From positions 5,370-69,369 of the forward strand of contig JBDSHF010000028.1 of the NCBI GenBank assembly GCA_039918595.1: DNA of 64,000 nucleotides. Direction: 5' to 3'. The number at the start of each line of letters is the position of its first letter. Positions within the stretch are counted from its first letter, which is position 1. The notes under the pieces are model-generated. The model was not told where the DNA came from. It did not search any database and worked only from the letters and a program-made list of their open reading frames with translations. Made by a program: the position numbers and the translations under genes. Positions 1-64,000 of the stretch are shown piece by piece. This stretch comes from Thermoanaerobaculia bacterium. Lineage in GTDB: Bacteria > Acidobacteriota > Thermoanaerobaculia > Multivoradales > UBA5704.

Positions 1-410
1 GGGCCGCACTGCTTGGCACCGTACTTAGTGCCGCTGTTGCAGGAGGTCTTCGCCGACGCTGAGAAGTCGATAGGCAGCGAGATGGTGGAGTCGTCGGTGA
101 AGCGCACTTTCACGTCGAGCGGTGCGGCGGACTGCGACCACTGCGTACCGACCGGGATGGCGACCGAGCCGTCCTTTAGGTCCAGGGCGCCTTGGAGCAC
201 CCGGTCGTCGAGCACCTGATCGCCAACCCGGACTTCGAGGATCTCACTCCGCCGGGCACCGGCGACGTAGATAGTCAGCTCGCCGTTGGAGAACTCCCAG
301 GCGATGCCGTGGCCGTGGTCTTCCGCCTGTGCGGCGACCGGGGCGAGGAGGGAAACTATGGCGAAAAGTGCAACTGTGAGGAGCAGGGTGTGCTGTTTTG
401 TAAAGTTCAC
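1..410 (-). CDS. Secreted hypothetical protein, partial (runs off the window start). GTG start at 410; signal peptide ending AQA.
   Basis: Manual translation of the reverse strand gives VNFTKQHTLLLTVALFAIVSLLAPVAAQA-EDHGHG... with no stop for 136 codons. A perfect AAGGAGG RBS (417-423) lies 6 nt upstream of the GTG. Absent from the ORF track because it is open at the edge. Confidence 0.55.
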   Translation of the reverse strand, partial: MNFTKQHTLLLTVALFAIVSLLAPVAAQAEDHGHGIAWEFSNGELTIYVAGARRSEILEVRVGDQVLDDRVLQGALDLKDGSVAIPVGTQWSQSAAPLDVKVRFTDDSTISLPIDFSASAKTSCNSGTKYGAKQCG

Positions 411-837
411 TGTTAGCCTCCTTGGCTTCTTCAGCGTTTTGCATGTCTCTCGATCGAGTACACGTCGGGCTGCTTGGGACAAGGAGGGAGCGCGCTTTGA
501 CAGAGAAAATCAAGGAGGTTATACTTGTAAGTGGCTTTCCTGAGCGTTCTTGTCTCCGCTAAAAGATTGGACGCTTTAGGAATCTGTCACAAGGGCGCTC
601 CCCAAGAGCGCCTTTTCTATTTTACCTTCAGCATTTCCACCTCCTTATCCCCTAAATTGAAGAAGGCCGCCTGAAGTTCGGGCGGCCTTTCTCATTTACC
701 TCTGACCTAAGCCCCGCTCGCCACGGGGCAGCCGCGTTCCAGGTCTCAGAGGCGCTCTTCTCATATGGCTGGAGAGTACAACCGATCCAATCAAGCTGTC
801 AAGCAAGGTAAGTCGCCATGGCCATCTCTCGGAGTGA

Positions 838-1115
838 CCAAAAACTTCCTATGAGAATTGGGAGCACGACAAACACGAACCGGAGTTCCGGTATTGGCCG
901 GAGATCATTGCCTTCTCCGGGTACGACCCAAGGCGCGAGCCCGAGACTCTCGCGCGAAGAACCCAGGCCACACGCAAGAAGCAAGGTCTCAGCGGGAGCT
1001 TGCCCGGCGTCTCGGGCTCGACCCTTCGACCATCACCGCTTGGGAAGCCGGGACGGTGAAGAGACCCTCCCCTCGGTTCGTCCGGCTATTTGAGGAGTAC
1101 GTGGAGAGTGCCTGA
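838..1115 (+). pseudogene. Frameshifted XRE-family HTH regulator remnant.
   Basis: Frame 1 reads ...TLARRTQATRKKQGLS and frame 0 continues QRELARRLGLDPSTITAWEAGTVKRPSPRFVRLFEEYVESA (HTH_XRE pattern). The frame changes near 975-985. No start codon is found for the upstream part. Confidence 0.4.
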
Positions 1116-1169
1116 AAACCACAACCCCAGGAGTCACCTCCTGGGGTTTTTGACTTGGCCTATAACGGC

Positions 1170-1400
1170 CTAGTGCTTGCTGTCCTTGGGAGGATTTGGA
1201 TCGTTCCCGTACGAGTCGGAATCCCTGATCGTGCCATCGCGCCGGTGGATGACCACCTCCGACCTCTGGTTGATCGCGATTTCCCTTGCCCTCGCGGCGG
1301 CTTCAGCTTGGGTGTCGTGAATCGACGTGACCTTCCCGTTGCCTTCGCCCCGAACTGCCCATTCTCCATCGTGGGGAACTACATGCTGGTCCTTGCCCAT
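1170..1400 (-). CDS. DUF2188-family small protein.
   Basis: HVVPHDGEWAVRGEGNGKVTSIHDTQAEAAARAREIAINQRSEVVIHRRDGTIRDSDSYGNDP matches the DUF2188 consensus pattern. Confidence 0.7.
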   Translation of the reverse strand: MGKDQHVVPHDGEWAVRGEGNGKVTSIHDTQAEAAARAREIAINQRSEVVIHRRDGTIRDSDSYGNDPNPPKDSKH

Positions 1401-2159
1401 GGCGTTGGACCTCCTTCTACGTCAGCGGACGGCACTGACTTCTGATTGAGTAGGGGACCCCGTCCTGGTCCGATGCTGCTTACACTGCAACGATCCTATC
1501 AGGCTTGAAGAAGGAAAAGCAAGGAAAAACACAACATACGGTATCGATACCCTACCTGATACCCCATCTGTTGTGGATGTCGTGGGGGAGCTGGACACAC
1601 CGGGGCATCCCCTCTGGTAGGGGGGCGGCCGACAGGCCGTGAGGTGTTTGGGCACTAGTCCTGTTGTAGGCGCTGGCCGGCTCCGCTGCCTTATTCCCCC
1701 ACGCTTCCGCGCTCCCCCAGGTGGGACCGGGACGTTGCCCCTAAAACGCACCTCGAAAAGTGCGAGTGCTGGATCGACTACCAGCCCGTAGCCCGGATTT
1801 CGTGCAGCGAACAAAGGAGCCCCTCTCGGCTCCTACCGACGGTCGGCGGCTTCGACTCCCACGTCGGGGCTCTGCCACCCCGACTACCTCGCTCTTTTGG
1901 CGCCTCACGGCGGCGGGAAGAGAGCTGTGCTTGACCCCTAGACTGTGCCGTACCGCTTACGTCCAACTACTGCCCCCGAACCTACACCCTAAAAGACTGC
2001 GAGGTCAAGAGAAAACCACAAGATCTTGTGGCGGTGACCAGCGGAGTATGGATCTATAAGGGTAAGGCGATGCCTTGGCGGAAGGCATGCGGGAAGGCTT
2101 TAAGAAAGGTATCCTGCGGCCTACCAGTTACTTCGCTCCGATGAGCTAAGGAGAGGAAA

Positions 2160-2417
2160 ATGCACACCAGCAGCATTGTTAATAGTCTAGGGCTCGTCAT
2201 CAACATTATTGGTACTTTTTTCGTATGGAAGTATGCACTTCCAAAAACTTTAGACCCAAGCGGCGTACGCCTCCGCACTCGCTCAGGGCTTGATCCGGAA
2301 GGTCCAAGCGACGAGAAGCTGCTCTTCCGCTCTCGGAACGAGCTTGGTTTCAAGTTCCTCCTGTTTGGATTTTTCCTCCAGCTCGCCAGCAATTTCCTGC
2401 AACAGCTAGGTCACTGA
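2160..2417 (+). CDS. Small two-TM membrane protein (85 aa), AT-rich.
   Basis: Strong RBS ctaaggagaggaaaATG. Two hydrophobic helices (LGLVINIIGTFFVWKYAL and FKFLLFGFFLQLASNFL). Codon usage is atypical for the host (low GC). Confidence 0.5.
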   Translation: MHTSSIVNSLGLVINIIGTFFVWKYALPKTLDPSGVRLRTRSGLDPEGPSDEKLLFRSRNELGFKFLLFGFFLQLASNFLQQLGH

Positions 2418-2691
2418 CCGACGACGGACCTTAGACAGATTTTGCCCGCCTCCAAGTACTCCTCACACTTGCGACCACTCCCGGTGAGGAAATCGCAGGG
2501 CTTGCCGATACCTCCATTTTCGATCGCTCCTTGTGTACGTCTCAAGGTAACTTGTTCTCTGCTAAGAAAATGTCTCTGACCTGCCGGCGATTAGTCGGCT
2601 CTCGACAAGTAGCGCACCATCCCTCCAAGCAGCGAGTCCCTCGTCGGCCATGGTGGCTTGCTAGGGCGATTCGCTGCGGAAGGGAGTCGCT

Positions 2692-2973
2692 ATGGCTGGG
2701 TTCCATGTCCGAAAGATCGCGGCCGCTCTGTCCCTCGCCCTTCTCCTTGGAGGCGTCCCCTGCCGAGGAGAGTCGCGAAGAAGTCGTCCGGGAACGACAC
2801 CTCGGCCGGGAGAGAGCATCCAAGAGGAAGTCTCGAGGATCTTCCGCCACGTGTTTGGAAGCATCTTCGAGAAGACCGGGAACACTCTCGACCCGAACGG
2901 AGGCACGCGGCCGACGGCTCCGCCAAGCGGGGCTTCCTCGGACACCGGCAACACGCTTGACCCGAACGGATAA
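2692..2973 (+). CDS. Small secreted protein with tandem GNTLDPNG repeats; the C-terminus ends LDPNG.
   Basis: N-terminal signal-peptide-like segment MAGFHVRKIAAALSLALLLGGVP. RBS gaagggag. Internal DNA repeat at 2876-2902 and 2944-2970. A hairpin plus T-tract terminator follows at ~2985-3015. Confidence 0.55.
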   Translation: MAGFHVRKIAAALSLALLLGGVPCRGESRRSRPGTTPRPGESIQEEVSRIFRHVFGSIFEKTGNTLDPNGGTRPTAPPSGASSDTGNTLDPNG

Positions 2974-3097
2974 CGAAACGCGGGGCGGGGCCTTCAGGGG
3001 CTCCGTCCCCTTTTTCCAGCATGTCACCTTCTTCTAGGTTACAACACCTTCTTTTCTAGGTACTATTCGCCTCACGAGAGAAAGGAGGGGGCACCCG

Positions 3098-4426
3098 GTG
3101 TCAAACATAGAGCACGAGCACCTGACGAGGGAGATGTTGGAGAGGTACTTCAGCACGACGCCAATTGAAGAAGTCAGCCACATGCTTCTGCATCTCCTCG
3201 CCGTCTGTCCCGAATGCCGGGAAGCGGGCGGGAGCATTCTTGCTGCCTACGAAGCGGGGGCGATCGGGATCCAGTTCTCCTCGGTCGATGTCGATCTCTT
3301 CGCGTCCAGAAGAGCCGCACGAGACCTTTGGGAGACTATCAAGCCGCTTTCCTCTGAGGACCAGCTCCGCCTGATCCGGACTGCTGACGAGTATGTAAGC
3401 TGGGGTCTTACTGAACTCCTATCGAGGGAGAGCAAGAAAGCGGGACCGCGGGACCCGTCCCGGGCGGTCGACCTCGCTTTGCTCGCCGTCGAGGTGGCAA
3501 AGCGCCTGGGCGAATGGCAGCCCTGCGAGAAGTACTGGCTCTATGAACTGCGCGCCTATGCCTTCGCCCACCTTGCGTCTGCGTACCGCATCTCGGGCAA
3601 CATGCGCGAAGCGGAGAAGGCCCAGAAGCGAGCCGACGGATGGTGGAAGGAAGGGGCGGCGAGCATGGGCGACATTCTGGGCTACGAGCCCGAGATCCTC
3701 TCCCTCAAGGCGTCTCTCCGGAAAGACCAGCGCCGCTTCGATGATGCGCTCGTGCTCCTGGACGAGGTTGTCGGGATCTACCTTGCCGGAGACCCCGAGA
3801 CCCAAGACCTGCACATGGCGGGGAGCACGTTCGTCCTCAAGGCGAAGACTTTCGAGGAAATGGGAAACCTCGAAGAGGCGCTTGCCTTCCTGCGAGAAGC
3901 TTCACCCTTGATTGACCCCGAGCGCGAGCCGCGACTCCTCCTCTGCGTGCAGCACAACCTCCTCGACTACCTCTCAAATCTTGGGCGCCCCGAGGACGCG
4001 AGAGCGATGCTTCCCAAGGTCTGGAAGCTCTCCCGGGAACTTGGAAACGAACTCGACATGGTCAGGCTTACCTGGACCGAGGGACTCATTCTAGCCGCGC
4101 TCAACGAGACTCTTCCGGCGGCAAAGCTTCTTCTCTCCGCCCGTGCCGAGTTCATCTCCCGAAACATGGGCTATGACGCTGCTCTCGTTTCTCTCAACCT
4201 TGCTCTCATCTACGCCAAAGAAGGCCGCGTCGCAGCGATCGCGGACCTCGCCCGGGAGATGGTCCCCATCTTCGACGCCCAGGATGTCCACCGCGAAGCG
4301 CTCGCCGCTCTCGCGGTCTTCCATCGAGCAGCGCTCCATGAGCACGCGACGGCCGAGCTCGTCGGGAAAGTCGCCCGCTATCTCGAAACGGCGAGAGGAA
4401 ATCCGGGGTTGAAGTTCGAGGAGTAG
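3098..4426 (+). CDS. ZAS-domain (HxxxCxxC) anti-sigma-like protein with a C-terminal TPR-like domain; island paralog of the chromosomal family at 37.4-43.2 kb.
   Basis: GTG start with RBS aaggaggg. N-terminal HLLAVCPECREAG ZAS motif. Conserved LIDPEREPRLLL...HN and the C-terminal IFDAQDVHREALAAL block are shared with the ORFs at 37440, 40508 and 41937. Confidence 0.8.
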   Translation: MSNIEHEHLTREMLERYFSTTPIEEVSHMLLHLLAVCPECREAGGSILAAYEAGAIGIQFSSVDVDLFASRRAARDLWETIKPLSSEDQLRLIRTADEYVSWGLTELLSRESKKAGPRDPSRAVDLALLAVEVAKRLGEWQPCEKYWLYELRAYAFAHLASAYRISGNMREAEKAQKRADGWWKEGAASMGDILGYEPEILSLKASLRKDQRRFDDALVLLDEVVGIYLAGDPETQDLHMAGSTFVLKAKTFEEMGNLEEALAFLREASPLIDPEREPRLLLCVQHNLLDYLSNLGRPEDARAMLPKVWKLSRELGNELDMVRLTWTEGLILAALNETLPAAKLLLSARAEFISRNMGYDAALVSLNLALIYAKEGRVAAIADLAREMVPIFDAQDVHREALAALAVFHRAALHEHATAELVGKVARYLETARGNPGLKFEE

Positions 4427-4439
4427 GGAGGACGGCAGG

Positions 4440-5069
4440 TCAGAGCACCTTGTCCGCCCAGAGGTATCGCTTGCCGAACGTGAAGCCATGCCGCTCCAGG
4501 AACCTGACGACCGAGCAGCGGGTCACTTCCCCGTCCGTATAGGCAAACCCCCCGACACTCAGGGTGCCGGGGGGAATCTGCCTGAAGAGAGTCGCCATAA
4601 GCTGCGTTGCCACACCCGCGCCCCGGTACTCCCCGATCACCCCGAGGTGCCAGATGTAGACGGTCGGCCCCTCGACGGTCGCATGAACGAATCCCCAGAG
4701 GCGGCGGGCATTCTCGGCAAGGAGGGAGATCGCATTCGGCGCGAAGAGGCGCCGGCCAAACTCTATCTCTCCCATAAAGCCGGAAAGCGAACTTGCCTGC
4801 AACTCGGGAATTCGGAGGGCGAGCCGATAGACCCACCCGAGATCAGCCGGCTCGACCCGGCGGACCTTTACGCCGAGGATGACGTGCTTCTGCGTTTGCC
4901 TGAGGTACGCTTCGTCGGCGATGTCCGCGAGCCGTTCGACCTCACGGCCACCAACAACGGAGAGCCAGTCCCCGACAGAGTCGAAACCGGTGTGCTTTGC
5001 CGTGCGCTCCCAAGCCGCGCTCTGCTCATCGTCCACCTTGACCGTGTAGGTCCTGAGCTTCCGTGCCAT
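4440..5069 (-). CDS. GNAT N-acetyltransferase with an N-terminal ribbon-helix-helix-like segment (RHH-GNAT fusion).
   Basis: C-terminal YIWHLGVIGEYRGAGVATQLMATL is the GNAT acetyl-CoA motif. The N-terminal RKLRTYTVKVDDEQSAAWERTAKHTGFDSVGDWL resembles RHH antitoxins. Confidence 0.75.
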   Translation of the reverse strand: MARKLRTYTVKVDDEQSAAWERTAKHTGFDSVGDWLSVVGGREVERLADIADEAYLRQTQKHVILGVKVRRVEPADLGWVYRLALRIPELQASSLSGFMGEIEFGRRLFAPNAISLLAENARRLWGFVHATVEGPTVYIWHLGVIGEYRGAGVATQLMATLFRQIPPGTLSVGGFAYTDGEVTRCSVVRFLERHGFTFGKRYLWADKVL

Positions 5070-5296
5070 GAAACCTCTTCAAAAACGGAGTGTTTAGAGC
5101 TTCTTGCATCGGGGAGGCGGGGGCGATCCAGAGGGGCCATCCCCTCGCGGTTCACCGAGGCTCAGAGCGCCTTCTTCCGCTGTAGCGCAGATACGAGTCG
5201 AGAAGGAAAAGTCGTTTCCTGAAAGTCTCATTGCGTGCCGCAGAGTAGCAAAAATTACCGTTGCAAGGAAAGTCGAGATCGAGTAGAGTCGCGTCT

Positions 5297-5650
5297 ATGA
5301 GTGCCACTCCGCTTACGGACGCCCTTCTCCCGGACCTGGGACTGGCTTTTCGTTTCCTGCGGGAGCAACGACGAATGCAGCAAGCCGAACTCGCCCGGCG
5401 GGCGCATATAGGGAAGTCGCAGGTCTCCCTCTACGAGAACGGAAAGCAGGCGCCGAACTTGGAGACGATGCTCCGCCTTCTCGCCGCTCTCGAAGCGGAC
5501 TTCCATGACCTTCACAACGCCATCAAGATTGCCGGAGGGAAGCTCGATCAAGTGTGCTCCGGCATGCCGAATCGGGACGAGCAGGCGGCGGCTGAAAAGA
5601 TCGCCCAGGGCCTCGCGCTTCTCCTTCAGCTCCCCCGCAAATCGAACTAG
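5297..5650 (+). CDS. XRE-family HTH transcriptional regulator.
   Basis: LGLAFRFLREQRRMQQAELARRAHIGKSQVSLYENGKQAPNLETMLRLLAAL HTH_XRE motif. The ORF track starts it at a TTG at 5261; an ATG at 5297 is preferred here. Confidence 0.7.
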   Translation: MSATPLTDALLPDLGLAFRFLREQRRMQQAELARRAHIGKSQVSLYENGKQAPNLETMLRLLAALEADFHDLHNAIKIAGGKLDQVCSGMPNRDEQAAAEKIAQGLALLLQLPRKSN

Positions 5651-5655
5651 CCGCT

Positions 5656-6033
5656 TCACGACAAACGCTCCACGGTCGAGAGGATCGTCTCAAGGAACTC
5701 CACGACGGCACTTCTGTGCCGAGGAAGGAGCGCCTGGAGGCGGAGCAGGGACCCGACGAGTTCCGTGTTCACGGAATCTCGCGCAGGCTCGCCGATGAGG
5801 CTCCCGAGAGTAATTCCAAATGCAAGCGAGAGCTGGTAGAGGGTATAGGTTCGAGGGAGCATGAGACCGGCCTCGTACCGCTCGACATAAGCGCGAGGAA
5901 GCCGGAGAACTGTCGCAAGATCCGCCTCGGTCCACCCTCGCTCAAGACGGAAGCTCCTGATTTTCGATCCGATGAGCGCGGCGAGATCGCGCCGCTTTCG
6001 AGGTGGAGGTATTTCTCGCATGCCCGAGATCAT
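5656..6033 (-). CDS. XRE-family HTH transcriptional regulator.
   Basis: IRSFRLERGWTEADLATVLRLPRAYVERYEAGLMLPRTYTLYQLSLAFGITLGSL. Convergent with the gene at 5297..5650. Confidence 0.7.
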   Translation of the reverse strand: MISGMREIPPPRKRRDLAALIGSKIRSFRLERGWTEADLATVLRLPRAYVERYEAGLMLPRTYTLYQLSLAFGITLGSLIGEPARDSVNTELVGSLLRLQALLPRHRSAVVEFLETILSTVERLS

Positions 6034-6232
6034 CCCGGAAACGCCGCCCCCTTGTCAACCCATATGCCGCCTCTGAGGCGGCATATGGGAGACAGCCCTC
6101 CTTTTTTAGACCGCGCCATCGGTAGCGAAGAAGGGCGCCTAATCGCCGGATTACGTGCCACACTACCCGGCGAGATTATGGACCGGCATGCCGTGGCGGC
6201 TCGCCTGAGTTCCATGATCCTGCGAGGCGACT

Positions 6233-6502
6233 ATGACTAGACGGTCTTGTTTCGGAGGAGCGGTCATCGCATTGTCCCTACTCGTTTGGCTCGGAGGATC
6301 TCGTCCGGTGAACGCGTCGCCATTCACCGCGGCAAGCATCGCTGAGCGCGTTCAGGCAATCCTGCCCAACTCTTTGGAGCGGATGCTCGATGCGCTCTCC
6401 CGGCGAGAGCATCCCCGCCGGCCTCTCAAGTGCAGTGGCGGTATCGATCCGAACGGGAAGCCCAGTCCCGCGCCGCCACCTTGCACCGCCTGCGGTAGCT
6501 GA
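6233..6502 (+). CDS. Small secreted protein (89 aa) with a C-terminal GGIDPNGKPSPAPPP motif.
   Basis: Signal peptide MTRRSCFGGAVIALSLLVWLGGSRPVNA-SP. Lies immediately upstream of the TPR paralog at 6562. A hairpin follows at 6515-6545. Confidence 0.45.
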   Translation: MTRRSCFGGAVIALSLLVWLGGSRPVNASPFTAASIAERVQAILPNSLERMLDALSRREHPRRPLKCSGGIDPNGKPSPAPPPCTACGS

Positions 6503-6561
6503 AACCTCGCTTCCCCAAGCCGCTCAAGAGATCGGCCTGGGGAAGCTTTTCCTTCAACTCC

Positions 6562-7590
6562 GTGCGAGAATACGACGCACCAGGGGGCATAGTGACGAAG
6601 GACTCTGACGAGCTTCAAGACATCGATCTTCTCCTAGAGGAGAGCCGGGCGCATCGCTTCAGCGATCCCGAGAGGGTCGTCTATCTCGCCGAGCTAGCGC
6701 GTGCGGCAGCCGACCGGCTTCAAGTCTCCGTTCACGGGCGCGCCGCGGTGGCTGACACGCGGGCAAAGGTCTGGACGGAACTGGCAAACGCCTATCGCCT
6801 GTCAGACGAGCTTGATCGGGCTGAAGAAGCGCTCGGCCGGGCAGTGCGTCACTTCGAGGAAGGCAGCCGGCACCCCGATCTTCTCGCTCGTATCGTCGAC
6901 CGCTTCGCTACGCTCCTTTGCTACCGCCGCCGTTTCGATGAGGCCCTCGCCCTGCTTGATCGCCTCGCATCCTTCTACCTCGCGAGAGGAGATCGCCATC
7001 TCGCCGGCAGGACCCTCGTCACCCGTGGTCTCTATACAGAGAACGCGGGCGAAGCTCTGCGGGCAATCGAATTCACCCGCCGGGGCCTTGAGCTTATCGA
7101 CCCGGCCCGAGATCCCCACCTTCTCCTCGCGGGGGTGCATAACCTCCTCTGGTGTGCAAGCGCCCTCGGGCGGTACGCCCTGATCGAGCGCCTAGTGCCC
7201 CGGGTTCGCTTCCTCTACGGAGACGACCGGCTGAACGTACTTCGCCTTGAGTGGGTGGAGGCGCGGGCAGCCTTCGGACTCGGTAGAGGAGAGGAGGCGG
7301 AACGGCTTTATGAGAAGGTCCGGGCCGGCTTTGCCGATGCCGGGCTCATCTTTCCTACCAGCCTCGTCTCTCTAGAGCTGGCTCTTGTCTGGTTGTCACG
7401 GGGGCGGACAAGTGAGGTCGCCCTGCTTGCGGGCGAGCTTGCGACCGCCTTCCAGGGACTGAAAGTCGGACGGGAGGTCATCGTATCGCTCCTCCTCCTT
7501 CGGCGGGCAATAGAAGAGGGGCGTGCCCTTGACGAGCTGGAGGGTAGGATTCGGTCTCTCGCGATCTCGATCCGCTCTCTGGAACGGTAG
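6562..7590 (+). CDS. TPR-like domain protein; paralog of the ZAS-TPR family but lacking the N-terminal ZAS domain.
   Basis: LIDPARDPHLLLAGVHNLL and the C-terminal ...GREVIVSLLLLRRAIEEG block align to the ORFs at 3098, 37440 and 40508. GTG start with a weak RBS. Confidence 0.7.
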   Translation: MREYDAPGGIVTKDSDELQDIDLLLEESRAHRFSDPERVVYLAELARAAADRLQVSVHGRAAVADTRAKVWTELANAYRLSDELDRAEEALGRAVRHFEEGSRHPDLLARIVDRFATLLCYRRRFDEALALLDRLASFYLARGDRHLAGRTLVTRGLYTENAGEALRAIEFTRRGLELIDPARDPHLLLAGVHNLLWCASALGRYALIERLVPRVRFLYGDDRLNVLRLEWVEARAAFGLGRGEEAERLYEKVRAGFADAGLIFPTSLVSLELALVWLSRGRTSEVALLAGELATAFQGLKVGREVIVSLLLLRRAIEEGRALDELEGRIRSLAISIRSLER

Positions 7591-7594
7591 CGCC

Positions 7595-7984
7595 CTACTC
7601 CTTACGAGGAGTGGGCGAACCCTTCTTGCTCGCTCGAATTGTCTTATGCACTGTCTCCTCTATCCGCCGGTCAAGCTCCTCTTCGCTCATGGCGGGAGGC
7701 AGGAGGATCGGGTCAGGAGCGTGCCCTTGCGAGAGTTCCTTCATGAGCCGGTCTGACAGCGGTATCTCTTTGTAGACAAGCCTGAAAAATACAAGGGGCT
7801 CCACTCTCAGCACCTGGAGGACTTCCAGGAGCTGGCGGAGCTTGATCTCCCATTGCCCCTTGAGGAGCTTGGTGAGGGAACTCTTGGCCCATCCCACACT
7901 GCGCTCAATCTCTCTCTTCGACGTCCCGGAACGGCTGATGAGTTCCTGGAGGACATCGATGTACCGGCGTATTTCCTCGTCCAT
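7595..7984 (-). CDS. HTH (XRE-like) DNA-binding protein.
   Basis: SKREIERSVGWAKSSLTKLLKGQWEIKLRQLLEVLQVL helix-turn-helix pattern. Divergent from the gene at 8249. Confidence 0.55.
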   Translation of the reverse strand: MDEEIRRYIDVLQELISRSGTSKREIERSVGWAKSSLTKLLKGQWEIKLRQLLEVLQVLRVEPLVFFRLVYKEIPLSDRLMKELSQGHAPDPILLPPAMSEEELDRRIEETVHKTIRASKKGSPTPRKE

Positions 7985-8248
7985 CGCGGCCTCATTCTAC
8001 TCCAGTGTCCGCGTCTGAAGCCCAAACTTATCCGTCTCGGGTCGCTGCATCGGCCATGAAGAGCCGGTATAGAAACTCGGGAACCTCGGCGGGAGATGGT
8101 CTTCGCACGTCCATGCTTGTTTCTTCCTTCAGACACTACGACGCGCCGGAGTTCACGGCTGTAGATTCCCTAAGTCGTTCTAGATGATCGACTTGTGAGA
8201 GATACCTGTGGGGGAGGATAGAAGTCGTCTCGATAGCATATCTTCCGC

Positions 8249-8671
8249 ATGGACATGTTCCGGAACACGGGCTTAGGTCTACGCATTCTCCGAGAGTGGC
8301 GGGGAAAGAGCATCAGGGCGCTTGCCGCCGAGGCGGGAATCGGAAAGAGCCAGCTCTCGAAGTATGAGAATGGGAGGGAGCTTCCCAAACTTGACTCCCT
8401 ACAAAAGATATTACGGGCGCTCTCTGTCGGTTCCGTCGATTTCTTCTCCCTGACTACGCTTCTCGACAGGAAGCTCGAAAGCCTCTCGAATCCGGAGAGG
8501 ACTGACGATCTTCTTACGCTTCAATCGTTCGGCCTATTTACCCCTGAGATCACGGCAGCCTTCGAGAAGATCATGAGCGCCGTCCTGGAGGCTCACCACC
8601 TGGTTGTTCGTGAACTCGCCTTGAAAGTCACAGAACTAAAGACCCGAACAGTGAGAGAGCCCCATGACTAA
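8249..8671 (+). CDS. XRE-family HTH transcriptional regulator.
   Basis: LRILREWRGKSIRALAAEAGIGKSQLSKYENGRELPKLDSLQKILRAL. Confidence 0.7.
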   Translation: MDMFRNTGLGLRILREWRGKSIRALAAEAGIGKSQLSKYENGRELPKLDSLQKILRALSVGSVDFFSLTTLLDRKLESLSNPERTDDLLTLQSFGLFTPEITAAFEKIMSAVLEAHHLVVRELALKVTELKTRTVREPHD

Positions 8672-9092
8672 AGAAGAAATCGATGCGCTCGGAACGTATA
8701 TTTTACGCTCTCTTGGAGAGAGCCTGTCACTCATCCGCCAAACGGAAGCCTCGATTCTCTATCCTCCATTCGCCAAGATCGTGGCGAGCTTTACCTCTAT
8801 GGTCTTCGGGTTGGCTCTCGCCGAGGAACCGGTCTTCTTGCCGAGTGAGGCCCACTTCCTGGCGGCGGCGCTCTCCGACCTCGTGTCCGTACGAGACTTT
8901 CTGAAGAAAACTGCGAACCGGGAGATGCCACCGGAAACTCGTCAGTTCATGCGAGAGCAGTCGCGCGCGATCGGAACGGTATGCAAAAACTTTGAACGGC
9001 GAATTAAGGGGCTTTCCGAAGAGAAGCGCGAATCCATAGTGGTCTTTCGTCCGCGTGAGCAAGCGAGCACGAAGAAAAAATCTGGCTCTTAG
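8664..9092 (+). CDS. Hypothetical protein (142 aa).
   Basis: Start overlaps the end of the upstream HTH gene (operon). No recognisable domain. Confidence 0.45.
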   Translation: MTKEEIDALGTYILRSLGESLSLIRQTEASILYPPFAKIVASFTSMVFGLALAEEPVFLPSEAHFLAAALSDLVSVRDFLKKTANREMPPETRQFMREQSRAIGTVCKNFERRIKGLSEEKRESIVVFRPREQASTKKKSGS

Positions 9093-9099
9093 AAAGGAA

Positions 9100-9732
9100 A
9101 TGAATAGCATGGCTAGTCCTGGTCGAAAGAAGGGAGTCCCGAAAGAGAAGCCGACGCTTTCGGCGGTAGAGCTTGCAAAGCAAAGCGGCGTACCGTACCG
9201 GCTGGTCGCCGAATACACCAAACGTTATGAGACGAGGGTGTCTCACATTGTCGATGGAATGCGGGTGAAGTATTTCCCCCGGGCGATTGCCGAGCTTCAG
9301 CAGTTGAGGCGGGAGGAGCGCGCTCGCCGGCAGGTCGCCGTAGAATTCACCGAGGCCGACGCCTACAACTCTGCGCTCGGGGCGATAACCATAGTAAGGC
9401 AGAGCATGAGCGATCTCACGAGCCGAGTGAATGAAGCAGAGAGGCTTCTTCGTGCGTACCGGCCGGTGGCCGCCGCGACTATCCACACCTTGCCGGAGGG
9501 GTACCGGCCACGGCTGCCGATCTCGGTTCTCTTGGAGCCTGAAGGCAAAGGGTTCATGGCATGCATTCCCGACGTTCGACTTGATGCAAGCGGCCGGACC
9601 CGGGAAGAAGCGGTTCAGGGACTACGGGGTCTCATTGTCACCACCATTGAGCGGCTGGAGAAGCGAGAGGCGCTCTCCGATGAAGAGGGAGAGCAACTGA
9701 ACGCGCTCCTAAGCCTTGTTGACACTCAATAG
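9100..9732 (+). CDS. HTH (MerR-like) N-terminal domain plus HicB/UPF0150-like C-terminal domain protein.
   Basis: RBS aaagga before the ATG at 9100. N-terminal LSAVELAKQSGVPYRLVAEYTKRYE. C-terminal ISVLLEPEGKGFMACIPDVRLDASGRTREEAVQGLRGLIVTTIERL resembles HicB-type antitoxins. Confidence 0.5.
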   Translation: MNSMASPGRKKGVPKEKPTLSAVELAKQSGVPYRLVAEYTKRYETRVSHIVDGMRVKYFPRAIAELQQLRREERARRQVAVEFTEADAYNSALGAITIVRQSMSDLTSRVNEAERLLRAYRPVAAATIHTLPEGYRPRLPISVLLEPEGKGFMACIPDVRLDASGRTREEAVQGLRGLIVTTIERLEKREALSDEEGEQLNALLSLVDTQ

Positions 9733-9744
9733 GACGGGGCAAGG

Positions 9745-10074
9745 ATGTCCATCATAGTGACGGGCGAGCTTGGACTTGATCTTGATCTTATTCGCGACTC
9801 GCGCTATCGCATTGCCCGGCATGGAGGTCCCGAGCTGGTGCGGGAGTATTTCCGCCAGTGGGACGATGACCCCTCATCCGAAGCAACCTACCTTATTCTC
9901 TGGGGCAATGTGGAGACCGACCATCTAGCAAATCCCGAGAGGCTCAATCGGGCTTTGGCTTGTCTTGTACGGCAGCACGGCGGACGCATATTCATCCCTC
10001 GCAGAGAGTGGGAAAGGCAGAGCGCAAGCGTGTCAGTCCAAATACACGATGTAGGGACGAGCATTCTTGTTTAG
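9745..10074 (+). CDS. Hypothetical protein (109 aa).
   Basis: Last gene of the plus-strand operon 8249-10074. No recognisable domain. Confidence 0.4.
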   Translation: MSIIVTGELGLDLDLIRDSRYRIARHGGPELVREYFRQWDDDPSSEATYLILWGNVETDHLANPERLNRALACLVRQHGGRIFIPRREWERQSASVSVQIHDVGTSILV

Positions 10075-10123
10075 CCAAAAAAAGCTCCCGATTCAGGATC
10101 GAGAGCTAAGAAAGGTGCAGTGA

Positions 10124-10294
10124 TTAGGTAAGCTGTGGTTCTTTCACGGTGAGCGTTAGTTTCCCATCCGTCACGGTGATATCAACGAGGCTTCCCTCGT
10201 CGAAACCTGCGCGCTCAAGCCACTTTCCGCGCAGACGGATCATAGGAACGGTGACGTTCCCTCGAAAGGTGTAGCTGACCGTCACCTTTCGCAT
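10124..10294 (-). CDS. SymE/AbrB-fold (swapped-hairpin) mini-protein, 56 aa. Not in the ORF track.
   Basis: Manual translation: MRKVTVSYTFRGNVTVPMIRLRGKWLERAGFDEGSLVDITVTDGKLTLTVKEPQLT. The LRGKWLExAGFxxG...V....G.L.L pattern is typical of the SymE toxin and SpoVT/AbrB family. It lies 4 nt downstream of the preceding gene. Confidence 0.5.
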   Translation of the reverse strand: MRKVTVSYTFRGNVTVPMIRLRGKWLERAGFDEGSLVDITVTDGKLTLTVKEPQLT

Positions 10295-10297
10295 CAG

Positions 10298-10657
10298 TCA
10301 CTCCTCGCGAGCTACACCCCGAAGCAACCCCATCTCCATCAGGATCTCCGAGAGGAGAGCCATGGCGTCGTCAAGGTCGGCGGGGTCTTGCAGGTCAGCG
10401 CTCCAGGCGCGAACCGTTCGTAGGGCGGCATCCGAGAGCGTCACACTCTGTCTGGTGATCGTGACGGGCTCGCTCCCTGCCTCCGCAGAGATGATGGTTG
10501 CCTGGGCGGTGACGTGAATCTCCCGAAGGTACTCCGGAAGGTCATCGGTTTTTTCGGTGAGAAGGAGCAGCTCTCCCAGAGCGAATCCCGCCGAAGAGGC
10601 GTAGCTTGAGAGAGCGAGGGCTGAGCGGTCGGGTCGGGCGGGTCGTGTCTCGTCCAT
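10298..10657 (-). CDS. Hypothetical protein (119 aa); start trimmed from the 173-aa ORF in the track.
   Basis: Its ATG overlaps the stop of the upstream gene (TGATG), which indicates translational coupling. No recognisable domain. Confidence 0.45.
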   Translation of the reverse strand: MDETRPARPDRSALALSSYASSAGFALGELLLLTEKTDDLPEYLREIHVTAQATIISAEAGSEPVTITRQSVTLSDAALRTVRAWSADLQDPADLDDAMALLSEILMEMGLLRGVAREE

Positions 10658-10941
10658 CAGTAGTCCTCCGGCAGGAACAGACAGGTTACGGAGCGGTCGG
10701 ATTCGGTCGCGACCAGGAGCTTGGCGCCTTGCGAGGTGCGGTACGAGGAGATGAGGCGATCCCCGATGCCGAGGGCGAGCATGTTCGCCGCCGTATCGAC
10801 CGAGGAGATCTCGCCCCAATCTCCGGTGACGTGCCGCCCGAGGTAGAGGTGCGGGTCTTCGCCGCTCTCTTCGAGGACTGCGAGCGCGCCGGGGGTTGCC
10901 ACGACGCGGCCGAGATCGAAGAGCATCCTTGTCAGAGTCAT
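10657..10941 (-). CDS. Hypothetical protein (94 aa); start trimmed to MTLTRMLFDLG.
   Basis: RBS aaggaggg 4 nt upstream of the ATG at 10941. The longer ORF in the track has a poor Arg/Pro-rich N-terminus. Confidence 0.45.
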   Translation of the reverse strand: MTLTRMLFDLGRVVATPGALAVLEESGEDPHLYLGRHVTGDWGEISSVDTAANMLALGIGDRLISSYRTSQGAKLLVATESDRSVTCLFLPEDY

Positions 10942-10976
10942 GGAGCCCTCCTTGGAGTGTCGGTTGGGATGTGGAG

Positions 10977-11804
10977 CTATGCGACTGCTTCTACGGGAGA
11001 GAGCTCGCTCGCGAGGTGCTCCGCCTCGTCGAGGAGTTGCGAAACGCAGCGGCACGTCCGCTCGAGGAGGTCGGTACAGACGGAGAGCACCTTGCGGTCG
11101 TGCTTCTCGCAGTAGCCTTCGATGTAGCGGTACGTGCCGCCCGGATCGCTCTTGTCGGAGTGCCCGAGGCACTCCAGGAGGATTGACGCCCCGAGCTGCG
11201 CCACCACTTCGGCTTCAATTCCTCGGCCGGCGTGCGTCCCGAGCCGATGGTCGGCTGCGTGGACCAGCTCGTGCGCCCAGACCAGGAGATTCTCAGTTGC
11301 AAGGCCGATCCCCAGGCCAGGGGCGTAGTACCCAAGGGCTGAAGGGTTGTCCTTGATGAAATAGGTCCCCACTGACAAACCCCAGGATCGGGCAACGGCA
11401 ATGAGGGGCAAGGCATCGATGAATTCCGGCTCGTCCTCTGCGCCAGGGAGAGGATCACCATACGTCTGGAGATAGCCGAAGACAGCGATGGGTTGGTAGC
11501 CGACCAGCACCATATGGTTCTCCTCGCTCCCGGCATCCTCGTCCTTCTTGAGCTTGGGTGCGAGGATGTGGAAGGAGCGCTCGCCTTTCTTCACATGTCG
11601 GCCGATTGCCTCCCATTGGCGAAACCCCGCCGCGTAGACGTGGCCCCGGAGAATTCCGACGGTTCGGTTTGTCCAGGTCCAGCGCTTCGAGGGAACGTCA
11701 ATGTTTCTCCGGATGAACACCTGGGCGAGCGCGGCCGGCAGTGTCCCGGTCTGGAAGGCGGAGAGGAGGTCGTTTGCGATGGCTTGGATTTTCTCGTTCA
11801 CCAT
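10977..11804 (-). CDS. ardC: ArdC-like anti-restriction protein (DUF1738 ssDNA-binding N-terminus plus a zincin HExxH metallopeptidase domain).
   Basis: The N-terminal ...RQWEAIGRHVKKGERSF pattern matches DUF1738. HELVHA is a HExxH motif. The family is typical of conjugative elements. Confidence 0.6.
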   Translation of the reverse strand: MVNEKIQAIANDLLSAFQTGTLPAALAQVFIRRNIDVPSKRWTWTNRTVGILRGHVYAAGFRQWEAIGRHVKKGERSFHILAPKLKKDEDAGSEENHMVLVGYQPIAVFGYLQTYGDPLPGAEDEPEFIDALPLIAVARSWGLSVGTYFIKDNPSALGYYAPGLGIGLATENLLVWAHELVHAADHRLGTHAGRGIEAEVVAQLGASILLECLGHSDKSDPGGTYRYIEGYCEKHDRKVLSVCTDLLERTCRCVSQLLDEAEHLASELSPVEAVA

Positions 11805-11813
11805 AGCTGCCTC

Positions 11814-12062
11814 CTAGATCACGCCCGCGAGAATGAGGGCGCTTGCGACCGTTCCGACGTTGCACTCCTCGCACCATCCCGCGTCCTGGTCCGGCTCATA
11901 CTCAGCGGTGTAGTCGCAGCCATTATTCGTACAGATGCCGGGTACAGCACTATCCATGGCCGCGTTCTCCAGGAGTTCATCCGCGCTCATGCCCCAGGCA
12001 TCCGCCAGCTCTTCGAGCTTGCTCTTGCGAACGGCTCGATCAATTGTCCGTCGCTGGTACAT
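11814..12062 (-). CDS. Small zinc-ribbon protein (82 aa).
   Basis: ICTNNGCDY...GWCEECNVG cysteine pairs. Lies in the operon between the sigma-like gene and the ArdC-like gene. Confidence 0.45.
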   Translation of the reverse strand: MYQRRTIDRAVRKSKLEELADAWGMSADELLENAAMDSAVPGICTNNGCDYTAEYEPDQDAGWCEECNVGTVASALILAGVI

Positions 12063-12065
12063 TCG

Positions 12066-12500
12066 TTATCTCCTTTCCTGTTGGGGTGAAGCCGTCGTTC
12101 TTGCCGCTCTGGTGTATTGCCGCATAAGCCGCTCGACTCGCTTGCGAAGGACACGGTCCCTCGCACAGAGCAGGTACGCCTCCTCTCGTTCGACGAGGAT
12201 ATCCTCGGGCGTGCGGGAAGGCTGCCAGAGCGCCTGTACGATGTCGAAGGTCTCTCCGAGATGCTGTGATCGTTTTTGCGCACCCTGCCTCCGCAGAAGA
12301 TCAATAGCAGCATTGACTGCGGCCCGTCGCACATACGGCAGGCAGTCGAGCATGCGGTCCGCGCGCGATCTCCAAAGATTCAGGAATGTGTCCTGTATCG
12401 CGTCCTCTACGCACTCCAGAGGAAGTTGCATGCCGAAGCGAGCGACTGTCGCAGCTACGCTTCCCCGCACGGCATTAAGGTGGTCAGGTGAGAGCGCCAT
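12066..12500 (-). CDS. Sigma-70/ECF region-2-like protein without an obvious region 4 (truncated sigma homolog).
   Basis: PLECVEDAIQDTFLNLWRS and AVNAAIDLLRRQ align with region 2 of the chromosomal ECF sigmas (36896, 38951, 39981). No C-terminal HTH is recognisable. Start trimmed to MALSPDHL. Confidence 0.5.
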   Translation of the reverse strand: MALSPDHLNAVRGSVAATVARFGMQLPLECVEDAIQDTFLNLWRSRADRMLDCLPYVRRAAVNAAIDLLRRQGAQKRSQHLGETFDIVQALWQPSRTPEDILVEREEAYLLCARDRVLRKRVERLMRQYTRAARTTASPQQERR

Positions 12501-12662
12501 AGTGCAGCGCTTTGCCTTCGGACGGATACACGTCCGCCTTCGAGTCTTCATGGACTCCTCCTTTCGGTGGTTGCAGCGATTAAAGGAACTTATCTGGATG
12601 TCAGACTAGAGGAGGGAGTGCGGCCCACGAAGACGCACGAACCTGCCGGAGAGGTAACGCAC

Positions 12663-12689
12663 AACACCCCGCTTCAATAGCGGGGTGTT
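12663..12689 (-). terminator. Stem-loop aacaccccgc/gcggggtgtt after recombinase 1; the U-tract is weak.
   Basis: 10-bp perfect stem with a 7-nt loop, between the recombinase stop (12710) and the next operon. Confidence 0.4.
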
Positions 12690-12709
12690 AGCAGCAGGAG
12701 AGTGAACGA

Positions 12710-14326
12710 CTAATTTTCTCGCATCGTCCAAGGTACACTGACAGGTACGTTGGGATGCTCTGAAAGCCAATCGTAGATCTCTGCGATTGCGTGTCTCGAT
12801 CCAAGATGAGGACTGTTTGCCGCTTCCGGCAGATCTGTACCGCTTCGAGGGGTGTACCGAGTACGTCCACCTAGTTCTGTTTCGTCGCCTTTCATAAGCA
12901 GGCGAAAAGGAAACGACAGCTCAATAACAACGTTTTCTCGGCTAACGCACCGGTTCGAGGTGAGCATTTCGAGGAATTCACGTTTTTCCTCGTCATTTCC
13001 CATTTCATGGCTCAACGAGGCCGTAGAAGCAAGTTCGAGGATTTCCCGCAGCCGGGTAGCGGTTTCGTCTTGATTCGTTCCGCCTGAAAGCTTTTCCTCA
13101 AGCTCGCGCTCTTCCATGAGAAGCCGCTTCTTACGGGGCTCGAAGGTTTCCTTGTCGATACTTCCCTCAAGGAAGGCATCTACAAGCCTGTCATGGCGAG
13201 TCTGAAGCGCCGCGAGCTGGAGCTTCCATGTCTCCTGTATACGCTTGGTATTCTCTCCGCAGGTTTCAAGGAAGGCTGTCGCTTCCATCTCCAGGGCCGT
13301 GCGTTCCGAGTCGGACAGCTTGAGCGTTGCATACGCTCCCGTGACCGCGGCATCAAGCACTTCTTCCCGCACGCCGGTCAGAGGACAGGTCTTCGAGTGG
13401 CAGCGGTAGTAGACATGACTTTTTTGCAGCTCGGCGATGAGGGAATACCCGCACTCGGCGCACTTGAACATGCGACGGTAGCGGAAGAGATTGCGTTTGG
13501 CCTGCTTCTGGGTCTTGCCGGAGAGAACCGCCTGCACGCGGTCGAAGAGATGCTTTCCGATGAGCGGCTCGTGCACTCCCTTGTATACCTCCCTTCGCTT
13601 GTGAGCAATGAGCCCTATATAGAAGGGATTGTTGAGCATGGAAGAGAGACCGTTTTTGGTGACACGCCCGCCCTGTCGGTTGCGAAGCCCCATCCGTCGA
13701 AGCTCGGCACACAATGTCTCAAGGCTATGGGCGCCGGTTGCGTATAGCTCGAAGGCTCTGCGGACCATGGGTCCAGTGACCGGGTCAATCGTTTTGACCT
13801 TGCCACGCTGGCCGTTGTTGACGTAGCCCAAGGGCGCTCCCCACGGGAGGAGCCCCTGTTTCAGGCGCCCATCTATACCCTTCCGTACCTCCTCTTTAAG
13901 GTTGCGGATGTAGTCGGTCGCAAAGACCGCCTGCACGTCGGCCAAGAGCCGCTTGCCCCGGGTACTGAGGTCGAGATTGTCGCTTGCGAAGCGGACACCG
14001 AACCCCTCGTCGGCAAGGTCGTTAATGTTGGCCCAATCGTGGTAGTTGCGGCTGGAGCGGTCCACCTTGTGCACGATGAAGCCGTCGGCTTCACCCATCC
14101 GCAGGCGCTTCGCCATGGCGGTGAAAATGGGTCGGCCCTGCTTCGCTGCGGTCTCTACCTCGCGGAACCACTCGACGATGGTCAGCCCTTCACGTTCGGC
14201 ATAGCGGGCGATAACGCTCCGCTGTTCGGTGAAGGAGGCGCCTTCGCGTGAGTCCTTGCTTCCGGGATCTCTTTCGTCGTCTTGGCTTGGATCCGAGACA
14301 CGGATGTAGGCGAAGAATCGCTTCAT
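12710..14326 (-). CDS. Large serine recombinase (resolvase catalytic domain, recombinase domain and zinc ribbon).
   Basis: FAYIRVSDPSQ catalytic serine motif. Length is 538 aa. C-terminal CxxC...C motifs are present. Divergent from the replication/cargo operon. Confidence 0.9.
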   Translation of the reverse strand: MKRFFAYIRVSDPSQDDERDPGSKDSREGASFTEQRSVIARYAEREGLTIVEWFREVETAAKQGRPIFTAMAKRLRMGEADGFIVHKVDRSSRNYHDWANINDLADEGFGVRFASDNLDLSTRGKRLLADVQAVFATDYIRNLKEEVRKGIDGRLKQGLLPWGAPLGYVNNGQRGKVKTIDPVTGPMVRRAFELYATGAHSLETLCAELRRMGLRNRQGGRVTKNGLSSMLNNPFYIGLIAHKRREVYKGVHEPLIGKHLFDRVQAVLSGKTQKQAKRNLFRYRRMFKCAECGYSLIAELQKSHVYYRCHSKTCPLTGVREEVLDAAVTGAYATLKLSDSERTALEMEATAFLETCGENTKRIQETWKLQLAALQTRHDRLVDAFLEGSIDKETFEPRKKRLLMEERELEEKLSGGTNQDETATRLREILELASTASLSHEMGNDEEKREFLEMLTSNRCVSRENVVIELSFPFRLLMKGDETELGGRTRYTPRSGTDLPEAANSPHLGSRHAIAEIYDWLSEHPNVPVSVPWTMREN

Positions 14327-14668
14327 ACGTCCGTGTCTTCTATTTGTCTTGTAAAGGTTCGACCGGAGTCCATGCTACCGGGGTAATTCGGCGCTGTCAA
14401 AGCGGCGAGGCGCTCGCGCTCGGCCGGATCGGAAGCAATGCGAGCGTGCAGGCGCAGGATAAAAGACAGGTAGCGGCGGAGCGCATGGCGCGCCTCTTCC
14501 GCTTCCTCCGGCGCAAGGTCGGGAAAGAGAGTTTCAGGTGTGGTTTGCGATTGCATCCGTCGAGCGTACAGGCGCGGTTCGGAGTGGAGAAGTCGCGCTT
14601 CTGTGCCGGAGTCGGCAGCATGGTGCGTATTTGAGGCGGGATATAAGGGCAGTACGCTCTCCCACATG

Positions 14669-15280
14669 ACCATACAACTTTCACAAGCGGTGAAAAATCA
14701 CCGCAACCTGCCGCCGGATTTTTGGTTTGACTTAGAGAGCCAGGGCATCAGTGCGGCTGTCATTCACTCCCGCCTCATCGGGTGGGACGAGGAGCACGTG
14801 ACCATTCCGATCGTCTCGCGGGATCGGAAAGTTATCGGCTTCGAATATGCGACGTTTGATGAAAACGGCCGGCTGGTAACAATGCCGCAGGAAGGACCCG
14901 GACCATACCTCTATGGAGAGCCGGTCCTCAATGTCAACCCACAGGAGGTCGTTTTGACTGAGGGCGTAACGGAGTCCTTGATCCTCTCAAGCCACGGATT
15001 CAATGCGCTTTCGGCAACCGGCGACGGTCTTTCATTCCGCACCGAATGGGCGCCCGTCCTTCAGAAGGTCCCGAACGTCTTTCTCTGCTTCAAGCGCGCG
15101 AGCGAAAGCATTCAGGCGGCGCTCGGCATTCGCGAGCTGGTGCCGCACGTCCGGATCGTGACGCTTCCTCCCGAGGTCGGTCAGGGAGGCGGGCTCTACG
15201 AGTTCTTCGTGGAGCTTGAAGCGACGACGGAGGACTTTCGGCAGCTCCTCAAGCGAGCTGCCACTTCTTCCGATGCCTGA
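14669..15280 (+). CDS. Toprim-like (DnaG-primase-type) domain protein; the acidic DxD motif appears replaced.
   Basis: VVLTEGVTESLILSSHGFNALSATGDG...VFLCFKRASESIQAALGIRELVPHVRIVTLP parallels the Toprim consensus vivEGymD..l...G..n.va.lGT...vvl.fDgDeaG, but with KRA at the DxD position. Confidence 0.55.
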   Translation, partial: TIQLSQAVKNHRNLPPDFWFDLESQGISAAVIHSRLIGWDEEHVTIPIVSRDRKVIGFEYATFDENGRLVTMPQEGPGPYLYGEPVLNVNPQEVVLTEGVTESLILSSHGFNALSATGDGLSFRTEWAPVLQKVPNVFLCFKRASESIQAALGIRELVPHVRIVTLPPEVGQGGGLYEFFVELEATTEDFRQLLKRAATSSDA

Positions 15281-16652
15281 TCCTCGCCCAGAGAAGAAGC
15301 AGTTCCGGCCGGTCGTGTCCTTGACCCTGCCTACCGGTGAAATGCTCGAAACGGTATTCGACCCCGCCGCTCCGGCGACGGGGTTTATTGTGTTCGATGG
15401 CAAGAAGTGGAGAAGCGAGCGAAAGGTGGAGCTTCCGGGAGGTGTGACCCTTGTCCCGTACTCGGCAGAGAACAACCTCATCACGCATCGCGTAGTCCTG
15501 TTTCCTTCCGCGCCAGAGGAATACGGCTCCGAGGAGGAGCTGTTCGCCGACGTGCGCTCCTTCATCCATCGCTACGTGGATCTCTCCGATGGCTTCGAGG
15601 AAGTTTCCACCGCATACGTGCTCTTCTCTTGGGTCTATGACGCCTTCAACGAGGTGCCGTACCTGCGCGTGCGCGGCGACTACGGCTCGGGCAAATCGCG
15701 CTTTCTCCTCACCGTGGGGTCCCTCTGCTACAAGCCGATCTTCGCCTCGGGCGCCTCGACGGTCTCTCCGATCTTCCGCATCCTCGACGCCGTGCAAGGG
15801 ACGCTTGTCGTGGATGAGGGAGACTTCCGGGCTTCGGACGAAAAGGCCGAAATCATCAAGATCTTGAACAACGGCAACGCCAAGGGCTTCCCGGTCCTCC
15901 GAAGCGAGCAGACACCCGCGAAGGAGTTCAACCCCCGGGCCTTTCACGTCTTCGGCCCTAAGCTCGTGGCGACGCGGAACCTCTTCGATGACCGGGCGCT
16001 TGAGAGCCGTTGCCTCTCCGAGGAGATGGGTACGCGGCCTCTGCGGCCCGACATCTCCATCAACCTGCCGGAAGCCTTCGAGGAAGAGGCCCGGACTCTC
16101 CGAAACAAGCTCCTCCTCTATCGGCTGCGGACACGGGCGAGCCGCCGGCCGCTTGCCGCTGCGCCTCCGGGGCTTGAGCCGCGCCTCTCGCAGATCCTCT
16201 TGCCGCTTCTCTCTACGGCACCCTCAGAGGAGACGCGAGCGCGCCTCCTCGCGCTTGCGAAACGCTCGGGAGAGGTCATCTCGACCGAGCGGGCCATGGC
16301 GATGGAGGCCGAGGTGCTCGCCATCCTCTACGAGCTGCGGGAGGAGAAGGTCCCGCTCGCGGTTATAGAGATCGCCCAGAGATTCGCGAAGCGCCACGCC
16401 GCCGAGTATGAGTACGCGGTGACGCCCCGCTGGATCGGATCGATTTTACGGAGGAAGCTCATGTTGAACCCCCAGAAGCGCGGGGGCACCTTCACCATCC
16501 CCGCATCCGAGTACCCGAAGCTCGCCCGCCTTTTCGAGAAATACAGCGTGGGGCGCCAGGACATCGGGGACATTGGGGATGTTCAACCGGGAGAGGAGCG
16601 CGATGGCACAAGCGCGGAATCACAAGAGTCCTCGGGCTCCGTGTCCCTGTAG
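15273..16652 (+). CDS. P-loop NTPase of mobile-element primase/helicase type (D5-N/DUF3631-like).
   Basis: Walker A GDYGSGKS and Walker-B-like LVVDEGD. Start trimmed to MPDPRPEKK. Directly follows the Toprim-like gene. Confidence 0.6.
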   Translation: MPDPRPEKKQFRPVVSLTLPTGEMLETVFDPAAPATGFIVFDGKKWRSERKVELPGGVTLVPYSAENNLITHRVVLFPSAPEEYGSEEELFADVRSFIHRYVDLSDGFEEVSTAYVLFSWVYDAFNEVPYLRVRGDYGSGKSRFLLTVGSLCYKPIFASGASTVSPIFRILDAVQGTLVVDEGDFRASDEKAEIIKILNNGNAKGFPVLRSEQTPAKEFNPRAFHVFGPKLVATRNLFDDRALESRCLSEEMGTRPLRPDISINLPEAFEEEARTLRNKLLLYRLRTRASRRPLAAAPPGLEPRLSQILLPLLSTAPSEETRARLLALAKRSGEVISTERAMAMEAEVLAILYELREEKVPLAVIEIAQRFAKRHAAEYEYAVTPRWIGSILRRKLMLNPQKRGGTFTIPASEYPKLARLFEKYSVGRQDIGDIGDVQPGEERDGTSAESQESSGSVSL

Positions 16653-16748
16653 AACGTCCCCAACGTCCTGATATGCCCTTGGAAAACCTGCCGACCCCGG
16701 CAGGTTATTGCGTCTTGTATTTGACATACTGTCAAGTATATTGCTGCG

Positions 16749-17108
16749 GTGGCTATGACATTCATACCATTACAGAACTATCTCCGTACCTACCGCAGGC
16801 GCAGTTTTCTCTCGCAGGACGAGGTTGCTTTCCTTTTGGGCGCAAAGACCGGGACACGGGTCACCCGCCATGAGGGAGCTAACCGGATTCCGAAGATGGA
16901 GACGGCGCTTGGCTACGAAGTGCTGTTCGGCGTTCCCTTGCGCGAACTGTTCGCAAGCGAGGCGCACAAGGTCGAAACCATTATCAGACAGCGTGTGCCC
17001 GAGCTGATCCGGGAGGTCGAGGAGAAGGGCGAAAGCAGAGAGAAGCTTTCCTTTCTCCGAAGCCTTTCCGAACGGCTCGCAAAGCATCATGAGAACACTT
17101 GCAATTGA
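16749..17108 (+). CDS. XRE-family HTH regulator.
   Basis: RRSFLSQDEVAFLLGAKTGTRVTRHEGANRIPKMETALGYEVLFGVPLRELF. Confidence 0.6.
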   Translation: MAMTFIPLQNYLRTYRRRSFLSQDEVAFLLGAKTGTRVTRHEGANRIPKMETALGYEVLFGVPLRELFASEAHKVETIIRQRVPELIREVEEKGESREKLSFLRSLSERLAKHHENTCN

Positions 17109-17571
17109 CCCTACTACGTCCGGCTTCGGCTTCGTGGTCCTCGAAGGAAGCGAGCGCCTGGTTGATTGGGGCCTCGGGCGACTGGAAAAGCCCGAGGATA
17201 CCCTCTTCCTGAAGCGGATCGAAAAGCTTCTTGACCGCGCAGCACCGCAGCTCCTTGTCCTTGAGGACATGGAGGACTCGCGCCGCGGCAAGAGGGCTAT
17301 CGCCTGGACGCGGCTTGCACAGATGTGCGCTGCGAAGCGCGGCATCAGGGTGGAGAGAATCGGCCGCGCGGAAGTGTCAGAGCGCTTTGCTTCCTCGGGA
17401 AAGTCGAGATGGGAGGTCGGCCTTGCGATCTCGCGCTTCTTCCCGGAGCTCGCCCCGAGCCTTCCGAAGAAACGGCGTATCTGGGAGAGCGAGGACCGGC
17501 GCATGACGATCTTCACGGCCGCCTCCTTTGCCTTGACCTTCCTGCGTCGAGCGGATCGAAGTAGAGAGTAG
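17089..17571 (+). CDS. RuvC/RNase-H-like fold protein (160 aa). Possible Holliday-junction-resolvase-like protein with partly degenerate catalytic residues.
   Basis: N-terminal LAIDPTTSGFGFVVLEG resembles the RuvC iLGIDPGsr.tGyav motif. LLVLEDMED supplies the second acidic residue. The C-terminal DxxD region is not evident. The start overlaps the upstream HTH gene by 20 nt. Confidence 0.45.
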   Translation: MRTLAIDPTTSGFGFVVLEGSERLVDWGLGRLEKPEDTLFLKRIEKLLDRAAPQLLVLEDMEDSRRGKRAIAWTRLAQMCAAKRGIRVERIGRAEVSERFASSGKSRWEVGLAISRFFPELAPSLPKKRRIWESEDRRMTIFTAASFALTFLRRADRSRE

Positions 17572-17675
17572 CTAGCCTAGCGGTAGGCAAATCAACATCA
17601 TGTCTTTACGGAGAGGACACGGCACAAAGCTCCTCGGGTAACCTACCGGGGAGCTTTGGCGTACCCGACAGATAC

Positions 17676-18890
17676 GTGCGTCTTTGGAAGACGGGAGGAG
17701 ACGGGCACGATACGCCGATGCAATCCGACAACGACATCACCTATTTTGCCCGCATTAATCACCGCAACAAGGGGACGCCTTTCGGCATCCGGAGAGCCGA
17801 CCGCCGCACCCACATGTACGTCATCGGGAAGACCGGCACCGGGAAGTCAACGCTCTTGAAAACCCTCGCACTCCACGACATAGAACACGGCGAAGGGCTT
17901 GCATTGTTCGATCCGCACGGGGATCTTGCGGAGGAGATCGTATCGCTCGTGCCTGCGAACAGACGCGCGGATCTCATCTACCTCAACGTGCCGGATCGTT
18001 CCTTCGTCTGGCACTTCAACCCCTTTGCCGGCATTCCGGAAGAGAAGCACGCTCTTGCGGTGGCGGGCATGGTCGAGGTGTTCAAGAAGCTTTGGCCGGA
18101 CGAATGGGGGCCGCGTCTGGAGCATCTCCTCCGAAACGTGGTCTTCACGCTCCTCGCGGCCGGGGGCAACTTGGGCGACGTGCCCCGCCTGCTGTCTGAC
18201 AAGGATTATAGGAACGCAGCGGTGCGCCGGGTTACGAATGGGATGGTCCGGGAGTTCTGGGAGAAGGAGTATGCCGGGTACTCGCCCGCCTTCCGGGCGG
18301 TGGTGACGGCGCCACTCCAGAACAAGCTCGGAGCGTTCCTCACGGACCCCTTGCTCCACTTGATCCTTACCGGCGAGCGCAGCTCCTTCGACCTCAGGCA
18401 GCTCATGGACGGGGGGAAGATCCTCATCGTCAACCTCGCCAAGGGAAGGATCGGGGAGGGGCCGGCAACGCTCCTGGGGTCGCTCCTGGTATCGCACCTC
18501 TCCCTGGCAGCGCTTGAGCGTGCGGACCGGCCCCAGGAGGAGCGGAGGGACTTCTACCTCTACCTGGACGAATTCCACACCTTCGCCACGCTGACGCTCG
18601 CCACCATGCTCTCTGAACTCCGGAAGTACCGGCTAAACCTCATCCTGGCCCACCAGTATCTCTCCCAGTTGGAGACGGAGATCCGGGATGCGGTCTTCGG
18701 GAACGTGGGGACATTCATCGCCTTCCGGGTGGGGGCCTTGGACGCGTCGACCGTTGCCCGGGAGCTGGCGCCGAAGTTCGAGGCGGAGGATCTCCTGTCC
18801 CTGCCGAACTTCTCTGTTTACCTGCGGCTCATGATCCGGGGGGAGCCGTCCAAGCCGTTTAGTGCTGTCAGTTGTGCACCACTGTCTTGA
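17676..18890 (+). CDS. P-loop ATPase of the FtsK/HerA/VirD4 (T4SS coupling-protein-like, DUF87/TraD) superfamily; no TM segment.
   Basis: HMYVIGKTGTGKSTLLKTLALHDIEHGEGLALFDPHGD Walker A. FYLYLDEFHTFAT Walker B. RKYRLNLILAHQYLSQL. Paralog of the ATPase domain of the ORF at 25642. Confidence 0.8.
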   Translation: MRLWKTGGDGHDTPMQSDNDITYFARINHRNKGTPFGIRRADRRTHMYVIGKTGTGKSTLLKTLALHDIEHGEGLALFDPHGDLAEEIVSLVPANRRADLIYLNVPDRSFVWHFNPFAGIPEEKHALAVAGMVEVFKKLWPDEWGPRLEHLLRNVVFTLLAAGGNLGDVPRLLSDKDYRNAAVRRVTNGMVREFWEKEYAGYSPAFRAVVTAPLQNKLGAFLTDPLLHLILTGERSSFDLRQLMDGGKILIVNLAKGRIGEGPATLLGSLLVSHLSLAALERADRPQEERRDFYLYLDEFHTFATLTLATMLSELRKYRLNLILAHQYLSQLETEIRDAVFGNVGTFIAFRVGALDASTVARELAPKFEAEDLLSLPNFSVYLRLMIRGEPSKPFSAVSCAPLS

Positions 18891-18919
18891 CGCATCTGAT
18901 AAAGGCATGCGATAGTGAT

Positions 18920-19879
18920 GCCATGGCTAAACAAATCGCGGCCCGCTCTCAGGTGACGAGTCCTCACAAGCGTGATTGGCCCTTGGCTATTATTGTATTG
19001 TTCTTTGTCTTTATTTCAGGTTTCACTTTGTCAGCTCAGCCCGCAAGGAAGACTCTGTACACGAGCCAAGATGCCAAAATCGACGAACTGAAGTGTTCAT
19101 CCAAAGACAAGATTTTTCTACCTATTCTTCCGAAAAAGTCAATTTACGGAAAGGTGATCGAACCTGAAGATGTCCTACGCTCGGCGCCTCCTTCGAATCT
19201 TGCAAGTGATGCGGATGAATCTAGGAATTTAGTAGGATATTCGGGACCCTATTACAACGTGGAGGAGCTGACTGGAAATGTCGCCGTGCTCGAAAGGACT
19301 TTATATAACTGGCCGACTAATAATTGGCATGTAACAGGGTTGCTTCGAAATCAAACATGCATGGACATTCGAGTCTCGTCCATAACCGCCCACCTTATCG
19401 GGCCAAGCGGTAAGGAAGTGCGCATTGAAACTGCTACCGTTCCTATTAGTGATTTGAGACCGGGTGAGCCGGCCCCTTTTGATCTAAGTTCTCCAATCCC
19501 AAGAGAGAACGTTGAGCGCGTGGAATGGCAGATTGGATACGCAACAACGACAGAATCGCCCGTTCGGACTTTCTCATTTCTGGTATATCAGTCACGCCAG
19601 ATCACAAGTTCCTCGTACCTGCTTTTCGGCAGTATCCAGAACCTAGGGAGTTCCAGTGCGAGGGGAACTCACATTGTGGCGGCCTGGCTAGATAGTAGCG
19701 GCAGGGTTCGCTATGTAGCATCACCTCTGATTCAACTGGCGACCGGTCCATTGAGTCGAAGAAATAAAATAAATTTGGTGGGCAACGATTTTGAAGATTT
19801 CGTCTTTTCCGCTAATGATCCGCTGCTAGCATCAACGTTGAGTCAGGCAAACGTCGCAATCTGGGGTGTTGCAAATTGA
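18920..19879 (+). CDS. Membrane-anchored (N-terminal TM) periplasmic protein, low GC.
   Basis: WPLAIIVLFFVFISGFTL TM anchor. Its stop overlaps the start of the giant ORF (TTGA). Confidence 0.55.
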   Translation, partial: AMAKQIAARSQVTSPHKRDWPLAIIVLFFVFISGFTLSAQPARKTLYTSQDAKIDELKCSSKDKIFLPILPKKSIYGKVIEPEDVLRSAPPSNLASDADESRNLVGYSGPYYNVEELTGNVAVLERTLYNWPTNNWHVTGLLRNQTCMDIRVSSITAHLIGPSGKEVRIETATVPISDLRPGEPAPFDLSSPIPRENVERVEWQIGYATTTESPVRTFSFLVYQSRQITSSSYLLFGSIQNLGSSSARGTHIVAAWLDSSGRVRYVASPLIQLATGPLSRRNKINLVGNDFEDFVFSANDPLLASTLSQANVAIWGVAN

Positions 19880-22800
19880 AATATTCAGCCTGGGCCTTAT
19901 CAGTGATCGTCCTAATTCTCTCGGGAGAAGGACAAGCGGCAGCGCATGACTTTGGCAGTATACCCTATGACGATGTGGTCTACGCGGCCCAAGTCTATAA
20001 TCAATGCAGGGATACTCTCCCGACTGACAAATTGGTTGCTTACATGCTCGCGCCGACATGGCGAGAATTAACCAATGGCAATACCAATCTAACGCCATCC
20101 CCTATGACATTGGGCAGAGGGGATAACGATTTGGATCTATATCCAGATGGTCAGTCCGGCGCAACTGCTCCGCACCGTCGCGCTTTTTGGCACCCGGGTA
20201 TTGGTCTCTGGCAACTCGATGATATCGGTCTTGGAAAAGACATTAGCACAGAGAAATTCAACTCAAGAGACGCGGCTCAGGTTGCAGCTACCATAATCTC
20301 AACTCGATATTGTAAATCGCCAACAGCTGCGTATATATATGGAGGTATCTGGATTGCTTGTGGGGCGGATGGGAGTCTTTGTCAGGATATTGTCAACCAA
20401 CTCTACAACCCTAATGGCCCTCCAGCGTATACAGTTGGTCGCGACAATAGTGTTGGTCGGTACGGTGGTTCGCAGTTGCATACGTGTAAACTAGCGGGCG
20501 ACACTAGGTATTTCGATTGCCTATATGTTAAGCCTGCCAACCCAGATGGAACACGAGCCAACGCCGAGGGTACTATATCAAGTTGGATTTACCAGCCATT
20601 AGAGGGTCTTTATCCCCCCAATACACCGTCTCCGCTAACAATGCCATTTTATGTCTATCGAGAGGATGCAACTGGAGGGGGATTCGAGTGGCGATATTGG
20701 CTAGCTGCTGATACAGGCTTCGGAAAAGATTATGCTGCTAGACGAACCTATGGCGCCAACTCTCGGGCAGGTCTCCATTGGGTTTCAGATGCGTCAACCA
20801 GCTTAGCTCTCTGTGATGTTACCCTTACACGCGGTGCCTGTGGAGGTATTCCCCAGGCACCTTCGATATCCAACATAGCACAGCTATCGTACGACGGGTC
20901 GCCACTTTCAGTCGGCGCTATTACACAAGCTGGAACCGTTATACTCCGAGGTACACTTGCTGGTTCTCAGGGTCAACAAGTACGAATTGAGCTAGAGGTT
21001 CGGAGAATCTCTGACCCGTTCTTAGGTGAACCGAATTACCTTGGAAACTACGTCACCAGTGGGAGCGTAAGCAAGTGTGTCACGGGACTGCAAGACGCCA
21101 AATATCATTGGCAGGCACGAGTGAGGAGCGATAGTGGACAGTTCAGTCAATGGCTTCAGTTCGGGGGAAACTCTGAAGCCAGTCCTGATTTCGAGGTACA
21201 GGCTAATAGATGTGCTATTTGCACTGCGTCTGGCGCATCTGCTGTGGTCACAAAGTATGGCCGTATTGGAATATCCTGTGGCGTACCCCTGGCTGTAGAA
21301 CTTGCAGCGTCTGTCAACAATGGTATTACCCTGCTTAATGGTGTAAGTCTGACGGCATCGGTGAGTGGTTCGGAAACCGGCACTATAAATTACACGTTTT
21401 ATTGTAATCGTCCCGATGGAGGAATTGATGTTAGATCTGGATGGATTGCCAAGTACGATGGGATTTCGGCGAATCCGAAAACAGCATATGACGTATGTGA
21501 CTATGTTGGGCCGGGTATTTATACTGCAAAGGTGATCGCTGAGCGTGGATCAAGCGCAGCTGAATCACGGACACTCATCACCGTTTCGGCACCTTCAACG
21601 CAAACTCCTTCGGTTACAACGAGTGGCTCGGCAAATGTGACCCAAAGTAGTGCGACTCTCAGTTTATCTGTTAATCCAAACGGGTCTGATACTTCAGCCT
21701 GGTTTGATTGGGGGACGAGCACCTCCTTCTGCTGTAACACGAGTCAGCAGACAGTCGCGGCTAGTTCGGGAGCGTCACTGCTTAGTATGACCGTAGGCGC
21801 CCTTCAATGCGACACAACCTACTACTTCCGAGCCCACGCACAAAGTGTAGGCGGAGAAGCCACAGGAAGCACCTTGTCATTCCGAACGGGTGCATGTGGC
21901 AACGGCCCCCAAACCGTTCAACTTGTGCCTGATCCAGGCTTCGAGCAAGGAAACAATGCGTGGTGGGTAGCGAGCCCAGCGTTCTATATCGATCATGCTC
22001 CCACCTTCCCGAATCCGCGCAATGGAAGTTACTACGCTTTCCTTTCCACGTCCAACGGCTCGGCGGGCAACAATTTGCAGGGCGGCGTGATATCGCCCCA
22101 AGTCACCATTCCTTCAAACGCAAGCGGAGCTGAACTGCGCTTCTGGTATAGCGTTTCGACACAGGAGACGAGTACATCAATCTTTGATACCCTCAAGGCT
22201 TACCTAGTTAAGCCGGGGAATCAAGCGACACTCTTTGCAACCATCTCAAACTTGGACAATTCTGGCACAACGTATAGAGAGAAGGTTGTCGGCATTCCCT
22301 CCTCATTTTTCGGCGGCCCGGTGCAGATCTTTTTCTCTGGCGCAACAGACGGTAGCTTGCCTACCGTCTTCCGCGTAGACGATGTGACGCTTTCTGCCTT
22401 CATCCCTGCGACGGCCGGTTCGCCTGTCGTTAGCACGGGGTCTGTTGACCAAATTACCTCGTCTAGCGGACGGCTCAGCATGACTGTCAACCCCAACGGT
22501 GCCGACACTCAGGTGTGGTTTGATATAGAAACGAACAATCCGCCGAACTCTGAGACAGAGCACGTAGCTATAGGAACCGGGCAGCAGGCCGAGGGCGTTA
22601 GCATTAGTGTATTCGGCTTGCGATGCGACACGACCTACTACTATCGGGCTGATGCCGTCAATTCGTACGGATCACAGCTAGGCTCTGTGAGTTCTTTTAG
22701 AACCAGTACTTGTCCCGTTCAAGCCCCCTCAGTATCAACCACTGTTGCTGACAGTATAACGTCCACCTCTGCGCGTTTGGTTGGGAGCGTCAATCCAAAC

Positions 22801-24789
22801 GGCTTCTCAACAACGGTTTGGTTCGCTTGGGGAACCGATACGACGCTCGGAAATTCTACGCCTAGCCAGAACGTCGGCAGTGGTAATTCTTCAGTGAGCT
22901 TCGCGGCTACACTCAATAACCTTCAGTGCGGCACTACCTACTACTACCGTGCCAAGGGGCAGAACAGCGGCGGGCAGACATCCGGTGCGCTCTACAACGT
23001 AACAACTTCCCCTTGCAGCCAAATACCCGTTATAACGATAACGGCAAGCGATCCGACTGCGACTGAAAATCCCATGACTACGGGGGAGTTTCTCATCCAG
23101 CGAACAGGAGATCTTTCTAGTGCGTTATCGGTGGCATACACCGTGGGAGGAACCGCCATCGTTGGGGTAGATCACACGCTTGGAGGCGGGAGCGTGACCA
23201 TCCCCTCTGGATCAGCCTCGACTACTTTGACCGTCTTTCCGATCGACGATTCACTGGTCGAACCAGATGAGACCGTCGTTGTGACGCTTCAGCCGCAGTC
23301 CCAATATACAGTTGGTACCCCAAGCGGTGCCACTGTTACAATTACGAGTGATGATACGGGATGTGCCTTAAGTGTCATAAGGCCGCAAGGTGGAGAGGTG
23401 TGGACAAAAGGATCACCTCATACCGTTCAGTGGAGTGCGAACTCTGATTGCGTGGACTTTGCCTTTATTCTATACAGAAATGGTAACTTTGATGGCTACC
23501 TGACAGGTTCTCTGTCCGGGAGCCAATTTAGCTGGACACCTCCGGCGTGGCTCGTACCAAGTCCCGGGCTGCAGATTGATGTTGTAGGATTCAACGCTGA
23601 TGGCACTGGTGTTTCGGCGCGTTCAAACAACTTTACGCTTATCAACCCTGCGGTCCTTCCCGCAGTCATATTCCAGGACACTGTAGAGACTAACGATGAG
23701 TTCAACTACTACTCCGAAGGATGGGGAGTGACAAATTTCACCTCGCACAGCCCCACGCATTCGCGCGCGGATAGTCCTGCTTTCTACGGCAACAACACGA
23801 ACAGCTCACTTATAACACCTAAAATCGATGTTAGTAGCCGCACCTCCCTCTCTCTCAGCTTCTGGCATCGCTTTAGTCTTGCGGACTTCGACTTCGTGAA
23901 CGTCTGGGTTAAGACCGATCAAGGAGATTGGATCTTCTTGCAGGGCTTTACCGGAATCCAATCTGACTGGCGACAGGTCACAATTAACCTGAACGCTTTC
24001 CTTGGCCAACCGTCTGTTCAGGTCGCTTTTCAGATAGTATCTGATGATGCTCTGACTGCCGATGGCTGGTATATCGACGACATCGTATTGAGTGGGGCGA
24101 GTGACACTAATAAAATTTTCTCTAATGGTTTTGAGTCCGGTGATCTTTCGGCATGGTTGGTGGCGCCGCCGAGCGACGGAAGCATCGTTTCTGTTTTGGA
24201 GCAGGGTGTCCCAGGGCAACCCGGAAAGGATATTTGGACAACGAGCAACTATTCATTTGCGCCGGGCGGCAACACGCCGGGAGGTGGGTTGGACAACGAA
24301 GAGCTTGTAGTAGGAGGATGGGGCGACAATTACTACAGCCTCCTTGAGTTCAATCTCGCAGGGCTTCCAAGTCACGCATCCTCGGCAGTGCTCAAGCTCT
24401 TTTGCTACCGGACTCGTGCTACCGAAACGATTGGCATGTATGTCGAGCGTATAACCCAGATATGGGATTGGCGTACCCAAGGCACCGGCCGAGATAGGGA
24501 GAGGTTATGGTGGGCAGACCAACCGCAGTCACTCAATTGGATAGGCTTGCCGGTCACGAAGCCGACGGTAGGGCAGTGGTACTCAATCGACATCACGGAT
24601 CTCTATAACGCATGGCAGAACGGATCTGTGCCAAACTACGGCATCAAGCTCACACCGGTTGATAATGGTAACGAGTGGAGCGAGTTTTACAGCGCAAACT
24701 ACTCTGATCCGGCCTTCCGGCCTCGGCTCGTAATTCGGCCGGATCAATCTACCGTTAAACGTTCTCCTCTATCTAGGAAGCCACGGTAG
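19876..24789 (+). CDS. Giant secreted multidomain surface protein (1637 aa): signal peptide, three or more Fn3-like repeats, a Calx-beta domain, a Kre9/KNH-like Ser/Thr-rich domain, two MAM/ConA-like domains and a C-terminal DNRLRE-like domain.
   Basis: TTG start coupled to the upstream gene. Signal peptide MKYSAWALSVIVLILSGEGQAAA. Repeated VNPNG.DT..WF.WGT...TTYY(F/Y)RA units. Calx-beta segment ITASDPTATENPMTTGEFLIQRTG...DETVVVTLQP. Two ...(V/I)DD(V/I)VL motifs typical of MAM domains. C-terminal DNEELVVGGWGDNYYSLLEFNLAGLP. GC is lower than the host. Confidence 0.8.
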   Translation: MKYSAWALSVIVLILSGEGQAAAHDFGSIPYDDVVYAAQVYNQCRDTLPTDKLVAYMLAPTWRELTNGNTNLTPSPMTLGRGDNDLDLYPDGQSGATAPHRRAFWHPGIGLWQLDDIGLGKDISTEKFNSRDAAQVAATIISTRYCKSPTAAYIYGGIWIACGADGSLCQDIVNQLYNPNGPPAYTVGRDNSVGRYGGSQLHTCKLAGDTRYFDCLYVKPANPDGTRANAEGTISSWIYQPLEGLYPPNTPSPLTMPFYVYREDATGGGFEWRYWLAADTGFGKDYAARRTYGANSRAGLHWVSDASTSLALCDVTLTRGACGGIPQAPSISNIAQLSYDGSPLSVGAITQAGTVILRGTLAGSQGQQVRIELEVRRISDPFLGEPNYLGNYVTSGSVSKCVTGLQDAKYHWQARVRSDSGQFSQWLQFGGNSEASPDFEVQANRCAICTASGASAVVTKYGRIGISCGVPLAVELAASVNNGITLLNGVSLTASVSGSETGTINYTFYCNRPDGGIDVRSGWIAKYDGISANPKTAYDVCDYVGPGIYTAKVIAERGSSAAESRTLITVSAPSTQTPSVTTSGSANVTQSSATLSLSVNPNGSDTSAWFDWGTSTSFCCNTSQQTVAASSGASLLSMTVGALQCDTTYYFRAHAQSVGGEATGSTLSFRTGACGNGPQTVQLVPDPGFEQGNNAWWVASPAFYIDHAPTFPNPRNGSYYAFLSTSNGSAGNNLQGGVISPQVTIPSNASGAELRFWYSVSTQETSTSIFDTLKAYLVKPGNQATLFATISNLDNSGTTYREKVVGIPSSFFGGPVQIFFSGATDGSLPTVFRVDDVTLSAFIPATAGSPVVSTGSVDQITSSSGRLSMTVNPNGADTQVWFDIETNNPPNSETEHVAIGTGQQAEGVSISVFGLRCDTTYYYRADAVNSYGSQLGSVSSFRTSTCPVQAPSVSTTVADSITSTSARLVGSVNPNGFSTTVWFAWGTDTTLGNSTPSQNVGSGNSSVSFAATLNNLQCGTTYYYRAKGQNSGGQTSGALYNVTTSPCSQIPVITITASDPTATENPMTTGEFLIQRTGDLSSALSVAYTVGGTAIVGVDHTLGGGSVTIPSGSASTTLTVFPIDDSLVEPDETVVVTLQPQSQYTVGTPSGATVTITSDDTGCALSVIRPQGGEVWTKGSPHTVQWSANSDCVDFAFILYRNGNFDGYLTGSLSGSQFSWTPPAWLVPSPGLQIDVVGFNADGTGVSARSNNFTLINPAVLPAVIFQDTVETNDEFNYYSEGWGVTNFTSHSPTHSRADSPAFYGNNTNSSLITPKIDVSSRTSLSLSFWHRFSLADFDFVNVWVKTDQGDWIFLQGFTGIQSDWRQVTINLNAFLGQPSVQVAFQIVSDDALTADGWYIDDIVLSGASDTNKIFSNGFESGDLSAWLVAPPSDGSIVSVLEQGVPGQPGKDIWTTSNYSFAPGGNTPGGGLDNEELVVGGWGDNYYSLLEFNLAGLPSHASSAVLKLFCYRTRATETIGMYVERITQIWDWRTQGTGRDRERLWWADQPQSLNWIGLPVTKPTVGQWYSIDITDLYNAWQNGSVPNYGIKLTPVDNGNEWSEFYSANYSDPAFRPRLVIRPDQSTVKRSPLSRKPR

Positions 24790-24792
24790 GAT

Positions 24793-25635
24793 GTGCTACC
24801 TGGATTGACTGATAAGGAACGGCAAGAGTATGTTCTAAAGTCAAATCTCGATGTCGCAGAATGTAAATTCCTCTATTTGAACTCTCTCCCGGGTCTTGCT
24901 AGTCTCATTCGTACCAACCGAAGTACGGAGGATCCCCGCATGCCCCGACACTCTGACGGAGTAGTGCTGTCCAACTGGCATACCCTCTTCGAGGACTTCT
25001 CGACCTCGACCCAGGACTTCTATGCCGCTGTTGAAGCCGCGATTGCAGACCGGAACCTCCCAGACATCAAACTCTCCCGCGTCTTCTTCAGTGAGGGCGG
25101 CATCGGTTCCGCCAAGCGCGAATACCTCCGCATCGAGCGCCAGCGGATCGTCTTCGACATCTGCTCCGCGCCATACGGCAAGGGGCACTTCTTCTCCTGG
25201 TGGCTTGCCAAGATCCCAGCGAAGTATGGTCTTTTCATCGTTCTCGGTATTGCCCTCGGATGTCTTCCACTCTGTCTCATCTTCCTTGGCATCCTCTTGA
25301 AAATCTTCGAGGGCTCCCTCTTCGGCATGGTCGTCCTTCCCTTCATCTCCCTCCTCGTCATCCCGGCGATCTTCCTTCTCCTCGGTCTCGGCGTCGAGCG
25401 AGGGCTCATCGGCGACGAGGAATGGGTCCTCTCCATCCCCTGGGTCGGATACCTGTACTACGTAGTCTTCAACCCTGTCTCATACTACCGCCTCGACACC
25501 GCCATGATGTTCCGCGACTCGATACGCTCGGCCGTGAACGAGGTCTTGAACGACCTGCGGGAAGAGAAGGGCCTGCGGCTCCTCGGGGACGAGGAACTCC
25601 GGCCCGACGCCGACGAGGGAGAGGCCACGGCGTAG
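24793..25635 (+). CDS. Integral membrane protein (cytoplasmic N-terminal domain plus 2-3 TM helices).
   Basis: Hydrophobic helices LFIVLGIALGCLPLCLIFLGILL and MVVLPFISLLVIPAIFLLLGLGV. Lies 4 nt after the giant ORF. Confidence 0.6.
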   Translation: MLPGLTDKERQEYVLKSNLDVAECKFLYLNSLPGLASLIRTNRSTEDPRMPRHSDGVVLSNWHTLFEDFSTSTQDFYAAVEAAIADRNLPDIKLSRVFFSEGGIGSAKREYLRIERQRIVFDICSAPYGKGHFFSWWLAKIPAKYGLFIVLGIALGCLPLCLIFLGILLKIFEGSLFGMVVLPFISLLVIPAIFLLLGLGVERGLIGDEEWVLSIPWVGYLYYVVFNPVSYYRLDTAMMFRDSIRSAVNEVLNDLREEKGLRLLGDEELRPDADEGEATA

Positions 25636-25641
25636 CGGGGT

Positions 25642-28600
25642 ATGGCGAGCCGGGTTGAGGAGCGCACCCACCATTTCTTCCGGTGGGAACGGCGGGGCCG
25701 CGGACGGCGGAGCTTCCTGTCTCCCGTCTCGCTTGAGCCGCCCTTCACTCCCTTTTGGTTCGTGAAACATGCCGCGCCCGCCCTCGATGACGGCAGGCAT
25801 CACACCTTCTTGTCAGCCTTCCTCGAACGGTTCTCTGGTAAGCGGGAGGCGCCGCCACCTGAGCCCGAGATCGAAGAGCCGGAGGCGGAACCCGGAGACG
25901 AGGGGGAGCCTGTCGAGCTACGGGTCCTCCTGCCGCAGGAGCTTTCCGTCACGGCGGCGCTCTCCGAAGGCTTCCTCAAGAGCCTTGCGGCCGTCCATAC
26001 GCCGCTCTCGCTGGAACTGGTCGGCATAGGCGGAGAGGTGGCGGTTTCCCTCACCAGCCGCAGGACGGCGGTGCCGATCCTCTCCTCCCAACTGCGGGCC
26101 TTCTTCCCGGAGGTACGCCTGGAGGAGGAAGAAGATCTCCTCCTCACTGCCTGGGAGTCGGGAGTGGAGGGTGTCTTCGGCGCCGTCGAGCTTGGCCTGT
26201 CCCGCGAGTTCATGCTACCCCTCGGCCGTCCGCGAAACTTCACGCCCGATCCCTTGACCGCGATCGTGGGAGCGCTTGCGGAGACTGCGCCCGGCGAGGT
26301 TGTCATCGTCCAGGTGCTCTTTCAGGGAGTGCGGTCGCCGTGGGCGGAGAACATCGTGCGGTCGGTGACCACACCCTCCGGCGAGCCCTTCTTCGCTGAC
26401 GCTCCCGAGGTCACCAAGCTTGCCCGCGAGAAAGTATCCGCACCGCTCTTCGCCGTTGCCGTTCGCGTCGTGGCGCGGGGAGCAACCGAGGAGCGGCTGT
26501 GGACGCTTCTCTCGGGTAGCCTTGGCGCGCTCGTGGGCGCAACGAGAGGTGACAACGAACTTGTGCCGCTCGGGACGGATGACAGTACCGAGATCTTGGG
26601 AGACGTGCTCCTGCGCAGGACCCACCGGAGCGGCTTTCTCCTCTCGCTTCCCGAGCTGCTTCCCCTGGTTCACCTTCCGTCGCCCTCGATCCCCGGCATC
26701 GCCCGGGACACCGGCCGCACCAAGCTCCTCCCCGAGGAGGCACAGGAAGGCGGGCTCTTCCTCGGGTACAACGTCCATGCGGGAAGGGAGCGCGAGGCGC
26801 GGCTCTCGACGGACGCGCGCCTCCGCCACGTGCATGTCGTGGGGGCTTCGGGCACCGGCAAGTCAACGCTTCTGGTGTCCATGATCCTCCAGGACATTGC
26901 CGCCGGGCACGGCGTGGGCGTCATCGACCCGCACGGCGATCTCATCGACCACGTGCTCGGCGGGATTCCTGAAAACCGAGCGGCGGACGTAATCCTCTTT
27001 GACCCGGCCGACCCGGAGCATGTCGTCGGCTGGAACATACTCTCCGCGCACTCCGAAGCAGAGAAAGACATGCTCTCCTCGGACCTCGTTGCGGTCTTCC
27101 GCAGGCTTTCGACCTCCTGGGGCGACCAGATGACGGCGGTCCTTGCGGGCGCGATTCTCGCCTTCCTGGAGTCAGAGCGGGGCGGCACGCTCCTCGATCT
27201 GCGGCGGTTCCTCGTGGACCAGGGCTTCCGGCGGGAGTTTCTCGCCACCGTCCGCGACGAGTATGCCCGAGACTTCTGGACGAGAGAGTTTCCGGTGCTC
27301 AAGGGCTCGCCTCAGGCGTCGATCGTGACCCGGCTCGATACGCTTCTCCGGGGCAAGCTCGTGCGCGGGGTGGTGACGGCCAGAGACAAGCCCCTGGACT
27401 TCCGGGGAGTGGTGGACGACCGGCGGATCTTCCTGGCGAAGCTCTCGCAGGGTGCCATCGGCGAGGAGAACGCTGCGCTCCTGGGGTCGCTTCTCGTCTC
27501 GAAGATCCACCAAGTATGCCTTCTGCGGCAGGATCAGGCCGAGGGTTCGCGCCGGCCGTTCTTCCTCTACCTCGACGAGTTCCACAACCTCGCGACGCCC
27601 TCCATGGCGACGCTCTTCTCCGGGGCGCGCAAGTACCGCCTCGGGGTGACCGTCGCGCATCAGGATCTCTACCAGCTCCACGCCTCCGTTCCCGAAGTCG
27701 AACGGGCCGTCCTCGGGAACGCATACACCCGGATCTGCTTCCGCCTCGGCGACGAGGACGCCCGGACCTTATCTGCGGGCTTCTCCTTCTTCACGGCAGA
27801 CGACCTCGGGAACCTCGACACCGGAAGAGCGATCTGCCGGGTGGGCAGGAAGGAGCACGACTTCAACCTCTCCGTCGTGCCGATGGAGCATGGAGACCCT
27901 GAGGCGCATGAAGCGAGGCGCCGGGATGTCCGGGCGCGGTCGCTTGCGAGGTGGGGCGCGCCGCGCTCTGCGGAGCCGCCGGCGGCTCCCGCACCTCCCG
28001 AGAGGCCACGAGCGGAAGCACCGCCACGAGTCGAAGTGCCACTGGCGCAGCCGCAACCCAAACGAGAGACAGCCCCGCCGCCTTCGGCTCCGCCCCCTCT
28101 ACCCGCACAGGTGCAAGCTCCCGAGCCACCTCCGGTCGAACCGCGCCGCCCGGGCAAAGGCGGGCCGGAGCACACGTATCTCCAGGAACTCATCAAGCGG
28201 TGGGGAGAGGAGAAGGGCTTCCGGGCAGTGGTCGAGGAGCAGATTGCGGGCGGCAGGGAAAGCATAGACATCGCCCTCTACCGGGGCGACCTCAAGATCG
28301 CCTGCGAGGTCTCGGTCACGACGCCTCTTGAATATGAGGTCGGGAACGTGGAGAAGTGCCTTGCGGCCGGATTCGGGACGGTGGCGGTCGTGTCTCTCAA
28401 GAAGGCCCGACTCGCGAAGCTCGGAAAGCTCCTCGACGAAGCCATTCCTTCCGAGAGCCGGGCCAAGGTCCACCTATTCACGACGGAGGAGTTGCTCTCA
28501 TGGCTTGAGGGGCAGCCGGTCCACGAGGAGGTGAAAACTGTCAGGGGATGGAAGGTCAAGGTCAAGTACCGCGATCCGGGAGATGACCGCATGAAGCGCG

Positions 28601-28650
28601 TCGCCGAGATCCTGGCCCGGAGTACGAGCGGGCTAGAGAAGGATGGGTAG
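25642..28650 (+). CDS. Large FtsK/HerA/VirD4-like P-loop ATPase (1002 aa) with an N-terminal domain of unknown function, a Pro-rich linker and a C-terminal PD-(D/E)xK/Mrr-Hjc-like nuclease-fold domain.
   Basis: HVHVVGASGTGKSTLLVSMILQDIAAGHGVGVIDPHGD Walker A. FFLYLDEFHNLAT Walker B. RKYRLGVTVAHQDLYQL. Linker PPAAPAPPERPRAEAPP...PPPLPAQVQAPEPPPVEP. C-terminal GEEKGFRAVVEEQIAGGRESIDIALYRGDLKIACEVSVTT fits an E...D...E(V)S restriction-endonuclease-like core. Confidence 0.8.
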   Translation: MASRVEERTHHFFRWERRGRGRRSFLSPVSLEPPFTPFWFVKHAAPALDDGRHHTFLSAFLERFSGKREAPPPEPEIEEPEAEPGDEGEPVELRVLLPQELSVTAALSEGFLKSLAAVHTPLSLELVGIGGEVAVSLTSRRTAVPILSSQLRAFFPEVRLEEEEDLLLTAWESGVEGVFGAVELGLSREFMLPLGRPRNFTPDPLTAIVGALAETAPGEVVIVQVLFQGVRSPWAENIVRSVTTPSGEPFFADAPEVTKLAREKVSAPLFAVAVRVVARGATEERLWTLLSGSLGALVGATRGDNELVPLGTDDSTEILGDVLLRRTHRSGFLLSLPELLPLVHLPSPSIPGIARDTGRTKLLPEEAQEGGLFLGYNVHAGREREARLSTDARLRHVHVVGASGTGKSTLLVSMILQDIAAGHGVGVIDPHGDLIDHVLGGIPENRAADVILFDPADPEHVVGWNILSAHSEAEKDMLSSDLVAVFRRLSTSWGDQMTAVLAGAILAFLESERGGTLLDLRRFLVDQGFRREFLATVRDEYARDFWTREFPVLKGSPQASIVTRLDTLLRGKLVRGVVTARDKPLDFRGVVDDRRIFLAKLSQGAIGEENAALLGSLLVSKIHQVCLLRQDQAEGSRRPFFLYLDEFHNLATPSMATLFSGARKYRLGVTVAHQDLYQLHASVPEVERAVLGNAYTRICFRLGDEDARTLSAGFSFFTADDLGNLDTGRAICRVGRKEHDFNLSVVPMEHGDPEAHEARRRDVRARSLARWGAPRSAEPPAAPAPPERPRAEAPPRVEVPLAQPQPKRETAPPPSAPPPLPAQVQAPEPPPVEPRRPGKGGPEHTYLQELIKRWGEEKGFRAVVEEQIAGGRESIDIALYRGDLKIACEVSVTTPLEYEVGNVEKCLAAGFGTVAVVSLKKARLAKLGKLLDEAIPSESRAKVHLFTTEELLSWLEGQPVHEEVKTVRGWKVKVKYRDPGDDRMKRVAEILARSTSGLEKDG

Positions 28651-28791
28651 GTAGGTACTCTCCGGCGCCGCATCCCGCCACAGGGGCACCTTGTGGCGTC
28701 TTTCCGGCTACCATCGGCGCGCGTACGGTGGGCGAAGAGTGTTCTTCACACCTTCAACCCTCCGCGAGAGCGGATCTCTTTGGAGACAAGG

Positions 28792-30375
28792 ATGATGCGT
28801 CCCCGAACCCCTAACAGCGAAGGCAAACGGGTGGGGCTCTGGATCAGAGTCTCGACCGAAGACCAAGCACGGGGCGAGAGTCCCGAGCACCACGAAGCGC
28901 GCGCCCGGATGTATGCCGAGAGCAAGGACTGGACCGTCATAACGGTCTACCACCTCGAAGGCGTGTCAGGGAAGTCGGTCATGCAGCACCCCGAGGCACA
29001 GCGGATGCTTGCCGATGTCAGGCAAGGGTCGATCTCCGGCCTCATCTTCTCCAAGCTCGGCCGCCTAGCCCGGAACACGACCGAGCTACTGGAGTTTGCC
29101 GCGATCTTCGAGCAGCACGGTGCCGACCTCATTTCCCTCGGCGAGTCGATCGACACCTCCACTCCCGCCGGCCGTCTCTTCTACACCTTGATCGCCGCCA
29201 TGGCGACCTGGGAGCGAGAGGAGATCGCCTCTCGGGTCGCGGCTTCCGTGCCTATCCGGGCCAAGCTCGGGAAGAAGCTCGGCGGAGCCGCCCCCTACGG
29301 CTACGCCTGGAAGGACGGCAAGCTCGCCCCTGAAGAGAAAGAGGCGCCTGTCCGGAAGCTCATGTATGAACTCTTCCGACAGACCAAGCGCGTGCGGACG
29401 GTTGCCCGGCTCTTGAACGAGCAAGGATACCGGACCCGAAACGGAAGCCTCTTCACCCATGTCACGGTGCGGCGCCTCATCCTCGACCCCACCGCTAAGG
29501 GGGTACGCCGCGCCAACTACACCAAGAGCCTGGGTGACGGGAAGAAGTGGAAGCTCAAGCCCGAAAGCGAATGGGTAGAGCTGCCAGTCCCCCCGATCGT
29601 GGACGAAGCGGTCTGGGAATCGTGCGCCTCGATCCTCCGGGAGAGGGCGAACGGCCGCAAGCCCGGTCCCCGGACAGTCCACCTCTTCACTGGCGTTGTC
29701 TTCTGCCATTGTGGGCGGAAGATGTACGTGCCCTCGAACAACCCTAAGTGGATCTGCCAGGGGTGCCACAACAAGATCCCCATTCCGGACCTTGAGGCCG
29801 TCTTCGAAGAACGGCTTCAGGCGCTCGTCTTCTCCCCTGAGCAGTTTGACGTCCACCTTCGGGAAACAGAGGCGACGATCGAGGCAAAGCGGGAGGAGCT
29901 GGCAGTGCTACTGCGGGAAGAAGACTCCGTAAAGGCTGAGTCCGACAAGCTCTACCGCCTCTACCTCGAAGGGGGCCTCCCGGTCCCGGCCTTTCGGGAA
30001 AGGAACGATCCTCTGGAGGAGCGGAAAGAGCAACTGCGGCTCCAGATTCCCCGGCTCAAGGGAGAGATAGACTTCCTCGTGATACGGCAGCTCGGAAGTA
30101 CAGAGACTCTTGTCGAGGCCCAGACCCTCTACGAGAAGTGGGCGATCCTCTCCTTCGGGATCAAGCGGGAGATCGTCGAAACCATCGTGGAGCGGATCGA
30201 CGTCGGGGTGGGCGATGTCGAGATCACCCTCTCTTGCGACATACCCGAGCCCCCCGACTTCCCCCTTTCCCCTGAACTCATGGCAGAAGGGGAACGAATC
30301 TCCAGGGATTCATCGCGGCGAGCAGGGAAAACCGGGCCGGGAAGACCAGCCGGGCGCGGGCCCGCACGACGCTGA
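28792..30375 (+). CDS. Large serine recombinase (integrase) at the element's right end. The last ~25 codons and the stop lie in comM-derived host DNA.
   Basis: [12 protein letters not shown] catalytic serine motif, recombinase domain and zinc ribbon [21 protein letters not shown]. Start trimmed to MMRPRT. The ORF runs across the junction at ~30298. Confidence 0.85.
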
Positions 30376-31351
30376 CGTTCCCCTCTTCGAGCGGCTGGCG
30401 CAGGGCTTCCAGGGTGTCGCGCCGGAATTCCGGGAGCTCGTCGAGGAAGAGGACGCCGTTGTGGGCCAGGCTCGCCTCGCCCGGCCGCGGGTTGCTGCCG
30501 CCGCCGATCATCCCCGCCGTGCTGGTCCCGGTGTGCGGGCTGCGGAACGGCCGCTGGCGCAGCAGCCCCGCCGGCGGCTCCTCGGCCACCAGGGAGTGGA
30601 CCTTGGTGACCGCGATCGACTCCGCCAGGGTGAGCGGCGGCAGGATCCCCGGCAGGCGGCGGGCGAGCATGGTCTTCCCTGAGCCTGGAGGCCCGAGGAA
30701 GAGGAGGTTGTGGCCGCCGGCCGCGGCCACCTCCAGAGCCCGTTTCGCCATCTCCTGCCCCCGCACCTCGGAGAGGTCGGGCGCCCCCATCAGCAACTCA
30801 ATGGAAAAGGGGGGAGCCGGGACGGCCGGCAGCTCCGCCTCACCCGTAAGGTGCTGGACGGCCTCGGCAAGCCCCCGGAGACCGAAGACCGGGACGGCTT
30901 CGAGGGCAGCCGCCTCGGCGGCGTTGGCCGCCGGCAGCAGGACCTCGCGGACTCCCATGCGGCGCCCGAGGTCGGCGATGGCCAGACCGCCGCGCACGGA
31001 GCGGATGGCGCCGTCGAGCCCCAGCTCGCCGCAGATCAGCCGCCCGGCGAGGGCGTCCTGCGGGATCTGCTCGTAGGCCGCGAGCATCGCCAGGGCAATG
31101 GCGAGGTCGAGGTGGTTGCCCTCCTTGCGGAGGTCGGCCGGCGCGAGATTGATGATGATGGACTTGGGTTCCAGGTCGAAGCCGCAGTTTTTGATCGCGG
31201 CGCGCACCCGCTCGCGGCTCTCGCGGACCGCGGCATCGGCAAGTCCCACGATCTGAATCTGCGGGAGTCCGTTCTGGACGTCGACCTCTACCTGGACGGG
31301 GCGTGCTTCGATCCCCCATGGCGTGGCGGTGGTGGCTCTGGCTAGCATCAA
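30298..31351 (-). pseudogene. comM: comM/yifB (Mg-chelatase-like competence ATPase), 3'-truncated by the island insertion.
   Basis: N-terminal Lon-like domain plus AAA domain [21 protein letters not shown]. Identity to the family ends after ...[11 protein letters not shown], where CPCG is expected; the reading frame instead runs into island sequence (WRFVPLLP*). Confidence 0.8.
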
Positions 31352-31461
31352 CCCAGATAAGACGTAAAATCCACCTCCAATCTTCTTCGCCCTAGAACGG
31401 CGGGGGTTTGCGGACCCCCTTTTGATCTACTTCGAAACTTCATGAAACGAAAGAATAGACT

Positions 31462-32619
31462 GTGAACGTCCTCGTCGTCGCCACCAAAGCGCCCTGGCCG
31501 GCGATCGACGGCGGGCGCTTCCTGCTCCTCAACACCCTCCGGGGCCTTACCGGAGCAGGCTGCCACGTCACGCTGGTGGCACCGGTCGATCCGGCGCGGT
31601 TCGAGCTCTCCGAGGTCGCTCGCGAGCTCTCCGCCGTCTGTACACCGGCGCTGGTCCCGGCGTCTCCCTTGCCCCCCGCGGTGGCGCTGCTCCGTTCCGG
31701 CGGAACGCCGTTGTCGATCGCCCGCCACTCGCTCCCCGCCGTGCGGCGTGAGGTGGAGCGCCGGATCGCGGCGGAGCGCTTCGACCTCGTCCACGCCGAG
31801 CAGCTCCAGGCGCTGCCGCAGGCCGAGCCCGCCTACGCCCGGCGGATTCCAGTGGTGCTGCGGGCGCAGAACGTGGAGAGCGATCTCTGGGCGGCCACGG
31901 CCCGGCAGGGGAGAGGGCCGCGGGGACTCCTACTGCGCCGGGAAGCGAAGAAGCTGGCGGCCTGGGAAGGGAGCGCGGTCCGCCGGGCCGCCGCGACTCT
32001 GGCGCTGACGGCGGAGGACGCGGCCCGATTGCGCGAGTTGGCCGGCGGAGAAGGGCGAGTCGCGGTCGTCCGCGCGGCCTTCCCGGATCTCCCTCCGGGA
32101 ACGGGACGGCTGGAAGGCGATCCGGCGGTGACGGTCTTCGGCAGCCGAGGGTGGCTGCCCAATGAGGAGTCGACCGCCTGGTTCGCCGCCGAGGTCTGGC
32201 CCGCCGCGCGCGCCGAGTCTCCTGGCGCGGTCCTCCATCTCTTCGGATCAGAAGCGCCCGGCGCCGTTTCACACCCTTCGCCGGCCGATAGCAGCGAGGT
32301 CTACGCGCCGGGCTCGATCCTCGCCGTCCCCCTGCGCATCGCCTCCGGGGTACGTATCAAGATCCTGGAAGCCTGGGCCCGCGGCATCCCGGTGGTCGCG
32401 ACCCCCGCCGCCCTCGCCGGCCTGGAGGCGGAGGATGGGCGGGAGGCCCTGGTCGCCCGCGATGCAGGAGAGTTTGCCGTCGCGATCGGCCGGATTCACC
32501 GCGATCCCGCGCTCGCCGCGGCGCTCGTCGAAGCGGGCCACCGGGCGCGGCGGGAGCGGCATGATCCAGGAGCGGTGGCGCGGAGGTTGATGGAGGAATA
32601 TGAGAAGGCGGCGGGTTAA
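31462..32619 (+). CDS. Glycosyltransferase family 4 (GT-B) protein.
   Basis: MNVLVVATKAPWPAIDGGRFLLLNTLRGL N-terminal GT4 pattern. The C-terminal EX7E-like region GIPVVATPAALAGLEAEDG. GTG start. Confidence 0.7.
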   Translation: MNVLVVATKAPWPAIDGGRFLLLNTLRGLTGAGCHVTLVAPVDPARFELSEVARELSAVCTPALVPASPLPPAVALLRSGGTPLSIARHSLPAVRREVERRIAAERFDLVHAEQLQALPQAEPAYARRIPVVLRAQNVESDLWAATARQGRGPRGLLLRREAKKLAAWEGSAVRRAAATLALTAEDAARLRELAGGEGRVAVVRAAFPDLPPGTGRLEGDPAVTVFGSRGWLPNEESTAWFAAEVWPAARAESPGAVLHLFGSEAPGAVSHPSPADSSEVYAPGSILAVPLRIASGVRIKILEAWARGIPVVATPAALAGLEAEDGREALVARDAGEFAVAIGRIHRDPALAAALVEAGHRARRERHDPGAVARRLMEEYEKAAG

Positions 32620-33554
32620 AACTCCCCCACCAGCGAAATCTCCACCTCCAACCGATATCCCGTCTCCTTCTCGACCCCCTTCTGGCAACGGGCGATCAGC
32701 GCCCGCACGTCCGCCGCGGTGGCGCCTCCGGTATTGATGAAGATGTTGGCGTGGCGCTGGGTGATCATGGCGCCGCCGATGCGCGTGCCCTTCAAACCGC
32801 ACTGGTCGATCAGGCGGCCGGCACCGATCCCCTCGATCTTCTTGAAGATGGAGCCGGCGCTCGGCTCGGTGTCCAGGGGCGGGTGGCGCTCGTGGCGCCA
32901 CTGGAGGTTCTCCTCGACGATCCGCCGCATCCGCTCCGGGTCCTCCGGCGCTAGCTGAAAAGTGGCGGCGAGCACCACGTCCGGCCGGTGGTGGAGGACC
33001 GAAGTGTCGTAGCCGAATTCGAAGTAGTCGACGCCCACCGTCCGGCGCTTCCCCTCCGCGGTCAGGATCTCCGCTCCCTTCGTCACCTCGGCGATGAACA
33101 TCGTCCGCTCGCGGGCCGGGGCGGGGGAGAGGAAATGAAGGTTCTGCCAGAGCGCGCCCCCCACGGTCGAGGGGATGCCCACGTAGTGCTCCAGCCCGGA
33201 GAGGCCGTGCGCGGTCGCCGCCTCGATCAGATCGGGCCAGACGATCGCTCCGCTCTCGGCGCGCACCGTCCCCTCCCCGGGGGAGAATTCGAGATGCCGC
33301 GCCAGGTTCCGGATCACCAATCCCCGGAACCCGCGGTCGCCGATCAGGATGTTGGCGCCCAGCCCGAGCAGGAAGAATGGAACTCCGTGATCGCGGGCGG
33401 CGAGGAGGGCCGCCGCCAATTCGTCCGCCGTCGCCGGCTCATAGAAGAGGTCGGCCGGACCGCCGATCTTGAAGGTGGTATAGGGGGCCAGGACCTCGCC
33501 GGTCCGCACCCGGTCCGGTCCCAGCGCCCGGCGGAGGGCCTCGTACCCCTTCAC
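32616..33554 (-). CDS. murB: UDP-N-acetylenolpyruvoylglucosamine reductase.
   Basis: FKIGGPADLFYEPATADELAAAL FAD-binding N-terminus and a C-terminal MurB domain. Confidence 0.85.
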   Translation of the reverse strand: MKGYEALRRALGPDRVRTGEVLAPYTTFKIGGPADLFYEPATADELAAALLAARDHGVPFFLLGLGANILIGDRGFRGLVIRNLARHLEFSPGEGTVRAESGAIVWPDLIEAATAHGLSGLEHYVGIPSTVGGALWQNLHFLSPAPARERTMFIAEVTKGAEILTAEGKRRTVGVDYFEFGYDTSVLHHRPDVVLAATFQLAPEDPERMRRIVEENLQWRHERHPPLDTEPSAGSIFKKIEGIGAGRLIDQCGLKGTRIGGAMITQRHANIFINTGGATAADVRALIARCQKGVEKETGYRLEVEISLVGEF

Positions 33555-33982
33555 GGCTCGTCGATCATCTGGATCCGCCGGACGTGCCGGCCCCCCTCGA
33601 ACGGGGTGTCGAGCCAGATCTGCACGATGGAGAGGGCGAGCTCGATCGGCATCATCCGCTGACCGAGGGAGAGCATGTTGGCGTCGTTGTGCTGGCGGCC
33701 GAGCTGGGCGGACTCCTCATTCCAGCAGAGGACGCAGCGGATGCCGCGCACGCGGTTGGCGGTGATCGCCTCGCCGTTCCCCGAGCCGCCGAGCACGATC
33801 CCGCGCTCGACCTTGCCCGCCGCCACCGCCAGGGCGACCGGCCGGATGAACGCCGGATAGTCGACGGTCATCTCCGATTTCGTCCCGAAGTCCTGCACCT
33901 CGTGGCCGCGTTTGGCGAGGTACTTCTTGATCTCTTCCTTATAGCGATAGCCGGCGTGGTCGGAGCCGATGCCGATCTTCAT
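33551..33982 (-). CDS. rpiB: Ribose-5-phosphate isomerase B (RpiB/LacAB family).
   Basis: MKIGIGSDHAGYRYKEEIKKYLAKRGHEVQDFG. Confidence 0.85.
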   Translation of the reverse strand: MKIGIGSDHAGYRYKEEIKKYLAKRGHEVQDFGTKSEMTVDYPAFIRPVALAVAAGKVERGIVLGGSGNGEAITANRVRGIRCVLCWNEESAQLGRQHNDANMLSLGQRMMPIELALSIVQIWLDTPFEGGRHVRRIQMIDEP

Positions 33983-34036
33983 CTTGCACTCCTTGGAATG
34001 GACTACGGTTCGGGTCCAGGATTGTACGCCAAGTCG

Positions 34037-34837
34037 CTATAACTCCGCCGTATGGCCCCGCCGCCGCACCTCGAACAGCACCAGCGCCGCCGCCACCGTC
34101 GCGTTGAGCGACTCCACCGCCGCCGCCATCGGGATCGTCAAGCGCAGGCCGGCGCGATCGAGGAGGGCGGGGGAGAGGCCCGGGCCCTCGGCGCCCACGG
34201 CGAGGACCAGGGTACCCGCGAGTGGGGCGTGATAAAGATCCTCGCCGTCGCGGGGGACGAGGGCGGCCCAGCGCGGGTGGGCGGCGGCGAGATGGGCGTC
34301 CAAGGCTTCGGGCTCGACGCCCACCGCCACCGGCAGGCGCAGGAGGCTGCCGGCCGAGGCGCGGAGGGCGCGGGGGTGGTTCGGGTGGACGCAGCCGGGG
34401 GAGAGAGCGAGGCCCGCGGCGCCGGCCGCCTCGGCCACGCGGGCGAGAGCGCCGAGGTTGCCCGGGTCCTGGAGGCCATCCAGATAAAGGTAGGGGCGGT
34501 CCGTCTCGACCGGCAGGGACGCGACCCCGGAGCGGGGGAGGAGAGCCACGGCGAGGAGGCCGCGAGGGGAGTCGGCGTCGGTCAGCTCGTCCAGGACCTC
34601 GGGGCTCACCTCCAGCGGCGACCCCGCCAGCCCCGGCAGCCTCGACAGCAGATGGGCGAGCCGCCGCCCTTCGGGGGTGTCCAGGAAGCCGGGGGTCGCC
34701 AGCACCTCCTCGAGAACGAGACCCGCCGCCAGGGCTTCCGCGACGAGATGAGGCCCCTCGAGCAAGGCGCGGTCGCCTTTACTTCGCCGGAGCCGCCGAA
34801 TATCCTTGACCCTTTGGTTGTGACGACTGGAGATCAT
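34037..34837 (-). CDS. TrmH/SpoU-family RNA 2'-O-methyltransferase; start trimmed to MISSRHNQRVK.
   Basis: N-terminal HNQRVKDIRRLRRSK and a C-terminal SPOUT region LAVGAEGPGLSPALLDRAGLRLTIPM...ESLNATVAAALVLFE. Confidence 0.75.
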   Translation of the reverse strand: MISSRHNQRVKDIRRLRRSKGDRALLEGPHLVAEALAAGLVLEEVLATPGFLDTPEGRRLAHLLSRLPGLAGSPLEVSPEVLDELTDADSPRGLLAVALLPRSGVASLPVETDRPYLYLDGLQDPGNLGALARVAEAAGAAGLALSPGCVHPNHPRALRASAGSLLRLPVAVGVEPEALDAHLAAAHPRWAALVPRDGEDLYHAPLAGTLVLAVGAEGPGLSPALLDRAGLRLTIPMAAAVESLNATVAAALVLFEVRRRGHTAEL

Positions 34838-35429
34838 GAGCACGGATCTTAAGAACTTCTGGCAAAGGCTCCAAGCGGGCGTCGAGGTGGCGGTGGCGGG
34901 CCACGCTTCGGACAAGCTTCTCGGGGTGCGCGACGGCTTCCTCCGCTTCTTCCACGACGGCATGGACCGCACGCTGTCGGTCGTCGTGGTGCCGCAGTCG
35001 GTGGAGGAGGAGCCGGTGGGTCTCCTGGTATCGGACGAAGAGGTGGTGCGCGAGGCCCGCAAGAAGGCGATCGGGCTCGAGGAGAGGCTGCGCGACACCT
35101 ACCATTTCTACATCTCCAGCGAGGGGGGCATCGAGTCTCTCGAGGTGGATGGCGGCCAACGTTACTTCGTACGCAACTGGACCGTCCTGCGCAGCCCACT
35201 GGGCGAGGCCTGGGGTTCCAGCGGCGCGGTGCAGCTACCGGATCGCCTGGTGTCAGGGCTCGACAGCGCCCAGATCCCCTTCGCCGTGCCGGGTACCCGG
35301 CGCAGCGGCGGCATCATGAGCTCGCTCACCGGCGGGCTGGAGACACGGCGCAAAAACATCGCCCTGTCCACCTTCCACGCGTTGTCGACACTCTTCTATG
35401 GGGTCCTGGAGAGCCGTCCCATCCGTTGA
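34836..35429 (+). CDS. DUF84/YjjX-family non-canonical purine NTP phosphatase (inosine/xanthosine triphosphatase-like).
   Basis: Blockwise similarity to YjjX: VEVAVAGHASDKLLGVRDGF, VPQSVEEEPVGLLVSDEEVVREARKKA and YHFYISSEGGIE. Its start codon overlaps the divergent TrmH start (CATG). Confidence 0.55.
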   Translation: MSTDLKNFWQRLQAGVEVAVAGHASDKLLGVRDGFLRFFHDGMDRTLSVVVVPQSVEEEPVGLLVSDEEVVREARKKAIGLEERLRDTYHFYISSEGGIESLEVDGGQRYFVRNWTVLRSPLGEAWGSSGAVQLPDRLVSGLDSAQIPFAVPGTRRSGGIMSSLTGGLETRRKNIALSTFHALSTLFYGVLESRPIR

Positions 35430-35527
35430 TGCCGGGTCGACGCGCGCGTTTGACCCATTTTTCACCAGTTGGTAGCATTCACGACAAGCCCCGTGTCTGA
35501 TCCGAACGTCACGCTAGAGGTGCGAAC

Positions 35528-36706
35528 ATGAGCGAACGAGATATCCACCTGTTCACGTCGGAGTCCGTGACCGAAGGTCATCCGGACAAAGTGGCCGACC
35601 AGATTTCCGATGCCGTCCTCGACGAGGTCCTGCGCCAGGATCCGCGAGGCCGTGTGGCGTGCGAGACCCTGGTGACCACCGGCACGGTCTTCCTCGCCGG
35701 CGAGATCACCACCAACGCCTACGTCGATTTTCCCGGTGTCGCCCGGCGGGTGGTGCGTGAGATCGGCTACACCCGGGCCGAGTTCGGCTTCGACTACGCC
35801 ACCTGCGGCGTGCTGTCGGCGATCGACCCGCAGTCGCCCGACATTGCCCAGGGGGTGGACACCGGCGGTGCCGGCGACCAGGGGCTGATGTTCGGCTTCG
35901 CCTGCCGCGAGACGCCCGAGCTGATGCCGCTGCCGATCGCCCTCGCCCACAAGCTGACCAACCGTCTCGCCAAGGCGCGCAAGTCGGGCGCCCTCCCCTG
36001 GCTGCGGCCGGACGGCAAGAGCCAGGTGACCATCGAGTACGAGGGGACCCTCCCGGTGCGGGCGCACACGGTGGTCATCTCGACGCAGCACGATCCCGAG
36101 GTCTCCAACGAGCAGATCCGCGACGAGGTGATCGAGCAGGTCATCAAGGTCGAGGTCCCGGCGGAGCTCCTGGACGAGCGGACGATCTACCACATCAATC
36201 CGACCGGCCGGTTCGTGATCGGCGGTCCGCAGGGGGACTGCGGCCTGACCGGCCGCAAGATCATCGTCGACACCTACGGCGGCTACGGCCGGCACGGTGG
36301 CGGTGCCTTCTCGGGGAAGGATCCGACAAAAGTCGACCGCTCGGCCTGCTACATGGCCCGGCACGTCGCCAAGAATCTGGTGGAGGCCGGGATCGCCGAG
36401 CGCGTCGAGGTGCAGCTCGCCTATGCGATCGGCGTCGTCGAGCCGGTGTCGATCCGGGTGGACTCCTTCGGCACGGGGGTGATCGGCGACCGCCAGATCG
36501 AGCGCCTGGTGCGCGAGCACTTCCCGCTTTCGCCGCGGGGCATCATCGAGGACCTCGACCTGCGCCGCCCGATCTACCAGCAGACGGCGGCCTATGGCCA
36601 CTTCGGCCGCAGCGGCAAGGACTTCCCCTGGGAGAGCACCCACCGGGCGGCCGACCTGCGCGCCGCGGCCGGTCTCGAAGGGGTCCCGCTGGCCGTTTCC
36701 GCCTGA
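35528..36706 (+). CDS. metK: S-adenosylmethionine synthetase.
   Basis: [46 protein letters not shown] and the rest of the MetK hallmark motifs. Confidence 0.95.
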
Positions 36707-36748
36707 CCTGGGCCGGCATTCGCGTCCCATTCCGGCACCGGTTTGTGA

Positions 36749-36780
36749 CGGCGGCCTCGCGGGGCCGCCGTTTCGTTTTC
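36749..36780 (+). terminator. Rho-independent terminator after metK.
   Basis: Stem cggcggcc/ggccgccg followed by tttcgttttc. Confidence 0.6.
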
Positions 36781-36895
36781 GCATCCTGATCGCCGTCCGG
36801 ATCGGGAGTCCTTTCCGGGACCCGATAGATTCCCGGTCCACTATGGACAGTGGGCGAACGGGGTGTTAGCCTAGCGGCTGTCGACGGCAAACAAC

Positions 36896-37447
36896 GTGGC
36901 TATGGCAACTCTTGACCATCCTGAACTGCGGGAATCGCTCAACATTCTGCTGAAGAGCTCCAGGCCACGCCTGGAGCGCGTTCTCAGGAACTTCGAGATT
37001 CCACCCGAAGACGCCGAGGACATTCTGCAGGATGCGCAACTGACTCTGCTCTACAAGTGGGACAAGATCCGCAGTCCCGAGAGCTGGTTGATCGGGACGG
37101 TCAAGAAGAAGTGCATCATGTACTGGCGCAAGCGCCGGGGGAGCCTCTGCGAGGCTGTGGATACGGCCATCCTCGACCTGCTCGCCGTCCCCCAGGCACC
37201 GGATCAGGAAAAGACCGAGCTGACGTACGACCTCAACCGGGTGATGTTGCGCCTGTCGACCCGCTGCCGCTCGCTGCTCAATTTGCGCTACGGTCTCGGC
37301 TACGGCCCGACCGAGGTCGCGGAGCAGATGGGCTACCGCACATCCAGCATCCGCAAGGTCACCAATCGCTGTCTCGCGGCTCTCACCCGGCAGCTCCTGG
37401 CGGTCGGGTTCGATCAGGAGCCGCAGGGGGAGCCCCACGATGAATAA
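36896..37447 (+). CDS. ECF-type RNA polymerase sigma factor (copy 1).
   Basis: Region 2 EDILQDAQLTLLYKW. Region 4 RCRSLLNLRYGLGYGPTEVAEQMGYRTSSIRKVTNRCLAAL. Confidence 0.85.
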   Translation: MAMATLDHPELRESLNILLKSSRPRLERVLRNFEIPPEDAEDILQDAQLTLLYKWDKIRSPESWLIGTVKKKCIMYWRKRRGSLCEAVDTAILDLLAVPQAPDQEKTELTYDLNRVMLRLSTRCRSLLNLRYGLGYGPTEVAEQMGYRTSSIRKVTNRCLAALTRQLLAVGFDQEPQGEPHDE

Positions 37448-38834
37448 GCACCCGCATCCGACGCTGCTCGCGCGGTTCGGCCGCGGCCGGCTGCAGCGCC
37501 ACCGGAACCGTGAGGTCGTACGGCACCTCCTCACCGACTGCGACGACTGCCGTCGCGTCACCTCCCATCTCCTTCCCACGGCTGATGTGTCGGCTCGCCT
37601 GGAGGAGGAGAGCGCTCCTCTGTCCGTCGACATGCCGGGCGCCGCCCAAGGTGATATGCCGGCGATCGAGTACGGCTCGGCCTTCGAGCGTTCCTGGCGC
37701 GAGGTCAAGCGGCTGCAGATCACCCTGGCGGCCGAGCGTTCGGAGGCTTTCGAGCTGATGCGCGAGCTGCTGACCCAGCCGTTCGAGCGCCAGTGGGAGA
37801 GCGTGACCGACGCCTCGCGGCAACCCACCTGGGCTTTTTGCGATCTGCTTCTGGATACCGCCCGGGAATGGGGCTTCCAGGAGCCGGGCCGGGCGCTGGA
37901 GCTGTCGCGGCTCGGCGTCGAGGTGGCGCAACGCCTCGATGGAGCGGCCTATGGCGAGTCGCGCGTCCACGACCTCGTCGCGCGCGCCTGGGCGGGCCTG
38001 GGCAACGCGCAGCGCATCCGGTCGGACTTTCCCGCAGCGGAGAAGAGCTTCGCCCGCGCCGAGCGGCTGCTCAAGAACGGCACCGGCGACCCGGTGGAGA
38101 AGGCCCAGGTGCTCCTGCTCAAGGCCTCGTTGCGCGGCAATCAGCAGCGCTTCCGCGAAGCCTTTCTGCTACTCGATCGGGTGATGTCGCTCGGCGACCA
38201 GTGCGACGATTCGCACCTGTGCGGCAAGGCGCTGATCATGCGCGGCTTCTTCCTCGGGCTCGCCAACGACCCGGAGGCCGCCATCCGTCATCTGACGGAA
38301 GGGCTGGAGAAGGTCGATCCCGCGGCCGATCCGCGCTTGGTGATCGTGGCTCAGCACAACCTGACCCTGTACCTGGCCGAGGGGGGCCGGTACTGCGAGG
38401 CCGTGCGGCTGCTCGAGAGCGCACGGCCGCTCTATTATCAGATCGGCGACCAGATGAGTCTCCTGCGCCTGCGCTGGCTGGAGGGGAAGATCGCCAGCGC
38501 CCTGGGGCACTTCACGGAAGCGGAGGAGTTCCTGCGCGGCGTGCAGAAAGAGCTGATCGAGCGCGAGCTCGGCTACGACGCCGCCCTGCTCTCCCTGGAT
38601 CTGGCCACCATCTACGCCCGCCAGGGACGGAGCGCCGAGATGCGGCGCCTGGCCGAGGAGATGCTCCCCATCTTCAAGTCGCAGGATATCCATCGGGAGG
38701 CCATCGCCGCGCTGTTCGTCTTCCAGAAGGCGGCGGAGATGGAGCGCGTCACCCTGGGGCTGATCCGGGACGTGACCGGCTATCTCAAAGAATCCCGCGC
38801 CACCTGGAGCCTCCGCTCCAGGGAATCCCGCTGA
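37440..38834 (+). CDS. ZAS (HxxxCxxC)-TPR anti-sigma-like protein (copy 1); overlaps the sigma gene by 8 nt.
   Basis: N-terminal RHLLTDCDDCRRV. KVDPAADPRLVIVAQHN. C-terminal PIFKSQDIHREAIAALFVF. Confidence 0.85.
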   Translation: MNKHPHPTLLARFGRGRLQRHRNREVVRHLLTDCDDCRRVTSHLLPTADVSARLEEESAPLSVDMPGAAQGDMPAIEYGSAFERSWREVKRLQITLAAERSEAFELMRELLTQPFERQWESVTDASRQPTWAFCDLLLDTAREWGFQEPGRALELSRLGVEVAQRLDGAAYGESRVHDLVARAWAGLGNAQRIRSDFPAAEKSFARAERLLKNGTGDPVEKAQVLLLKASLRGNQQRFREAFLLLDRVMSLGDQCDDSHLCGKALIMRGFFLGLANDPEAAIRHLTEGLEKVDPAADPRLVIVAQHNLTLYLAEGGRYCEAVRLLESARPLYYQIGDQMSLLRLRWLEGKIASALGHFTEAEEFLRGVQKELIERELGYDAALLSLDLATIYARQGRSAEMRRLAEEMLPIFKSQDIHREAIAALFVFQKAAEMERVTLGLIRDVTGYLKESRATWSLRSRESR

Positions 38835-38950
38835 GATCCTCTTCCTTCGCTCGGGAGGCGCGGAGCCTCCCCTCATCGATCTTCTCCCGCCGCTGGACAA
38901 GCTGTGGAAGGGGCTGATACGCTGAGATATTCGGTACACTTAGGCACTAG

Positions 38951-39478
38951 ATGAATTCTTCGGTCCCACCCGATCTGGCGGAGCCTTCCTTCGAGGAGAT
39001 CCTCGCGCGGGCCGAGCCCAGGCTCAAGCGGGTCTTGAGCCGCTATCAAATTCCCGCCCAGGACGCCGACGACCTGCTGCAGGAGACCTTCCTGATCATG
39101 GTCTCCAAAGCGGGGAGCATCCGGAACTACGATGCCTGGCTCGTGGGGACCCTCGCTAATCGCTGCATCATCTACTGGCGGAAGCACCGTTCGAAGCTCT
39201 GGGACCTGGTCGACTCCGCCATTCTCGAGCTGCTGGCCGACGTCGAGGCTCCCCCCCAGGAGAACGCCGATCTGCGGTATGACCTCGACTCCCTGCTTTC
39301 CAACTTGCCGGACCGTTGCCGCTCCCTGCTCCGCCTTCGCTATGGATTCGGCTGCAGCACTGCCGAGACGGCGGAGCGGATGGGCTATTGCAAGTCGAGC
39401 ATCCGGAAGGTGACCCGCCGCTGCCTGGCGGCGTTGACCGAGCAGCTCCTCGGGGCCGGCTTCCAGCCCGATCCCTGA
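38951..39478 (+). CDS. ECF-type sigma factor (copy 2); no cognate ZAS-TPR gene follows.
   Basis: DDLLQETFLIMVSK and RCRSLLRLRYGFGCSTAETAERMGYCKSSIRKVTRRCLAAL. Followed by a hairpin terminator at 39500-39545. Confidence 0.85.
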   Translation: MNSSVPPDLAEPSFEEILARAEPRLKRVLSRYQIPAQDADDLLQETFLIMVSKAGSIRNYDAWLVGTLANRCIIYWRKHRSKLWDLVDSAILELLADVEAPPQENADLRYDLDSLLSNLPDRCRSLLRLRYGFGCSTAETAERMGYCKSSIRKVTRRCLAALTEQLLGAGFQPDP

Positions 39479-39499
39479 CCCCCGATCCCCTCAGCCGGT

Positions 39500-39545
39500 C
39501 CCTCCGGATGCCGTGCGGCATCCGGAGGGAACCCGTTCTTCTTCT
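39500..39545 (+). terminator. Hairpin ccctccggatgc/gcatccggaggg plus a T-rich tail after ECF sigma 2.
   Basis: 12-bp perfect stem with a 4-6 nt loop, followed by ttcttcttctcc. Confidence 0.5.
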
Positions 39546-39644
39546 CCTGTGTCCTCTGAGACGACCCTGCGGTAACTCTACTTCAGAGCGCACACATGCC
39601 TATGGCTATTCGGCCACACAGGCGATTAGGAAAAGGAGATCGTC

Positions 39645-39866
39645 ATGGTTCATCCGAAGCTTCGCCACGTCCTCGCCGCCTCGGCACTGGTAGCTGCCGT
39701 TTCGCTGGTCCCGGTCGCCAGCGCCAATGCCGCCGTCCACGAACGGGCGCACCGGATCTCCGCCGCCGCTTCCCGGGTCGAGGCCGGGGCTTCGTGGCTG
39801 CGGGATCTGGTGAACCATGTCCTGGTGAAGGTCGGAGTGAGGATCGACCCCGACGGAGATCACTGA
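39645..39866 (+). CDS. Small secreted protein (73 aa; mature ~44 aa) ending RIDPDGDH.
   Basis: RBS aaaaggag. Signal peptide ...LVPVASANA-AV (AXA cleavage). The C-terminal (I/L)DP(N/D)G motif is shared with the island ORFs at 2692 and 6233. Confidence 0.5.
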   Translation: MVHPKLRHVLAASALVAAVSLVPVASANAAVHERAHRISAAASRVEAGASWLRDLVNHVLVKVGVRIDPDGDH

Positions 39867-39980
39867 CGCCCACGGCGAGGTACGGCAAAAACGCGCGGCG
39901 GGAAGGGTTTTTGGCTGGACACTGTTCCGGTATGGTGTTAGTGTGTCACGAAGTTTAGAATAGACGTTCAACCGCATAAG

Positions 39981-40511
39981 ATGAGTGCACTGGACCACCC
40001 CCAAGTCGAGTCGTCGCTTGAGGGCTTTCTCGAGAAGGTCCGGCCCCGTCTGAAGTCGCTGTTCGCCCACTACCGGATCCCGCCACAGGACACGGAGGAC
40101 ATTTTGCAGCAGGCGCTGCTGGCCCTGATCTATCACCGCGAGGGGATCCGGGACTCGGAAGCGTGGCTGCTGGGAACCCTCCGCAACAAGTGTCTCCTGT
40201 ACTGGCGGGAGCGGCGGCGCAAGCTCTATGACGCCGTCGACGCCGCGGTTCTCGAGGCGATGGCCGAGCCGATCGAGCCCGCCCAGGAGGGGGCGGACCT
40301 CCATCGGGATCTGACCACCGCTCTCGAGCACCTGCCGGAGCGCTGCCGGTCGTTGCTCTGGCTGCGGTACCGCCAGGGGTACGATCCGCCGGAGGTTGCG
40401 GTGCGGCTGGGCTACAGCCCGGCGAGCATCAGCAAGGTCACCACGAGGTGCCTCGCCGCGCTGACGCGGCAGCTGGTCACCGCTGGGATCTACCGGAGGA
40501 AAGCGGAATGA
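39981..40511 (+). CDS. ECF-type sigma factor (copy 3).
   Basis: EDILQQALLALIYH and RCRSLLWLRYRQGYDPPEVAVRLGYSPASISKVTTRCLAAL. Confidence 0.85.
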   Translation: MSALDHPQVESSLEGFLEKVRPRLKSLFAHYRIPPQDTEDILQQALLALIYHREGIRDSEAWLLGTLRNKCLLYWRERRRKLYDAVDAAVLEAMAEPIEPAQEGADLHRDLTTALEHLPERCRSLLWLRYRQGYDPPEVAVRLGYSPASISKVTTRCLAALTRQLVTAGIYRRKAE

Positions 40512-41887
40512 CCGGCCCTCATCCGACAGCCGGCGCGCTCGAGCAGTTCGTGCTCGGGCAGCTCGCCCCGGCGGAGATGCGCGAGGTCGCCCGTCACCTG
40601 CTCACCGGCTGCCTGTTCTGCCAGGAGATCACCGCCAACCTCTGGGAGCCCGCCGATATCTTCGAGGACCCGCAGACGCTCGCCACGGTTGAGCTCGGGG
40701 CCATGGACGCCCGGGACAGCTACGACGCGATCCTCGACCGGGTTTTCGAGAAGGTCGTCGCCACCGAGTCCCTGCTTGCGGAGCAGCGATCGCTGGGGCG
40801 CAAGCTCTACGAGGAGCTGCTGCAGTGTCCGGCGGAGCGCCGGCAGTTGCTGCTGGTCAACAGCCAGCGCTTCCGCAACCGGATGCTCTGCGAGCGGCTC
40901 GTCGAGAGCAGCTACGAGGCCTGCTTCGAGGAACCCCGCCGCGCGATCGAGATGGCCCAGCTGGCGGTTTCGTCCGCGGACCGTCTGACCGTGGAGGATT
41001 GCGGTGGGGAAGAGGCGCTCGCCGGGCTGCGAGCCCGGGCCTGGGCCCATCTCGGCAACGCTTTCCGGACCAACTTCGACCTCGCGAGCTCCGAGGGCGC
41101 GTTCGCGGTCGTCGAGACCCTGCTCGACGAGAGCCGCATCACCCTGTTCGAGAAGGCGAAGGTGCTCTCCTTTCTGGCCTCCTGGCGAAAGGCGCAGCAG
41201 CGGTTCGGCGAGGCCCTCCAGATCTTCGACCGCGTCGCCGCGATCTACAAGAAGCTTGGGCAGTGGAACCTCCTCGGCCGTACGCTCCTCCAGAAGGCGC
41301 TGGTCTGCGGCGAAGCGGGCGACGGCGAGGGGGAAATGACGCTGCTGCGGCGGGCCCTCGATCTGATCGATCCGCAGGCCGATCCCCGCGTCTTCCTGGC
41401 CGCCCGTCACAACCTGATCAACGCCCTCTATGAGAGCGGCCGGGTGCGCGAGGCGTTCGCCTTGCTGTACCACACGCGCCCTCTCTACCTGAAGGCTGGC
41501 GACCGCATGAACCTGCTGAAGCTCCGCTGGCTCGAGGGGCTGGTGGCTTTCGGCCTGCACCGTATCGAGCAGGCCGAGGCGGCGTTCCGCGAGGTCCGCG
41601 ATTCTTTTCTCGAGCTCGGCCTCGACTATGACGCCGCGCTGGCCTCCCTCGACCTTGCCGGCGTGTACATCGTGCAGGGGCGCTCCGCCGACGTGAGCCG
41701 CGTCGCCGAGGAGACCCTGGCGATCTTCCACTCCTATAACACCCACCGCGAGGCGATGGCGGCGCTCCTGGTCTTCTGCGGCACCGCCCGCTTGAATCAG
41801 GCGCGCATCGAGCTCGTCCGCGAGGTCTCCAGTTTTCTCAAACGGGTGCGCAACAACCCGGATCTCCGCTTCCCTCAGCCTTCCTGA
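40508..41887 (+). CDS. ZAS-TPR anti-sigma-like protein (copy 3); its ATG overlaps the sigma stop (ATGA).
   Basis: ARHLLTGCLFCQEI. LIDPQADPRVFLAARHN. C-terminal AIFHSYNTHREAMAALLVF. Start trimmed from the 40448 ORF. Confidence 0.85.
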   Translation: MTGPHPTAGALEQFVLGQLAPAEMREVARHLLTGCLFCQEITANLWEPADIFEDPQTLATVELGAMDARDSYDAILDRVFEKVVATESLLAEQRSLGRKLYEELLQCPAERRQLLLVNSQRFRNRMLCERLVESSYEACFEEPRRAIEMAQLAVSSADRLTVEDCGGEEALAGLRARAWAHLGNAFRTNFDLASSEGAFAVVETLLDESRITLFEKAKVLSFLASWRKAQQRFGEALQIFDRVAAIYKKLGQWNLLGRTLLQKALVCGEAGDGEGEMTLLRRALDLIDPQADPRVFLAARHNLINALYESGRVREAFALLYHTRPLYLKAGDRMNLLKLRWLEGLVAFGLHRIEQAEAAFREVRDSFLELGLDYDAALASLDLAGVYIVQGRSADVSRVAEETLAIFHSYNTHREAMAALLVFCGTARLNQARIELVREVSSFLKRVRNNPDLRFPQPS

Positions 41888-41936
41888 GCTGCCCGTCCGG
41901 CAGCGCGTGTCGTTTTGTTGCGGCCGTTCTGCTAAA

Positions 41937-43247
41937 ATGTTGTCAGTGCATAATTCTGACGAGCACTCACGATTTCTGCGGGGTGAGCTGAACACCGGAG
42001 AGAACCGCCGGGTCGTTCGCCATTTGCTGGCCCGGCGGGGGAGCCGGCAGCCGCCCTCGGGCGCATGCTCGGCGGCGGCCGATTACAGCCAGGCGTTCGG
42101 CGGCCTCGTCTCCCATCTGGCGGATCACACCCGGACGCTCGCGCGCGAGCGACAGCGTCTCCCCGGGTTGATTGAACTCCTGCGCGACCTGCCGCCCTCC
42201 GCTTGGCACGACCTTTTAGGCTCCGATCCGTCGTTCCACAACTGGCCGTTCGGCGAGTGGCTGATCGAGGAGAGCCGTAATCTCGCCGACTCCGATCCGG
42301 GCCGCGCCGGAGAGCTGGCGACCGACGCCCTGCTGATCATGGAGGCGCTGATCCCCGGAACCTATGGGACCGCTCTCATCGAAGACTTCAAGGCACGGGC
42401 GTGGGCGGCCAGGGGCGAGGCGCTACGGCGGCTCTCCGACTTGCGCGGGGCCGAGGATGCATTCGCCAGCGCCGAAGAGTGCCTCCTCGAGGGGACGGAA
42501 GATCCCCTGGAAGAGGCTCGGATTCTCGAGCTCAAGGCGGCGCTATATCGCGATCAGCGGCGGGTGGAGAAGGCGCATCTCCTGCTCGACGACGTCATCG
42601 CCATCTACCGGCAGTACCGCGATCCCCATCTCCTGGGCCGGGCTTTCATTCAGAAGGGGCGTGTCGAGGGAAAAGTGAACGCCCTGGAGCCGGCGATCCG
42701 GTGGCTGCGCAAGGGGCTCGGACTGATCGATCCGGCGCGCGAGCGGTCCCTCGACCTCTCGGCCCGGCACAGCCTCATGCTCTACCTGAACGAGAGCGGC
42801 CGCCCCCGGGAGGCCCGCTTCCTGCTCAAGGCTTCGGGACTCGATTTCCTGCGGCACGGCAACCCCCTGCTGAACCTCCGGCTCCGCTGGCTCGAAGGCA
42901 AGATCTACGACTCCCTCGGCTTCCTGGGAGAAGCGGAGAAGGCGCTGATCGACGCCCGCCAGGGGTTCGCCGACCTCGGGGTCGGCTTCAGCGCCGCCGC
43001 CGTCTCCCTGGACCTCGCCGGCCTCTACGCGGTCCATGGACGCGCCGCGGAGCTGAGGAGCCTTGCCGAAGAGATGCTGCCGATCTTCCAGTCGCGCGAC
43101 CTTCAGCAGGAGACGATCGCCGCCCTCCTGGCGTTCCAGCAGGCGGCGCGGATGGAGAGGATGATTGAGACGAAGATAAACGCCGAGATCCTGGCCTGTC
43201 TCGACCGCGCCCGCCAGGATCCGAAGCTTCGCCTCGAGCCCCTCTGA
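41937..43247 (+). CDS. Orphan ZAS-TPR paralog with a degenerate ZAS motif (Cys ligands lost).
   Basis: NRRVVRHLLARRGSRQP aligns to NREVVRHLLTDCDDCRRV, with C replaced by R/G/S. The LIDPARERSLDLSARHS and C-terminal blocks are conserved. No sigma gene precedes it. Confidence 0.8.
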   Translation: MLSVHNSDEHSRFLRGELNTGENRRVVRHLLARRGSRQPPSGACSAAADYSQAFGGLVSHLADHTRTLARERQRLPGLIELLRDLPPSAWHDLLGSDPSFHNWPFGEWLIEESRNLADSDPGRAGELATDALLIMEALIPGTYGTALIEDFKARAWAARGEALRRLSDLRGAEDAFASAEECLLEGTEDPLEEARILELKAALYRDQRRVEKAHLLLDDVIAIYRQYRDPHLLGRAFIQKGRVEGKVNALEPAIRWLRKGLGLIDPARERSLDLSARHSLMLYLNESGRPREARFLLKASGLDFLRHGNPLLNLRLRWLEGKIYDSLGFLGEAEKALIDARQGFADLGVGFSAAAVSLDLAGLYAVHGRAAELRSLAEEMLPIFQSRDLQQETIAALLAFQQAARMERMIETKINAEILACLDRARQDPKLRLEPL

Positions 43248-43263
43248 ATCCGCCGCTTCCGCC

Positions 43264-45702
43264 TTACGTCCTCACACCCAGGAACAGATAGCCCGCGAGC
43301 AGCGAGAAGACCGCTCCAGGGCTCCAGACCGCCACGATCGGCGGCAGGGCGCCCGCCGCGCCGAGCTTGGTGAAGAAGGCGTAGATCGCCAGAAAGGCGA
43401 AGCCCAGGACCAGGGAGAGCCCGATGCCGTAGAGCGCCCCCTGCCGCCCGAGGCGGAAGGCGAAGGGGAGGGCGACCAGCGACATGATCAGCGAGGCCAC
43501 GGGCAGCGCGATTTTGTCCTCCAGCTCGACCTCCAACTCGGGGACCGACTGGCCGCTCTCCTTCAGCTCCTGAATGTACCCCTTGAGCTCGCCGTAGCGC
43601 ATCTGCTCCGGGGGGCGGATCTCGGAGTCGAAGTAGGCCGGCGTCTCGGGATAGCGGACGATCTTCGGCTCCTTGAACCGCGCGTAGCTGGTGACGTCCA
43701 CCCCTTTGAACGAGCGTGCCCAGCCGTTGTTGAACACCCAGGCGTCGCCGATGTAGTGGGCCTCCTCGGTGAAGAGGCGGCGCGTCAGCCGGTGCTGATC
43801 GTCGAAGTCGAACACCTGCAACCGCTGCAGACTCGCCCGCGCCGGGTCGTAGTGGGTGTAGTTGTAGATATACCGCCCTTGGCCGAAGAGCCACTGGCGA
43901 TCGGCGCGCCGGTAGGTGCGGGCGGTCTCCCGGCCGTGAATCTGGTCCTTGAGCTTCGCCACCTTCTCGTTCGAGGCCGGCAGGATCGCCGACTCCAGAT
44001 AGCCGCAGAAGAGGCTCACCAGCAGCGCCGAGAACACCGCCGGCAGAGCGATGCGGTAGAGGCTCAACCCCAGCGACTTGCAGGCGGTGATCTCGTTCGT
44101 CCGCGCCAGCAGGCTGAAGGTCAGCAGCGTCGAGACCAGGATCACGATCGGGGCGATCTCGTAGAACATTTGCAGCGACAGGTACTTGTAATAGCTCAGC
44201 AGCACCCCGGTAGCGACCTTGTTTTTCAGCAGCTCGTCGAAGTTCTCCGACAGGTCGAAGATGATGACGAGAGCGAGCCCGGAGAGGACGACCAGCACGA
44301 AGACCCAGCCGAACAGCCGCGCAACATAGCGGTCGAGGAGGTTCGGGAAGACGATTCGCAGGCGGGGGAGGAGGAACACCAGCCGCGGGATGCGGGCCTC
44401 GGTCTGCTTCTTCGGGCGCTCGGCCCTGCGGCGCTGCCGCTCCGCCCTGAGCTCCCGCCGCCGTTCCCGGCGGATCCCCTTGAGGGCCTGGATCCCCCCC
44501 CAGACGTCCTCCCGGATCCAGCGGTCGATGCGGGTCAGCAGCAGGCTCTTGTCCCGGTTGCGCCGGATCAGGAGGAAGACTCCGAGGGTTGCCAGCAGGA
44601 TGTTCGGCGACCACATCGCCAGCCAGGCCGGGATCTTGCCGAAGCGCGCCGCTTCCTCGCCGTTGTTGAGCAGAACGTAGTAGACGATCAGGATGGCGAT
44701 CGACAGCGCGAAGCCGGAAGCCTTGCCGCCGCGGCGGTTGTTGATCCCCAGCGGCAGGGCGAAGAGCCCGAAGACCATGCAGGCGACCGGGATCGCGAAC
44801 TTCTTGTGGATCTCGACCCGGGCGAGGTTGCGCTGCTCGGAGTCGGTCGCGGAGTCGCGCTCGAGGTCGCGGAGCTCCCGGAGGTTAAGCTCGCGAATCC
44901 CCTTGGACGCCGAGATCTTGGCCTTCTGCCCGGTGGTGAACTGGTCGTCGAGGACGAGGTCGAGCCGCCGGTGGCGGCTGATCTCATAGCGGTCGGGGGA
45001 GTAGAGGTCCACCTTCTGCTGGATGGCGTTGTACAGCCGCAGGACCACCCGTTCGCCGGCCTGGTCGACCAGGATCTCCCCCCAGTCCGCGGTGGTGATC
45101 TGATTCCGCTCGCTCGACGGGATCGACTCGGCGAGGAAGACCCCCTTCCATCGTTTGCCGCCGGGGGGGACCTCGAAGACATAGACGACCTTGCCCTCCC
45201 ATTCCTCGTAGAACACCCGCGGCTCGACCTGCTGCGACACCGTCTGGGTGGTGATCTCGAGCCGCAGTTCCTGGAGGGAATGGTTGCCCCAGGGGAGCAC
45301 GTAGATCATCAGCAGCGCGTTGAGGACGGTCAGCACCCCGGAGAGCAGCAGGATGGGCCGGTAGAGGGTCAGCAGGCTCACCCCCGAGGCCCGCATGGCG
45401 ATCAGCTCGCTGTCGGACGACAGCCGGCCGACCGCGATCAGGGTGCCGAACAGGAGCGACATCGGGAGGGTGAGGACGACGATGTTTGGCAGGGTCAGCA
45501 GCAGGAGCCGGCCGACGATCGACACCGGCAGTCCGCGGCGGATGATCATCTCGGCGGACGCGAAGAGAAAGCGCAGGAGCAGGATGAAGGTATAGACCAG
45601 GAACCCCAGCCCGAGGGGGCCGAGGATCTCCGTCATCAGGTAGCGATCGAGCTTCCGCACGGGCGTCACTATACCTTGGGAAAGATATAGTGGGACAGCC
45701 AT
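43264..45702 (-). CDS. lptFG: Fused LptF-LptG (YjgP/YjgQ family) LPS-export permease.
   Basis: Two consecutive YjgP/YjgQ halves (LDRYLMTEILGP... and LLDRYVARLFGWV...) joined by an Arg-rich linker without a stop codon. Confidence 0.8.
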   Translation of the reverse strand: MAVPLYLSQGIVTPVRKLDRYLMTEILGPLGLGFLVYTFILLLRFLFASAEMIIRRGLPVSIVGRLLLLTLPNIVVLTLPMSLLFGTLIAVGRLSSDSELIAMRASGVSLLTLYRPILLLSGVLTVLNALLMIYVLPWGNHSLQELRLEITTQTVSQQVEPRVFYEEWEGKVVYVFEVPPGGKRWKGVFLAESIPSSERNQITTADWGEILVDQAGERVVLRLYNAIQQKVDLYSPDRYEISRHRRLDLVLDDQFTTGQKAKISASKGIRELNLRELRDLERDSATDSEQRNLARVEIHKKFAIPVACMVFGLFALPLGINNRRGGKASGFALSIAILIVYYVLLNNGEEAARFGKIPAWLAMWSPNILLATLGVFLLIRRNRDKSLLLTRIDRWIREDVWGGIQALKGIRRERRRELRAERQRRRAERPKKQTEARIPRLVFLLPRLRIVFPNLLDRYVARLFGWVFVLVVLSGLALVIIFDLSENFDELLKNKVATGVLLSYYKYLSLQMFYEIAPIVILVSTLLTFSLLARTNEITACKSLGLSLYRIALPAVFSALLVSLFCGYLESAILPASNEKVAKLKDQIHGRETARTYRRADRQWLFGQGRYIYNYTHYDPARASLQRLQVFDFDDQHRLTRRLFTEEAHYIGDAWVFNNGWARSFKGVDVTSYARFKEPKIVRYPETPAYFDSEIRPPEQMRYGELKGYIQELKESGQSVPELEVELEDKIALPVASLIMSLVALPFAFRLGRQGALYGIGLSLVLGFAFLAIYAFFTKLGAAGALPPIVAVWSPGAVFSLLAGYLFLGVRT

Positions 45703-46120
45703 GAAGATCGCCCTCGAACGCCGCTATCGATTCAGCGCCAGCCACCTGTACCGCCGCCCGGATTGGAGCGAGGCCGAGAACCGGACCCGCTTCGGCAAAT
45801 GCGCCAACCTGCCGGGGCACGGCCACAACTACCGCCTGTACGTCACCGTGGGCGGGGAGATCGACCCGGCCACCGGCTTCGTGGTCGACCTCGGCGCGCT
45901 CGATGCGCTGGTCCAGGAGCGCGTCGTCGAGCGGCTCGACCATCAGCACCTCAACGCCGCGCTGCCGGAATTCGGAGCCGGGGGAGCGATCCCTTCCAGC
46001 GAGAATCTCGTCCGCTGGATCTACGAGCAGCTCGCGGACCGGCTGCCGTCCGGCAGCCACCTGGCAAAGCTCCGCCTCGAAGAAGACGAAGACCTCGCCG
46101 CCGAGTGGACCGCCGGCTGA
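45701..46120 (+). CDS. queD: 6-carboxy-5,6,7,8-tetrahydropterin synthase (6-pyruvoyl-tetrahydropterin synthase family).
   Basis: RYRFSASHLYRR...CANLPGHGHNYRLYVTVGGEIDPATGFVVDLGALDALV. Confidence 0.85.
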   Translation: MKIALERRYRFSASHLYRRPDWSEAENRTRFGKCANLPGHGHNYRLYVTVGGEIDPATGFVVDLGALDALVQERVVERLDHQHLNAALPEFGAGGAIPSSENLVRWIYEQLADRLPSGSHLAKLRLEEDEDLAAEWTAG

Positions 46121-46208
46121 GAAGCCGATGGCCAAATGCCGGCTCGGTCGCGGCCGTATATTAACATAATACACCTTATCGGCTTTTTGTGTGTGGCGGG
46201 GAAACCCC

Positions 46209-46319
46209 GGACGAACAGGGACGGACAAGGACGGACAAGGACTAACAGGACAATCAGAGACTCCAGGATCTGGCGTCCCTGATCGTCCTTGTTAGTCCCT
46301 GTTCGTCCGTGATTTTCTT
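46209..46319 (+). terminator. Long imperfect hairpin with a tandem GGAC(A/T)AGGA-type repeat in one arm, ending in a U-tract (gattttctt). Terminator or small-RNA 3' end for queD.
   Basis: Arms ggacgaacaggga...tccctgttcgtcc and ggactaacagga/tccttgttagtcc. Upstream AT-rich tatattaacataata at 46150-46165. Confidence 0.5.
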
Positions 46320-47205
46320 AGGAGGGGTTCTGGCGCAGATCCGCCAGGATCTGTTCGAGGGCTCTGATCAGGTCTTCGGGATCGACCTCGCTCTGCCGGA
46401 AGCTCAGCGACAGACTGAACGTCCGGTCCGGCGCCTTGAAGCGGAAGACGTACGGCTTGCGGCGGCCGGACTTGCCCCCCTTGTCGCCGCGCCGCAGGCG
46501 CTGGCGGAGGTCGTCTCGGTTGAGGCCGCGGCGGGCCACCTCTTCCAGGAGGTCGATCATCTCCCCCTCGCTGCCAGCCTTCAGCACCTCCAGCAGCAGC
46601 GACTTTGAAGTGATCCCCAGCGCCTGGACGGTGTCGCGTACCCGTGGCGGCATCTGCAGCAGCGACAGGCTTTCGGTGACCACCGTGCGTGATTTGCCGA
46701 CCGAGTCCGAGATCTCCTCGTGGGTGTAGCCATGGCTTTCGGCGAGCATCCGGTACCCCTCGGCCTCCTCGAACGGGGTCAGATCCTTGCGCTGGAGATT
46801 CTCGATCAGGGCGATCTCAAGCGCTTCCTCGTCGGTTACGTCCATCTCGATCGCCGGCACCTCGTACAATCCAGCTTCCTGAGCCGCGCGGTAGCGCCGC
46901 TCGCCGGAGATGATCCGGTACAGGATGCCGCTGCCGGCTTCAATCGCTCCGAGATCGCCGCCCGGCGGCCAGGGGCGGACCAGGATCGGCTCCAGAATTC
47001 CTTTGTCACGAATGGAAGCTACGAGGTCGTCCAGATCGCCCATGGTCGAGCGCGGCTGCTTCGGGTCGGGCTCGATGGCGGACAGGGGGATCATCTTCCC
47101 CACCGGTGTCTCGTGACGCGCCGTGAGCTCCTCGACGAAGTGGGTGTCGTGACGCATCTTGACGCGCATGGGAAGGCCACCACGCTTGCGGACCGGTTCA
47201 GACAC
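46318..47205 (-). CDS. parB: Chromosome partitioning protein ParB/Spo0J.
   Basis: IPLSAIEPDPKQPRSTMGDLDDLVASIRDKGILEPILVRP ParB box and an HTH. Confidence 0.9.
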   Translation of the reverse strand: MSEPVRKRGGLPMRVKMRHDTHFVEELTARHETPVGKMIPLSAIEPDPKQPRSTMGDLDDLVASIRDKGILEPILVRPWPPGGDLGAIEAGSGILYRIISGERRYRAAQEAGLYEVPAIEMDVTDEEALEIALIENLQRKDLTPFEEAEGYRMLAESHGYTHEEISDSVGKSRTVVTESLSLLQMPPRVRDTVQALGITSKSLLLEVLKAGSEGEMIDLLEEVARRGLNRDDLRQRLRRGDKGGKSGRRKPYVFRFKAPDRTFSLSLSFRQSEVDPEDLIRALEQILADLRQNPS

Positions 47206-47956
47206 GGCTCAACACCTCCTCCGAAAGACGATAGTACTCATAGGCTCCCGTCGACCTGGGCGCGAAGGTGAAGATCGACTCCCGATAGGCCGGGCTCTCC
47301 TCCAGCCGCACGCTCTTGGTGATCACCGTCTCGAAAACCTTGACGCCGAACACCCGCTGGATCTGCTCGTAGATGTCCTTGGCCAGCAGGGTCCGCTTGT
47401 CGTACATCGTGATCAGGGCCCCCAGGATCTGGAGCTGGGGGTTGGCCCGCACCTTGATCTTGTCGATCGTCTCCAGGAGATCGTCCGTTCCCTCCAGGGC
47501 GAAGTAGCTCGCCTGGATCGGGATCAGGACATGGGTTGCCGCTACCAGGGCATTCACCGTGATGATCCCCAGGGTCGGCGGCGTGTCGATGATGACGTAA
47601 TCGAAGTCGTCCTGGATGCGCTGGAGCTCGTCCTTCAGCCGGTAGTGGCTGTCCAGCTCGCCGATGAGCTTCGCCTCGACCTTGGCCAGGGCGATCGTCG
47701 AAGGGGCGATGTAGAGGTTTTCAATCTTCTCCGCCGGCCTGAGGATGTCCGAGAGGTGGACCTGATCATCGGTCAGGGCGTCGTAGATCGACATCCGTAG
47801 ATCGTGGATGTCGAGATAGGACATGGAGCTGTTGGCCTGGGGATCGAGATCCACCAGAAGCGTCTTCCTCCCCTTGCTGGCGAGGGCCGCGGCGAGGTTG
47901 ATGGCGGTGGTGGTCTTGCCGACTCCACCCTTCTGATTGGTGATGGCAATGATCAT
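47198..47956 (-). CDS. parA: Chromosome partitioning ATPase ParA/Soj.
   Basis: MIIAITNQKGGVGKTTTAINLAAALA deviant Walker A. Confidence 0.9.
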   Translation of the reverse strand: MIIAITNQKGGVGKTTTAINLAAALASKGRKTLLVDLDPQANSSMSYLDIHDLRMSIYDALTDDQVHLSDILRPAEKIENLYIAPSTIALAKVEAKLIGELDSHYRLKDELQRIQDDFDYVIIDTPPTLGIITVNALVAATHVLIPIQASYFALEGTDDLLETIDKIKVRANPQLQILGALITMYDKRTLLAKDIYEQIQRVFGVKVFETVITKSVRLEESPAYRESIFTFAPRSTGAYEYYRLSEEVLSRV

Positions 47957-48011
47957 AGGAGGGGGGCAGTCTAAGGAAAGGCTCCGACCAGGTCAAGCGA
48001 GCACCGGCGCG

Positions 48012-48035
48012 ATGTCGGCGCGCCGACATTGCGGG
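48012..48035. promoter_or_regulatory. 18-bp perfect palindrome ATGTCGGCGCGCCGACAT followed by TGCGGG, ~55 bp upstream of parA. A second copy lies at 62997-63020.
   Basis: Exact palindrome read from the sequence. Its position in the parAB promoter region suggests an operator. Confidence 0.5.
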
Positions 48036-48080
48036 TAAATGCATGATTTTTCGAGAGTTCCGGCCGCGGACGCCCCCTCA

Positions 48081-48581
48081 TCACATGGTCCACTTGCCGA
48101 GATCGTCGGGGCTGATCTCCTCGAGCCATTTCTTGAGCTTCTCTTCGTCGGTCGCGTCGGTCACGAGATCGACCGCCTGGGCCTTGTCGAGCACGGAGCG
48201 CAGGACGAAGATCGGCGAGCCGGTCCGCAGGGCGAGGGCAATGGCGTCGCTCGGCCGGGCATCGACGGTCGTGGCGCGCTCCTGGTTACGGATATGGATC
48301 ATGGCGAAGAAGGTGCTCTCCCGCAGGTCGGAGATCACGATCTTCTCGACCTGGCCGCCGAGCTGCTCGAGCAGCGAGCGCAGCAGGTCGTGGGTCATCG
48401 GCCGGGGGGGTTCCACTCCCTCGATGCGAAGCGCGATGGCGTTCGCCTCGAAGACGCCGATCCAGATCGGCAGGAACAACTGACTCCCGATGTCCCGGAG
48501 AATGACGATCGGGACGTTCGACGAGGGGTCCAGCATCAACCCCTTCACTTCCACCTGGAGCTCTTCGTTTGGGTTGCTCAT
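48081..48581 (-). CDS. Bifunctional nuclease family protein (DUF151/BFN domain).
   Basis: VPIVILRDIGSQLFLPIWIGVFEANAIALRIEGVEPPRPMTHDLL...RPSDAIALALRTGSPIFV matches the DUF151 pattern. Confidence 0.7.
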   Translation of the reverse strand: MSNPNEELQVEVKGLMLDPSSNVPIVILRDIGSQLFLPIWIGVFEANAIALRIEGVEPPRPMTHDLLRSLLEQLGGQVEKIVISDLRESTFFAMIHIRNQERATTVDARPSDAIALALRTGSPIFVLRSVLDKAQAVDLVTDATDEEKLKKWLEEISPDDLGKWTM

Positions 48582-48625
48582 GCCCTATTCTGGGCGCGGG
48601 CAACGGGGCAGGTCAAGGACGGATT

Positions 48626-49966
48626 TCAGGAGGGGGCGAGGACTGGAACCGGCAGGCGCCGGCCGAGCAGGCTGTGTGGCAGAGCGGTCTCCACTTGGAC
48701 GCGGGTGACGCTGCCCAGGAGCGCCGGCTCGGGGCCGGTCGCGAAGTGGACCACGCGGTGGCAGGGGGTACGGCCGGTCTGGGTCCCCGGCTGCTTCCCC
48801 CACCCCGTCACGATCACCTCGAGCTCCTCCCCCACCAGCTCCCGGTTGATCTCTTCCTGGATCCCGTTCTGAAGCTGGAAGAGGCGCTGCAGCCGCTCGG
48901 AGGCGACCTCCGGTTGGACCGGGTCGCTCAGGCGCGGCGCCGCGGTGCCCGGCCGCGGCGAGTACATGAAGGCGTACATCGCGGCGAAGCGCACCTCGCG
49001 CACCAGCTCGAGGGTGCTCTCGAAGTCTTCTTCCGTCTCGCCCGGAAAGCCGACGATGAGATCGGTCGAGAGCGCCAGGTCGGGCCGCGCCCGGCGGAGC
49101 TGCCCGACGAGGTCGAGATACTCGCCACGGGTATAGCCGCGCCCCATGCGGCGCAGCACGCGGTCGGAGCCGGACTGCACGGGCAGATGCAGGTAGGGGC
49201 AGATGTTGGAGTGGCGCCCGATCTGCTCCACCATTCGCGGCGTGAAGTCGCGCGGATAGGAGGTGACGAAGCGCAGCCGCTGTACGCCCGGCATGCGGGC
49301 GATCTGGTCGAGAAGGTCGGCGAAGTCCCAGTCCCCCTCCGGCTCGCGCCAGTGGTTGACGGTCTGGCCCAGCAGCTCGATCTCCTGGAAGCCGTAGTCG
49401 AGGAGGTGCCGGACCTCGCGCAGGATTTCGGCGCTCGGCCGGCTCCGCTCGGGGCCGCGGGTCTTGGGGACGATGCAGAAGGTGCAGTTCTTGTTGCACC
49501 CTTCGATGATCGTCACCATCCCCTTGTACTCCCCGGCCCGGGAAACCGCGTCGATGTCGTACTGGCGGTTCTCCGGGAAGCCGGTCGCCACCACCCGCTC
49601 CCCCGCCCGGCGGCGCGCCACCACATCCTGCAGCTCGCCGACGCGCGCCGGCCCGAGCACGAAGTCGAGATCCGGCACCCGCTCGAGAGCTTTCTCCCCC
49701 TCCTGCTGGGCGACGCAGCCGCAGAGGCCGATCAGCAAGTCGCCGCGATTCCGCTTGAGCTGCCGGTACTCCCCCAGCCGCGAGTAGACCTTCTGCGCCG
49801 CTTTCTCGCGCACGCTGCAGGAGTTGAGAAGGATGATGTCCGCCTCTTCCGGCTCGCGGGTGGGGAGGATTCCCTGCTGCATGAGCTGACCCGCCATGCG
49901 CTGGGTATCCAGCTCGTTCATCTGGCAGCCCCAGGTCTCGATGAAGAAGCGGCGGGGGGGATTCAT
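48626..49966 (-). CDS. miaB: tRNA-i6A37 methylthiotransferase MiaB (radical SAM, TRAM domain).
   Basis: FFIETWGCQMNELDTQRM, CxxxCxxC radical-SAM motif CNKNCTFC, and a C-terminal TRAM domain. Confidence 0.85.
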   Translation of the reverse strand: MNPPRRFFIETWGCQMNELDTQRMAGQLMQQGILPTREPEEADIILLNSCSVREKAAQKVYSRLGEYRQLKRNRGDLLIGLCGCVAQQEGEKALERVPDLDFVLGPARVGELQDVVARRRAGERVVATGFPENRQYDIDAVSRAGEYKGMVTIIEGCNKNCTFCIVPKTRGPERSRPSAEILREVRHLLDYGFQEIELLGQTVNHWREPEGDWDFADLLDQIARMPGVQRLRFVTSYPRDFTPRMVEQIGRHSNICPYLHLPVQSGSDRVLRRMGRGYTRGEYLDLVGQLRRARPDLALSTDLIVGFPGETEEDFESTLELVREVRFAAMYAFMYSPRPGTAAPRLSDPVQPEVASERLQRLFQLQNGIQEEINRELVGEELEVIVTGWGKQPGTQTGRTPCHRVVHFATGPEPALLGSVTRVQVETALPHSLLGRRLPVPVLAPS

Positions 49967-50853
49967 CAGCGGCCTCGAAGGCTCGGAGGTGGGGACTTGA
50001 TGCTGTCGTTCTCGATCACCGGCGGCTCGATCGACTGCAGGGCCGGCACCGGCTCTTTCCGCTTGCCGCTCTCGTCCGCGGGCTCCTCTTCAGACCCTTC
50101 GTCCAGCCAGCCGGGCTGGGCGCCGGCGGCCCGCCCCTCCTCGAGGAACTTGGCGAGGTCCCGGCGGGCGGTGTCGACGTCGAGCCGCGCCTGCCGCAGA
50201 CGGTCGAGAACCCGGTCCCAATCCGGCTTGACCTGGGTGTCGCGCAGGAAGGTATCGGTCTCGCCGTAGAACTTCTGGCGCAGCTCGGCGGACTTCCGCT
50301 CCAGCTCCTTGACCTCGTCGGCCACGTGGCGCCAGCTCTCGCGGAGCTGGCGAGCCCGGCTGCGCCAGTGCTGCTCGTCGCGGGCTTCGGCCTCGGCGGC
50401 CGCGACCAGCGGGCTCGCCGTTTTGGTCTTGTTCTTGTCTTTCTTCGTGTCGGCGATGGTGATCTGCCCCTTGCTCGCGTACCTGGGCAAGGTTTTGTCG
50501 TTGATCACCACGCTCGATTTCTTGCCGGCGCCGGCGCGCCGCTGCCGTTCGGCGTGAGCGGCTTCGAACAGGGTGGCCGGCGCCAAGGCGGCGTCCTCCA
50601 CACCGGCATCGACGACCACCGGCGCGGCGTCCCCCGTCTTCTCGCGCGCGGCGGCGATCTCGACCGGTGCCGGAGCCTGGGGCGGCGCGTCGGCGGTGGC
50701 GGCGGGAGCCGGCTGCTCTTTCGGCGCCTCAGGGGCCTTGGAACGGGTGACCGGCTGGGGGGCGCTACGGCATCCCGCGATGCTGAGCGTGACGCCCAGG
50801 GCCAGGAGGGCCGCGATCAACAGGGCGATGCGGAACGATCTAAGCTCGGCCAT
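49966..50853 (-). CDS. Lipoprotein or secreted coiled-coil protein (hypothetical).
   Basis: Signal/lipobox LLALGVTLSIAGC. Ala/Pro-rich linker. Charged coiled-coil C-terminal region. Confidence 0.55.
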   Translation of the reverse strand: MAELRSFRIALLIAALLALGVTLSIAGCRSAPQPVTRSKAPEAPKEQPAPAATADAPPQAPAPVEIAAAREKTGDAAPVVVDAGVEDAALAPATLFEAAHAERQRRAGAGKKSSVVINDKTLPRYASKGQITIADTKKDKNKTKTASPLVAAAEAEARDEQHWRSRARQLRESWRHVADEVKELERKSAELRQKFYGETDTFLRDTQVKPDWDRVLDRLRQARLDVDTARRDLAKFLEEGRAAGAQPGWLDEGSEEEPADESGKRKEPVPALQSIEPPVIENDSIKSPPPSLRGR

Positions 50854-51193
50854 AACGATCCTCGAGTCTCACCACGTCGTCGAGCTCCGGGGTGGAGACC
50901 TCGATGATGTCGCAGCCGTTCTCGCCCGCGACCATCCGGTGCTTGGTTCCGGGCGTGATGCGGTAGGAATCCCCGCCGCGGAGGACGGTGCTGACCAGCG
51001 CGCCCTCCTCCTCCACCACCAGCTCCACCTCCCCCTCGGAGAGGTAGAGGGTCTCGTCCTTGATCTCATGGTACTGAAGCGAGAGCGCCTCTCCGGCGTT
51101 GACGTGCAGGATCTTTCCGACGTAGCGGTCGGTATGGGCGAAGATCAGCTCGTAGCCCCAGGGCTTCTCCACTCGGCGAATCGGCAAACGCAT
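50840..51193 (-). CDS. Cupin-domain protein (mannose-6-phosphate-isomerase type II-like).
   Basis: PWGYELIFAHTDRYVGKILHVNAGEALSLQYHEIKDETLYLSEGEVEL cupin motifs. It is the C-terminal part of the 609-aa ORF in the track; the remainder of that ORF is an out-of-frame overlap of ptsI. Confidence 0.65.
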   Translation of the reverse strand: MRLPIRRVEKPWGYELIFAHTDRYVGKILHVNAGEALSLQYHEIKDETLYLSEGEVELVVEEEGALVSTVLRGGDSYRITPGTKHRMVAGENGCDIIEVSTPELDDVVRLEDRYGRA

Positions 51194-51219
51194 TGCAAGT
51201 CCCTCTCGGAAGTCGATTT

Positions 51220-52995
51220 CTAGACGCCGGATGCGCTCACCCGCAAGGGTAGGGAGCACTCGAAGTAACGGCTCATGTGGCGCTCCACCTCGGCGGCGGT
51301 GCTGTGCTCCATGCACCCCTCGACGAGCTCGGCCAAGCCGGACGCGGTCGCCTCGCGGAGCCAGCTCTTGACCTCGGGGATCTGGCGCGGGCTCATCGAG
51401 AGGCGCCGCAGCCCCAGGCCCACCAGCAGCAGCGCGAAGCGCGGATCCGCGGCCATCTCGCCGCAGAGCCCCACCTCGATTCCCGCCGCTCGAGCGCTGT
51501 CGATGACAAAGCGTAACATGCGCAGAATCGCCGGATGCAGCGGCTGATAGAGGCTCGCCACGTGCTCGTTGTTGCGGTCGACCGCCATCGAGTACTGGAT
51601 GAGGTCGTTGGTGCCGATCGAGAAGAAGTCGACCTCGCGCGCCAGGATGTCGGCGATGACGGCGGCGGCGGGGACCTCGATCATGACGCCGAGCCGCACG
51701 TCGCGGCGGAAGGGCAGCCCCTCCCGCTCGAGCTCGGCCATGACCTCGTCGGCGAAGGCGCGGAACTGCCGCACCTCCTCGACGGTGCTCACCAGCGGCA
51801 GCATGATCCAGAGATTGCCGTACAGCCCGGCGCGATAGAGCGCCCGGATCTGGCTGCGGAAGACCTCCGGACGCGCCAGGGTCAGGCGGATGCCGCGCAG
51901 CCCCAGGACCGGGTTCTCCTCGCGCGTCGCCATCATCTCGCGCGCCAGCTTGCGCCCTCCCAGATCGTAGGTGCGGATGATCGCCGGGTGGGGCGCCGCG
52001 AACTCGACCAGGCGGCGGTAGATCTGGACGTGCTCCTCCTCGGTCGGCATCTGCGGGCTCTTCTCGATGTAGAGGAACTCGCTGCGGTAGAGGCCGACGC
52101 CGGCGGCGCCGAACATCGGCACCTCGTCGACCTCCTCGGGGAGGTCGATGTTGGCCATGAGCTGGACCTCGACCCCGTCCCGGGTCACCGCCGCGAGCTC
52201 GGCGGTCGCCAGCAGGTCGCGATCGCGGAGCTCGATCTCGATCTTGCGCTTGCGGTACTGCTGGAGCACCTCTTCGGTGGGATAGAGGATCACCGAGCCG
52301 GTCTCGCCGTCGACGATGATCGGGGCCTCGTCGCGCATCATGCTCATCACCCCCACCAGGCCGGCCACGGCCGGGATGTTGAGGGAACGGGCGATGATCG
52401 TGGTGTGCGAGGTCCGGCCGCCGGAGCCGATGGCGAAGCCGATCACCCGTTCGCGGCCGAGACGGATGGCGTCGGAGGGGGTGAGGTCGTCGGCCACGAT
52501 GACGATGTCCGCCGGCAACTCGGAGAGATCGTGATGGGCGATCCCCTGCAGGCTGCGCAGCAGGTGGCGGCTGACGTCGGTCAGATCCTCGCTGCGCTCG
52601 CGGATGTAAGGGTCGTCCATGTGCGCGAAGCGGTGGTCGAGCTCCTCGGCGGTCTTGTGCACCGCCCACTCGGCATTGACCTGCTGGGTGCGGATCCGCT
52701 CCTCCACCCGGCCCAGGAACTTGACGTCCGAAAGCAGGAGGACATGGGCGTCGAAGATGGCGGCGAGGTCGTTGCCAAGGTCTTCCTCGGCCCGCGCGCG
52801 CAGGCGCTGCAGCTCGCCGCGGGCATGGCGGGCCCCCTCGCGCAGGCGGGCGACCTCCCCTTCCACCTGGGATTCGGGAATGTGGAGGCGGAAGACCTCC
52901 GGGCCGCGGGTCTCCAGACAGACGGCGCGGCCGATGGCGATGCCGTCGGAGACCCCCATTCCCTGTAGGACCTGCATCGGCTCGGCTGCCCGCAT
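51220..52995 (-). CDS. ptsI: Phosphoenolpyruvate-protein phosphotransferase (PTS enzyme I).
   Basis: N-terminal HPr-binding domain, phosphohistidine domain and PEP-utilising C-terminal domain. Length 591 aa. Confidence 0.9.
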   Translation of the reverse strand: MRAAEPMQVLQGMGVSDGIAIGRAVCLETRGPEVFRLHIPESQVEGEVARLREGARHARGELQRLRARAEEDLGNDLAAIFDAHVLLLSDVKFLGRVEERIRTQQVNAEWAVHKTAEELDHRFAHMDDPYIRERSEDLTDVSRHLLRSLQGIAHHDLSELPADIVIVADDLTPSDAIRLGRERVIGFAIGSGGRTSHTTIIARSLNIPAVAGLVGVMSMMRDEAPIIVDGETGSVILYPTEEVLQQYRKRKIEIELRDRDLLATAELAAVTRDGVEVQLMANIDLPEEVDEVPMFGAAGVGLYRSEFLYIEKSPQMPTEEEHVQIYRRLVEFAAPHPAIIRTYDLGGRKLAREMMATREENPVLGLRGIRLTLARPEVFRSQIRALYRAGLYGNLWIMLPLVSTVEEVRQFRAFADEVMAELEREGLPFRRDVRLGVMIEVPAAAVIADILAREVDFFSIGTNDLIQYSMAVDRNNEHVASLYQPLHPAILRMLRFVIDSARAAGIEVGLCGEMAADPRFALLLVGLGLRRLSMSPRQIPEVKSWLREATASGLAELVEGCMEHSTAAEVERHMSRYFECSLPLRVSASGV

Positions 52996-53264
52996 CAGCT
53001 CTCCTCGTCGAATCGATTGGCGATGAGCGTCGTCACGGCCCGCACGGCGTCTTCCTCGTCCTGCCCCTCGGCGCGGACGGTCACCTGGCTCCCCTGACCC
53101 GCCGCCAGCAGGAGAATGCCGAGGATGCTCTTGGCGTCGACCTCCTCGCCGTCTTTCACCACCGTGATCCGGCTCTGGAAGTTACCGGCGGTGTGCACCA
53201 GCTTGGCGGCCGCCCGCGCGTGCAGGCCCAGCCGGTTGACGATCTCCGTCTGGCGCTCGATCAT
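52995..53264 (-). CDS. ptsH: Phosphocarrier protein HPr; start trimmed to MIERQTEIV (89 aa).
   Basis: GLHARAAAKLV with the active-site His. The regulatory Ser in VDAKSILGIL is a HprK substrate motif. Confidence 0.85.
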   Translation of the reverse strand: MIERQTEIVNRLGLHARAAAKLVHTAGNFQSRITVVKDGEEVDAKSILGILLLAAGQGSQVTVRAEGQDEEDAVRAVTTLIANRFDEES

Positions 53265-53722
53265 GAGGGCTCCTCCGCCTTGACCGGGACCGGGATCGCG
53301 CAGCTCGGCCCGCAGCTTCGCCCTTTGTCCAGATCCCCGGCCAGGCAGACGCTGCGCTGCCCCTTGTCCTGCAGCCAGTGGGCGAGCTCGGAGACGGTGC
53401 CTTTCTCGGCTCCCGTCTGGCAGGCCAGGCGCAGGACCATCGGCAGGTTCACCCCGGTCAGCACCTCGAACTTGTCCGCCTGGTAGAAGGTCATCGAGAT
53501 GTTGCAAGGCGTGCCGCCGTACATGTCGGTCAGGATGAGCACCCCCTGCCCCTGGTCGAGCCGCTCCAGGGCGGCGGCCACCTTGCTCCGCGCCTCGTCG
53601 AAGCCGTCGCTCCAGTCGAGCGACAGCGCCTCGAACCCGTTCAGCGAGCCCGAGATGGTATTCGCAGCGGCCAGGAGCTCGCGCGCCAGACCGCCATGAG
53701 TCAGGATCAGTTTTCCGATCAT
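53261..53722 (-). CDS. PTS EIIA component, mannose/fructose family.
   Basis: MIGKLILTHGGLARELL...GVLILTDMYGGTPCN matches the EIIA-Man fold pattern. Confidence 0.8.
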   Translation of the reverse strand: MIGKLILTHGGLARELLAAANTISGSLNGFEALSLDWSDGFDEARSKVAAALERLDQGQGVLILTDMYGGTPCNISMTFYQADKFEVLTGVNLPMVLRLACQTGAEKGTVSELAHWLQDKGQRSVCLAGDLDKGRSCGPSCAIPVPVKAEEPS

Positions 53723-53809
53723 CGGCTTAGAAACACTCCCAGAATGGTAACCCGCTTGTTCTCCCCACGATTCCGCCCGCTCGGCACCGGATCAATCAAC
53801 ACCCGTGAA

Positions 53810-54712
53810 TCAGCGAGCGATGTCGCGGTGGATCACCCGCGCCGGCCAATCCTGCTCTTCCAGCGCCAGCTTCAGTCGTTCGGCGACGGCCACCGACCGG
53901 TGCCGCCCCCCCGTGCAGCCGATCGCCACCGAGAGATAGCTCCGGTTCTCGCGGCGGTAACGCGGCAGCAGATAGACCAGCAGGTCGGTCAGCCGGCCGA
54001 CCAGCTCCGCGAAGTCCGGCTGCTGGTCGAGATAGTCTTGTACCCCTTCGTCCTGCCCCGTCTGCTCGCGCAACCCGGGAACGAAGTGCGGGTTGGGCAG
54101 GAACCGCACGTCGAAGAGCAGGTCGGTACCGTAGGGGATGCCGTGCTTGAAACCGAAGCTTACCAGGGAGACGACCATTCCGGGCTCTTCGCCGGGATTG
54201 GTGGCGAACTCGCGGTAGACCTGGCTGCGGATCTCGTGGATCGACCAGGAGCTGGTGTCGAACACCATGTCGGCGCGGGCGCGCAGCTCCGCCAGCACCT
54301 CCCGCTCGCGGCGGATCCCCTCGATCACCGGCTGGTCCGGCGCCAGGGGGTGGGGGCGCCGGGTCTCGGAGAAGCGCCGCACCAGCACCTCGTCCGAGGC
54401 TTCGAGGAAGAGCAGCCGGGGGTCGATGCGGTCGCGGTCGATCTCGGCGAACAGGCGCGGGAACTCCTCGGCGAAGCCGGGAGCGCGCACATCGGTGACC
54501 ACGGCGATGCGGTCGTTGCCGCGCACCAGCTCCAGCGGGTTGTCGAGGAAGAGGCGCAGCAGGGGGAGCGGGAGGTTGTCGACCGTGTAATACGAGAGAT
54601 CCTCGAAGCACTTGGCGACCACGCTCTTGCCCGACCCCGAGAGGCCGGTGATGATGACGAGCCGGGCGGTACTCACCAAGGAGCTACCGGGGGGCTTTGC
54701 GGTTTCGTTCAA
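53810..54712 (-). CDS. rapZ: RNase adapter protein RapZ (YhbJ).
   Basis: LVIITGLSGSGKSVVAKCFEDLSYYTVDNLP and a C-terminal YhbJ domain. Confidence 0.9.
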   Translation of the reverse strand: MNETAKPPGSSLVSTARLVIITGLSGSGKSVVAKCFEDLSYYTVDNLPLPLLRLFLDNPLELVRGNDRIAVVTDVRAPGFAEEFPRLFAEIDRDRIDPRLLFLEASDEVLVRRFSETRRPHPLAPDQPVIEGIRREREVLAELRARADMVFDTSSWSIHEIRSQVYREFATNPGEEPGMVVSLVSFGFKHGIPYGTDLLFDVRFLPNPHFVPGLREQTGQDEGVQDYLDQQPDFAELVGRLTDLLVYLLPRYRRENRSYLSVAIGCTGGRHRSVAVAERLKLALEEQDWPARVIHRDIAR

Positions 54713-55679
54713 GCTGAGCCTCGAGTTTGCGCGCGAACTCCCGGGCCGAGTGGTGCCCCTGCAGCTTCAGCACGTGGTTGCGCGCCGCGATCTCGACCAG
54801 GATGCTGATGTTGCGCCCCATGGCGACCGGCATGCGGATGTAGGGGCAGGGGGTCTCCAGGATGTGGAACACCGTCTCGTCGAGGCCGAGCCGGTCGTAG
54901 GTCCGGCCGTCGCGCCAGTGCTCCAGCTCGATCACCAGGTCGATCGTGGTCCGCTCGCGCACCGAGGCGAGGCCGAACAGGTCCTGGACGTTGATGATCC
55001 CGATCCCCCGCAGCTCCATGTGGTGGCGCAGCGGCCCCTCGTTGTAGCCGACCAGCTCGCCGTTCGGGTAGCGCTTGACCTGCACCTTGTCGTCCGCCAC
55101 CAGGCTGTGGCCGCGGGTGATCAGGTCGAGGGCCGACTCGCTCTTGCCCACCCCGCTCTCGCCGATCAGCAGCACGCCGAGACCGTAGATCTCGAGCAGC
55201 ACGCCGTGCAGCGAGGTCGAGGGGACCAGGTGGTCCTCCAGGAAGTAGCTGATCCCCTTGATGACGTTCGACGACAGGGCGGGCGAGGAGAGGACGGGCA
55301 CCTCGCGGTTCTGGCAGAGCGAGAGGAAGCCGGGGAGCGGCGGCAGCCCCTTGGTGATGACGAACACCGGCACCGGCAGGCTGGTGATGCGGTCGAGCCG
55401 CTCCAGCCGCTCCTCCTCCTCGAGCGTCTTCAGGTACTCGGCCTCGCTCTCGCCGATGATCTGCACCCGCCCCGGCTTGATGTAGGCGTAATAGCCGGCG
55501 AAGGCGAGCCCCGGCTTCTGCACCCGTGGATGGGTGATCAGATTGTCCAGGTGCGACTGGCCGGAGAGGATGCTGAGGCGGAGGTAGCTCAGCTCCTCCC
55601 CCATCAGCTCCGCGACCGGCACCGCGCCGCTCCCGGGCTCCATCAGATACGTTTCCGGATGCGTTTCGCTCTCCATCAC
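54684..55679 (-). CDS. hprK: HPr kinase/phosphorylase.
   Basis: GVLLEIYGLGVLLIGESGVGKSESALDLITRGHSLVADD Walker A and the HprK signature. Confidence 0.9.
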   Translation of the reverse strand: MMESETHPETYLMEPGSGAVPVAELMGEELSYLRLSILSGQSHLDNLITHPRVQKPGLAFAGYYAYIKPGRVQIIGESEAEYLKTLEEEERLERLDRITSLPVPVFVITKGLPPLPGFLSLCQNREVPVLSSPALSSNVIKGISYFLEDHLVPSTSLHGVLLEIYGLGVLLIGESGVGKSESALDLITRGHSLVADDKVQVKRYPNGELVGYNEGPLRHHMELRGIGIINVQDLFGLASVRERTTIDLVIELEHWRDGRTYDRLGLDETVFHILETPCPYIRMPVAMGRNISILVEIAARNHVLKLQGHHSAREFARKLEAQLERNRKAPR

Positions 55680-55864
55680 CCATCCTCATCGCGCAGGAGA
55701 TCGTACACCCGCGCCGCGTCGTGCAGGCCGAGGAGCCGGCCGGCATGACCGTCCGCCTTGATCCAGCGCGAGATGGCGGCCAGGGCGCGCAACACTCCGG
55801 GTCGATCGGTCGCCGGCAGATCCGGGAAGATCAGCTCCGGCCGGGTCAGCGCGCCGAGGCCCAC
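55676..55864 (-). CDS. Short EIIA-Ntr (PtsN)-like N-terminal fragment (62 aa); possible remnant.
   Basis: Sits where ptsN/hpf normally lie between rpoN and hprK. LTRPELIFPDLPATDRPGVLRALAAISRW resembles the PtsN N-terminus, but the active-site His region is absent. Confidence 0.3.
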   Translation of the reverse strand: MGLGALTRPELIFPDLPATDRPGVLRALAAISRWIKADGHAGRLLGLHDAARVYDLLRDEDG

Positions 55865-55865
55865 C

Positions 55866-57323
55866 TCAGAAGATCTGCTTCCGGTCGGTCGACGAGGGGA
55901 TGTTGAGCTCGTCCCGGTACTTCGCCACCGTGCGGCGGGCGATCTGGATCCCCTCGCGGTTCAAGATCCGCATCAGCTCGCTGTCGGACAGCGGCCGCTT
56001 CGGATCCTCGGCCTGGATCATCTGCTCGATCTTGCGCTTCACCGTCAGCGAGGAGATGTTGTCGCCGTACTCGCGGTCGATGCCGCTGTGGAAGAAGAAC
56101 TTCATCGGGAAGAGGCCGCGCTGGGTGTGGATGTACTTGTTGGAGACCACCCGGCTGACCGTCGACTCGTGCATGCCGATGTCCTCGGCCACGTCGCGCA
56201 GCACCATCGGCCGCAGGTGGTCGATGCCGCGGTCGAGGAACTCGCGCTGCTGGCGGACGATCGAGTCCGCCACCTTGTAGATCGTCCGCTGGCGCTGGTC
56301 GAGGCTCTTGATCAGCCAGACCGCCGAGCGGATCTTGTCCTTGATGAACGCCTGCGCCTCGCTCTGCCGCCCCTCGCTGCGCATGGTCTGCAGCATGCGC
56401 CGGTAGGCGCGGCTGACCCGCAGCCGGGGGAGGCCGTCGTCGTTGAGCTGGATGACGTACTCTTCGCCGACCCGGCGGACGAAGACGTCGGGCTCGATGT
56501 AGTGCGGCCGGTCGGTGCTGAACTGGCGCCCGGGATGAGTCTCCAGCGTGCGCACCACCTCGAGCGCCGCTTCCAGCTCCGGCAGATCGACGTTCAGCTT
56601 CTTGGCCACCGCCGGGAACTGCCGGCGCAGGAAGAGGTCCCAGGCCTCGTCGACCATCCGCCGCGCCAGCGACTCCGGCTCGATCCCCTTCATGTCCATC
56701 TGCAGCAGCAGGCTCTCGCGCAGGTCGACGCAGGCGATGCCCGGCGGATCGAAGGAGCGCACGATGGCGAGCGCCTCCTCGATCTCCGCCATGGTGTACT
56801 CGCGCCCCTCGGCGTCGCCCATCCCGAGGATCTCGTCGAGGGTGGCGACCAGGAAGCCGTCCGGGTTGAGGTTGCCGATGATCAGCTCGACGATCTCGCG
56901 CTGGCGGGGACCGATCTCCGCCATGTGGAGCTGCCAGAGGAGGTGGTCGTAGAGGTCGGCCTCGCGGGAGAGGCTGTTTTCGATCGGCGGCTCTTCCCGC
57001 TCCTCCATCATCGACGACGCCCCGGAGCCCTCCCAGTAGTCGCCGAAGTAGGCGTCGAGGTCGATGTTCTCCATCGACTTCTCGTGGTCGAGGGTCTCAC
57101 CGTTGGCCGGCGCCTCGGGAGCCGCTTCCTCTTCCCGCTGGGGCGTCTCCTCCTCGGTGATGTCCCCCGACTCCTCGAGGACTGGATTCTCCACCAGCTC
57201 CTGAGTGAGCAGCGTGTCGAGCTCCATACGCGTCATCTGCAGCAGCTTGATCGCCTGCTGCAAAGAAGGCGTCATCACAAGCTTCTGTGACATCTTCAAC
57301 GATAGTTTTTGCTCTAACGCCAT
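55866..57323 (-). CDS. rpoN: RNA polymerase sigma-54 factor.
   Basis: MALEQKLSLKMSQKLVMTPSLQQAIKLLQ N-terminus, a core-binding domain and the C-terminal RpoN box ARRTVAKYR. Confidence 0.95.
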   Translation of the reverse strand: MALEQKLSLKMSQKLVMTPSLQQAIKLLQMTRMELDTLLTQELVENPVLEESGDITEEETPQREEEAAPEAPANGETLDHEKSMENIDLDAYFGDYWEGSGASSMMEEREEPPIENSLSREADLYDHLLWQLHMAEIGPRQREIVELIIGNLNPDGFLVATLDEILGMGDAEGREYTMAEIEEALAIVRSFDPPGIACVDLRESLLLQMDMKGIEPESLARRMVDEAWDLFLRRQFPAVAKKLNVDLPELEAALEVVRTLETHPGRQFSTDRPHYIEPDVFVRRVGEEYVIQLNDDGLPRLRVSRAYRRMLQTMRSEGRQSEAQAFIKDKIRSAVWLIKSLDQRQRTIYKVADSIVRQQREFLDRGIDHLRPMVLRDVAEDIGMHESTVSRVVSNKYIHTQRGLFPMKFFFHSGIDREYGDNISSLTVKRKIEQMIQAEDPKRPLSDSELMRILNREGIQIARRTVAKYRDELNIPSSTDRKQIF

Positions 57324-57335
57324 TACACTTTCAGC

Positions 57336-58091
57336 CTACAGAGTGAAGTCTTCTCCAAGATAGATTTTTCGGACTTGCGCGTCCGTCGAAAGCTCATGCG
57401 GGGTGCCGGAGCGCAGAATTTCGCCGTTGTTGATGATATAGGCCCGGTCGGTTATTTTCAATGTTTCCCGCACGTTATGGTCGGTGATCAGAATTCCGAT
57501 CCCCATCGACTTCAGGTGCCTGATGATGCCCTGGATGTCGAGCACCGCGATCGGGTCGATCCCAGCGAACGGTTCGTCGAGAAGGATATACCACGGGTTG
57601 ATGACCAGCGCCCGCGCGATCTCGACCCGCCGCCGCTCGCCGCCCGACAGCAGGGCCCCGCGGGTGCGCCGCACCTTGGACAGTCCGAGGTCGGCGATGA
57701 GCTGGTCGATGCGCCGTTCCTGCTCCGCGTGCGAGAGGTCGACCGTCTCGAAGATCGCCCGCAGATTGTTCTCCACCGACATGCGGCGGAAGACCGACGG
57801 CTCCTGCGGCAGATAGCTGATCCCGCGCTGCGCCCGCAGGTACATCGGCAGCTCGGTGATGTCCTCGTCGCCGAGCAGGACGGTCCCCGAATCGGGCGGC
57901 GTCAGCCCGACCACCATGTAGAAGGTCGTCGTCTTGCCGGCGCCGTTGGGGCCCAGCAGCCCCACGATCTCCCCCGGGCCGACCTCGATCGACACGTCCT
58001 GCACCACGGCCCGGCCGCGGTACACCTTGCGCAGGTTGGCCGTCGCGAGCTTCCGCGCCTCCCCGGTCCTTTCGCTCAACGGCTCGGTCAT
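57336..58091 (-). CDS. lptB: LPS export ABC transporter ATP-binding protein LptB.
   Basis: [16 protein letters not shown] Walker [16 protein letters not shown] signature motif, and conserved lptB-rpoN synteny. Confidence 0.9.
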
Positions 58092-60226
58092 CTTTCCTTT
58101 CCTGGTGGCTTCGCCGGCGCCGGCTTCGGCGGCTTGGCCGACGGCCGGGTCTGGATGGCGGGGGCCGGATTGGCCTCCCCTTCCTTGCCCTGCACCACCG
58201 CCCGGCCGTCGTCGACGTAGTAGAGCACCCGCTTGCCGCGCACCTGGTTGCCGTCCTTGTCGGTCATCGTCACCGGCTCGCCGGTGATGTCGATCTGCCG
58301 CTGGCTCACCTGGTAGAGCGCCTTCTGCCCGTCGATCTTCCGCCCCACCTTGGGGTCGTTCAGCTTGGTGTCGCCGCTGCAGGTCATCGTCTTCGCCTGG
58401 CGGTCCGCCCCGAGATCGACCTCCAGCCGCTGGCAGGTGAGGGTCTTCCCCTCCTGGTCCACCCGCACGTTGCCGGTGTAGAGAAGGAGGCCGGCCTTCG
58501 GCGGCTCGCCCTCCCCCTTCTGCCCGCCCTTTTCTGAGCCCTTTTCCGAATACTGGAGATCGCCCGCCGAGACCTGGATCGGCGTCGGCTTCTTCCCTCC
58601 CGCGCCCGCTTTACCCGCCTGCTCCTGGGTGGGATAGAACAGCGTCTTCACCCCGCCCGTGGCGGTGAGCTGGTCCGCCGCCTTGTCCCCGCGCAGCTCC
58701 GGCGCCAGCAGCAGGTTGTCCCCGCGCCAGGCGCGCACGTCGCCACGGAAGATGAATGAGGACGGCTGCTGCCGCCAGAATGCCTCCTGCGATTCTACAT
58801 GCACTGGACCCTGCCCATTAGCAAGCGGCGTGCCAGAGAGCGCCGTCTCCTCCACCTTCTGCAGCAGCGCCTTCACGCCGCCGCGGGCGTTCACGATCTG
58901 CTGATCGGTGTTGTAGACCATTCTCGGCGCCTCGATCCGCCCGCGGTCACTGGTCACCACCACCGGGTCGCCGACGAACTCGCCGCGCCCCTGCTCCATG
59001 TCGAGCGCCCCGTGCTTGCCGGTGGCGGTGACCTGGCCGTCGTGGTAGACGACGTTGTTGTCGAAGCTCATGGTGGCGAGCTGGCCGTCCGGCTTGAAGG
59101 TGGCCGCGCCGCGCTGGCCGGTGGCCTGGCGCAGGACCGGCTTGCCGGCCACCCGCGAGACCTCGCGGATCTCGACGCCGCCGAAGGCGTCCGCCGCGTT
59201 CAGCACGCCGTTCTCCATCGTCCCTTCCAGGCGGCGCGCGGTGAGGGTGCGCGAGACGCCGCCGCCCGTCGAATCCATCTGCACGCGGCCGTTCTCCGGC
59301 GCCGAATACTCCACCCGCCGCGCCTGGTTCCCCTCCGGCTGAAAGACCACCGCGAGGTCCTTCCCCCCCTTGAAGCGGATGGTCGTCGGCTGCGCCGCGG
59401 CTTTTCCAGGAGAAGACAGCCCTGGCGCCAGCGCCGTCGTCGAGTGGGTCTCCCCCTCGATGGCCCAGAAGGCATGGACGAACTTGAGCCCGGTCTCGTC
59501 GTCCGACAGGTTGCCGTAGATGCGCACGGCCGCCAGCCGGTCCTGCCCGCGGCGGATCCGGGTGCCCCCCTCGGCGCGCATCCAGAGCTTCTGGCGGTCG
59601 TAGATCAAGCGCTGCGCGGTGACCTGGACCGGCGGCTCCACCCCCGGGACGCTGTCGATGCGGGCTCCCTGCCGCAGCGTGTAGACCTCGCCGGGGATGT
59701 CGATGTTCAGCCGGCCGGCGTGCGCGATGTACTTGCCGCCATAGTTGATCTCGACCGGCGTCTCGCTTTGCACCACGTCCCCCTTCTGCTGGAGGTTGAG
59801 GCGGGCGGTGCGCAGCTCGAGCTCGTTGGGGCCGCGGACGACGACGTTGCCCTGCAATTGCCCCTCGTTGGATTCGCGGTTGAAGCTCGCCTTCCGGCTT
59901 TCGAGGTGGAAGATCCGCCCCTGGCGGTCCCAGAGCGTGACGCCGACGCGGTCCAGGTAGATCGTCCCCTCGCGGTCCGCCTTGATGCTCTCCCCCTTGA
60001 TGTGGAAGACCGGCCGGGAGCCGTCGGTGAAGGTGTAGTCGAAATCCTCGCCGATCAGCGTCATCCCCTTGGAGCCACCGGTCTCCTCCGCCGTCGCCGG
60101 CTTGTCCCGCCGCTGGCCGGCCTTGCCGAACATGAAGAGTCCGACCACCCCCACGACGAGCAGCACCAGCGCAAGGAGCAGCAGCTTGCGGAAGAGGGAG
60201 ACGTAAGAGCGGGCTTTGCGCGCCAT
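58088..60226 (-). CDS. LptC/LptA (OstA-like) family protein, 712 aa, with an N-terminal TM anchor and several beta-jellyroll repeats.
   Basis: [21 protein letters not shown]. Position immediately upstream of lptB (lptC-lptA-lptB-rpoN synteny). Its stop overlaps the lptB start. Confidence 0.65.
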
Positions 60227-60278
60227 CGGCGATGAATTCTAAGTTCGATCGAGAGTTTCAGGAAAAGATCCAGGCCGT

Positions 60279-61940
60279 TCAAGAAGGCCGGCTGTCCACC
60301 AGCCGCAGCACCGGACCGCCGCGATAGGAGTCGTCCTCGACACAGGCGAGAACCTCGAAGCTGCCGCGCAGATCCCGCGCGCGCTCCGCCCACCGCCACC
60401 CTACCAGCTCGACGGTAGCGCCGTCTCCCCCGCGGGCCCGCGCCGACAGATGGCCGTTGCCGAAATTGCGCGGCTCCCCCTCGATCCGCAGCGGACCGGT
60501 GCGCAGGAGCGGCCGCGGATTCCCCTGGCCGAACGGCTCGAGCTTCGCGAGCTGCGCCAGCAGGCGGGGCGACACCTCGCCCGGCGCCATGTGCAGCTCA
60601 TATTCGACCCGCCGCACCAGCATCTCCTCCGGCCACTCCGCCCCCGCCGCCTCCCATGCGCCCCGCAGCTCCTCCAGGCGGTCGGTCGCCACCGTCAGCC
60701 CGATCGCCTGCGAGTGGCCGCCGAATTTCTCCATCCGATCTTTCCAGGCCGAGAGGAAGCCGTGCAGCTCGAGGCCCGGCAGGCTGCGCCCCGAGCCGGT
60801 CGCCGTCGCCCCCTCGACCGCCAGCAGCACCACGGGGCGGTGGAGATCCTTGGCCACGCGGCCGGCCGCGATCCCCACCACGCCCTTATGCCAGCTCTCG
60901 CTCCAGGCCACCAGGATCGGCGGCAGCGGCGAGCGCTGGGCGAACTGGCCCATGGCCTCCTCCACTACTCGCATCTCCGTGGTCTGCCGCTCGCGGTTCC
61001 AGCCGTCGAGCTCGGCCGCCAGCGCCGCGGCGCGGCCGGCGTCGCGGCTCAGCAGCAGCTCCAGCGCCCGCTCGGGATCGTGCAGCCGCCCCGCCGCGTT
61101 GATCCGCGGCCCCATGCGAAAGCCGACGTCCGCCGCCGTGAACGGCGGCTTCATCCCGGACTGCAGGATGAGCGCCTTTAAACCCTGCGATTTCGCCTCG
61201 GCGAGCGCCTTGAGACCGAGCGCCGCGATCACCCGGTTCTCCCCGTGGAGCGGCACCAGGTCGGCGATCGTGCCCAGGCAGGCCACCCGCAGCAGCGGCG
61301 CCGGATCCAGCGTCTTGCCGCACCGCACCGCCAGGGCCAGCGCCAGCTTGAAGGCGAGCCCGACCGCCGCGAGATCCCGGAACGGGTAGGTGCAATGAGA
61401 TTGGTGGGGGTTGATGTGCAGCGCACCCGCCGGCAGCTCGCACCCCGGCAGGTGATGATCGGTGACGATGACGCCGATCCCGGCCGCCATAGCCGCCTCC
61501 ACCGCCTCGACCGAGGAGCTGCCGCAATCGGCGGTGACGATCAGGCCGCACCCCAGCTCGCGAGCCCGCTCCACGTGGACCGGCTGAAAGCCATACCCCT
61601 CGCGCAGCCGGTGCGGCATCACCGCCTTCGCCTCGATGCCGCAGGCCGCGAACACGGCGAGCAGCAGAGCGGTCGCGGAGATGCCGTCGACGTCGTAGTC
61701 GCCGACCACCGCGACCTTCTCCTTGCGCTCGCGGGCCCCCAGCAGCCGGGCCACCGCCTCCTCCATGCCGGCGAGCAGAAAGGGATCGTGAAGCTGATCG
61801 AGGGTTGGGTGCAGGAAGAGCTCGGCCCCGCGCGAGTCCTCGACGCCCCGCCGGGCGAGCAGCGCCGCGAGCCAGGGGGCTACCCCGTCCCGTTCGAGAC
61901 CGGCCGCGCACGCCGGCACCGGCGCGGCCACCCACTCCAC
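60279..61940 (-). CDS. recJ: Single-stranded-DNA-specific exonuclease RecJ (DHH/DHHA1).
   Basis: DHH motifs VVGDYDVDGISATALL and VTDHH, and a DHHA1 region GGGHxxAAG-like GGHSQAIG. Confidence 0.85.
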   Translation of the reverse strand: MEWVAAPVPACAAGLERDGVAPWLAALLARRGVEDSRGAELFLHPTLDQLHDPFLLAGMEEAVARLLGARERKEKVAVVGDYDVDGISATALLLAVFAACGIEAKAVMPHRLREGYGFQPVHVERARELGCGLIVTADCGSSSVEAVEAAMAAGIGVIVTDHHLPGCELPAGALHINPHQSHCTYPFRDLAAVGLAFKLALALAVRCGKTLDPAPLLRVACLGTIADLVPLHGENRVIAALGLKALAEAKSQGLKALILQSGMKPPFTAADVGFRMGPRINAAGRLHDPERALELLLSRDAGRAAALAAELDGWNRERQTTEMRVVEEAMGQFAQRSPLPPILVAWSESWHKGVVGIAAGRVAKDLHRPVVLLAVEGATATGSGRSLPGLELHGFLSAWKDRMEKFGGHSQAIGLTVATDRLEELRGAWEAAGAEWPEEMLVRRVEYELHMAPGEVSPRLLAQLAKLEPFGQGNPRPLLRTGPLRIEGEPRNFGNGHLSARARGGDGATVELVGWRWAERARDLRGSFEVLACVEDDSYRGGPVLRLVDSRPS

Positions 61941-61956
61941 CGGCGAGCTCAGATCG

Positions 61957-62922
61957 TTAGCCCTCGTCGTACGCCCCGAGGGCCCGGAACTTCTCGTAGC
62001 GGCGCGCGATCAGCTCTTTGGTCGAGAGGCGCTGCAGGTCGTTGAGCGCCCGCTCGACGACATCGCCCACCCGCCGGCACGCTGCATCCGGATCGGTGTG
62101 GGCGCCGCCGGCGGGCTCGGGGATGATCTCGTCGACGACGCCGAGGGCCAGGAGGTCGGGCGCCGTGATCTTCATCGCCTCGGCGGCCTCGTTCTTGCGG
62201 TCCTGGTCCTTCCAGAGGATGGCGGCGCACCCCTCGGGCGAGATCACCGAGTAGGTGGCATATTCCAGCATGTACACCCGGTCGCCCACCCCGAGCGCCA
62301 GCGCGCCGCCGCTCCCCCCCTCGCCGGTGACGGTGACGACGATCGGCACCTCCAGCACGGCCATCTCGATGAGGTTGCGGGCGATCGCCTCGGCCTGCCC
62401 CCGCTCCTCGGCGTCGAGGCCGGGATAGGCGCCGGCGGTGTCGATGAAGGTGAGGACGGGGCGGCCGAACCGCTCCGCCATCTTCATCACCCGCAGCGCT
62501 TTGCGGTACCCCTCGGGGCGCGGCTGGCCGAAGTTGCGGAGGATCCGCTCCCGGGTGTCGCGCCCCTTCTGATGGCCGATCACCGCGACGCTCCGGCCGC
62601 GGAACGTGGCGAACCCGGAGACGATGGCGGGATCGTCCCCGAAGGCGCGGTCGCCATGGATCTCTACCCAGTCGGTCATCAGCGCCTGCACGTACTCGAG
62701 GGTATAGGGGCGGTCCTGATGGCGGGCCACCAGGGTCTTCTGCCAGCGGTTGAGGCCGCCGTAGACGTCGGAGGTGGACTTGCGCAGCGTGTTGCGCAGG
62801 CGATCCAGCTCCTTCTCCTGCCCGCTCCCGGGCGGGAAGCCTTCCAGCTCCTGGATCTGGCGGCGGAGCTCGTTCAGGGGCTCGTCGAAATTGGAATCGG
62901 AGATTGCCATGCCGCCCGGCAA
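61957..62922 (-). CDS. accA: Acetyl-CoA carboxylase carboxyltransferase alpha subunit.
   Basis: LDFEKPLNELRRQIQEL-like N-terminus and the carboxyltransferase domain ...RPGEGGSGGALALGVGD. Confidence 0.9.
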   Translation of the reverse strand: MPGGMAISDSNFDEPLNELRRQIQELEGFPPGSGQEKELDRLRNTLRKSTSDVYGGLNRWQKTLVARHQDRPYTLEYVQALMTDWVEIHGDRAFGDDPAIVSGFATFRGRSVAVIGHQKGRDTRERILRNFGQPRPEGYRKALRVMKMAERFGRPVLTFIDTAGAYPGLDAEERGQAEAIARNLIEMAVLEVPIVVTVTGEGGSGGALALGVGDRVYMLEYATYSVISPEGCAAILWKDQDRKNEAAEAMKITAPDLLALGVVDEIIPEPAGGAHTDPDAACRRVGDVVERALNDLQRLSTKELIARRYEKFRALGAYDEG

Positions 62923-63047
62923 ACTAGCATAAAGCGGGGGGCGGAGGTCAACGCGGACGAAGCTGAGAATCTACCTTAGATGTATCGCTTGAGCCTTTGT
63001 CGGCGCGCCGACAGTGCGGGATGGCCAAGAGAAGAGGCCGGCGGCGG

Positions 63048-63140
63048 CGTTGAGGGCGACCGCAGGTCGCCCCTACAACCTGGGCCCCACATACACCTTG
63101 CGCCGGAGGTTGTAGGGGCGACCTGCGGTCGCCCTCAACG
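63048..63140. repeat. Perfect 33-bp inverted repeat (cgttgagggcgaccgcaggtcgcccctacaacc / ggttgtaggggcgacctgcggtcgccctcaacg) separated by 27 bp.
   Basis: Exact reverse-complement arms read from the sequence. Each arm contains the inner palindrome gcgaccgcaggtcgc. Lies in the divergent accA/Uma2 intergenic region. Confidence 0.8.
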
Positions 63141-63240
63141 CCACGGTGTCAGGATCGGCTTAGCTCGCCCGCCGGATCGATGAAGTCGCCGGTTCCGGAT
63201 AAATTTGACCACCTCGGCAAGACCTCCCTATACTTCCGTC

Positions 63241-64000
63241 ATGGCCCAGCCCGCCCGCAAGATGCCGCCTCATGGGGAGCCGGAGACCGTTCTCCCGAGC
63301 GGCGATCCCTTCCGCTACGGATCGCGATGGCGGCGCGTCCGTCTGCCCAGCGGCGAAGTCACCGAGCAGCAGATTCCCTTGACGCCGGACGATCTTCTCG
63401 ACCCGCAGCTCGGAGACGAAGTGACCCAGAGTCGACCGCATGCCAAACTCGTCACCACCTTGAACGACTTGCTGGAGAGACACTTCGACCAAGACCCGGA
63501 CGTGCAGGTCCTTTTCGACATGAAGATTCTCTGGGGTCTGCCCGGCCTCCCCGATCCTTCCCCCGATATCGCGGTCGTCCGGGGTGCCCCCCTGAACGAG
63601 AGCCGGTCGACCTTCAAAGTTGCCGAGGAAGGCGTACTCCCCTGCCTGATCATCGAGGTCGTCTCCTACTCAGACGCCGAGATGTACCGGAACGACCATG
63701 AGAAGAAGGTCGAGCTCTACCAGCGGGTCGGGATCCCCGAATACCTGGTCGTCGATCCCTCCTTCTCCGCCGAAGATCCGCTCCGGCTGACGGGCTATCG
63801 CATGGCGTCCGACCGGCGGTATCGGCAGATCGAGCCCGATGCTCGGGGATGTCTGCGCTCTGAAACCACGAGCCTCCTTTTTGCTCCGTCCGAAAATGGC
63901 CGCACGATCCGAGTCGGCGATGCCGGGACCGGCGAGTGGCTGCTCACCGCGAAAGAGGAAGAGACTGCCCGCAAAGCCGCCGAGGCCGAGCTTGCCCGGC
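63241..64000 (+). CDS. Uma2-family (DUF820) putative restriction-endonuclease-like protein, partial (open at the window end). Not in the ORF track.
   Basis: Manual translation of frame 1 gives ...LPCLIIEVVSYSDAEMYRNDHEKKVELYQRVGIPEYLVVDP..., the Uma2 PD-(D/E)xK core motif, with no stop to position 64000. Confidence 0.7.
   Translation, partial: MAQPARKMPPHGEPETVLPSGDPFRYGSRWRRVRLPSGEVTEQQIPLTPDDLLDPQLGDEVTQSRPHAKLVTTLNDLLERHFDQDPDVQVLFDMKILWGLPGLPDPSPDIAVVRGAPLNESRSTFKVAEEGVLPCLIIEVVSYSDAEMYRNDHEKKVELYQRVGIPEYLVVDPSFSAEDPLRLTGYRMASDRRYRQIEPDARGCLRSETTSLLFAPSENGRTIRVGDAGTGEWLLTAKEEETARKAAEAELAR

What the first reader, a model, noticed from the sequence alone, without database searches (positions are those of the whole stretch)
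10124..12500. Six-gene minus-strand operon: truncated sigma-like protein, Zn-ribbon, ArdC-like zincin, two coupled small ORFs and a SymE/AbrB-like mini-ORF
The operon reads sigma-like protein (region 2 only, homologous to the chromosomal ECF sigmas), an 82-aa zinc ribbon, an ArdC-like anti-restriction protein (DUF1738 plus HExxH), and 94-aa and 119-aa ORFs with overlapping stop/start (TGATG). It ends with a 56-aa SymE/AbrB-fold ORF (LRGKWLERAGF) that is missing from the ORF track. This looks like an early-expressed establishment/anti-defence cassette. A sigma fragment that cannot bind DNA (no region 4) could titrate the host ZAS-TPR anti-sigma proteins, linking the cassette to the paralogous signalling modules on the same element.
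Basis: partly seen in the sequence, partly recalled or inferred. Interest (0 to 1): 0.55.

Follow-up and report, generated by a model that had tools for sequence, protein, structure and literature searches.

The report
Accessory anti-restriction operon of an acidobacterial ICE
This is a real six-gene operon on an integrated, probably conjugative, element of an uncultured soil Acidobacterium; it combines an ArdC-type anti-restriction protein and several small proteins typical of mobile elements with an unusual sigma-factor fragment whose job is unknown but is probably not the anti-sigma decoy first proposed.

Summary
Six tightly packed minus-strand genes run from 12551 to 10124, each with its own ribosome-binding site, ending in an intrinsic terminator at 10107-10083. 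They encode a 161-aa sigma-like protein with region 2 only, an 82-aa four-Cys zinc ribbon, a distant but genuine ArdC homologue, overlapping 94-aa and 119-aa ORFs, and a 56-aa SymE/AbrB-family protein.

All six are under purifying selection. The whole order recurs downstream of a large serine recombinase in related Thermoanaerobaculia elements that carry TrwB/TraG-like ATPases.

The cassette is mosaic. Sister elements keep the same promoter region and the zinc-ribbon/ArdC genes but lack the sigma-like gene. The 94-aa and 119-aa ORFs are fused elsewhere, and the SymE-like gene can stand alone.

The sigma-like protein belongs to a conserved ~160-aa family, so it is not a pseudogene. It has no region 4 by profile or by fold, and it is always next to the zinc-ribbon gene. 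It shares only generic sigma-2 similarity with the two chromosomal ECF sigmas.

"Establishment/anti-defence cassette" is plausible. The anti-sigma titration idea has no specific support. I file this as a new variant of a known kind, of moderate interest.

The parts
12552..12709 (-). Conserved regulatory region between the recombinase and the first cassette gene. It contains a perfect 10-bp hairpin (12689..12663), the motif CGGCAGGTTCGTGCGTCTTC (12647..12629), a -10-like TAGTCT (12608..12603) 21 nt further on, and the ribosome-binding site GGAGGAG.
   Evidence: The hairpin, motif and CTAGTCTGAC box are identical or nearly so in the window, L001, L004/5, L010 and L107, although the L010 and L107 recombinases are only 47-48% identical. 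The region is also present ahead of zn82 in sigma-less elements L027/L028/L032. No Rfam match.
12066..12551 (-). Sigma-like protein, 161 aa. It comprises a basic N-terminal tail, an ECF-type sigma-2 domain and two C-terminal helices. It has no region 4. pI is 10.7.
   Evidence: Pfam Sigma70_r2 only. 64 homologues of about 160 aa. The AF2 model matches sigmaE region 2 only. hhalign against full ECFs aligns sigma-2 only. dN/dS 0.22-0.30.
11814..12062 (-). zn82: an acidic 82-aa protein with two N-terminal helices, a four-Cys zinc ribbon and a conserved C-terminal SALILAG(I/L)I tail.
   Evidence: Invariant C44, C49, C64, C67 and an EPDQ motif. AF2 pLDDT 89. No significant PDB fold match. Adjacent to the sigma-like gene in all 18 acidobacterial loci fetched through the sigma-like protein. 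Also found without the sigma-like gene.
10977..11804 (-). ArdC-family protein, 275 aa: an ArdcN-type ssDNA-binding domain plus a zincin domain (HELVH ... EAEVVAQLG).
   Evidence: The family profile hits ArdC 6sna/6i89 at E = 2e-9. H178, E179, H182 and E199 are (nearly) invariant.
10657..10941 (-). p94: an acidic 94-aa protein of a family borne on many plasmids, with no Pfam or NCBIfam model.
   Evidence: 173 plasmid records hold relatives, some mislabelled 'type I restriction endonuclease subunit M'. Fused to p119 in L004/L005. Duplicated in L010 and L034.
10298..10657 (-). p119: an acidic 119-aa protein whose start overlaps the p94 stop (TGATG).
   Evidence: It forms one 214-aa ORF with p94 in L004/L005. 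No family or PDB hit.
10124..10294 (-). SymE/AbrB-family mini-protein, 56 aa, basic.
   Evidence: PF08845 E = 3e-13. MazE_antitoxin E = 7e-4. The NCBIfam SymE equivalog scores 46 bits against a cutoff of 132. 52 homologues of 52-81 aa. Last gene of the same operon in L001, L004/5, L019 and L107; stand-alone in L108.
10075..10107 (-). Intrinsic terminator that closes the operon.
   Evidence: Conserved in L001 and L004.
12710..14326 (-). Large serine recombinase, 538 aa, immediately upstream on the same strand. A sigma-70-like promoter match lies at 14400..14372.
   Evidence: Resolvase + Recombinase + Zn_ribbon_recom domains. Promoter scan. The same rec-then-cassette order occurs in L001, L004, L010, L107, L027 and L032.
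16699..16717 (+). Second copy of the motif (GGCAGGTTATTGCGTCTTG), 20 nt upstream of TATATT. It lies ahead of the plus-strand operon HTH119 (16749-17108), a 160-aa ORF, the TrwB-like ATPase and a 335-aa ORF.
   Evidence: The same site is conserved in L001, L004, L010 and L019.

Best explanation
**What it is.** The region is a mosaic accessory (establishment/anti-restriction type) operon. It lies directly downstream of a large serine recombinase gene in an integrated, probably conjugative, element of a Thermoanaerobaculia (Acidobacteriota) genome.

**Shown**
- There are six co-directional, translationally coupled genes under purifying selection, closed by a terminator.
- They follow a roughly 150-nt conserved leader. 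Its upstream motif (CGGCAGGTTnnTGCGTCTT, 20-21 nt before a TAnnnT box) is repeated in front of the element's TrwB-ATPase (transfer) operon.
- One gene is a true ArdC relative, with an ssDNA-binding domain and an HExxH-E zincin domain.
- Three genes encode small acidic proteins (zn82, p94, p119). Relatives of zn82 and p94 sit in plasmid and phage accessory regions.
- Gene content varies between sister elements.

**Inferred**
- The two operons are co-regulated.
- The cassette is expressed when the element is activated or newly arrives.
- ArdC and the small acidic proteins blunt restriction and other defences in the new host.

**The sigma-like protein.** It is an optional first gene, inserted between the conserved promoter and zn82.
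- It keeps the ECF sigma-2 signature (EDxxQxxFLxLW ... PYVRRxAxNxxIDxLRR) but has no sigma-4.
- My preferred reading (probability about 0.3) is that it binds the RNA polymerase core through sigma-2 and acts as a minimal, gp55-like specificity or appropriation factor. Its invariant neighbour zn82 may be a partner.
- It is not needed for the cassette promoter itself.

**The terminal SymE/AbrB mini-protein.**
- I read it as a nucleic-acid-binding regulator that shuts the operon off again, by Aca-like negative feedback (about 0.5).
- The alternative is a type I toxin that stabilises the element (about 0.35).
For: - **Anatomy:**
- **Selection:**
- **Identical seven-gene order** (rec-sig-zn82-ArdC-p94-p119-SymE) in L001 and L107; variants in L004/5, L010, L019 and L007.
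- **Element context:** a TrwB-like ATPase, a 1002-aa TraG-like protein and a second serine recombinase in the window. Replic_Relax genes in sister loci. Host assignment from a 100%-identical protein of a Thermoanaerobaculia MAG and from 11 GTDB loci, all Acidobacteriota.
- **ArdC homology:**. ArdC function is described in PMC7213743.
- **zn82 relatives:** next to DUF6878, DUF736, PAPS-reductase and RadC genes on Roseobacter conjugative plasmids, and in phages.
- **p94:** found on 173 plasmids.
- **Mosaicism and sigma-less sisters with the same leader:**. This matches the variable, multi-operon establishment regulons described for pLS20-type plasmids (PMC8708921).
- **Shared cis motif before two operons in five elements:**
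- **Sigma-2 only:**
- **Precedents for sigma-2-only factors with a small partner:** T4 gp55/gp33 (PMC7892883), MtvS1/MtvS2 (PMC13627669), SigO-RsoA (cited in PMC7826278). Tn916 Orf7 (sigma-like) and Orf8 lie next to xis-int (PMC5812530, PMC12229494).
- **Charges:** the sigma-like protein is +14 and zn82 is -9.
- **SymE-like family:** confined to these elements, 52-81 aa. It sits at the operon end, like the repressors of acr/establishment operons (PMC8708921).
Against: - No function was tested. "Anti-defence" rests on ArdC homology and on guilt by association.
- oriT, the relaxase nick site and the transferred strand are unknown, so "leading region" and "early" are unproven. No canonical VirB4-type T4SS gene was recognised, so even ssDNA conjugation is an inference.
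- PADLOC, PHROGs and PDB give nothing for zn82, p94 and p119.
- Against a gp55-like role:
  - Sister elements lacking the sigma-like gene use the same leader.
  - zn82 is widespread without any sigma-like gene.
  - zn82 shows no sigma-4 or gp33-like fold.
  - No promoter class specific to sigma-bearing elements was found.
- Against SymE as a repressor:
  - No operator was identified.
  - The shared motif is also present in L010, which has no SymE-like gene in the 20 kb fetched.
  - The family's one characterised member is toxic (PMC1891008).
Confidence: 0.55

Rival explanations
1. The sigma-2-only protein is a decoy (sigma mimic) that titrates host ZAS-like TPR anti-sigma proteins. This would release host ECF sigmas, or couple the cassette to the TPR modules on the same island.
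For: - The host carries two ECF sigmas, at 38951-39478 and 39981-40511. The second overlaps the start of the first of two tandem TPR genes (40448-41887 and 41907-43247). These TPR proteins have an N-terminal H-x4-C-x2-C motif. Paralogous TPR proteins (31-36% identity) lie at 3098-4426 and 6562-7590.
- Sigma mimicry is a known principle (PhyR/NepR; from my own knowledge).
- An optional gene in an accessory cassette fits a host-directed effector.
- Anti-sigmas bind the same sigma-2 surface as the core enzyme, so the conserved region 2.1/2.2 does not argue against this model.
Against: - The protein shares only a 16-aa BLAST segment with the local ECFs (E = 0.012). The family HMM hits no other window ORF.
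- Anti-sigmas are usually specific for their cognate sigma and normally clamp both sigma-2 and sigma-4 (established knowledge).
- The left-flank TPR genes pair with HTH_3 genes, not with sigmas. They are absent from the sister elements that carry the sigma-like gene.
- The only constant partner is zn82, which is not TPR- or ZAS-like.
Confidence: 0.1
2. The sigma-2-only protein is an inhibitor rather than an activator. It would occupy the beta-prime clamp helices and so compete with host sigmas. Because it has no sigma-4 or sigma-3.2 it cannot initiate, so it would transiently dampen host (for example stress- or defence-related) transcription after entry.
For: - The sigma-2 core-binding signature is conserved, and everything needed for -35 recognition is lost.
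- Its optional status and first position in an accessory cassette are compatible.
- It is strongly basic, with a basic N-terminal tail.
Against: - General competition with sigma factors would be costly for an element that resides in its host.
- The long conserved C-terminal helices (invariant TPE..L.EREEA ... RV) suggest a specific additional interface.
- The strict adjacency to zn82 is not explained.
Confidence: 0.15
3. The 56-aa SymE-like ORF is a type I toxin, as in E. coli symE/SymR. It would act as an addiction module that stabilises the integrated element, kept silent by an undetected antisense RNA.
For: - Strong PF08845 match.
- In L108 the gene stands alone behind two terminator-like hairpins and a leader of about 360 nt.
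- Synonymous divergence of symE against L004 is low: pS 0.21 against 0.43-0.57 for the other genes, which hints at nucleotide-level constraint.
- SymE biology is described in PMC1891008.
Against: - It is half the length of E. coli SymE and scores far below the NCBIfam equivalog cutoff (46 against 132 bits).
- It has a good ribosome-binding site and is translationally coupled at the end of the operon, so it is made whenever the cassette is made.
- No sigma-70-type antisense promoter was detected.
- The pS anomaly is absent against L001.
- The family is restricted to this lineage of elements.
Confidence: 0.35

Closest known systems
ArdC of IncW plasmid R388 (PDB 6i89/6sna) and plasmid establishment/anti-restriction operons
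   Same: The 275-aa protein aligns to ArdC across the second half of the ssDNA-binding domain and the whole metalloprotease domain, including HExxH and the downstream metal-binding Glu. As with plasmid establishment genes, it sits among small accessory genes in an operon of variable content (PMC7213743, PMC8708921).
   Different: The family is very distant: a single sequence barely passes the PF08401 threshold, and only a profile reaches ArdC. It lies on an acidobacterial integrative element next to a serine recombinase. Anti-restriction activity and expression in the recipient are untested.
Split or minimal sigma systems: T4 gp55/gp33, Francisella MtvS1/MtvS2, B. subtilis SigO-RsoA
   Same: A small protein made only of a sigma-2-homology domain, encoded on a mobile element, always next to a small partner gene (PMC7892883, PMC13627669).
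   Different: There is no evidence that zn82 binds the beta-flap or mimics sigma-4. zn82 occurs widely without the sigma-like gene. The cassette promoter is the same in sigma-less elements. No sliding-clamp motif or late-promoter analogue was identified.
Tn916 orf7 (sigma-like) and orf8 (small HTH protein) regulatory module next to xis-int
   Same: A sigma-like gene and a small helix-containing gene next to the recombination genes of an ICE. In Tn916 they activate their own promoter and read through into the recombination and transfer genes (PMC5812530, PMC12229494).
   Different: No sequence comparison was made here, so this is an analogy only. The order relative to the recombinase is reversed. 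The acidobacterial sigma-like gene is dispensable in sister elements.
ECF (group 4) sigma factors
   Same: Sigma-2 sequence signature and fold. The best structural matches are E. coli sigmaE region 2.
   Different: It lacks sigma-4 altogether. It carries a basic N-terminal tail and a conserved C-terminal helical hairpin. It has no adjacent anti-sigma of a known type.
E. coli SymE/SymR type I toxin-antitoxin and AbrB/MazE-fold regulators
   Same: PF08845 domain (E = 3e-13), a weaker MazE_antitoxin match, and a basic small protein.
   Different: It is 56 aa against 113 aa. It scores below the SymE equivalog cutoff. It is the last gene of a polycistronic operon. No antisense RNA or LexA control is evident.
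PhyR-type sigma mimicry (anti-anti-sigma)
   Different: PhyR has both sigma-2-like and sigma-4-like parts plus a receiver domain (my own knowledge). Here there is only sigma-2, no receiver and no identified anti-sigma partner.

Membership tests
ECF sigma factor (group 4 sigma-70) | Sigma-2 domain (regions 2.1-2.4) | tested here: met
   PF04542 at 26 bits against a cutoff of 24. Foldseek top hits are sigmaE region 2, probability 1.0, 73-77 columns. hhalign probability 92.7% to the sigma-2 of four ECFs.
ECF sigma factor (group 4 sigma-70) | Sigma-4 domain (regions 4.1-4.2, HTH for the -35 element). ECF classification requires both sigma-2 and sigma-4 (PMC7826278). | tested here: not met
   No Sigma70_r4 or r4_2 hit at E <= 1. 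Nothing beyond sigma-2 aligns by hhalign or Foldseek. All 64 homologues are about 160 aa with PF04542 only. The two chromosomal ECFs of similar length do score r4.
Split/minimal sigma (gp55-gp33 type) | A sigma-2-homology-only protein that binds the beta-prime clamp helices | not testable with these tools
   The sigma-2-only architecture is met. The conserved acidic region 2.2 (E46, E49, D50) is compatible. Binding itself is not testable here.
Split/minimal sigma (gp55-gp33 type) | A dedicated co-factor that replaces sigma-4 at the beta-flap | tested here: inconclusive
   zn82 is adjacent in 18 of 18 acidobacterial loci fetched through the sigma-like protein. However, it has no sigma-4 or gp33-like fold match and is common without the sigma-like gene.
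ArdC anti-restriction family | N-terminal ArdcN (DUF1738) ssDNA-binding domain | tested here: met
   PF08401 at 23.5 bits against 22.6, a partial match. 33 of 39 family members hit PF08401. The profile aligns to ArdC from residue 74.
ArdC anti-restriction family | C-terminal zincin domain with HExxH plus a downstream Glu ligand | tested here: met
   HELVH at 178-182 and E199 are (nearly) invariant. They align to the ArdC HExxH and EE..AE segment at E = 2e-9. The fold itself was not modelled.
ArdC anti-restriction family | Anti-restriction activity against type I R-M systems in the recipient | not testable with these tools
   Experimental property (PMC7213743).
SymE/SymR type I toxin-antitoxin | SymE_toxin (AbrB-fold) domain | tested here: met
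   PF08845 E = 3e-13, 50 bits against a cutoff of 29, covering profile positions 2-54 of 54.
SymE/SymR type I toxin-antitoxin | Equivalence to E. coli SymE (full-length, about 113 aa) | tested here: not met
   NF010128 scores 46.4 bits against a cutoff of 132. The protein is 56 aa, and its 52 homologues are 52-81 aa.
SymE/SymR type I toxin-antitoxin | A cis-encoded antisense RNA over the 5' end, and SOS (LexA) control | tested here: inconclusive
   No sigma-70-type promoter on the opposite strand and no Rfam hit. Acidobacterial promoters and LexA boxes are not covered by these scans.
Plasmid/ICE leading-region anti-defence island | Location next to oriT on the first-transferred side; early, transient expression | not testable with these tools
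   oriT, the nick site and the transferred strand are unknown. Only gene content and mosaicism resemble such islands (PMC11541004 was seen by title and abstract only).
Zinc ribbon | Two CxxC-type knuckles on a small beta-sheet | tested here: met
   C-x4-C and C-x2-C are invariant in 38 sequences. The AF2 model has four strands, pLDDT 89.

The most novel reading that the evidence does not exclude
The 161-aa protein and zn82 could form a new kind of split sigma carried by acidobacterial conjugative elements. A sigma-2-only subunit recognises a -10-like element (sigma-2 reads the -10 element as single-stranded DNA). It might therefore, with the zinc-ribbon partner, let host RNA polymerase start transcription of incoming element genes without any -35 recognition, possibly directly on the transferred single strand alongside ssDNA-binding ArdC.
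Probability: 0.1. Interest if true: 0.75.

Novelty: new variant of a known kind. Interest (0 to 1): 0.4.

Why it matters
Mobile elements of Acidobacteriota are almost unstudied. This operon shows that they carry the same kind of mosaic ArdC-centred accessory cassette as plasmids of well-studied bacteria.

It also exposes three uncharacterised families linked to mobile elements (zn82, p94, p119) as candidates for anti-defence screens. zn82 alone has hundreds of relatives on plasmids, phages and ICEs.

The conserved family of sigma-2-only proteins, always next to zn82, is a compact and testable case for how truncated sigma factors are used by mobile DNA: as a minimal sigma, an RNA polymerase competitor, or an anti-sigma decoy.

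If the cassette is ordinary, the value is mainly in annotation. The sigma fragment should not be annotated as an ECF sigma factor, and the SymE-like mini-ORF should not be annotated as a proven toxin.

Tried and rejected
1. **Read-through fusion of the sigma-like and zn82 ORFs.** In the window and in L001 they are in the same frame (TAA-CGA-ATG). In L007 the zn82 ORF is in another frame, and in type B elements zn82 lies upstream of the sigma-like gene. zn82 also has its own ribosome-binding site. I treat the shared frame as coincidence.
2. **zn82 supplying region 4 in trans.** The N-terminal helix-turn-helix-like segment is acidic and weakly conserved. Foldseek found no sigma-4 match.
3. **Sigma-like gene as a decayed pseudogene.** Rejected: length is conserved across 64 homologues and dN/dS is 0.22-0.30.
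4. **Close paralogy to the chromosomal ECFs.** Rejected.
5. **ECF-style autoregulated promoter.** The same leader precedes zn82 in sigma-less elements, and no GGAAC/CGT-type motif is present.
6. **Conserved leader as a known RNA family.** No Rfam hit. The RNA fold z-score is -3.6, but the signal is dominated by one hairpin.
7. **Conserved leader as attP.** Unlikely, because it stays intact in integrated copies.
8. **Known-family searches for zn82, p94 and p119.** PADLOC, PHROGs, NCBIfam and PDB sequence searches gave nothing.
9. **The 248-aa minus-strand ORF at 16770-17516.** It is a spurious antisense ORF. It is frameshifted in L004, and gene callers choose the opposite strand.
10. **Exact-sequence look-up of the ArdC-like protein.** Found nothing.

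Full report

| Gene | Coordinates (minus strand) | Length |
|---|---|---|
| sigma-like | 12551..12066 | 161 aa |
| zn82 | 12062..11814 | 82 aa |
| ArdC-like | 11804..10977 | 275 aa |
| p94 | 10941..10657 | 94 aa |
| p119 | 10657..10298 | 119 aa |
| SymE-like | 10294..10124 | 56 aa |

- Gaps between genes are 3-35 nt or negative; p94 and p119 overlap in TGATG.
- Each start has a GGAG-type ribosome-binding site.
- A 10-bp stem followed by T7 at 10107..10083 closes the unit.
The ATG at 12551 has the strong ribosome-binding site, and its basic N-terminal peptide is conserved in homologues.
- Against two related elements every gene has dN/dS of 0.09-0.42, so all six, including the 56-aa ORF, are real coding genes.

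**The sigma-like protein.**
- It hits only Sigma70_r2.
- All 64 relatives found among 5.8 billion proteins are about 160 aa and carry PF04542 alone or no Pfam domain.
- The alignment shows the ECF sigma-2 signature (EDxxQxxFLxLW ... PYVRRxAxNxxIDxLRR), followed by an invariant TPE..L.EREEA ... RV helical segment.
- The AF2 model (pLDDT 78) matches sigmaE region 2 structures over 73-77 residues and nothing else.
- hhalign against four full-length ECFs aligns sigma-2 only.
- It is therefore a conserved sigma-2-only family, not a normal ECF sigma and not a pseudogene.

**zn82.** It has four invariant Cys and an EPDQxxGWC motif. Its confident model shows two helices, a zinc ribbon and a short C-terminal helix. 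It has no informative PDB match.

**The ArdC-like protein.** It belongs to a large family (2429 cluster representatives). The family profile hits R388 ArdC structures at E = 2e-9 through the HExxH/Glu metalloprotease domain.

**p94 and p119.** Neither matches any model library or solved structure.

**The SymE-like protein.** It matches SymE_toxin strongly (E = 3e-13) and MazE weakly. It scores far below the NCBIfam SymE equivalog cutoff.

**Context.**
- An identical 82-aa protein comes from a Thermoanaerobaculia MAG.
- All 11 GTDB loci encoding the sigma-like family are Acidobacteriota/Thermoanaerobaculia.
- The operon follows a 538-aa large serine recombinase (14326..12710).
- To the right lie, on the plus strand:
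  - two conserved unknown genes;
  - a weak-HTH 119-aa gene and a 160-aa gene;
  - a TrwB-like ATPase and a 335-aa ORF;
  - a 1637-aa surface-type protein and a 280-aa ORF;
  - a 1002-aa TraG-like protein and a second serine recombinase, ending at 30375.
- Sister loci add Replic_Relax genes.
- This is an integrative, probably conjugative, element of a poorly known type. No VirB4-like gene was recognised.

**Comparative anatomy.**
- The full order rec-sigma-zn82-ArdC-p94-p119-SymE recurs in L001 and L107.
- L004/L005 lack ArdC and carry p94 and p119 as a single 214-aa ORF, which argues that the two act together.
- L010 has two p94 copies and no SymE-like gene in the 20 kb fetched. L019 and L007 place ArdC before the sigma-like gene and have two zn82 copies.
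- From the sigma side, zn82 is adjacent in all 18 acidobacterial loci, upstream or downstream.
- From the zn82 side the link is not reciprocal:
  - 455 relatives exist in metagenomes.
  - Sister elements L027, L028 and L032 read rec-zn82-ArdC with no sigma-like gene.
  - L030, L034 and L053 combine zn82 with p94, ArdC or both without the sigma-like gene.
  - Relatives also sit among DUF6878, DUF736, PAPS-reductase and RadC genes on Roseobacter conjugative plasmids, in a Roseobacter phage and in uncultured phages.
  - One distant relative lies two genes after a 266-aa phage-type Sigma70_r2 protein.
- p94 relatives occur on 173 plasmids.
- The SymE-like family (52 proteins, 52-81 aa) is confined to this lineage of elements. 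In L108 it stands alone downstream of the recombinase.
- The cassette is thus mosaic. zn82 is its most constant member, and the sigma-like gene and SymE are optional.

**Regulatory region.**
- The roughly 150 nt between the recombinase stop and the first cassette gene is conserved. It holds a perfect hairpin, CGGCAGGTTCGTGCGTCTTC, and CTCTAGTCTGAC.
- The conservation extends to L010 and L107, whose recombinases are only 47-48% identical. The region is also present ahead of zn82 in sigma-less elements.
- A second copy of the motif, again 20-21 nt before a TAnnnT box, precedes the HTH119-160aa-TrwB operon in the window and in L001, L004, L010 and L019.
- I infer a shared promoter or operator that couples the cassette to the transfer genes.
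- Because the leader is the same with or without the sigma-like gene, that promoter does not depend on the sigma-like protein.

**Mechanism.**
- At operon level, the best-supported reading (0.55) is an accessory establishment/anti-restriction cassette. It rests on an ArdC homologue and three small acidic proteins (pI 4.1-4.6), expressed together with the transfer genes.
- For the sigma-like protein three readings remain open:
  - a minimal gp55-like sigma or appropriator of RNA polymerase, perhaps with zn82 (about 0.3);
  - a competitor for the core enzyme (about 0.15);
- The decoy has no specific support:
  - Similarity to the two chromosomal ECFs is limited to a 16-aa segment.
  - The TPR proteins on the left flank are paralogues of the chromosomal TPR proteins near those ECF sigmas, but they pair with HTH_3 genes.
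  - Those modules are absent from sister elements.
- For the SymE-like protein I lean towards an AbrB-fold regulator that closes the operon, by the logic of Aca or the p576 repressor (PMC8708921), rather than a type I toxin (PMC1891008). The evidence is thin either way.

**Comparison with what is known, and novelty.**
- ArdC-centred accessory operons, sigma-2-only factors (T4 gp55/gp33, MtvS1/2, SigO-RsoA), sigma-like regulators next to ICE recombination genes (Tn916 orf7/orf8) and SymE/AbrB proteins are all known kinds.
- What is new here is their combination on an acidobacterial element, and a conserved ECF-derived sigma-2-only family that always accompanies a zinc-ribbon protein.
- I rate it a new variant of a known kind, interest 0.4.

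**Limits.**
- No function was tested.
- The leading-region status, the element ends, the transferred strand and any protein-protein contact remain unknown.

Noticed in passing
window 12647-12629 (-) and 16699-16717 (+); the same two sites in L001, L004, L010 and L019: The motif CGGCAGGTTnnTGCGTCTT lies 20-21 nt upstream of a TAnnnT box in front of both the cassette and the TrwB/transfer operon. The second site also carries an AACCTGCC-N6-GGCAGGTT hairpin and a TTGAC-N7-GTCAA palindrome. It looks like a shared promoter or operator of the element.
   Followed up: partly
window 16749-17108 (+), 17089-17571 (+), against 16770-17516 (-): The 248-aa minus-strand ORF is probably spurious. It is frameshifted in L004, and gene callers choose the other strand in L001 and L004. 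The real genes are likely a 119-aa weak-HTH protein and a 160-aa protein on the plus strand, leading into the TrwB-like ATPase gene.
   Followed up: partly
L004 6357-7001 and L005 1599-2243: p94 and p119 are fused into one 214-aa ORF, which indicates that they act together. p94 is duplicated in L010 and in L034/L035.
   Followed up: partly
window 3098-4426, 6562-7590 (+) and 40448-41887, 41907-43247 (+): These four TPR proteins are paralogous (31-36% identity). The two chromosomal ones lie in tandem immediately downstream of the second ECF sigma gene (39981-40511), and the first ECF gene (38951-39478) lies about 500 nt upstream of that. They carry an N-terminal H-x4-C-x2-C motif. The two on the low-GC left flank sit among Xre-type HTH_3 genes (5261-5650, 5656-6033, 7595-7984, 8249-8671).
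   Followed up: partly
window 19876-24789 (+): A 1637-aa protein with MAM, Calx-beta, CBM96 and Ig-like domains lies inside the element in a local GC trough (0.51-0.53). It could be cargo or an adhesin used in mating.
   Followed up: no
window 25642-28650 (+) and 28693-30375 (+): A 1002-aa TraG/TrwB-like protein with a long N-terminal extension is followed by a second large serine recombinase. The same p280-TraG-recombinase module occurs in L002, L011, L013 and L014. The element therefore carries two TrwB-family ATPases, two serine recombinases and no recognisable VirB4.
   Followed up: partly
L002 1-1861; L003 1-1224; L007 1-193; L004 8383-9327: Sister elements, or their immediate flanks, carry defence genes: CBASS (SMODS + SAVED/E2), SIR2 and Abi_C.
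   Followed up: no
L010 9667-9742 (-), inside the 3' end of the recombinase gene; L019 6177-6195 (-): Further copies of the GGCAGGTT..CGGCTTC motif lie on the opposite strand within the recombinase coding region. In L010 they form two 57-bp direct repeats. Their meaning is unknown.
   Followed up: no
L024-L026 4903-6213: In a phage- or plasmid-like contig made of many small genes, a zn82 relative lies two genes after a 266-aa Sigma70_r2(+r3) protein. This is a second, independent co-occurrence of this zinc ribbon with a sigma-type gene.
   Followed up: partly
window 12689-12663 (-): A perfect 10-bp GC-rich hairpin (AACACCCCGC-N7-GCGGGGTGTT) lies right after the recombinase stop codon, with no T-run. 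The stems are invariant and the loops vary across five elements. In the sigma-less elements the stem is shifted by one base. It could be a terminator/attenuator or a protein-binding site.
   Followed up: partly

Follow-up and report, generated by a model that had tools for sequence, protein, structure and literature searches.

The window, a 64,000-nucleotide stretch of DNA from a Thermoanaerobaculia bacterium, carries ATPase and membrane-protein genes that form the conserved core shared by a widespread family of integrating mobile elements, for which our search found no published description. On the best reading, to which we give a probability of about 0.5, a large serine recombinase has inserted an integrative element into comM, this region forms the right-hand end of that element, and the core is a minimal module, derived from a T4SS, that processes and translocates DNA for the element's own transfer, every functional step of which we infer. 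Among the three roles offered in a preliminary description of this DNA (a minimal DNA-transfer apparatus, a contact module or a nuclease defence island), the first is the best supported, although the transfer itself is a matter of interpretation.

Layout of the locus and its integration site

An open-reading-frame check recovered all seven genes of the preliminary description on the plus strand with the coordinates given there, and the same genes, with 99.6-100% identity, are present in an independent assembly (L005). The features of the region are as follows.

12710..14326, minus strand: second large serine recombinase, 538 aa (Pfam Resolvase, Recombinase, Zn_ribbon_recom)
14540..16652, plus strand: 246-aa primase-like protein and 478-aa P-loop protein with GDYGSGKS (phrog_47; family co-occurrence)
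16749..17108, plus strand: small HTH regulator, 119 aa (Pfam HTH_31 E = 1.4e-3, below the cut-off)
17089..17571, plus strand: RuvC-related RNase-H-fold protein, 160 aa (family profile against 1hjr; Pfam RuvC)
17676..18890, plus strand: short T4CP-like P-loop ATPase, 404 aa (Pfam TrwB_AAD_bind, T4SS-DNA_transf, TraG-D_C)
18872..19879, plus strand: membrane-anchored envelope protein with FxLYD domain, 335 aa (NCBIfam FxLYD_dom; transmembrane prediction)
19876..24789, plus strand: secreted multidomain protein, 1637 aa (Pfam, NCBIfam, N-terminal alignment)
24793..25635, plus strand: small inner-membrane protein, 280-aa ORF (transmembrane prediction; gene position upstream of the long ATPase)
25642..28650, plus strand: long ATPase, 1002 aa (domain matches, Walker motifs, C-terminal nuclease fold)
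25642..26796, plus strand: its N-terminal domain, residues 1-385, Pfam DUF8128, VirB4-NTD-like fold (structure comparison)
26797..27921, plus strand: its T4CP-like motor domain, residues ~386-760 (Pfam, PDB profile search, Walker motifs)
27922..28134, plus strand: its Pro/Ala-rich low-complexity linker, residues ~761-831 (read off the translation)
28135..28650, plus strand: its C-terminal PD-(D/E)xK (restriction-endonuclease-like) domain, residues 832-1002 (fold; residue conservation)
28693..30375, plus strand: large serine recombinase, 560-aa ORF (Pfam Resolvase, Recombinase)
30278..31351, minus strand: comM 5' fragment, 357 aa (identity to full-length ComM of L037)

The recombinase at 28693..30375 is the terminal integrase of the element. 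It probably starts at 28795 (526 aa) and matches Pfam Resolvase with 100.8 bits and Recombinase with 68.2 bits. The comM fragment is cut at ...AAMNP and is 49% identical to residues 1-349 of the full-length ComM, while the C-terminal fragment is absent from the whole window. This break is the right-hand junction of the element, and the same junction was found in 15 loci, with the opposite orientation, showing the C-terminal fragment, in 6 more. On the other side of the module, the 246-aa protein (phrog_47 DNA primase, E = 1.1e-6) and the 478-aa P-loop protein, which had no match in Pfam, are presumed to form a replication module; members of the latter's family, 45-92% identical, accompany the module in L006, L023 and L026. 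The internal 538-aa recombinase has homologues in L006 (47%) and L023 (43%). L006 keeps ECF sigma and 82-aa genes to the left of this recombinase, and therefore the island extends leftwards.

The tight packing described earlier, with no gap above 30 nt, depends on taking the longest ORFs, and is lost with the starts that are backed by homologues and a second gene caller. With the supported starts, about 146 nt separate the 160-aa and 404-aa genes, about 150 nt separate the 1637-aa gene from the 280-aa gene, and 42-144 nt precede the recombinase gene. The likely start of the short ATPase is 17718 (390 aa) and that of the membrane protein 24940 (231 aa), and the 335-aa gene has an alternative start at 18923. 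The TTGA overlap of the 335-aa and 1637-aa genes stands, as homologues align from residue 23 and the signal peptide begins at the TTG. The 280-aa and 1002-aa genes are indeed only 6 nt apart, and the corresponding distance is at most ~50 nt in about 70 of 74 homologous pairs. The counts of promoter-like and terminator-like sequences across the region were not above those of shuffled controls.

The last 20 nt of the HTH regulator gene run into the RuvC-like gene, and in L006, L026 and L055 homologues of the regulator lie directly 5' of that gene. The RuvC fold proposed for the 160-aa protein was supported by the match of the family profile to E. coli RuvC (1hjr; E = 4.6e-10) and by Pfam RuvC, which matches 6 of the 11 family members. 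The equivalents of D7 and E66 of RuvC are D7 and E59, the C-terminal Asp pair seems, as read by eye, to be replaced by Thr and Ser, and the acidic residues showed no conservation across the family. Judged from its sequence, the protein is RuvC-related with a catalytic set that appears incomplete.

The two ATPases and the small membrane protein

The motor domain of the long ATPase has intact Walker A (GASGTGKST) and Walker B (LYLDEF) motifs, and G401, G404, G406, K407, S408, T409, D645 and E646 are invariant in its family. It matches Pfam T4SS-DNA_transf, TraG-D_C and TrwB_AAD_bind, the last with 35 bits (cut-off 20.5). In the PDB profile search, TrwB (1e9r) was matched with E = 3.6e-8 and DotL with 5.8e-5, and a local profile gave E = 2e-11 for TrwB against 1.7 for TrwK. 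By sequence comparison, the motor is closest to TrwB and classed as T4CP-like, not VirB4-like. The short ATPase gave a similar result, with 38.9 bits for TrwB_AAD_bind (cut-off 20.5), matches to T4SS-DNA_transf and TraG-D_C, and family-profile E-values of 1.3e-13 for TrwB and 0.023 for TrwK. No transmembrane segment was predicted in it. The two ATPases are indeed paralogous: the short one shares 36% identity over 348 aa with residues 393-734 of the long one, and both exceed the TrwB_AAD_bind cut-off.

The N-terminal 385 residues of the long ATPase resemble, as modelled, the VirB4 N-terminal domain. This likeness comes from a comparison of one AF2 model with one solved structure, TrwK, in which Foldseek gave a modest TM-score of ~0.42, and the same domain gave no match to TrwK by sequence. 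Hence the earlier statement that no VirB4 is recognisable holds by sequence and fails by fold; the link is detectable by structure alone and had been missed. The PD-(D/E)xK assignment of the C-terminus was already made in the preliminary description and is backed by both the fold and residue conservation, with E, D and E invariant and K near-invariant. When the C-terminal segments of the family were scanned (n = 80), HTH_17 was found in seven and MerR in three. L095 carries HTH_17.

The membrane protein is predicted to consist of a cytoplasmic N-terminal part followed by two transmembrane helices (residues 147-165 and 179-197). It has no sequence match to TrwM/VirB3. Its gene, upstream of the long ATPase, occupies a position like that of virB3 by analogy; VirB4 N-terminal domains bind VirB3, and virB3 adjoins virB4 (PMC12857230).

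Conservation of the module and its variable slot

In 83 of the 93 related loci, which come from about ten phyla, the membrane-protein homologue lies directly 5' of the long ATPase and the two are translationally coupled; the hosts include Acidobacteriota, Planctomycetota, Verrucomicrobiota, Bacteroidota, Gemmatimonadota, Binatia, Desulfobacterota and others. The gene order, which was to be checked in other elements, is conserved there. The paralogous short ATPase is usually upstream of the pair (within 10 kb in 29 loci), a serine recombinase is usually just downstream, often with a split comM, and an HTH regulator and a RuvC-like protein accompany the pair in some relatives. Serine recombinases are the partners in most loci (40, of which 24 have the gene immediately downstream, on the same strand and within 600 nt 3' of the long ATPase), and tyrosine recombinases are found in 14 loci, in Bacteroidota. 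Several genomes have more than one copy, for example L034, L071 and L084 in one MAG, and P0017 and P0087 in one 8.4-Mb contig. The term cargo is therefore wrong for the ATPases and the membrane protein: no other backbone genes of the family are as conserved, and they persist with varied integrase types. Recurrent neighbours are ArdC, RadC, ParB_N, a DnaG-like primase and Replic_Relax, which are typical of conjugative or mobilisable elements. Against a role in transfer, no relaxase, VirB6-like channel, VirB8, pilin or outer-membrane component was recognisable as conserved with the module, although the hosts are all diderms. Nor was a full-length homologue found among 72,556 plasmids, replicons that commonly carry conjugation genes, although this collection is poor in these phyla.

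The description of one seven-gene unit did not survive this comparison. The 335-aa and 1637-aa genes lie in a slot between the short-ATPase and membrane-protein genes that varies from 13 bp to 8.7 kb across the relatives. It is empty (13-206 bp) in seven loci, is filled by other, unrelated genes in L006, the closest relative, and contains an M23/LytM peptidase in L001, a domain class that occurs in VirB1-like hydrolases (PMC12857230). Low GC had been described for three envelope genes and holds for two of them: GC3 is 0.47 and 0.51 in the 335-aa and 1637-aa genes, which look foreign in codon usage, and 0.74 in the 280-aa gene, within the backbone range of 0.73-0.82.

The 335-aa protein has a single N-terminal transmembrane segment (residues 37-55) and matches FxLYD_dom with 27.3 bits (cut-off 23). 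The 1637-aa protein begins with a signal peptide and a conserved Cys-rich domain of ~320 aa, followed by Fn3/Ig-like repeats, MAM/CBM-like, Calx-beta and Kre9/KNH Ig-like domains and a C-terminal DNRLRE/CBM96 domain. Its N-terminal domain has only 10 homologues in a collection of 5.8 billion proteins. They are paired with a homologue of the 335-aa protein in L002, L081, L095, L096/97 and L098. Because this domain recurs beside the same membrane-protein/long-ATPase pair in five of the six contexts examined, we regard the envelope pair as a dedicated optional accessory despite its low GC3.

Proposed function and comparison with known systems

In the proposed transfer, the nuclease domain would cut or nick the element after excision, in a role akin to that of MOBC relaxases of the PD-(D/E)xK type. 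The membrane protein would dock the long ATPase at the inner membrane through the VirB4-like N-terminal domain, as VirB3 does for VirB4, and one or both motors, as hexamers, would pump DNA out. To cross the remaining envelope layers and reach a recipient, the element might depend on the lineage-specific proteins of the variable slot; here, the membrane-anchored 335-aa protein and the secreted 1637-aa protein, the latter with many binding domains, may be an adhesin or envelope-remodelling pair. Transfer could be autonomous or use a helper, either a resident T4SS or the competence machinery of the recipient, as in Thermus transjugation.

The main rival, which we consider unlikely though deserving of weight, holds that the element carries a defence or exclusion system, in which a membrane-docked ATPase-nuclease senses and degrades incoming phage, plasmid or ICE DNA at the inner membrane while the secreted giant and its partner serve in surface exclusion or receptor masking. 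An ATPase with a PD-(D/E)xK nuclease and conserved catalytic residues is a frequent defence design, the module lies next to the integrase at the element end, a frequent place for defence genes in mobile elements, and a conserved channel or relaxase was not found. The best PADLOC match was MADS mad8 (E = 1.8e-20 and 1.8e-16). However, the profiles of the MADS paper were, according to its methods, built from HHpred alignments against PDB, and we therefore take the mad8 model for a generic ATPase model. The mad6 and mad7 genes required by the MADS detection model are absent, which agrees with the earlier view that this is no named defence system, and no complete defence system was found in the region. 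The HerA label given to the ATPases also has to be dropped, since HerA models cover the Walker A stretch alone. Moreover, whereas defence genes usually belong to what varies within an element, here the pair is constant and the integrase type and all neighbours vary. Across the relatives, the identities of the ATPase and of the recombinase to their window copies are correlated (Spearman 0.56, p = 1.5e-4, n = 40). A VirB4-NTD-like fold and a second, motor-only paralogue are not known to us from defence systems.

Somewhat less probable still is an element that is mobilisable and not self-transmissible, using the mating channel of an unrelated resident conjugative element, with the two ATPases as its own coupling proteins, the nuclease as its relaxase and the envelope proteins as adaptive cargo. 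Both ATPases exceed the Pfam T4CP domain thresholds, mating-pair-formation genes are absent, Replic_Relax proteins adjoin the short ATPase in some relatives, and integrative mobilisable elements with their own coupling protein are on record (PMC5357655). Against this, known coupling proteins have neither a VirB4-type N-terminal domain nor a dedicated VirB3-like partner, and the envelope pair is tied specifically to the module, not scattered. Few T4SSs are known in many of these host phyla. A third alternative, that the ATPases package or segregate the genome of a virus-like or vesicle-borne element in the manner of the FtsK/HerA-type packaging ATPases of membrane-containing phages, is improbable: phrog_5156 (function unknown) matches both ATPases (E = 7e-47 and 8e-43), a 'terminase large subunit' PHROG matches weakly and large Bacillus phages encode distant motor relatives, but no terminase or capsid genes were found among the module's neighbours, no conserved capsid, portal or tail genes among the 150 nearest neighbours or recurrent families, no full-length homologue among 50,697 phage records, and only three on the 2.9 million viral contigs of IMG/VR, one of which (L088) is again a comM-inserted island.

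The minimal transfer module was compared with known systems. MADS Mad8 and HerA-nuclease defence share a P-loop ATPase of the same broad superfamily, but the mad6, mad7 and methyltransferase context is missing here and the genes behave as backbone, not as an accessory island. Transjugation by ICETh1 of Thermus thermophilus (TdtA and nucleases) and archaeal Ced/Ted import combine a HerA/FtsK/VirB4-class motor, nucleases and small membrane proteins without a full T4SS. Their architectures differ from the present one and there is no meaningful sequence membership, the NCBIfam CedD match being weak (E = 5.6e-6, far below the cut-off). MOBC relaxases such as TraX of pAD1 and MobC of CloDF13 are PD-(D/E)xK enzymes (PMC12857230) and, compared by fold class, share the restriction-endonuclease-type domain; the putative nuclease here is fused to a motor and is not a separate relaxase.

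The Streptomyces AICEs with TraB and Spd proteins are similar in having an integrase, a replication module, a motor ATPase of a single family and small membrane proteins without a full T4SS, and TraB moves DNA without other T4SS parts (PMC12857230). They differ in that TraB is FtsK-like, whereas the motors here are T4CP-like and the FtsK_SpoIIIE match in Pfam (E = 4e-3) is below its cut-off. The present module occurs in diderm hosts and has two motors that are paralogues, an N-terminal domain like that of VirB4 and a fused nuclease, and its element is integrated into comM by a serine recombinase.

As stated earlier, the module is not a canonical T4SS: VirB2, B5, B6, B8, B9, B10, B11 and an HUH relaxase are lacking, and no other T4SS parts and no relaxase were found. 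VirD4 has N-terminal transmembrane helices, which are predicted in neither ATPase here, the membrane protein is about twice the size of VirB3 with an extra cytoplasmic N-terminal part, and a PD-(D/E)xK nuclease is fused to the C-terminus of the long ATPase. Small two-TM proteins have been proposed as anchors for coupling proteins without TM segments, as for TraI and TraJ of pIP501 (PMC12857230). The likeness to VirB3-VirB4/VirD4 (TrwM/TrwK/TrwB of R388) is that the gene for a small two-TM protein lies directly 5' of that for a large ATPase and is coupled to it, with a gap of 2 nt between virB3 and virB4 in R388 and of 6 nt here, small across the family; that the long ATPase has, in the model, an N-terminal domain with the VirB4 fold; and that both motor domains lie in the VirD4/TrwB sequence neighbourhood.

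Genes and composition of the region

The seven ORFs of the preliminary description were all found on the plus strand between 16.7 and 30.4 kb, and an independent public assembly (locus L005) carries the same genes with 99.6-100% identity. The features of the window used below are as follows.

3098-4426 and 6562-7590: TPR proteins, in the low-GC left part of the island (window 1-12600)
4440-5069, minus strand: GNAT acetyltransferase
10977-11804, minus strand: ArdC-N-like gene
12066-12551, minus strand: ECF-type sigma factor
12710-14326, minus strand: second large serine recombinase (538 aa), inside the island
15216-16652, plus strand: P-loop protein of 478 aa (GDYGSGKS), conserved
16749-17108, plus strand: HTH gene (ORF call)
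16.7-30.4 kb, plus strand: ORFs of 160, 404, 335, 1637, 280 and 1002 aa, then a 560-aa large serine recombinase
30278-31351, minus strand: truncated comM, after the recombinase gene

The seven genes had been described as separated by 30 nt or less. With homologue-supported starts, several of the gaps widen to 100-150 nt, but the spacing of 6 nt from the 280-aa gene to the 1002-aa gene is upheld, as is the TTGA overlap of the 335-aa and 1637-aa genes. The real length of the membrane protein encoded by the 280-aa ORF is about 231 aa, with two TM segments. Promoter-like and terminator-like matches in the region showed no excess over shuffled controls. An ORF of 248 aa on the minus strand (16770-17516), opposite the RuvC-like gene, was an artefact and was corrected by homology. 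Long antisense ORFs are common in this GC-rich DNA and are artefacts in longest-ORF calling. The ORFs of the related loci, most of which come from MAGs, were called crudely (longest ORF, greedy).

The GC content is 55-63% up to about 30.4 kb and 64-72% in the host DNA to the right, and it dips to 48-54% over 19-25 kb. Codon-position analysis gave GC3 values of 0.47 for the 335-aa gene, 0.51 for the 1637-aa gene and 0.74, a backbone-like value, for the 280-aa membrane gene. Of the three envelope genes previously regarded as low in GC, the first two are so by GC3, but the 280-aa gene is not, and its lower overall GC is due to the hydrophobic composition of its protein.

A profile of the 160-aa protein and ten relatives matched E. 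coli RuvC (1hjr) with E = 4.6e-10, and Pfam RuvC was matched by six of the eleven family members, confirming that this protein has a RuvC fold. D7 and E59 of the window protein align with D7 and E66 of RuvC. The acidic positions vary across the family; the window copy retains just the first two of four, and its C-terminal Asp pair is, as read by eye, seemingly Thr and Ser. From these residues, catalytic competence appears doubtful. In about 11 loci from several phyla, the HTH gene and the RuvC-like gene accompany the module of membrane protein and ATPases described next.

Two ATPases and a membrane protein

The short ATPase (404 aa, 17676-18890) and the long ATPase (1002 aa, 25642-28650) are 36% identical over 348 aa, in agreement with their earlier description as paralogues. 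Both scored above the Pfam domain thresholds for the T4SS coupling-protein domains TrwB_AAD_bind (38.9 and 35.0 bits in the two proteins, cut-off 20.5), T4SS-DNA_transf and TraG-D_C. Both were far below the cut-offs of the equivalog-level NCBIfam models, and no TM segment was predicted in either. The family motor matched TrwB in a profile comparison with E = 2e-11. The VirB4 model TIGR00929 VirB4_CagE gave E = 4.6e-4 and 18.5 bits against a cut-off of 643, and a profile of 80 sequences of the long-ATPase family gave E = 1.7 against TrwK. The N-terminal domain (NTD) of the long ATPase and the membrane protein showed no sequence match to TrwK or TrwM, so that no sequence-level link was found between the membrane protein and VirB3, or between the NTD and TrwK. 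Pfam FtsK_SpoIIIE gave E = 4e-3 and 17 bits (cut-off 24) over the Walker A stretch alone. The PADLOC HerA models (E = 5e-5 to 6e-3) span just 26-67 residues, and Pfam DUF87 is confined to residues 44-83 and 394-433 of the two ATPases. The HerA-type label given earlier is not retained, since the HerA match covers a short stretch and not most of the protein.

The NTD of the long ATPase (residues 1-385) was modelled with AF2 from a 78-sequence alignment (pLDDT 86, pTM 0.83), and the model was compared with the full PDB using Foldseek. The best 14 matches were all TrwK chains (E = 7e-6 to 3e-4, probability 1.00), and the global TM-score to TrwK was modest, about 0.42. Since the model has no P-loop domain, the match is to the VirB4 N-terminal domain. 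Predicted structures and a single solved homologue thereby assign the NTD at the fold level to the VirB4-type N-terminal domains. The preliminary statement that no VirB4 was recognisable is correct by sequence, but not by fold. Both ATPases also matched PHROG family 5156, a function-unassigned family with an 824-position profile (E = 7e-47 and 8e-43), and the match takes in part of the VirB4-like NTD. These matches imply that some sequences filed as phage carry relatives of the long or short ATPase.

The model of the C-terminal domain (residues 832-1002, pLDDT 84) has a restriction-endonuclease-like fold. In 80 sequences across phyla, H844, E865 and D876 are invariant, and E889, E899, N902 and K905 are kept in 97-99%. 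Weak recurrent Pfam matches of the C-terminal segments were to the PD-(D/E)xK families CoiA_nuc, SfsA, PDDEXK_9 and REase-ARP. The PD-(D/E)xK assignment made at the outset is thus supported by the modelled fold and by the conserved acidic and Lys residues. The long ATPase is thus a hybrid, in which a docking domain of VirB4 type is followed by a motor of VirD4 type, a Pro-rich linker and a nuclease. The NTD family comprises 1021 cluster representatives at 50% identity, 357 of them at E <= 1e-30, and the architecture is fixed, as nearly all members are about 1000 aa long with this domain at the N-terminus. Some homologues carry an extra HTH_17/MerR-type DNA-binding domain in the segment starting shortly ahead of the nuclease (7 of 80 C-terminal segments; in related locus L095, 69-3485), and in the homologous protein P0112 HTH_17 is the first of its domains. 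The presence of this domain hints at sequence-specific DNA recognition in these homologues.

Full-length relatives of the 1002-aa protein number in the thousands, and at least 567 were confirmed when one genome per GTDB species was scanned. They occur in Acidobacteriota, Planctomycetota, Verrucomicrobiota, Bacteroidota (the cultured Mucilaginibacter and Lacibacter among them), Gemmatimonadota, Binatia, Desulfobacterota and Chloroflexota, and also in a few MAGs of candidate phyla, which could be binning errors. In a comparison set of 93 fetched loci, 83 have a membrane-protein homologue immediately upstream of the long ATPase, so that this gene order is kept in other elements. The gap between the two genes is within about 50 nt in about 70 of 74 pairs, often with an overlap of 1-4 nt. 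A short ATPase of the 404-aa type is found within 10 kb upstream in 29 loci, and is 13-206 bp from the membrane gene in seven of these. Forty loci have a large serine recombinase; 38 of these encode it on the same strand, and in 24 it is at most 600 nt downstream. How closely the recombinase resembles the window copy, in percent identity, correlates with the corresponding value for the ATPase (Spearman 0.56, p = 1.5e-4). Bacteroidota relatives have tyrosine recombinases in place of the serine recombinase, and several genomes contain two or three copies of the module. What the element family keeps constant is therefore the membrane protein together with the long and the short ATPase, while the integrase type and all other neighbours change. 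A core that stays constant amid such changes behaves as backbone genes and not as cargo, and the term cargo operon was abandoned for these three genes, whose conservation extends across phyla.

The element at comM and its variable slot

In the window, a serine recombinase with Resolvase, Recombinase and Zn-ribbon domains abuts a split comM, the 5' fragment of which ends at ...MNP. In 15 loci the element is bordered by such a 5' fragment, always broken near the junction of ...MNP and CPCG, and the opposite orientation, adjoining the comM 3' fragment, was found in 6 further loci. The element belongs with the serine-recombinase integrative elements that target comM. The same codons (...MNP, CPCG...) are broken by this family and apparently by others too (window 30278-31351, minus strand; related locus L037, 13193-14722). 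The window contains no tRNA gene and no comM 3' fragment; the latter means that the island is longer than 30 kb or that the fragment was lost. L006, the closest relative, shares the genes to the left of the internal recombinase, so the island extends beyond window position 1.

The second recombinase shares just about 21-23% identity with the recombinases of terminal type in related loci, and has homologues in L006 (47%, same relative position) and L023 (43%). It may belong to a nested element, or act as a resolvase or as another integrase. For the 478-aa P-loop protein, which probably serves as a helicase in replication or its initiation, Pfam, PHROG and NCBIfam gave no match. Its central region is very strongly conserved; the protein shows 45-53% identity among Acidobacteriota, Planctomycetota and Desulfobacterota, and it travels with the module. 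The window also holds an ArdC-N-like gene and a primase-like gene. Recurrent neighbours in the related loci are RadC, ArdC, ParB_N, DnaG-type primase, Replic_Relax (in some relatives only), HTH regulators and integrases. Kinase-TPR genes are a repeated feature of related Acidobacteriota elements; they are paired with an ECF sigma factor in L001 and L002, and in L096 their partner is an FHA-domain protein.

The slot between the short ATPase and the membrane gene varies in length from 13 bp to 8.7 kb among the related loci. In L006, whose long ATPase is 92% identical, it is filled by a pair of unrelated genes on the minus strand. The L001 slot encodes an M23 peptidase, a kinase-TPR protein, an ECF sigma factor and a DUF6973 protein, and RadC occupies the slot of the Bacteroidota loci L078 and L080. 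The Verrucomicrobiota slot contains Replic_Relax, primase, ArdC and/or a polytopic protein of about 800 aa, which had no Pfam match and could be a channel component. This protein, with 4-6 predicted TM segments, is conserved in L036, L037, L054, L056, L069 and L075, where some 3 kb separate it from the long ATPase downstream.

The slot of the window carries an envelope pair. The 335-aa protein has a single N-terminal TM segment and an FxLYD domain, and the 1637-aa giant combines a signal peptide with a series of domains of binding type (Fn3-like, MAM, Calx-beta, Kre9/KNH, DNRLRE/CBM96). The conserved, Cys-rich NTD of the giant, about 320 aa, has 10 homologues only in a collection of 5.8 billion proteins, and gave no match in Pfam (E <= 10) or in a PDB profile search. 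From the motifs TWWE and GIGxWQLDD, our guess is that it may have a lysozyme/transglycosylase-like fold. A 335-aa homologue precedes the homologue of this NTD in all six contexts examined, and in five of the six (window, L002, L081, L095 and L096/97) the pair lies beside the membrane protein and long ATPase; the sixth, L098, is a short contig that offers little flanking sequence. At their C-terminal ends the giants carry different domains in each context (Fn3, Flg_new_2, FG-GAP, Kre9/KNH). GC3 of the pair is below the backbone in the window, L002 and L081 (0.43-0.69 vs 0.74-0.88). The coordinates of this low-GC3 pair are 18872-24789 in the window, 4220-9252 in L002 and 1753-9152 in L081, and its proteins have diverged about as far as those of the backbone despite the persistent difference in codon usage.

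The variable slot and low GC3 would suit random cargo or a recent insertion, and this explanation was given up in view of the position of the rare NTD beside the module. Because of that position, we conclude that the envelope pair is an optional yet dedicated accessory of the module in a subset of Acidobacteriota elements. A conserved N-terminal handle with exchangeable binding domains is what one would expect in a factor for surface contact or adhesion, and the pair may act as one.

Proposed function and relation to known systems

The mechanism that we propose is built on the observed architecture, conservation and folds, and all its steps are drawn by analogy with canonical systems. The recombinase would excise the element, and the nuclease domain would then cut or nick it. 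The membrane protein may dock the long ATPase via the VirB4-like domain, and the motor or motors would export the DNA. Passage through the envelope and cell contact would be achieved by lineage-specific slot proteins or by helper machinery. This mechanism of DNA transfer, covering self-transfer and helper routes other than a resident T4SS, is given a probability of roughly 0.5.

The main alternative, somewhat unlikely in our estimate, is that the module is a defence or exclusion system, which would then be new and very widespread. Comparison with PADLOC models gave matches to mad8 (E = 1.8e-16 and 1.8e-20) and the short HerA matches only, and upheld the earlier view that the genes form no named defence system. 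In the published detection model of MADS, Mad6, Mad7 and Mad8 are all mandatory, and the profiles were built from HHpred alignments against PDB (bioRxiv 10.1101/2023.03.30.534895). Here mad6 and mad7 are absent and mad8 is the sole MADS match; membership was ruled out, the match being a generic ATPase match. Membership in HerA defence was ruled out as well, from the 26-67 residues spanned by the models and the absence of the partner genes.

Dependence of the element's transfer on a helper T4SS is a less probable explanation than defence. No VirB6, VirB8, VirB9/10 or pilin was detected in the window or among the recurrent neighbours, and Pfam/NCBIfam scans of the window genes gave no relaxase family. 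Together with the lack of VirB4 by sequence, this agrees with the preliminary description that the genes are not a canonical T4SS. The 150 nearest upstream neighbours and the recurrent families included no capsid, terminase, relaxase or T4SS channel protein.

We regard a role in packaging, or a virus-like one, as unlikely: full-length homologues of the long ATPase occur in IMG/VR, but only three among 2.9 million contigs, one of which is a comM island again. None was found in 72,556 plasmids (PLSDB) or 50,697 phage records (INPHARED), where the matches were to the motor domain alone with <=35% identity, and a phage or plasmid origin was ruled out on this basis. A Sulfitobacter plasmid has a short ATPase, then transposase genes, and nothing further of the module.

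Within the DNA-transfer mechanism, it is possible, and we put it forward tentatively, that the membrane protein, the NTD/motor/nuclease fusion and the short motor form a minimal self-sufficient conjugation-like DNA exporter, a new class beside the known mating-pair-formation types. The fused PD-(D/E)xK domain would replace a separate relaxase, and lineage-specific envelope proteins (the 335-aa and 1637-aa proteins here) would give cell contact. Such an exporter would drive transfer in environmental diderms (Acidobacteriota, Verrucomicrobiota, Planctomycetota, Gemmatimonadota and Bacteroidota), whose conjugation machinery is, to our knowledge, largely unknown. Gene movement among the dominant soil and freshwater phyla, the first four of these, is poorly understood because standard conjugation markers seldom register in them. 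If the module is a transfer machine, it would provide a marker by which a large, so far hidden class of mobile elements could be recognised, and a compact three-protein system for the evolution of T4SS ATPases, since a VirB4-type docking domain is joined to a VirD4-type motor. Cultured carriers exist (Mucilaginibacter phenanthrenivorans BJC16-A38, locus L067; Lacibacter luteus TTM-7, L070; Mucilaginibacter sp. OK098, L079), so that transfer and defence can be directly distinguished by experiment. The disruption of comM ties these elements to the conflict between mobile elements and natural transformation.

By sequence, the module did not qualify as VirB4, a full T4SS module, MADS, a HerA system or an FtsK-type TraB. 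We classify the module as a T4SS-derived ATPase module on an integrative element. It is undescribed in the literature searched (DUF8128, comM/serine recombinase, Acidobacteriota ICEs and VirB4-nuclease fusions), where no paper mentions DUF8128, and its public annotation goes no further than 'type IV secretion system DNA-binding domain-containing protein', 'HerA-like ATPase' or DUF8128. In canonical systems, the NTDs of VirB4 contact VirB3 and the membrane, and virB3 adjoins virB4 and co-evolves with it (PMC12857230). A small two-TM protein of pIP501 has been proposed as the anchor of a TM-less coupling protein, the MOBC relaxases are PD-(D/E)xK enzymes, and Streptomyces TraB moves DNA with small membrane partners only (PMC12857230). 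The module described here has features of fold and synteny in common with VirB3/VirB4, whereas its relation to VirD4 is one of domain-level homology.

Follow-up and report, generated by a model that had tools for sequence, protein, structure and literature searches.

A conjugation-type ATPase with a predicted restriction-endonuclease-fold tail in the conserved core of comM-inserted integrative elements

Several ring translocases bear, at the far end of a linker, a C-terminal domain that recognises or cuts DNA, among them FtsK with its gamma domain, Streptomyces TraB with its C-terminal winged helix-turn-helix (wHTH) and the large terminase of phages. The C-terminal domain is a wHTH in both FtsK and TraB, and the terminase nuclease is RNase H-like; FtsK-gamma acts at KOPS and the TraB wHTH at clt, each recognising DNA without cutting it. 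We know of few horizontal-transfer routes in soil phyla such as Acidobacteriota, and to our knowledge almost no gene-transfer systems have been experimentally characterised in Acidobacteriota, Planctomycetota or Gemmatimonadota. MOB_C relaxases (pAD1 TraX, CloDF13 MobC) are PD-(D/E)xK-related and work with a coupling protein (PMC12857230). The MADS defence system is encoded as an 8-gene operon (bioRxiv 10.1101/2023.03.30.534895).

Here we analysed a 64,000-nt stretch of DNA (the window), in which a single forward-strand ORF (nt 25642-28650), translated to 1002 aa, encodes an ATPase, a linker and a nuclease-fold domain; both peptide strings quoted in an earlier note on this DNA are present in the translation. 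Sequence searches returned one 100% identical protein together with over 100 homologs, each about 1000 aa long and covering the entire query, and an AlphaFold 2 (AF2) model of the full-length protein reached a mean pLDDT of 81.7. The same note had asked whether homologs of the ATPase elsewhere carry the C-terminal tail. They do: tail and ATPase lie in a single ORF at 45 of 51 informative metagenome loci, and an intact fused ORF was found in six related MAG loci. ATPase homologs number at least 3,800, and a search with a tail profile recovered 2,644 clusters in total (50% identity, E<=1e-3), with the module C-terminal in nearly all of the 150 matches listed. When the tail alone served as query, all 55 matches were short (92-280 aa), because their ORFs were cut by contig ends (those in L001 and L005 are open to the contig edge) or frameshifted (L002 and L003, in error-prone assemblies). 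The idea of the tail as a separate small gene was thus rejected, the short matches being artefacts and full-length fusions the norm. The fusion of ATPase and tail is real.

The N-terminal part of the protein is an alpha/beta domain (nt 25642-26751, aa ~1-370), confidently folded over residues 88-340 in the full-length AF2 model and labelled DUF8128 in the precomputed Pfam assignments of homologs, which give PF26449 for P0056 and its relatives. It is followed by the P-loop ATPase core (nt 26800-27846, aa ~387-735), defined by Pfam, NCBIfam, Foldseek and motif evidence, with the Walker A motif GASGTGKS (nt 26842-26865, aa 401-408) and, on motif inspection, a Walker B-like LYLDEF near aa 642-647. 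In Pfam the core matched T4SS-DNA_transf, TrwB_AAD_bind, TraG-D_C and DUF87, and PF10412, PF02534 and PF12696 exceeded their cut-offs, as expected of a TrwB-type nucleotide-binding domain. The VirD4-like and TraD matches in NCBIfam all fell under the family cut-offs: the best, conju_CD1115, reached 50.4 bits where the cut-off is 250, the TraD models 23-45 bits (cut-offs 366-647) and the VirB4 profile TIGR00929 18.5 bits (cut-off 643). In Foldseek searches the ATPase matched TrwK/VirB4, TrwB and HerA with E-values of 1e-14 to 1e-12, with a TM-score (target) of 0.61-0.66 for TrwB, and the N-terminal domain and ATPase together aligned to R388 TrwK/VirB4 over ~800 columns (E about 3e-14). In both sequence and structure the protein is closest to the conjugative T4SS ATPases TrwB and TrwK/VirB4. 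No transmembrane helix was found in the 1002 aa, the highest 19-residue hydropathy mean (1.62) falling in the P-loop region, and we conclude that this is a soluble VirB4/TrwB-like P-loop ATPase, whose ring is presumably hexameric, as in its structural relatives.

A candidate membrane anchor for this soluble ATPase lies immediately upstream. A 280-aa membrane protein (nt 24793-25635, forward strand), encoded in the same operon and ending 6 nt before the ATPase gene, has 19-residue hydrophobic peaks starting at aa 147, 163 and 179 with mean hydropathies of 2.0-2.9, and most related loci have a homolog directly 5' of the ATPase gene.

The ATPase core leads into a conserved DFNL strand and basic helix (nt 27847-27966, aa 736-775, ...RRRDVRARSLARWG), the helix spanning residues 753-771 in the AF2 model; this helix stays with the tail in two variants that lack the ATPase, L004 and L024. 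The linker follows (nt 27967-28143, aa 776-834; 39% Pro, 19% Ala and 12% Glu). The earlier note had described a Pro/Ala/Glu-rich tract of about 90 aa acting as a flexible tether. Such a tract is present, but with the boundaries drawn here it is shorter, at 59 aa; the full-length model predicts it to be disordered, residues 778-838 lacking secondary structure and having pLDDT values below 50. From DFNL (aa 740-743), the last conserved ATPase motif, to GKGG (aa 838), the first of the tail, there are ~94 residues, and among 96 homologs the corresponding DFNL-to-GxGG segment measures 71-110 aa and has a median Pro content of 21%, the linker varying in both length and sequence.

The tail itself (nt 28144-28647, aa 835-1002, 168 aa) consists of a restriction-endonuclease-fold core (nt 28144-28521, aa 835-960), identified by AF2 modelling, Foldseek and conservation, and a C-terminal beta-hairpin (VRGWKVKVKY) and helix (KRVAEILARS) modelled with low confidence (nt 28522-28647). 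An AF2 model of the tail gave an alpha-beta-beta-beta-alpha-beta arrangement (in tail numbering, helix 8-23, strands 27-33, 40-47 and 50-56, helix 62-74 and strand 79-83), with pLDDT above 90 for tail residues ~10-125. Nearly all of its top Foldseek matches in the PDB are PD-(D/E)xK nucleases, and the matches include AF1548, the R.BspD6I small subunit, an R2 retrotransposon protein, EcoT38I, Can2, Bax1, PaqCI and Cas4; probabilities are mostly 0.9-1.0, but E-values are modest (~2e-3 and upward) and TM-scores are ~0.45. Named matches in BFVD are likewise mostly PD-(D/E)xK, Mrr or endonuclease-like proteins. The structural models thus indicate a PD-(D/E)xK-like restriction-endonuclease fold, in agreement with what had been proposed from the pattern of acidic residues and hydrophobic stretches. 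The more specific assignment to the Mrr-cat/Hjc group did not hold up: the single tail sequence matched no Pfam nuclease model of any type at E<=10, Mrr-cat and Hjc included, the lysine of the (D/E)xK motif is replaced by S/T/A, and Hjc structures are absent from the top 50 PDB matches in Foldseek. Across 38 members of the tail family, Pfam gave only sub-threshold matches to Uma2 (three members, E=0.011) and CoiA_nuc. Comparison with PDB sequences (phmmer and profile hmmsearch) and with phage records (tblastn) gave nothing significant, and one short haloarchaeal plasmid ORF was the sole match of the tail in the sequence-level assignment searches. We therefore regard the tail as a previously unnamed domain that lacks a Pfam model.

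Conservation within the family is strong, well above what chance would give. In an alignment of 113 tail sequences (112 homologs and the window protein, 46-100% identity), H844 (nt 28171), E865 (nt 28234), D876 (nt 28267), E889 (nt 28306), E899 (nt 28336), N902 (nt 28345) and K905 (nt 28354), all on the forward strand, are each conserved in 111-112 members, and H844, E865, E899, N902 and K905 are also kept in 63 sequences of 46-89% identity, so that the conservation of the acidic residues on which the earlier proposal depended is confirmed. In the AF2 model two canonical PD-(D/E)xK positions, where beta-2 begins and where beta-3 ends, are occupied by D876 and E889, respectively. The canonical lysine position, 891, is S, T or A across homologs (S891 in the window protein), while K905 is invariant on the helix after beta-3 (alpha-2), from where it may stand in for the missing lysine. 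Read from the alignment, the motif is a non-canonical PD-(D/E)xK, H...E...D...E-x-[STA]...E-x-x-N-x-x-K, and a distant branch (L013-L015) retains GRGGxxH...D...IEIE...ENxxKD.

Since the canonical beta-3 lysine is absent, the tail could instead be a non-catalytic DNA- or protein-binding module. As a DNA-recognition anchor, it would bind a site or structure on the element and load or orient the ATPase without cutting. Several relatives fit such a role. A wHTH-like segment and an HTH_17 domain lie beside the module in L013-L015; P0033, P0035, P0037 and P0040 have an excisionase-type HTH_17 domain instead of the C-terminal hairpin; and in P0176, an ATPase-less relative that combines an HTH_17 with a tandem pair of tail domains, several of the conserved polar residues are gone, and the fold can therefore persist without them. 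However, near-invariant D, E, E, N, K and H residues at canonical catalytic positions exceed the usual needs of a binding surface, and E-x-[S/T] combined with a downstream helix lysine resembles what we take to be a known catalytic variant, a likeness supported in these data only by the weak Uma2 match in Pfam (three members, E=0.011). We consider a purely non-catalytic anchor rather unlikely.

The genes around the ATPase are those of a mobile element. Directly downstream, on the same strand, is a large serine recombinase (LSR; nt 28693-30375; Pfam Resolvase, Recombinase and Zn_ribbon_recom), whose ORF opens at nt 28693 and whose likely start is the ATG at nt 28792, preceded by GGAG; in NCBIfam it is CcrB/XisF-like, with scores under the cut-offs. 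On its far side lies a truncated comM/yifB gene encoding a Mg-chelatase-like AAA ATPase (nt 30278-31351, reverse strand), which covers positions 6-347 of the 499 in TIGR00368 and forms the host flank at the right junction of the element. Its homology to YifB of E. coli ends at residue 346 (nt 30305), and it ends at this residue in 15 loci from several phyla, the window and 14 others. An LSR at the edge of an element, abutting a truncated comM with the same junction at independent loci, identifies the insertion as an integrative element. A second TrwB/T4CP-like ATPase, a 404-aa paralog supported by Pfam, PADLOC and NCBIfam matches (nt 17676-18890, forward strand), accompanies the 1002-aa protein in the window and in most related loci, and the window also encodes a primase-like protein, an ArdC-N-like protein, a secreted 1637-aa protein and two large serine recombinases, with a GC shift between its left part and the host flank. 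The same succession of membrane protein, ATPase-tail, LSR and truncated comM is seen again in a Planctomycetes MAG and a Gemmatimonadota MAG, so that the conserved module, comprising the membrane protein, the ATPase, often the LSR and then comM, spans Acidobacteriota, Planctomycetota and Gemmatimonadota. The left end of the element, with the 3' fragment of comM, lies outside the 64,000 nt, and among the ~35 ORFs scanned, many of them without a family match, no relaxase or T4SS channel genes were recognised. A search for an att-like repeat at a recurrent breakpoint near nt 27837 found neither a repeat nor a match to the comM junction, and a search for repeated DNA motifs near the gene as a target site gave nothing convincing.

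The proximity of tail and recombinase suggests another role, in which the tail and basic helix would act as an LSR accessory that binds the LSR or att sites and controls excision versus integration, in the manner of a directionality factor, with the fusion to the ATPase being secondary. The LSR adjoins the tail gene in the window and in 13 related loci (L001, L002, L004, L005, L007-L012 and L016-L018); in L016-L018 the stop codon of the ATPase gene overlaps the LSR start, and in L018 the coupling is kept with a different target gene. Three loci (L004, L024 and L101) have a tail and an LSR without the ATPase, and in L024 an N-terminal excisionase-type HTH_17 is fused to the helix, linker and tail. 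As a universal rule, though, tail-LSR coupling was rejected: among 38 loci with at least 2.5 kb of downstream sequence, an LSR lies within 3 kb in only 14, the L013-L015 branch has the tail domain with no LSR within 10 kb, and the constant feature is instead the fusion to the ATPase (45 of 51 loci). A role as LSR accessory is therefore improbable in our view.

Loci without the LSR have variable cargo in its place (CHAT, methyltransferases, GmrSD), and these genes bear on the suggestion of the earlier note that the layout is that of a defence protein rather than a coupling protein, with a HerA-like translocase delivering a nuclease to invading phage or plasmid DNA. PADLOC gave a mad8-like match (E=1.8e-20) and weak HerA matches, Foldseek placed HerA/Sir2 and HerA/NurA complexes among the structural matches of the ATPase, and the genes downstream at LSR-less loci are of defence type (GmrSD, a type IIG-like methyltransferase, a DUF1156 methylase, CHAT). 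However, the mad8 match is confined to the P-loop core, and the 16 neighbouring ORFs matched no defence-system model and contained no other MADS or defence component, PADLOC returning only generic P-loop matches of the two ATPases (mad8 best, HerA weak). The adjoining defence genes vary as cargo would, whereas the ATPase gene belongs to a core that is conserved in three phyla, also comprises the membrane protein, the paralogous ATPase and the LSR, and lies at the integrase end of elements inserted in comM; its best matches are conjugative T4SS ATPases. Taken together, these data speak against the suggestion, and a defence effector seems to us quite improbable. We read the ATPase gene as part of the core of an ICE-like integrative element inserted in comM, rather than as encoding an anti-phage defence protein.

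In light of this context, we tentatively favour a reading in which the tail, leashed to the motor that transfers an ICE-like element, captures or cuts DNA, its nuclease activity, DNA target and coupling to transfer being what we infer. In the window, the LSR has inserted the element into the host comM/yifB gene; after excision, the tail would engage a specific site on the element DNA and nick or cleave it, using a metal site formed by D876 and E889 (with E865 and E899), with K905 from alpha-2 replacing the canonical beta-3 lysine. This would create or hold a substrate for the ATPase ring, which would pump the DNA out of the cell while docked to the membrane by the 280-aa protein with which it is co-transcribed. 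Such an arrangement would amount to a relaxase plus coupling protein, or a terminase-like 'cut and pump' machine, on one polypeptide. A further step, which we regard as rather unlikely, is that the tail replaces a conventional relaxase altogether, and that ATPase and tail form the DNA-processing-and-pumping engine of a so-far undescribed, widespread class of conjugative-like elements, driven by serine recombinases and targeting comM, in Acidobacteriota, Planctomycetota and Gemmatimonadota. In the literature we found no description of the ATPase-tail architecture or of the element family, and no report of the transfer of such elements.

With at least 3,800 ATPase homologs and 2,644 tail-domain clusters, the family to which this gene points is large, and its members examined here sit in integrative elements, many of them inserted in comM at precisely the same site. 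If the tail does cut or capture element DNA for its own motor, it would represent a new solution to the relaxase/coupling-protein problem and a handle by which such elements could be found and tested. However it works, the tail defines a clear-cut domain family for which Pfam has no model, and its signature could enter domain databases.

How, then, does this locus compare with described systems? The ATPase shares the P-loop core of the FtsK/HerA/VirB4/VirD4 superfamily with the coupling proteins (T4CPs; TrwB, VirD4, TraD) and with VirB4 (TrwK), and like them it is encoded on an integrative mobile element. Unlike the T4CPs, it has no N-terminal transmembrane anchor, a separate membrane protein being encoded upstream instead; it scores far under every NCBIfam conjugation-family cut-off; and it adds a nuclease-fold domain on a Pro-rich leash, a feature that we found described for neither T4CPs nor VirB4. 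Among the ~35 ORFs scanned in the window, no T4SS channel genes or relaxase were recognised. HerA-NurA in repair, HerA-Sir2 and HerA-DUF4297, and mad8 of MADS similarly pair a HerA-superfamily ATPase with a nuclease or effector, but there the partners are separate proteins and not the cores of mobile elements, and the partner genes were not found in the 16 neighbouring ORFs.

With AF1548 (1Y88), the R.BspD6I small subunit, the Can2 nuclease domain, Bax1 and Mrr-like phage proteins, the tail shares the core fold, the Asp of beta-2 and the Glu of beta-3. It differs from generic PD-(D/E)xK nucleases, to which it is only 9-18% identical with no HMM-level match, in having S, T or A for the beta-3 lysine and an invariant E-x-x-N-x-x-K on alpha-2, together with an additional GxGGxxH motif at its N-terminus and a hairpin-helix at its C-terminus. 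The resemblance to FtsK gamma, TraB and the terminases appears to be one of layout only, as the folds of the domains differ. In function, the nearest parallel to the mechanism proposed here is offered by the MOB_C relaxases, in which PD-(D/E)xK-related DNA processing likewise stands beside a T4CP-type ATPase; the relaxase is a separate protein there, whereas the tail is fused to the ATPase here, and the likeness proposed is one of function.

The ATPase open reading frame spans positions 25642-28650 of the window on the + strand and encodes a protein of 1002 aa, whose translation contains both peptide strings quoted in the earlier note. Pfam matches (TrwB_AAD_bind, T4SS-DNA_transf, TraG-D_C and DUF87) were confined to the middle of the protein, aa 387-711; the Walker A motif, GASGTGKS, lies at aa 401-408, and no transmembrane helix was found in the protein. 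The conserved ATPase part ends with …CRVGRKEHDFNL…, followed by a basic helix, …RRRDVRARSLARWG, after which a linker of 59 aa begins (aa 776-834, nt 27967-28143, + strand; 39% Pro, 19% Ala, 12% Glu). The earlier note had correctly described this tract as rich in Pro, Ala and Glu, and had overestimated its length at ~90 aa. In a full-length AlphaFold2 model with 63 homologs as input (mean pLDDT 81.7), aa 778-838 had pLDDT values below 50 and lacked secondary structure, with confident folding on either flank. Across 96 homologs, the distance between the motifs flanking the linker varied from 71 to 110 aa with a median Pro content of 21%, and the linker sequence was not conserved. Since the tract is disordered in the model and its Pro-rich spacing varies among homologs, these data fit the proposal of a flexible tether. 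The C-terminal module, referred to here as the tail, follows directly (aa 835-1002, nt 28144-28647, + strand; 168 aa).

When the full model was searched with Foldseek, three groups of matches emerged at E-values of 1e-14 to 1e-12: R388 TrwK/VirB4, TrwB and HerA. The alignment to R388 TrwK/VirB4 extended over ~800 columns, and thus covered the N-terminal domain of the window ATPase as well, while TrwB gave a TM-score, normalized to the target, of ~0.64. As the NCBIfam conjugation models (VirD4-like CD1115, TraD and VirB4) scored far under their cut-offs, these structural matches place the 1002-aa protein as a divergent representative within the radiation of conjugative ATPases, outside the curated families.

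The tail matched no solved structure by sequence. An AlphaFold2 model of this module, built on a 38-sequence alignment, had a pLDDT above 90 over residues ~10-125 and a predicted topology of alpha1-beta1-beta2-beta3-alpha2-beta4-alpha3-beta5-alpha4; the beta-hairpin and helix behind it were modelled with low confidence. Its best Foldseek matches were, almost without exception, PD-(D/E)xK proteins. Those in the PDB included AF1548 (1Y88), the R.BspD6I small subunit, the R2 retrotransposon protein, EcoT38I, Can2, Bax1, PaqCI and Cas4, with probabilities mostly of 0.9-1.0, E-values from ~2e-3 up and TM-scores of ~0.45; named matches in BFVD were mostly PD-(D/E)xK, Mrr, restriction-endonuclease or endonuclease-like proteins. 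In the model, beta-2 opens with D876 and beta-3 closes with E889, both canonical catalytic positions, and H844, E865, D876, E889, E899, N902 and K905 were each kept in 111-112 of the 113 aligned proteins, a set made up of the window protein and 112 full-length homologs. On this predicted structure, the restriction-endonuclease fold called in the earlier note is right, and its acidic residues are conserved. The narrower assignment to Mrr/Hjc found no support, as the tail had no Pfam match, either as a single sequence at E<=10 or for each of 38 members, and carries S, T or A at the canonical lysine position (E889 + 2). An invariant E-x-x-N-x-x-K on the following helix could be the source of the lysine. 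We take the resulting pattern of E-V-x-S plus helix lysine to resemble that of the Uma2/DUF820 family, the sole data behind this likeness being a sub-threshold Uma2 Pfam match in three members of the tail family. Set beside the substituted lysine position on one side and the near-invariant acidic residues on the other, a tail that serves as a non-catalytic DNA anchor is conceivable and rather doubtful.

The earlier note had left open whether homologs of the ATPase elsewhere carry the tail. Besides one protein with 100% identity, a search with the full-length protein returned >100 homologs that were ~1000 aa long and 46-93% identical, all aligned end to end with the whole query covered and, where a source was annotated, coming from Thermoanaerobaculia/Acidobacteriota, Planctomycetes and Gemmatimonadota. 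Six MAG loci likewise encoded an uninterrupted ATPase-tail fusion on translation. Among 80 metagenome loci found with the tail profile, 51 had enough upstream DNA, and 45 of these held the tail and at least 700 upstream residues, including ATPase homology, in one ORF, making the ATPase the tail's constant partner. Against 1.84 billion representative proteins, the profile matched 2,644 clusters at E<=1e-3, and in nearly all of 150 listed matches the end of the domain was the C-terminus of the protein. The proteins returned by a tail-only search were all short (92-280 aa), and one related locus carried ATPase and tail as separate, overlapping genes. We rejected two sets of apparent separations: the small tail genes of L001 and L005 are artefacts of ORFs open to the contig edge, and the split genes of L002 and L003 reflect a frameshift exactly between …RKRSL and RWG… in error-prone assembly. 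A breakpoint recurs at window positions ~27833-27841 (aa 731-734, ...CRVGRKEH...): the L001 contig begins at window nt 27839, that of L005 two codons earlier, and in L004, where homology to the window begins at 27837, the preceding genes are unrelated and phage-like (thyA, HMUDK). A search for an att-like repeat at this breakpoint was negative and turned up just a weak 5-bp palindrome, CTGCC-GGGT-GGCAG.

The tail also behaves as an autonomous cassette, since it occurs without the full ATPase in L006, L004, L024, L101 and P0176. In L006 (1408-2016), the similarity to window positions 28126-28628 comprises the tail segment only, ~500 bp at 90% nucleotide identity, which stands as a separate ORF after an unrelated TPR-like gene, the sequence to either side being unrelated; another protein, P0005, is an apparent fusion in which a Pro-rich linker and tail follow the C-terminal part of that TPR-like protein. 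L004 retains the last ~45 ATPase residues, linker and tail, adjoining a large serine recombinase (LSR). In L024 (~5500-6501), an excisionase-type HTH_17 domain replaces the ATPase and is followed by a basic helix, linker and tail, with an LSR directly downstream, while in the IMG/VR contig L101 (2824-3180) the tail lies in frame behind RHS/YD repeats and is followed by an LSR. P0176 combines HTH_17 with two tandem tail domains whose conserved residues are degenerate. A distant ATPase branch at 52-58% identity (L013, 9998-13408; L014; L015) has a longer tail, made up of linker, wHTH-like segment, homologous nuclease-fold domain (GRGGxxH...D...IEIE...ENxxKD) and HTH_17, and has no serine recombinase within 10 kb; the L015 ATPase is apparently interrupted by an insertion. 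Because the tail repeatedly turns up with DNA-binding domains and with recombinases, its likely ligand is DNA. The recombinase association also bears on a reading of the tail as an accessory or directionality factor of the LSR, which we judge unlikely: just 14 of the 38 informative loci had an LSR <=3 kb downstream of the tail, and elsewhere the tail was followed by variable cargo (CHAT, methyltransferases, GmrSD). The sole tail match in the plasmid collection was an 86-aa hypothetical protein of the haloarchaeal megaplasmid pNVE500 of Natrinema versiforme (L019, 485495-485755), with 41% identity over tail residues 3-82.

In the window, a 280-aa protein whose predicted hydrophobic segments lie between ~aa 147 and 200 ends 6 nt upstream of the ATPase ORF, and an LSR with Resolvase, Recombinase and Zn ribbon domains follows that ORF (28693-30375, likely start ATG 28792). 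The tail stop and this start are separated by 141 nt (28651-28791), within which lie an imperfect hairpin, GCCACAGGGGCACCTTGTGGC, and a terminator-like stem at 28761-28774 directly ahead of the LSR RBS. The block of membrane protein, ATPase-tail and LSR also occurs in MAGs of Acidobacteriota, in one MAG each from Planctomycetes and Gemmatimonadota, and on a 7.7-Mb contig. In the Planctomycetes and Gemmatimonadota MAGs and on the contig, the ATPase stop overlaps the LSR start. Beyond the LSR lies comM/yifB, on the strand opposite to the ATPase (30278-31351) and cut short at position 347 of 499. In the window, and equally in 14 other loci spanning Acidobacteriota, Planctomycetes and Gemmatimonadota, residue 346 is where homology to E. 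coli YifB ends; in L008 it is residue 345 (L001, L008, L016, L017, L033-L035, L038, L039, L042, L051, L059, L061, L083 and L094 in all). This common breakpoint is a signature of site-specific insertion and, being shared across three phyla, implies that the serine recombinases there use one precise comM target. In L031, L041, L052, L082 and L084, the C-terminal part of comM, from residue ~343-359 on, is found downstream of the ATPase and on its strand, suggesting that the element can insert in a second orientation or that a second lineage exists. Since the comM 3' fragment that would mark the element's left end is absent from the window, the element must exceed 30 kb and reach beyond the left window edge. 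GC content is 50-62% over 1-26 kb of the window and 63-71% to the right.

Left of the ATPase ORF lie an FxLYD protein with one TM and a second, TrwB-like ATPase of 404 aa. A 160-aa ORF that is RuvC-like by eye (17089-17571, +; starting MRTLAIDPTTSGFGFVVLEG), a 246-aa primase-like protein (14540-15280, +; phrog_47), a 478-aa P-loop protein (GSGKS; 15216-16652, +) and a 275-aa ArdC-N-like protein (10977-11804, -) together suggest a module for replication and anti-restriction of the type that conjugative elements typically carry. A second LSR of 538 aa with the same three domains (12710-14326, -) is only ~22% identical to the first and has the same relative position in L007. Two inverted copies of a 20-nt motif, AAGACGCACGAACCTGCCGG, 85-90% complementary, are among its three sites (12630-12649, 16697-16716 and 17665-17684), all intergenic and the last directly upstream of the 404-aa ATPase start; the motif might act as an operator or in transfer. 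A secreted 1637-aa protein (19876-24789, +) has a signal-peptide-like N-terminus and MAM, Calx-beta, CBM96 and PhoD_N/Pur_ac_phosph_N-like Ig domains; its gene has the window's lowest GC (50-53%) and internal 52-nt repeats at 21782, 22598 and 22901, and is variable or replaced in related elements. Among the 16 neighbouring ORFs there were no matches to defence models, and PADLOC matches were limited to the P-loop cores of both ATPases (mad8 and, weakly, HerA models); MADS is an 8-gene operon (bioRxiv 10.1101/2023.03.30.534895). A role for the tail as a defence effector, the layout to which the earlier note had likened it, thus seems to us quite improbable.

Taken singly, the PD-(D/E)xK fold, the T4SS-type ATPase and the LSR element in comM all belong to kinds already known. 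Our literature search found no description of the fused ATPase-linker-nuclease-fold architecture, of the tail's unnamed domain family with its non-canonical motif or of the comM-inserted element family in soil phyla. We tentatively favour a reading in which the tail is a DNA-processing domain that would capture excised element DNA site-specifically, and would probably nick or cleave it in a metal-dependent manner, while the VirB4/T4CP-like motor to which it is tethered would dock at the membrane and export the DNA. The window protein may then be a fused analogue of MOB_C, a PD-(D/E)xK relaxase partnered with a coupling protein (PMC12857230), and the cut-then-pump logic proposed for tail and motor would be similar to that of a terminase.
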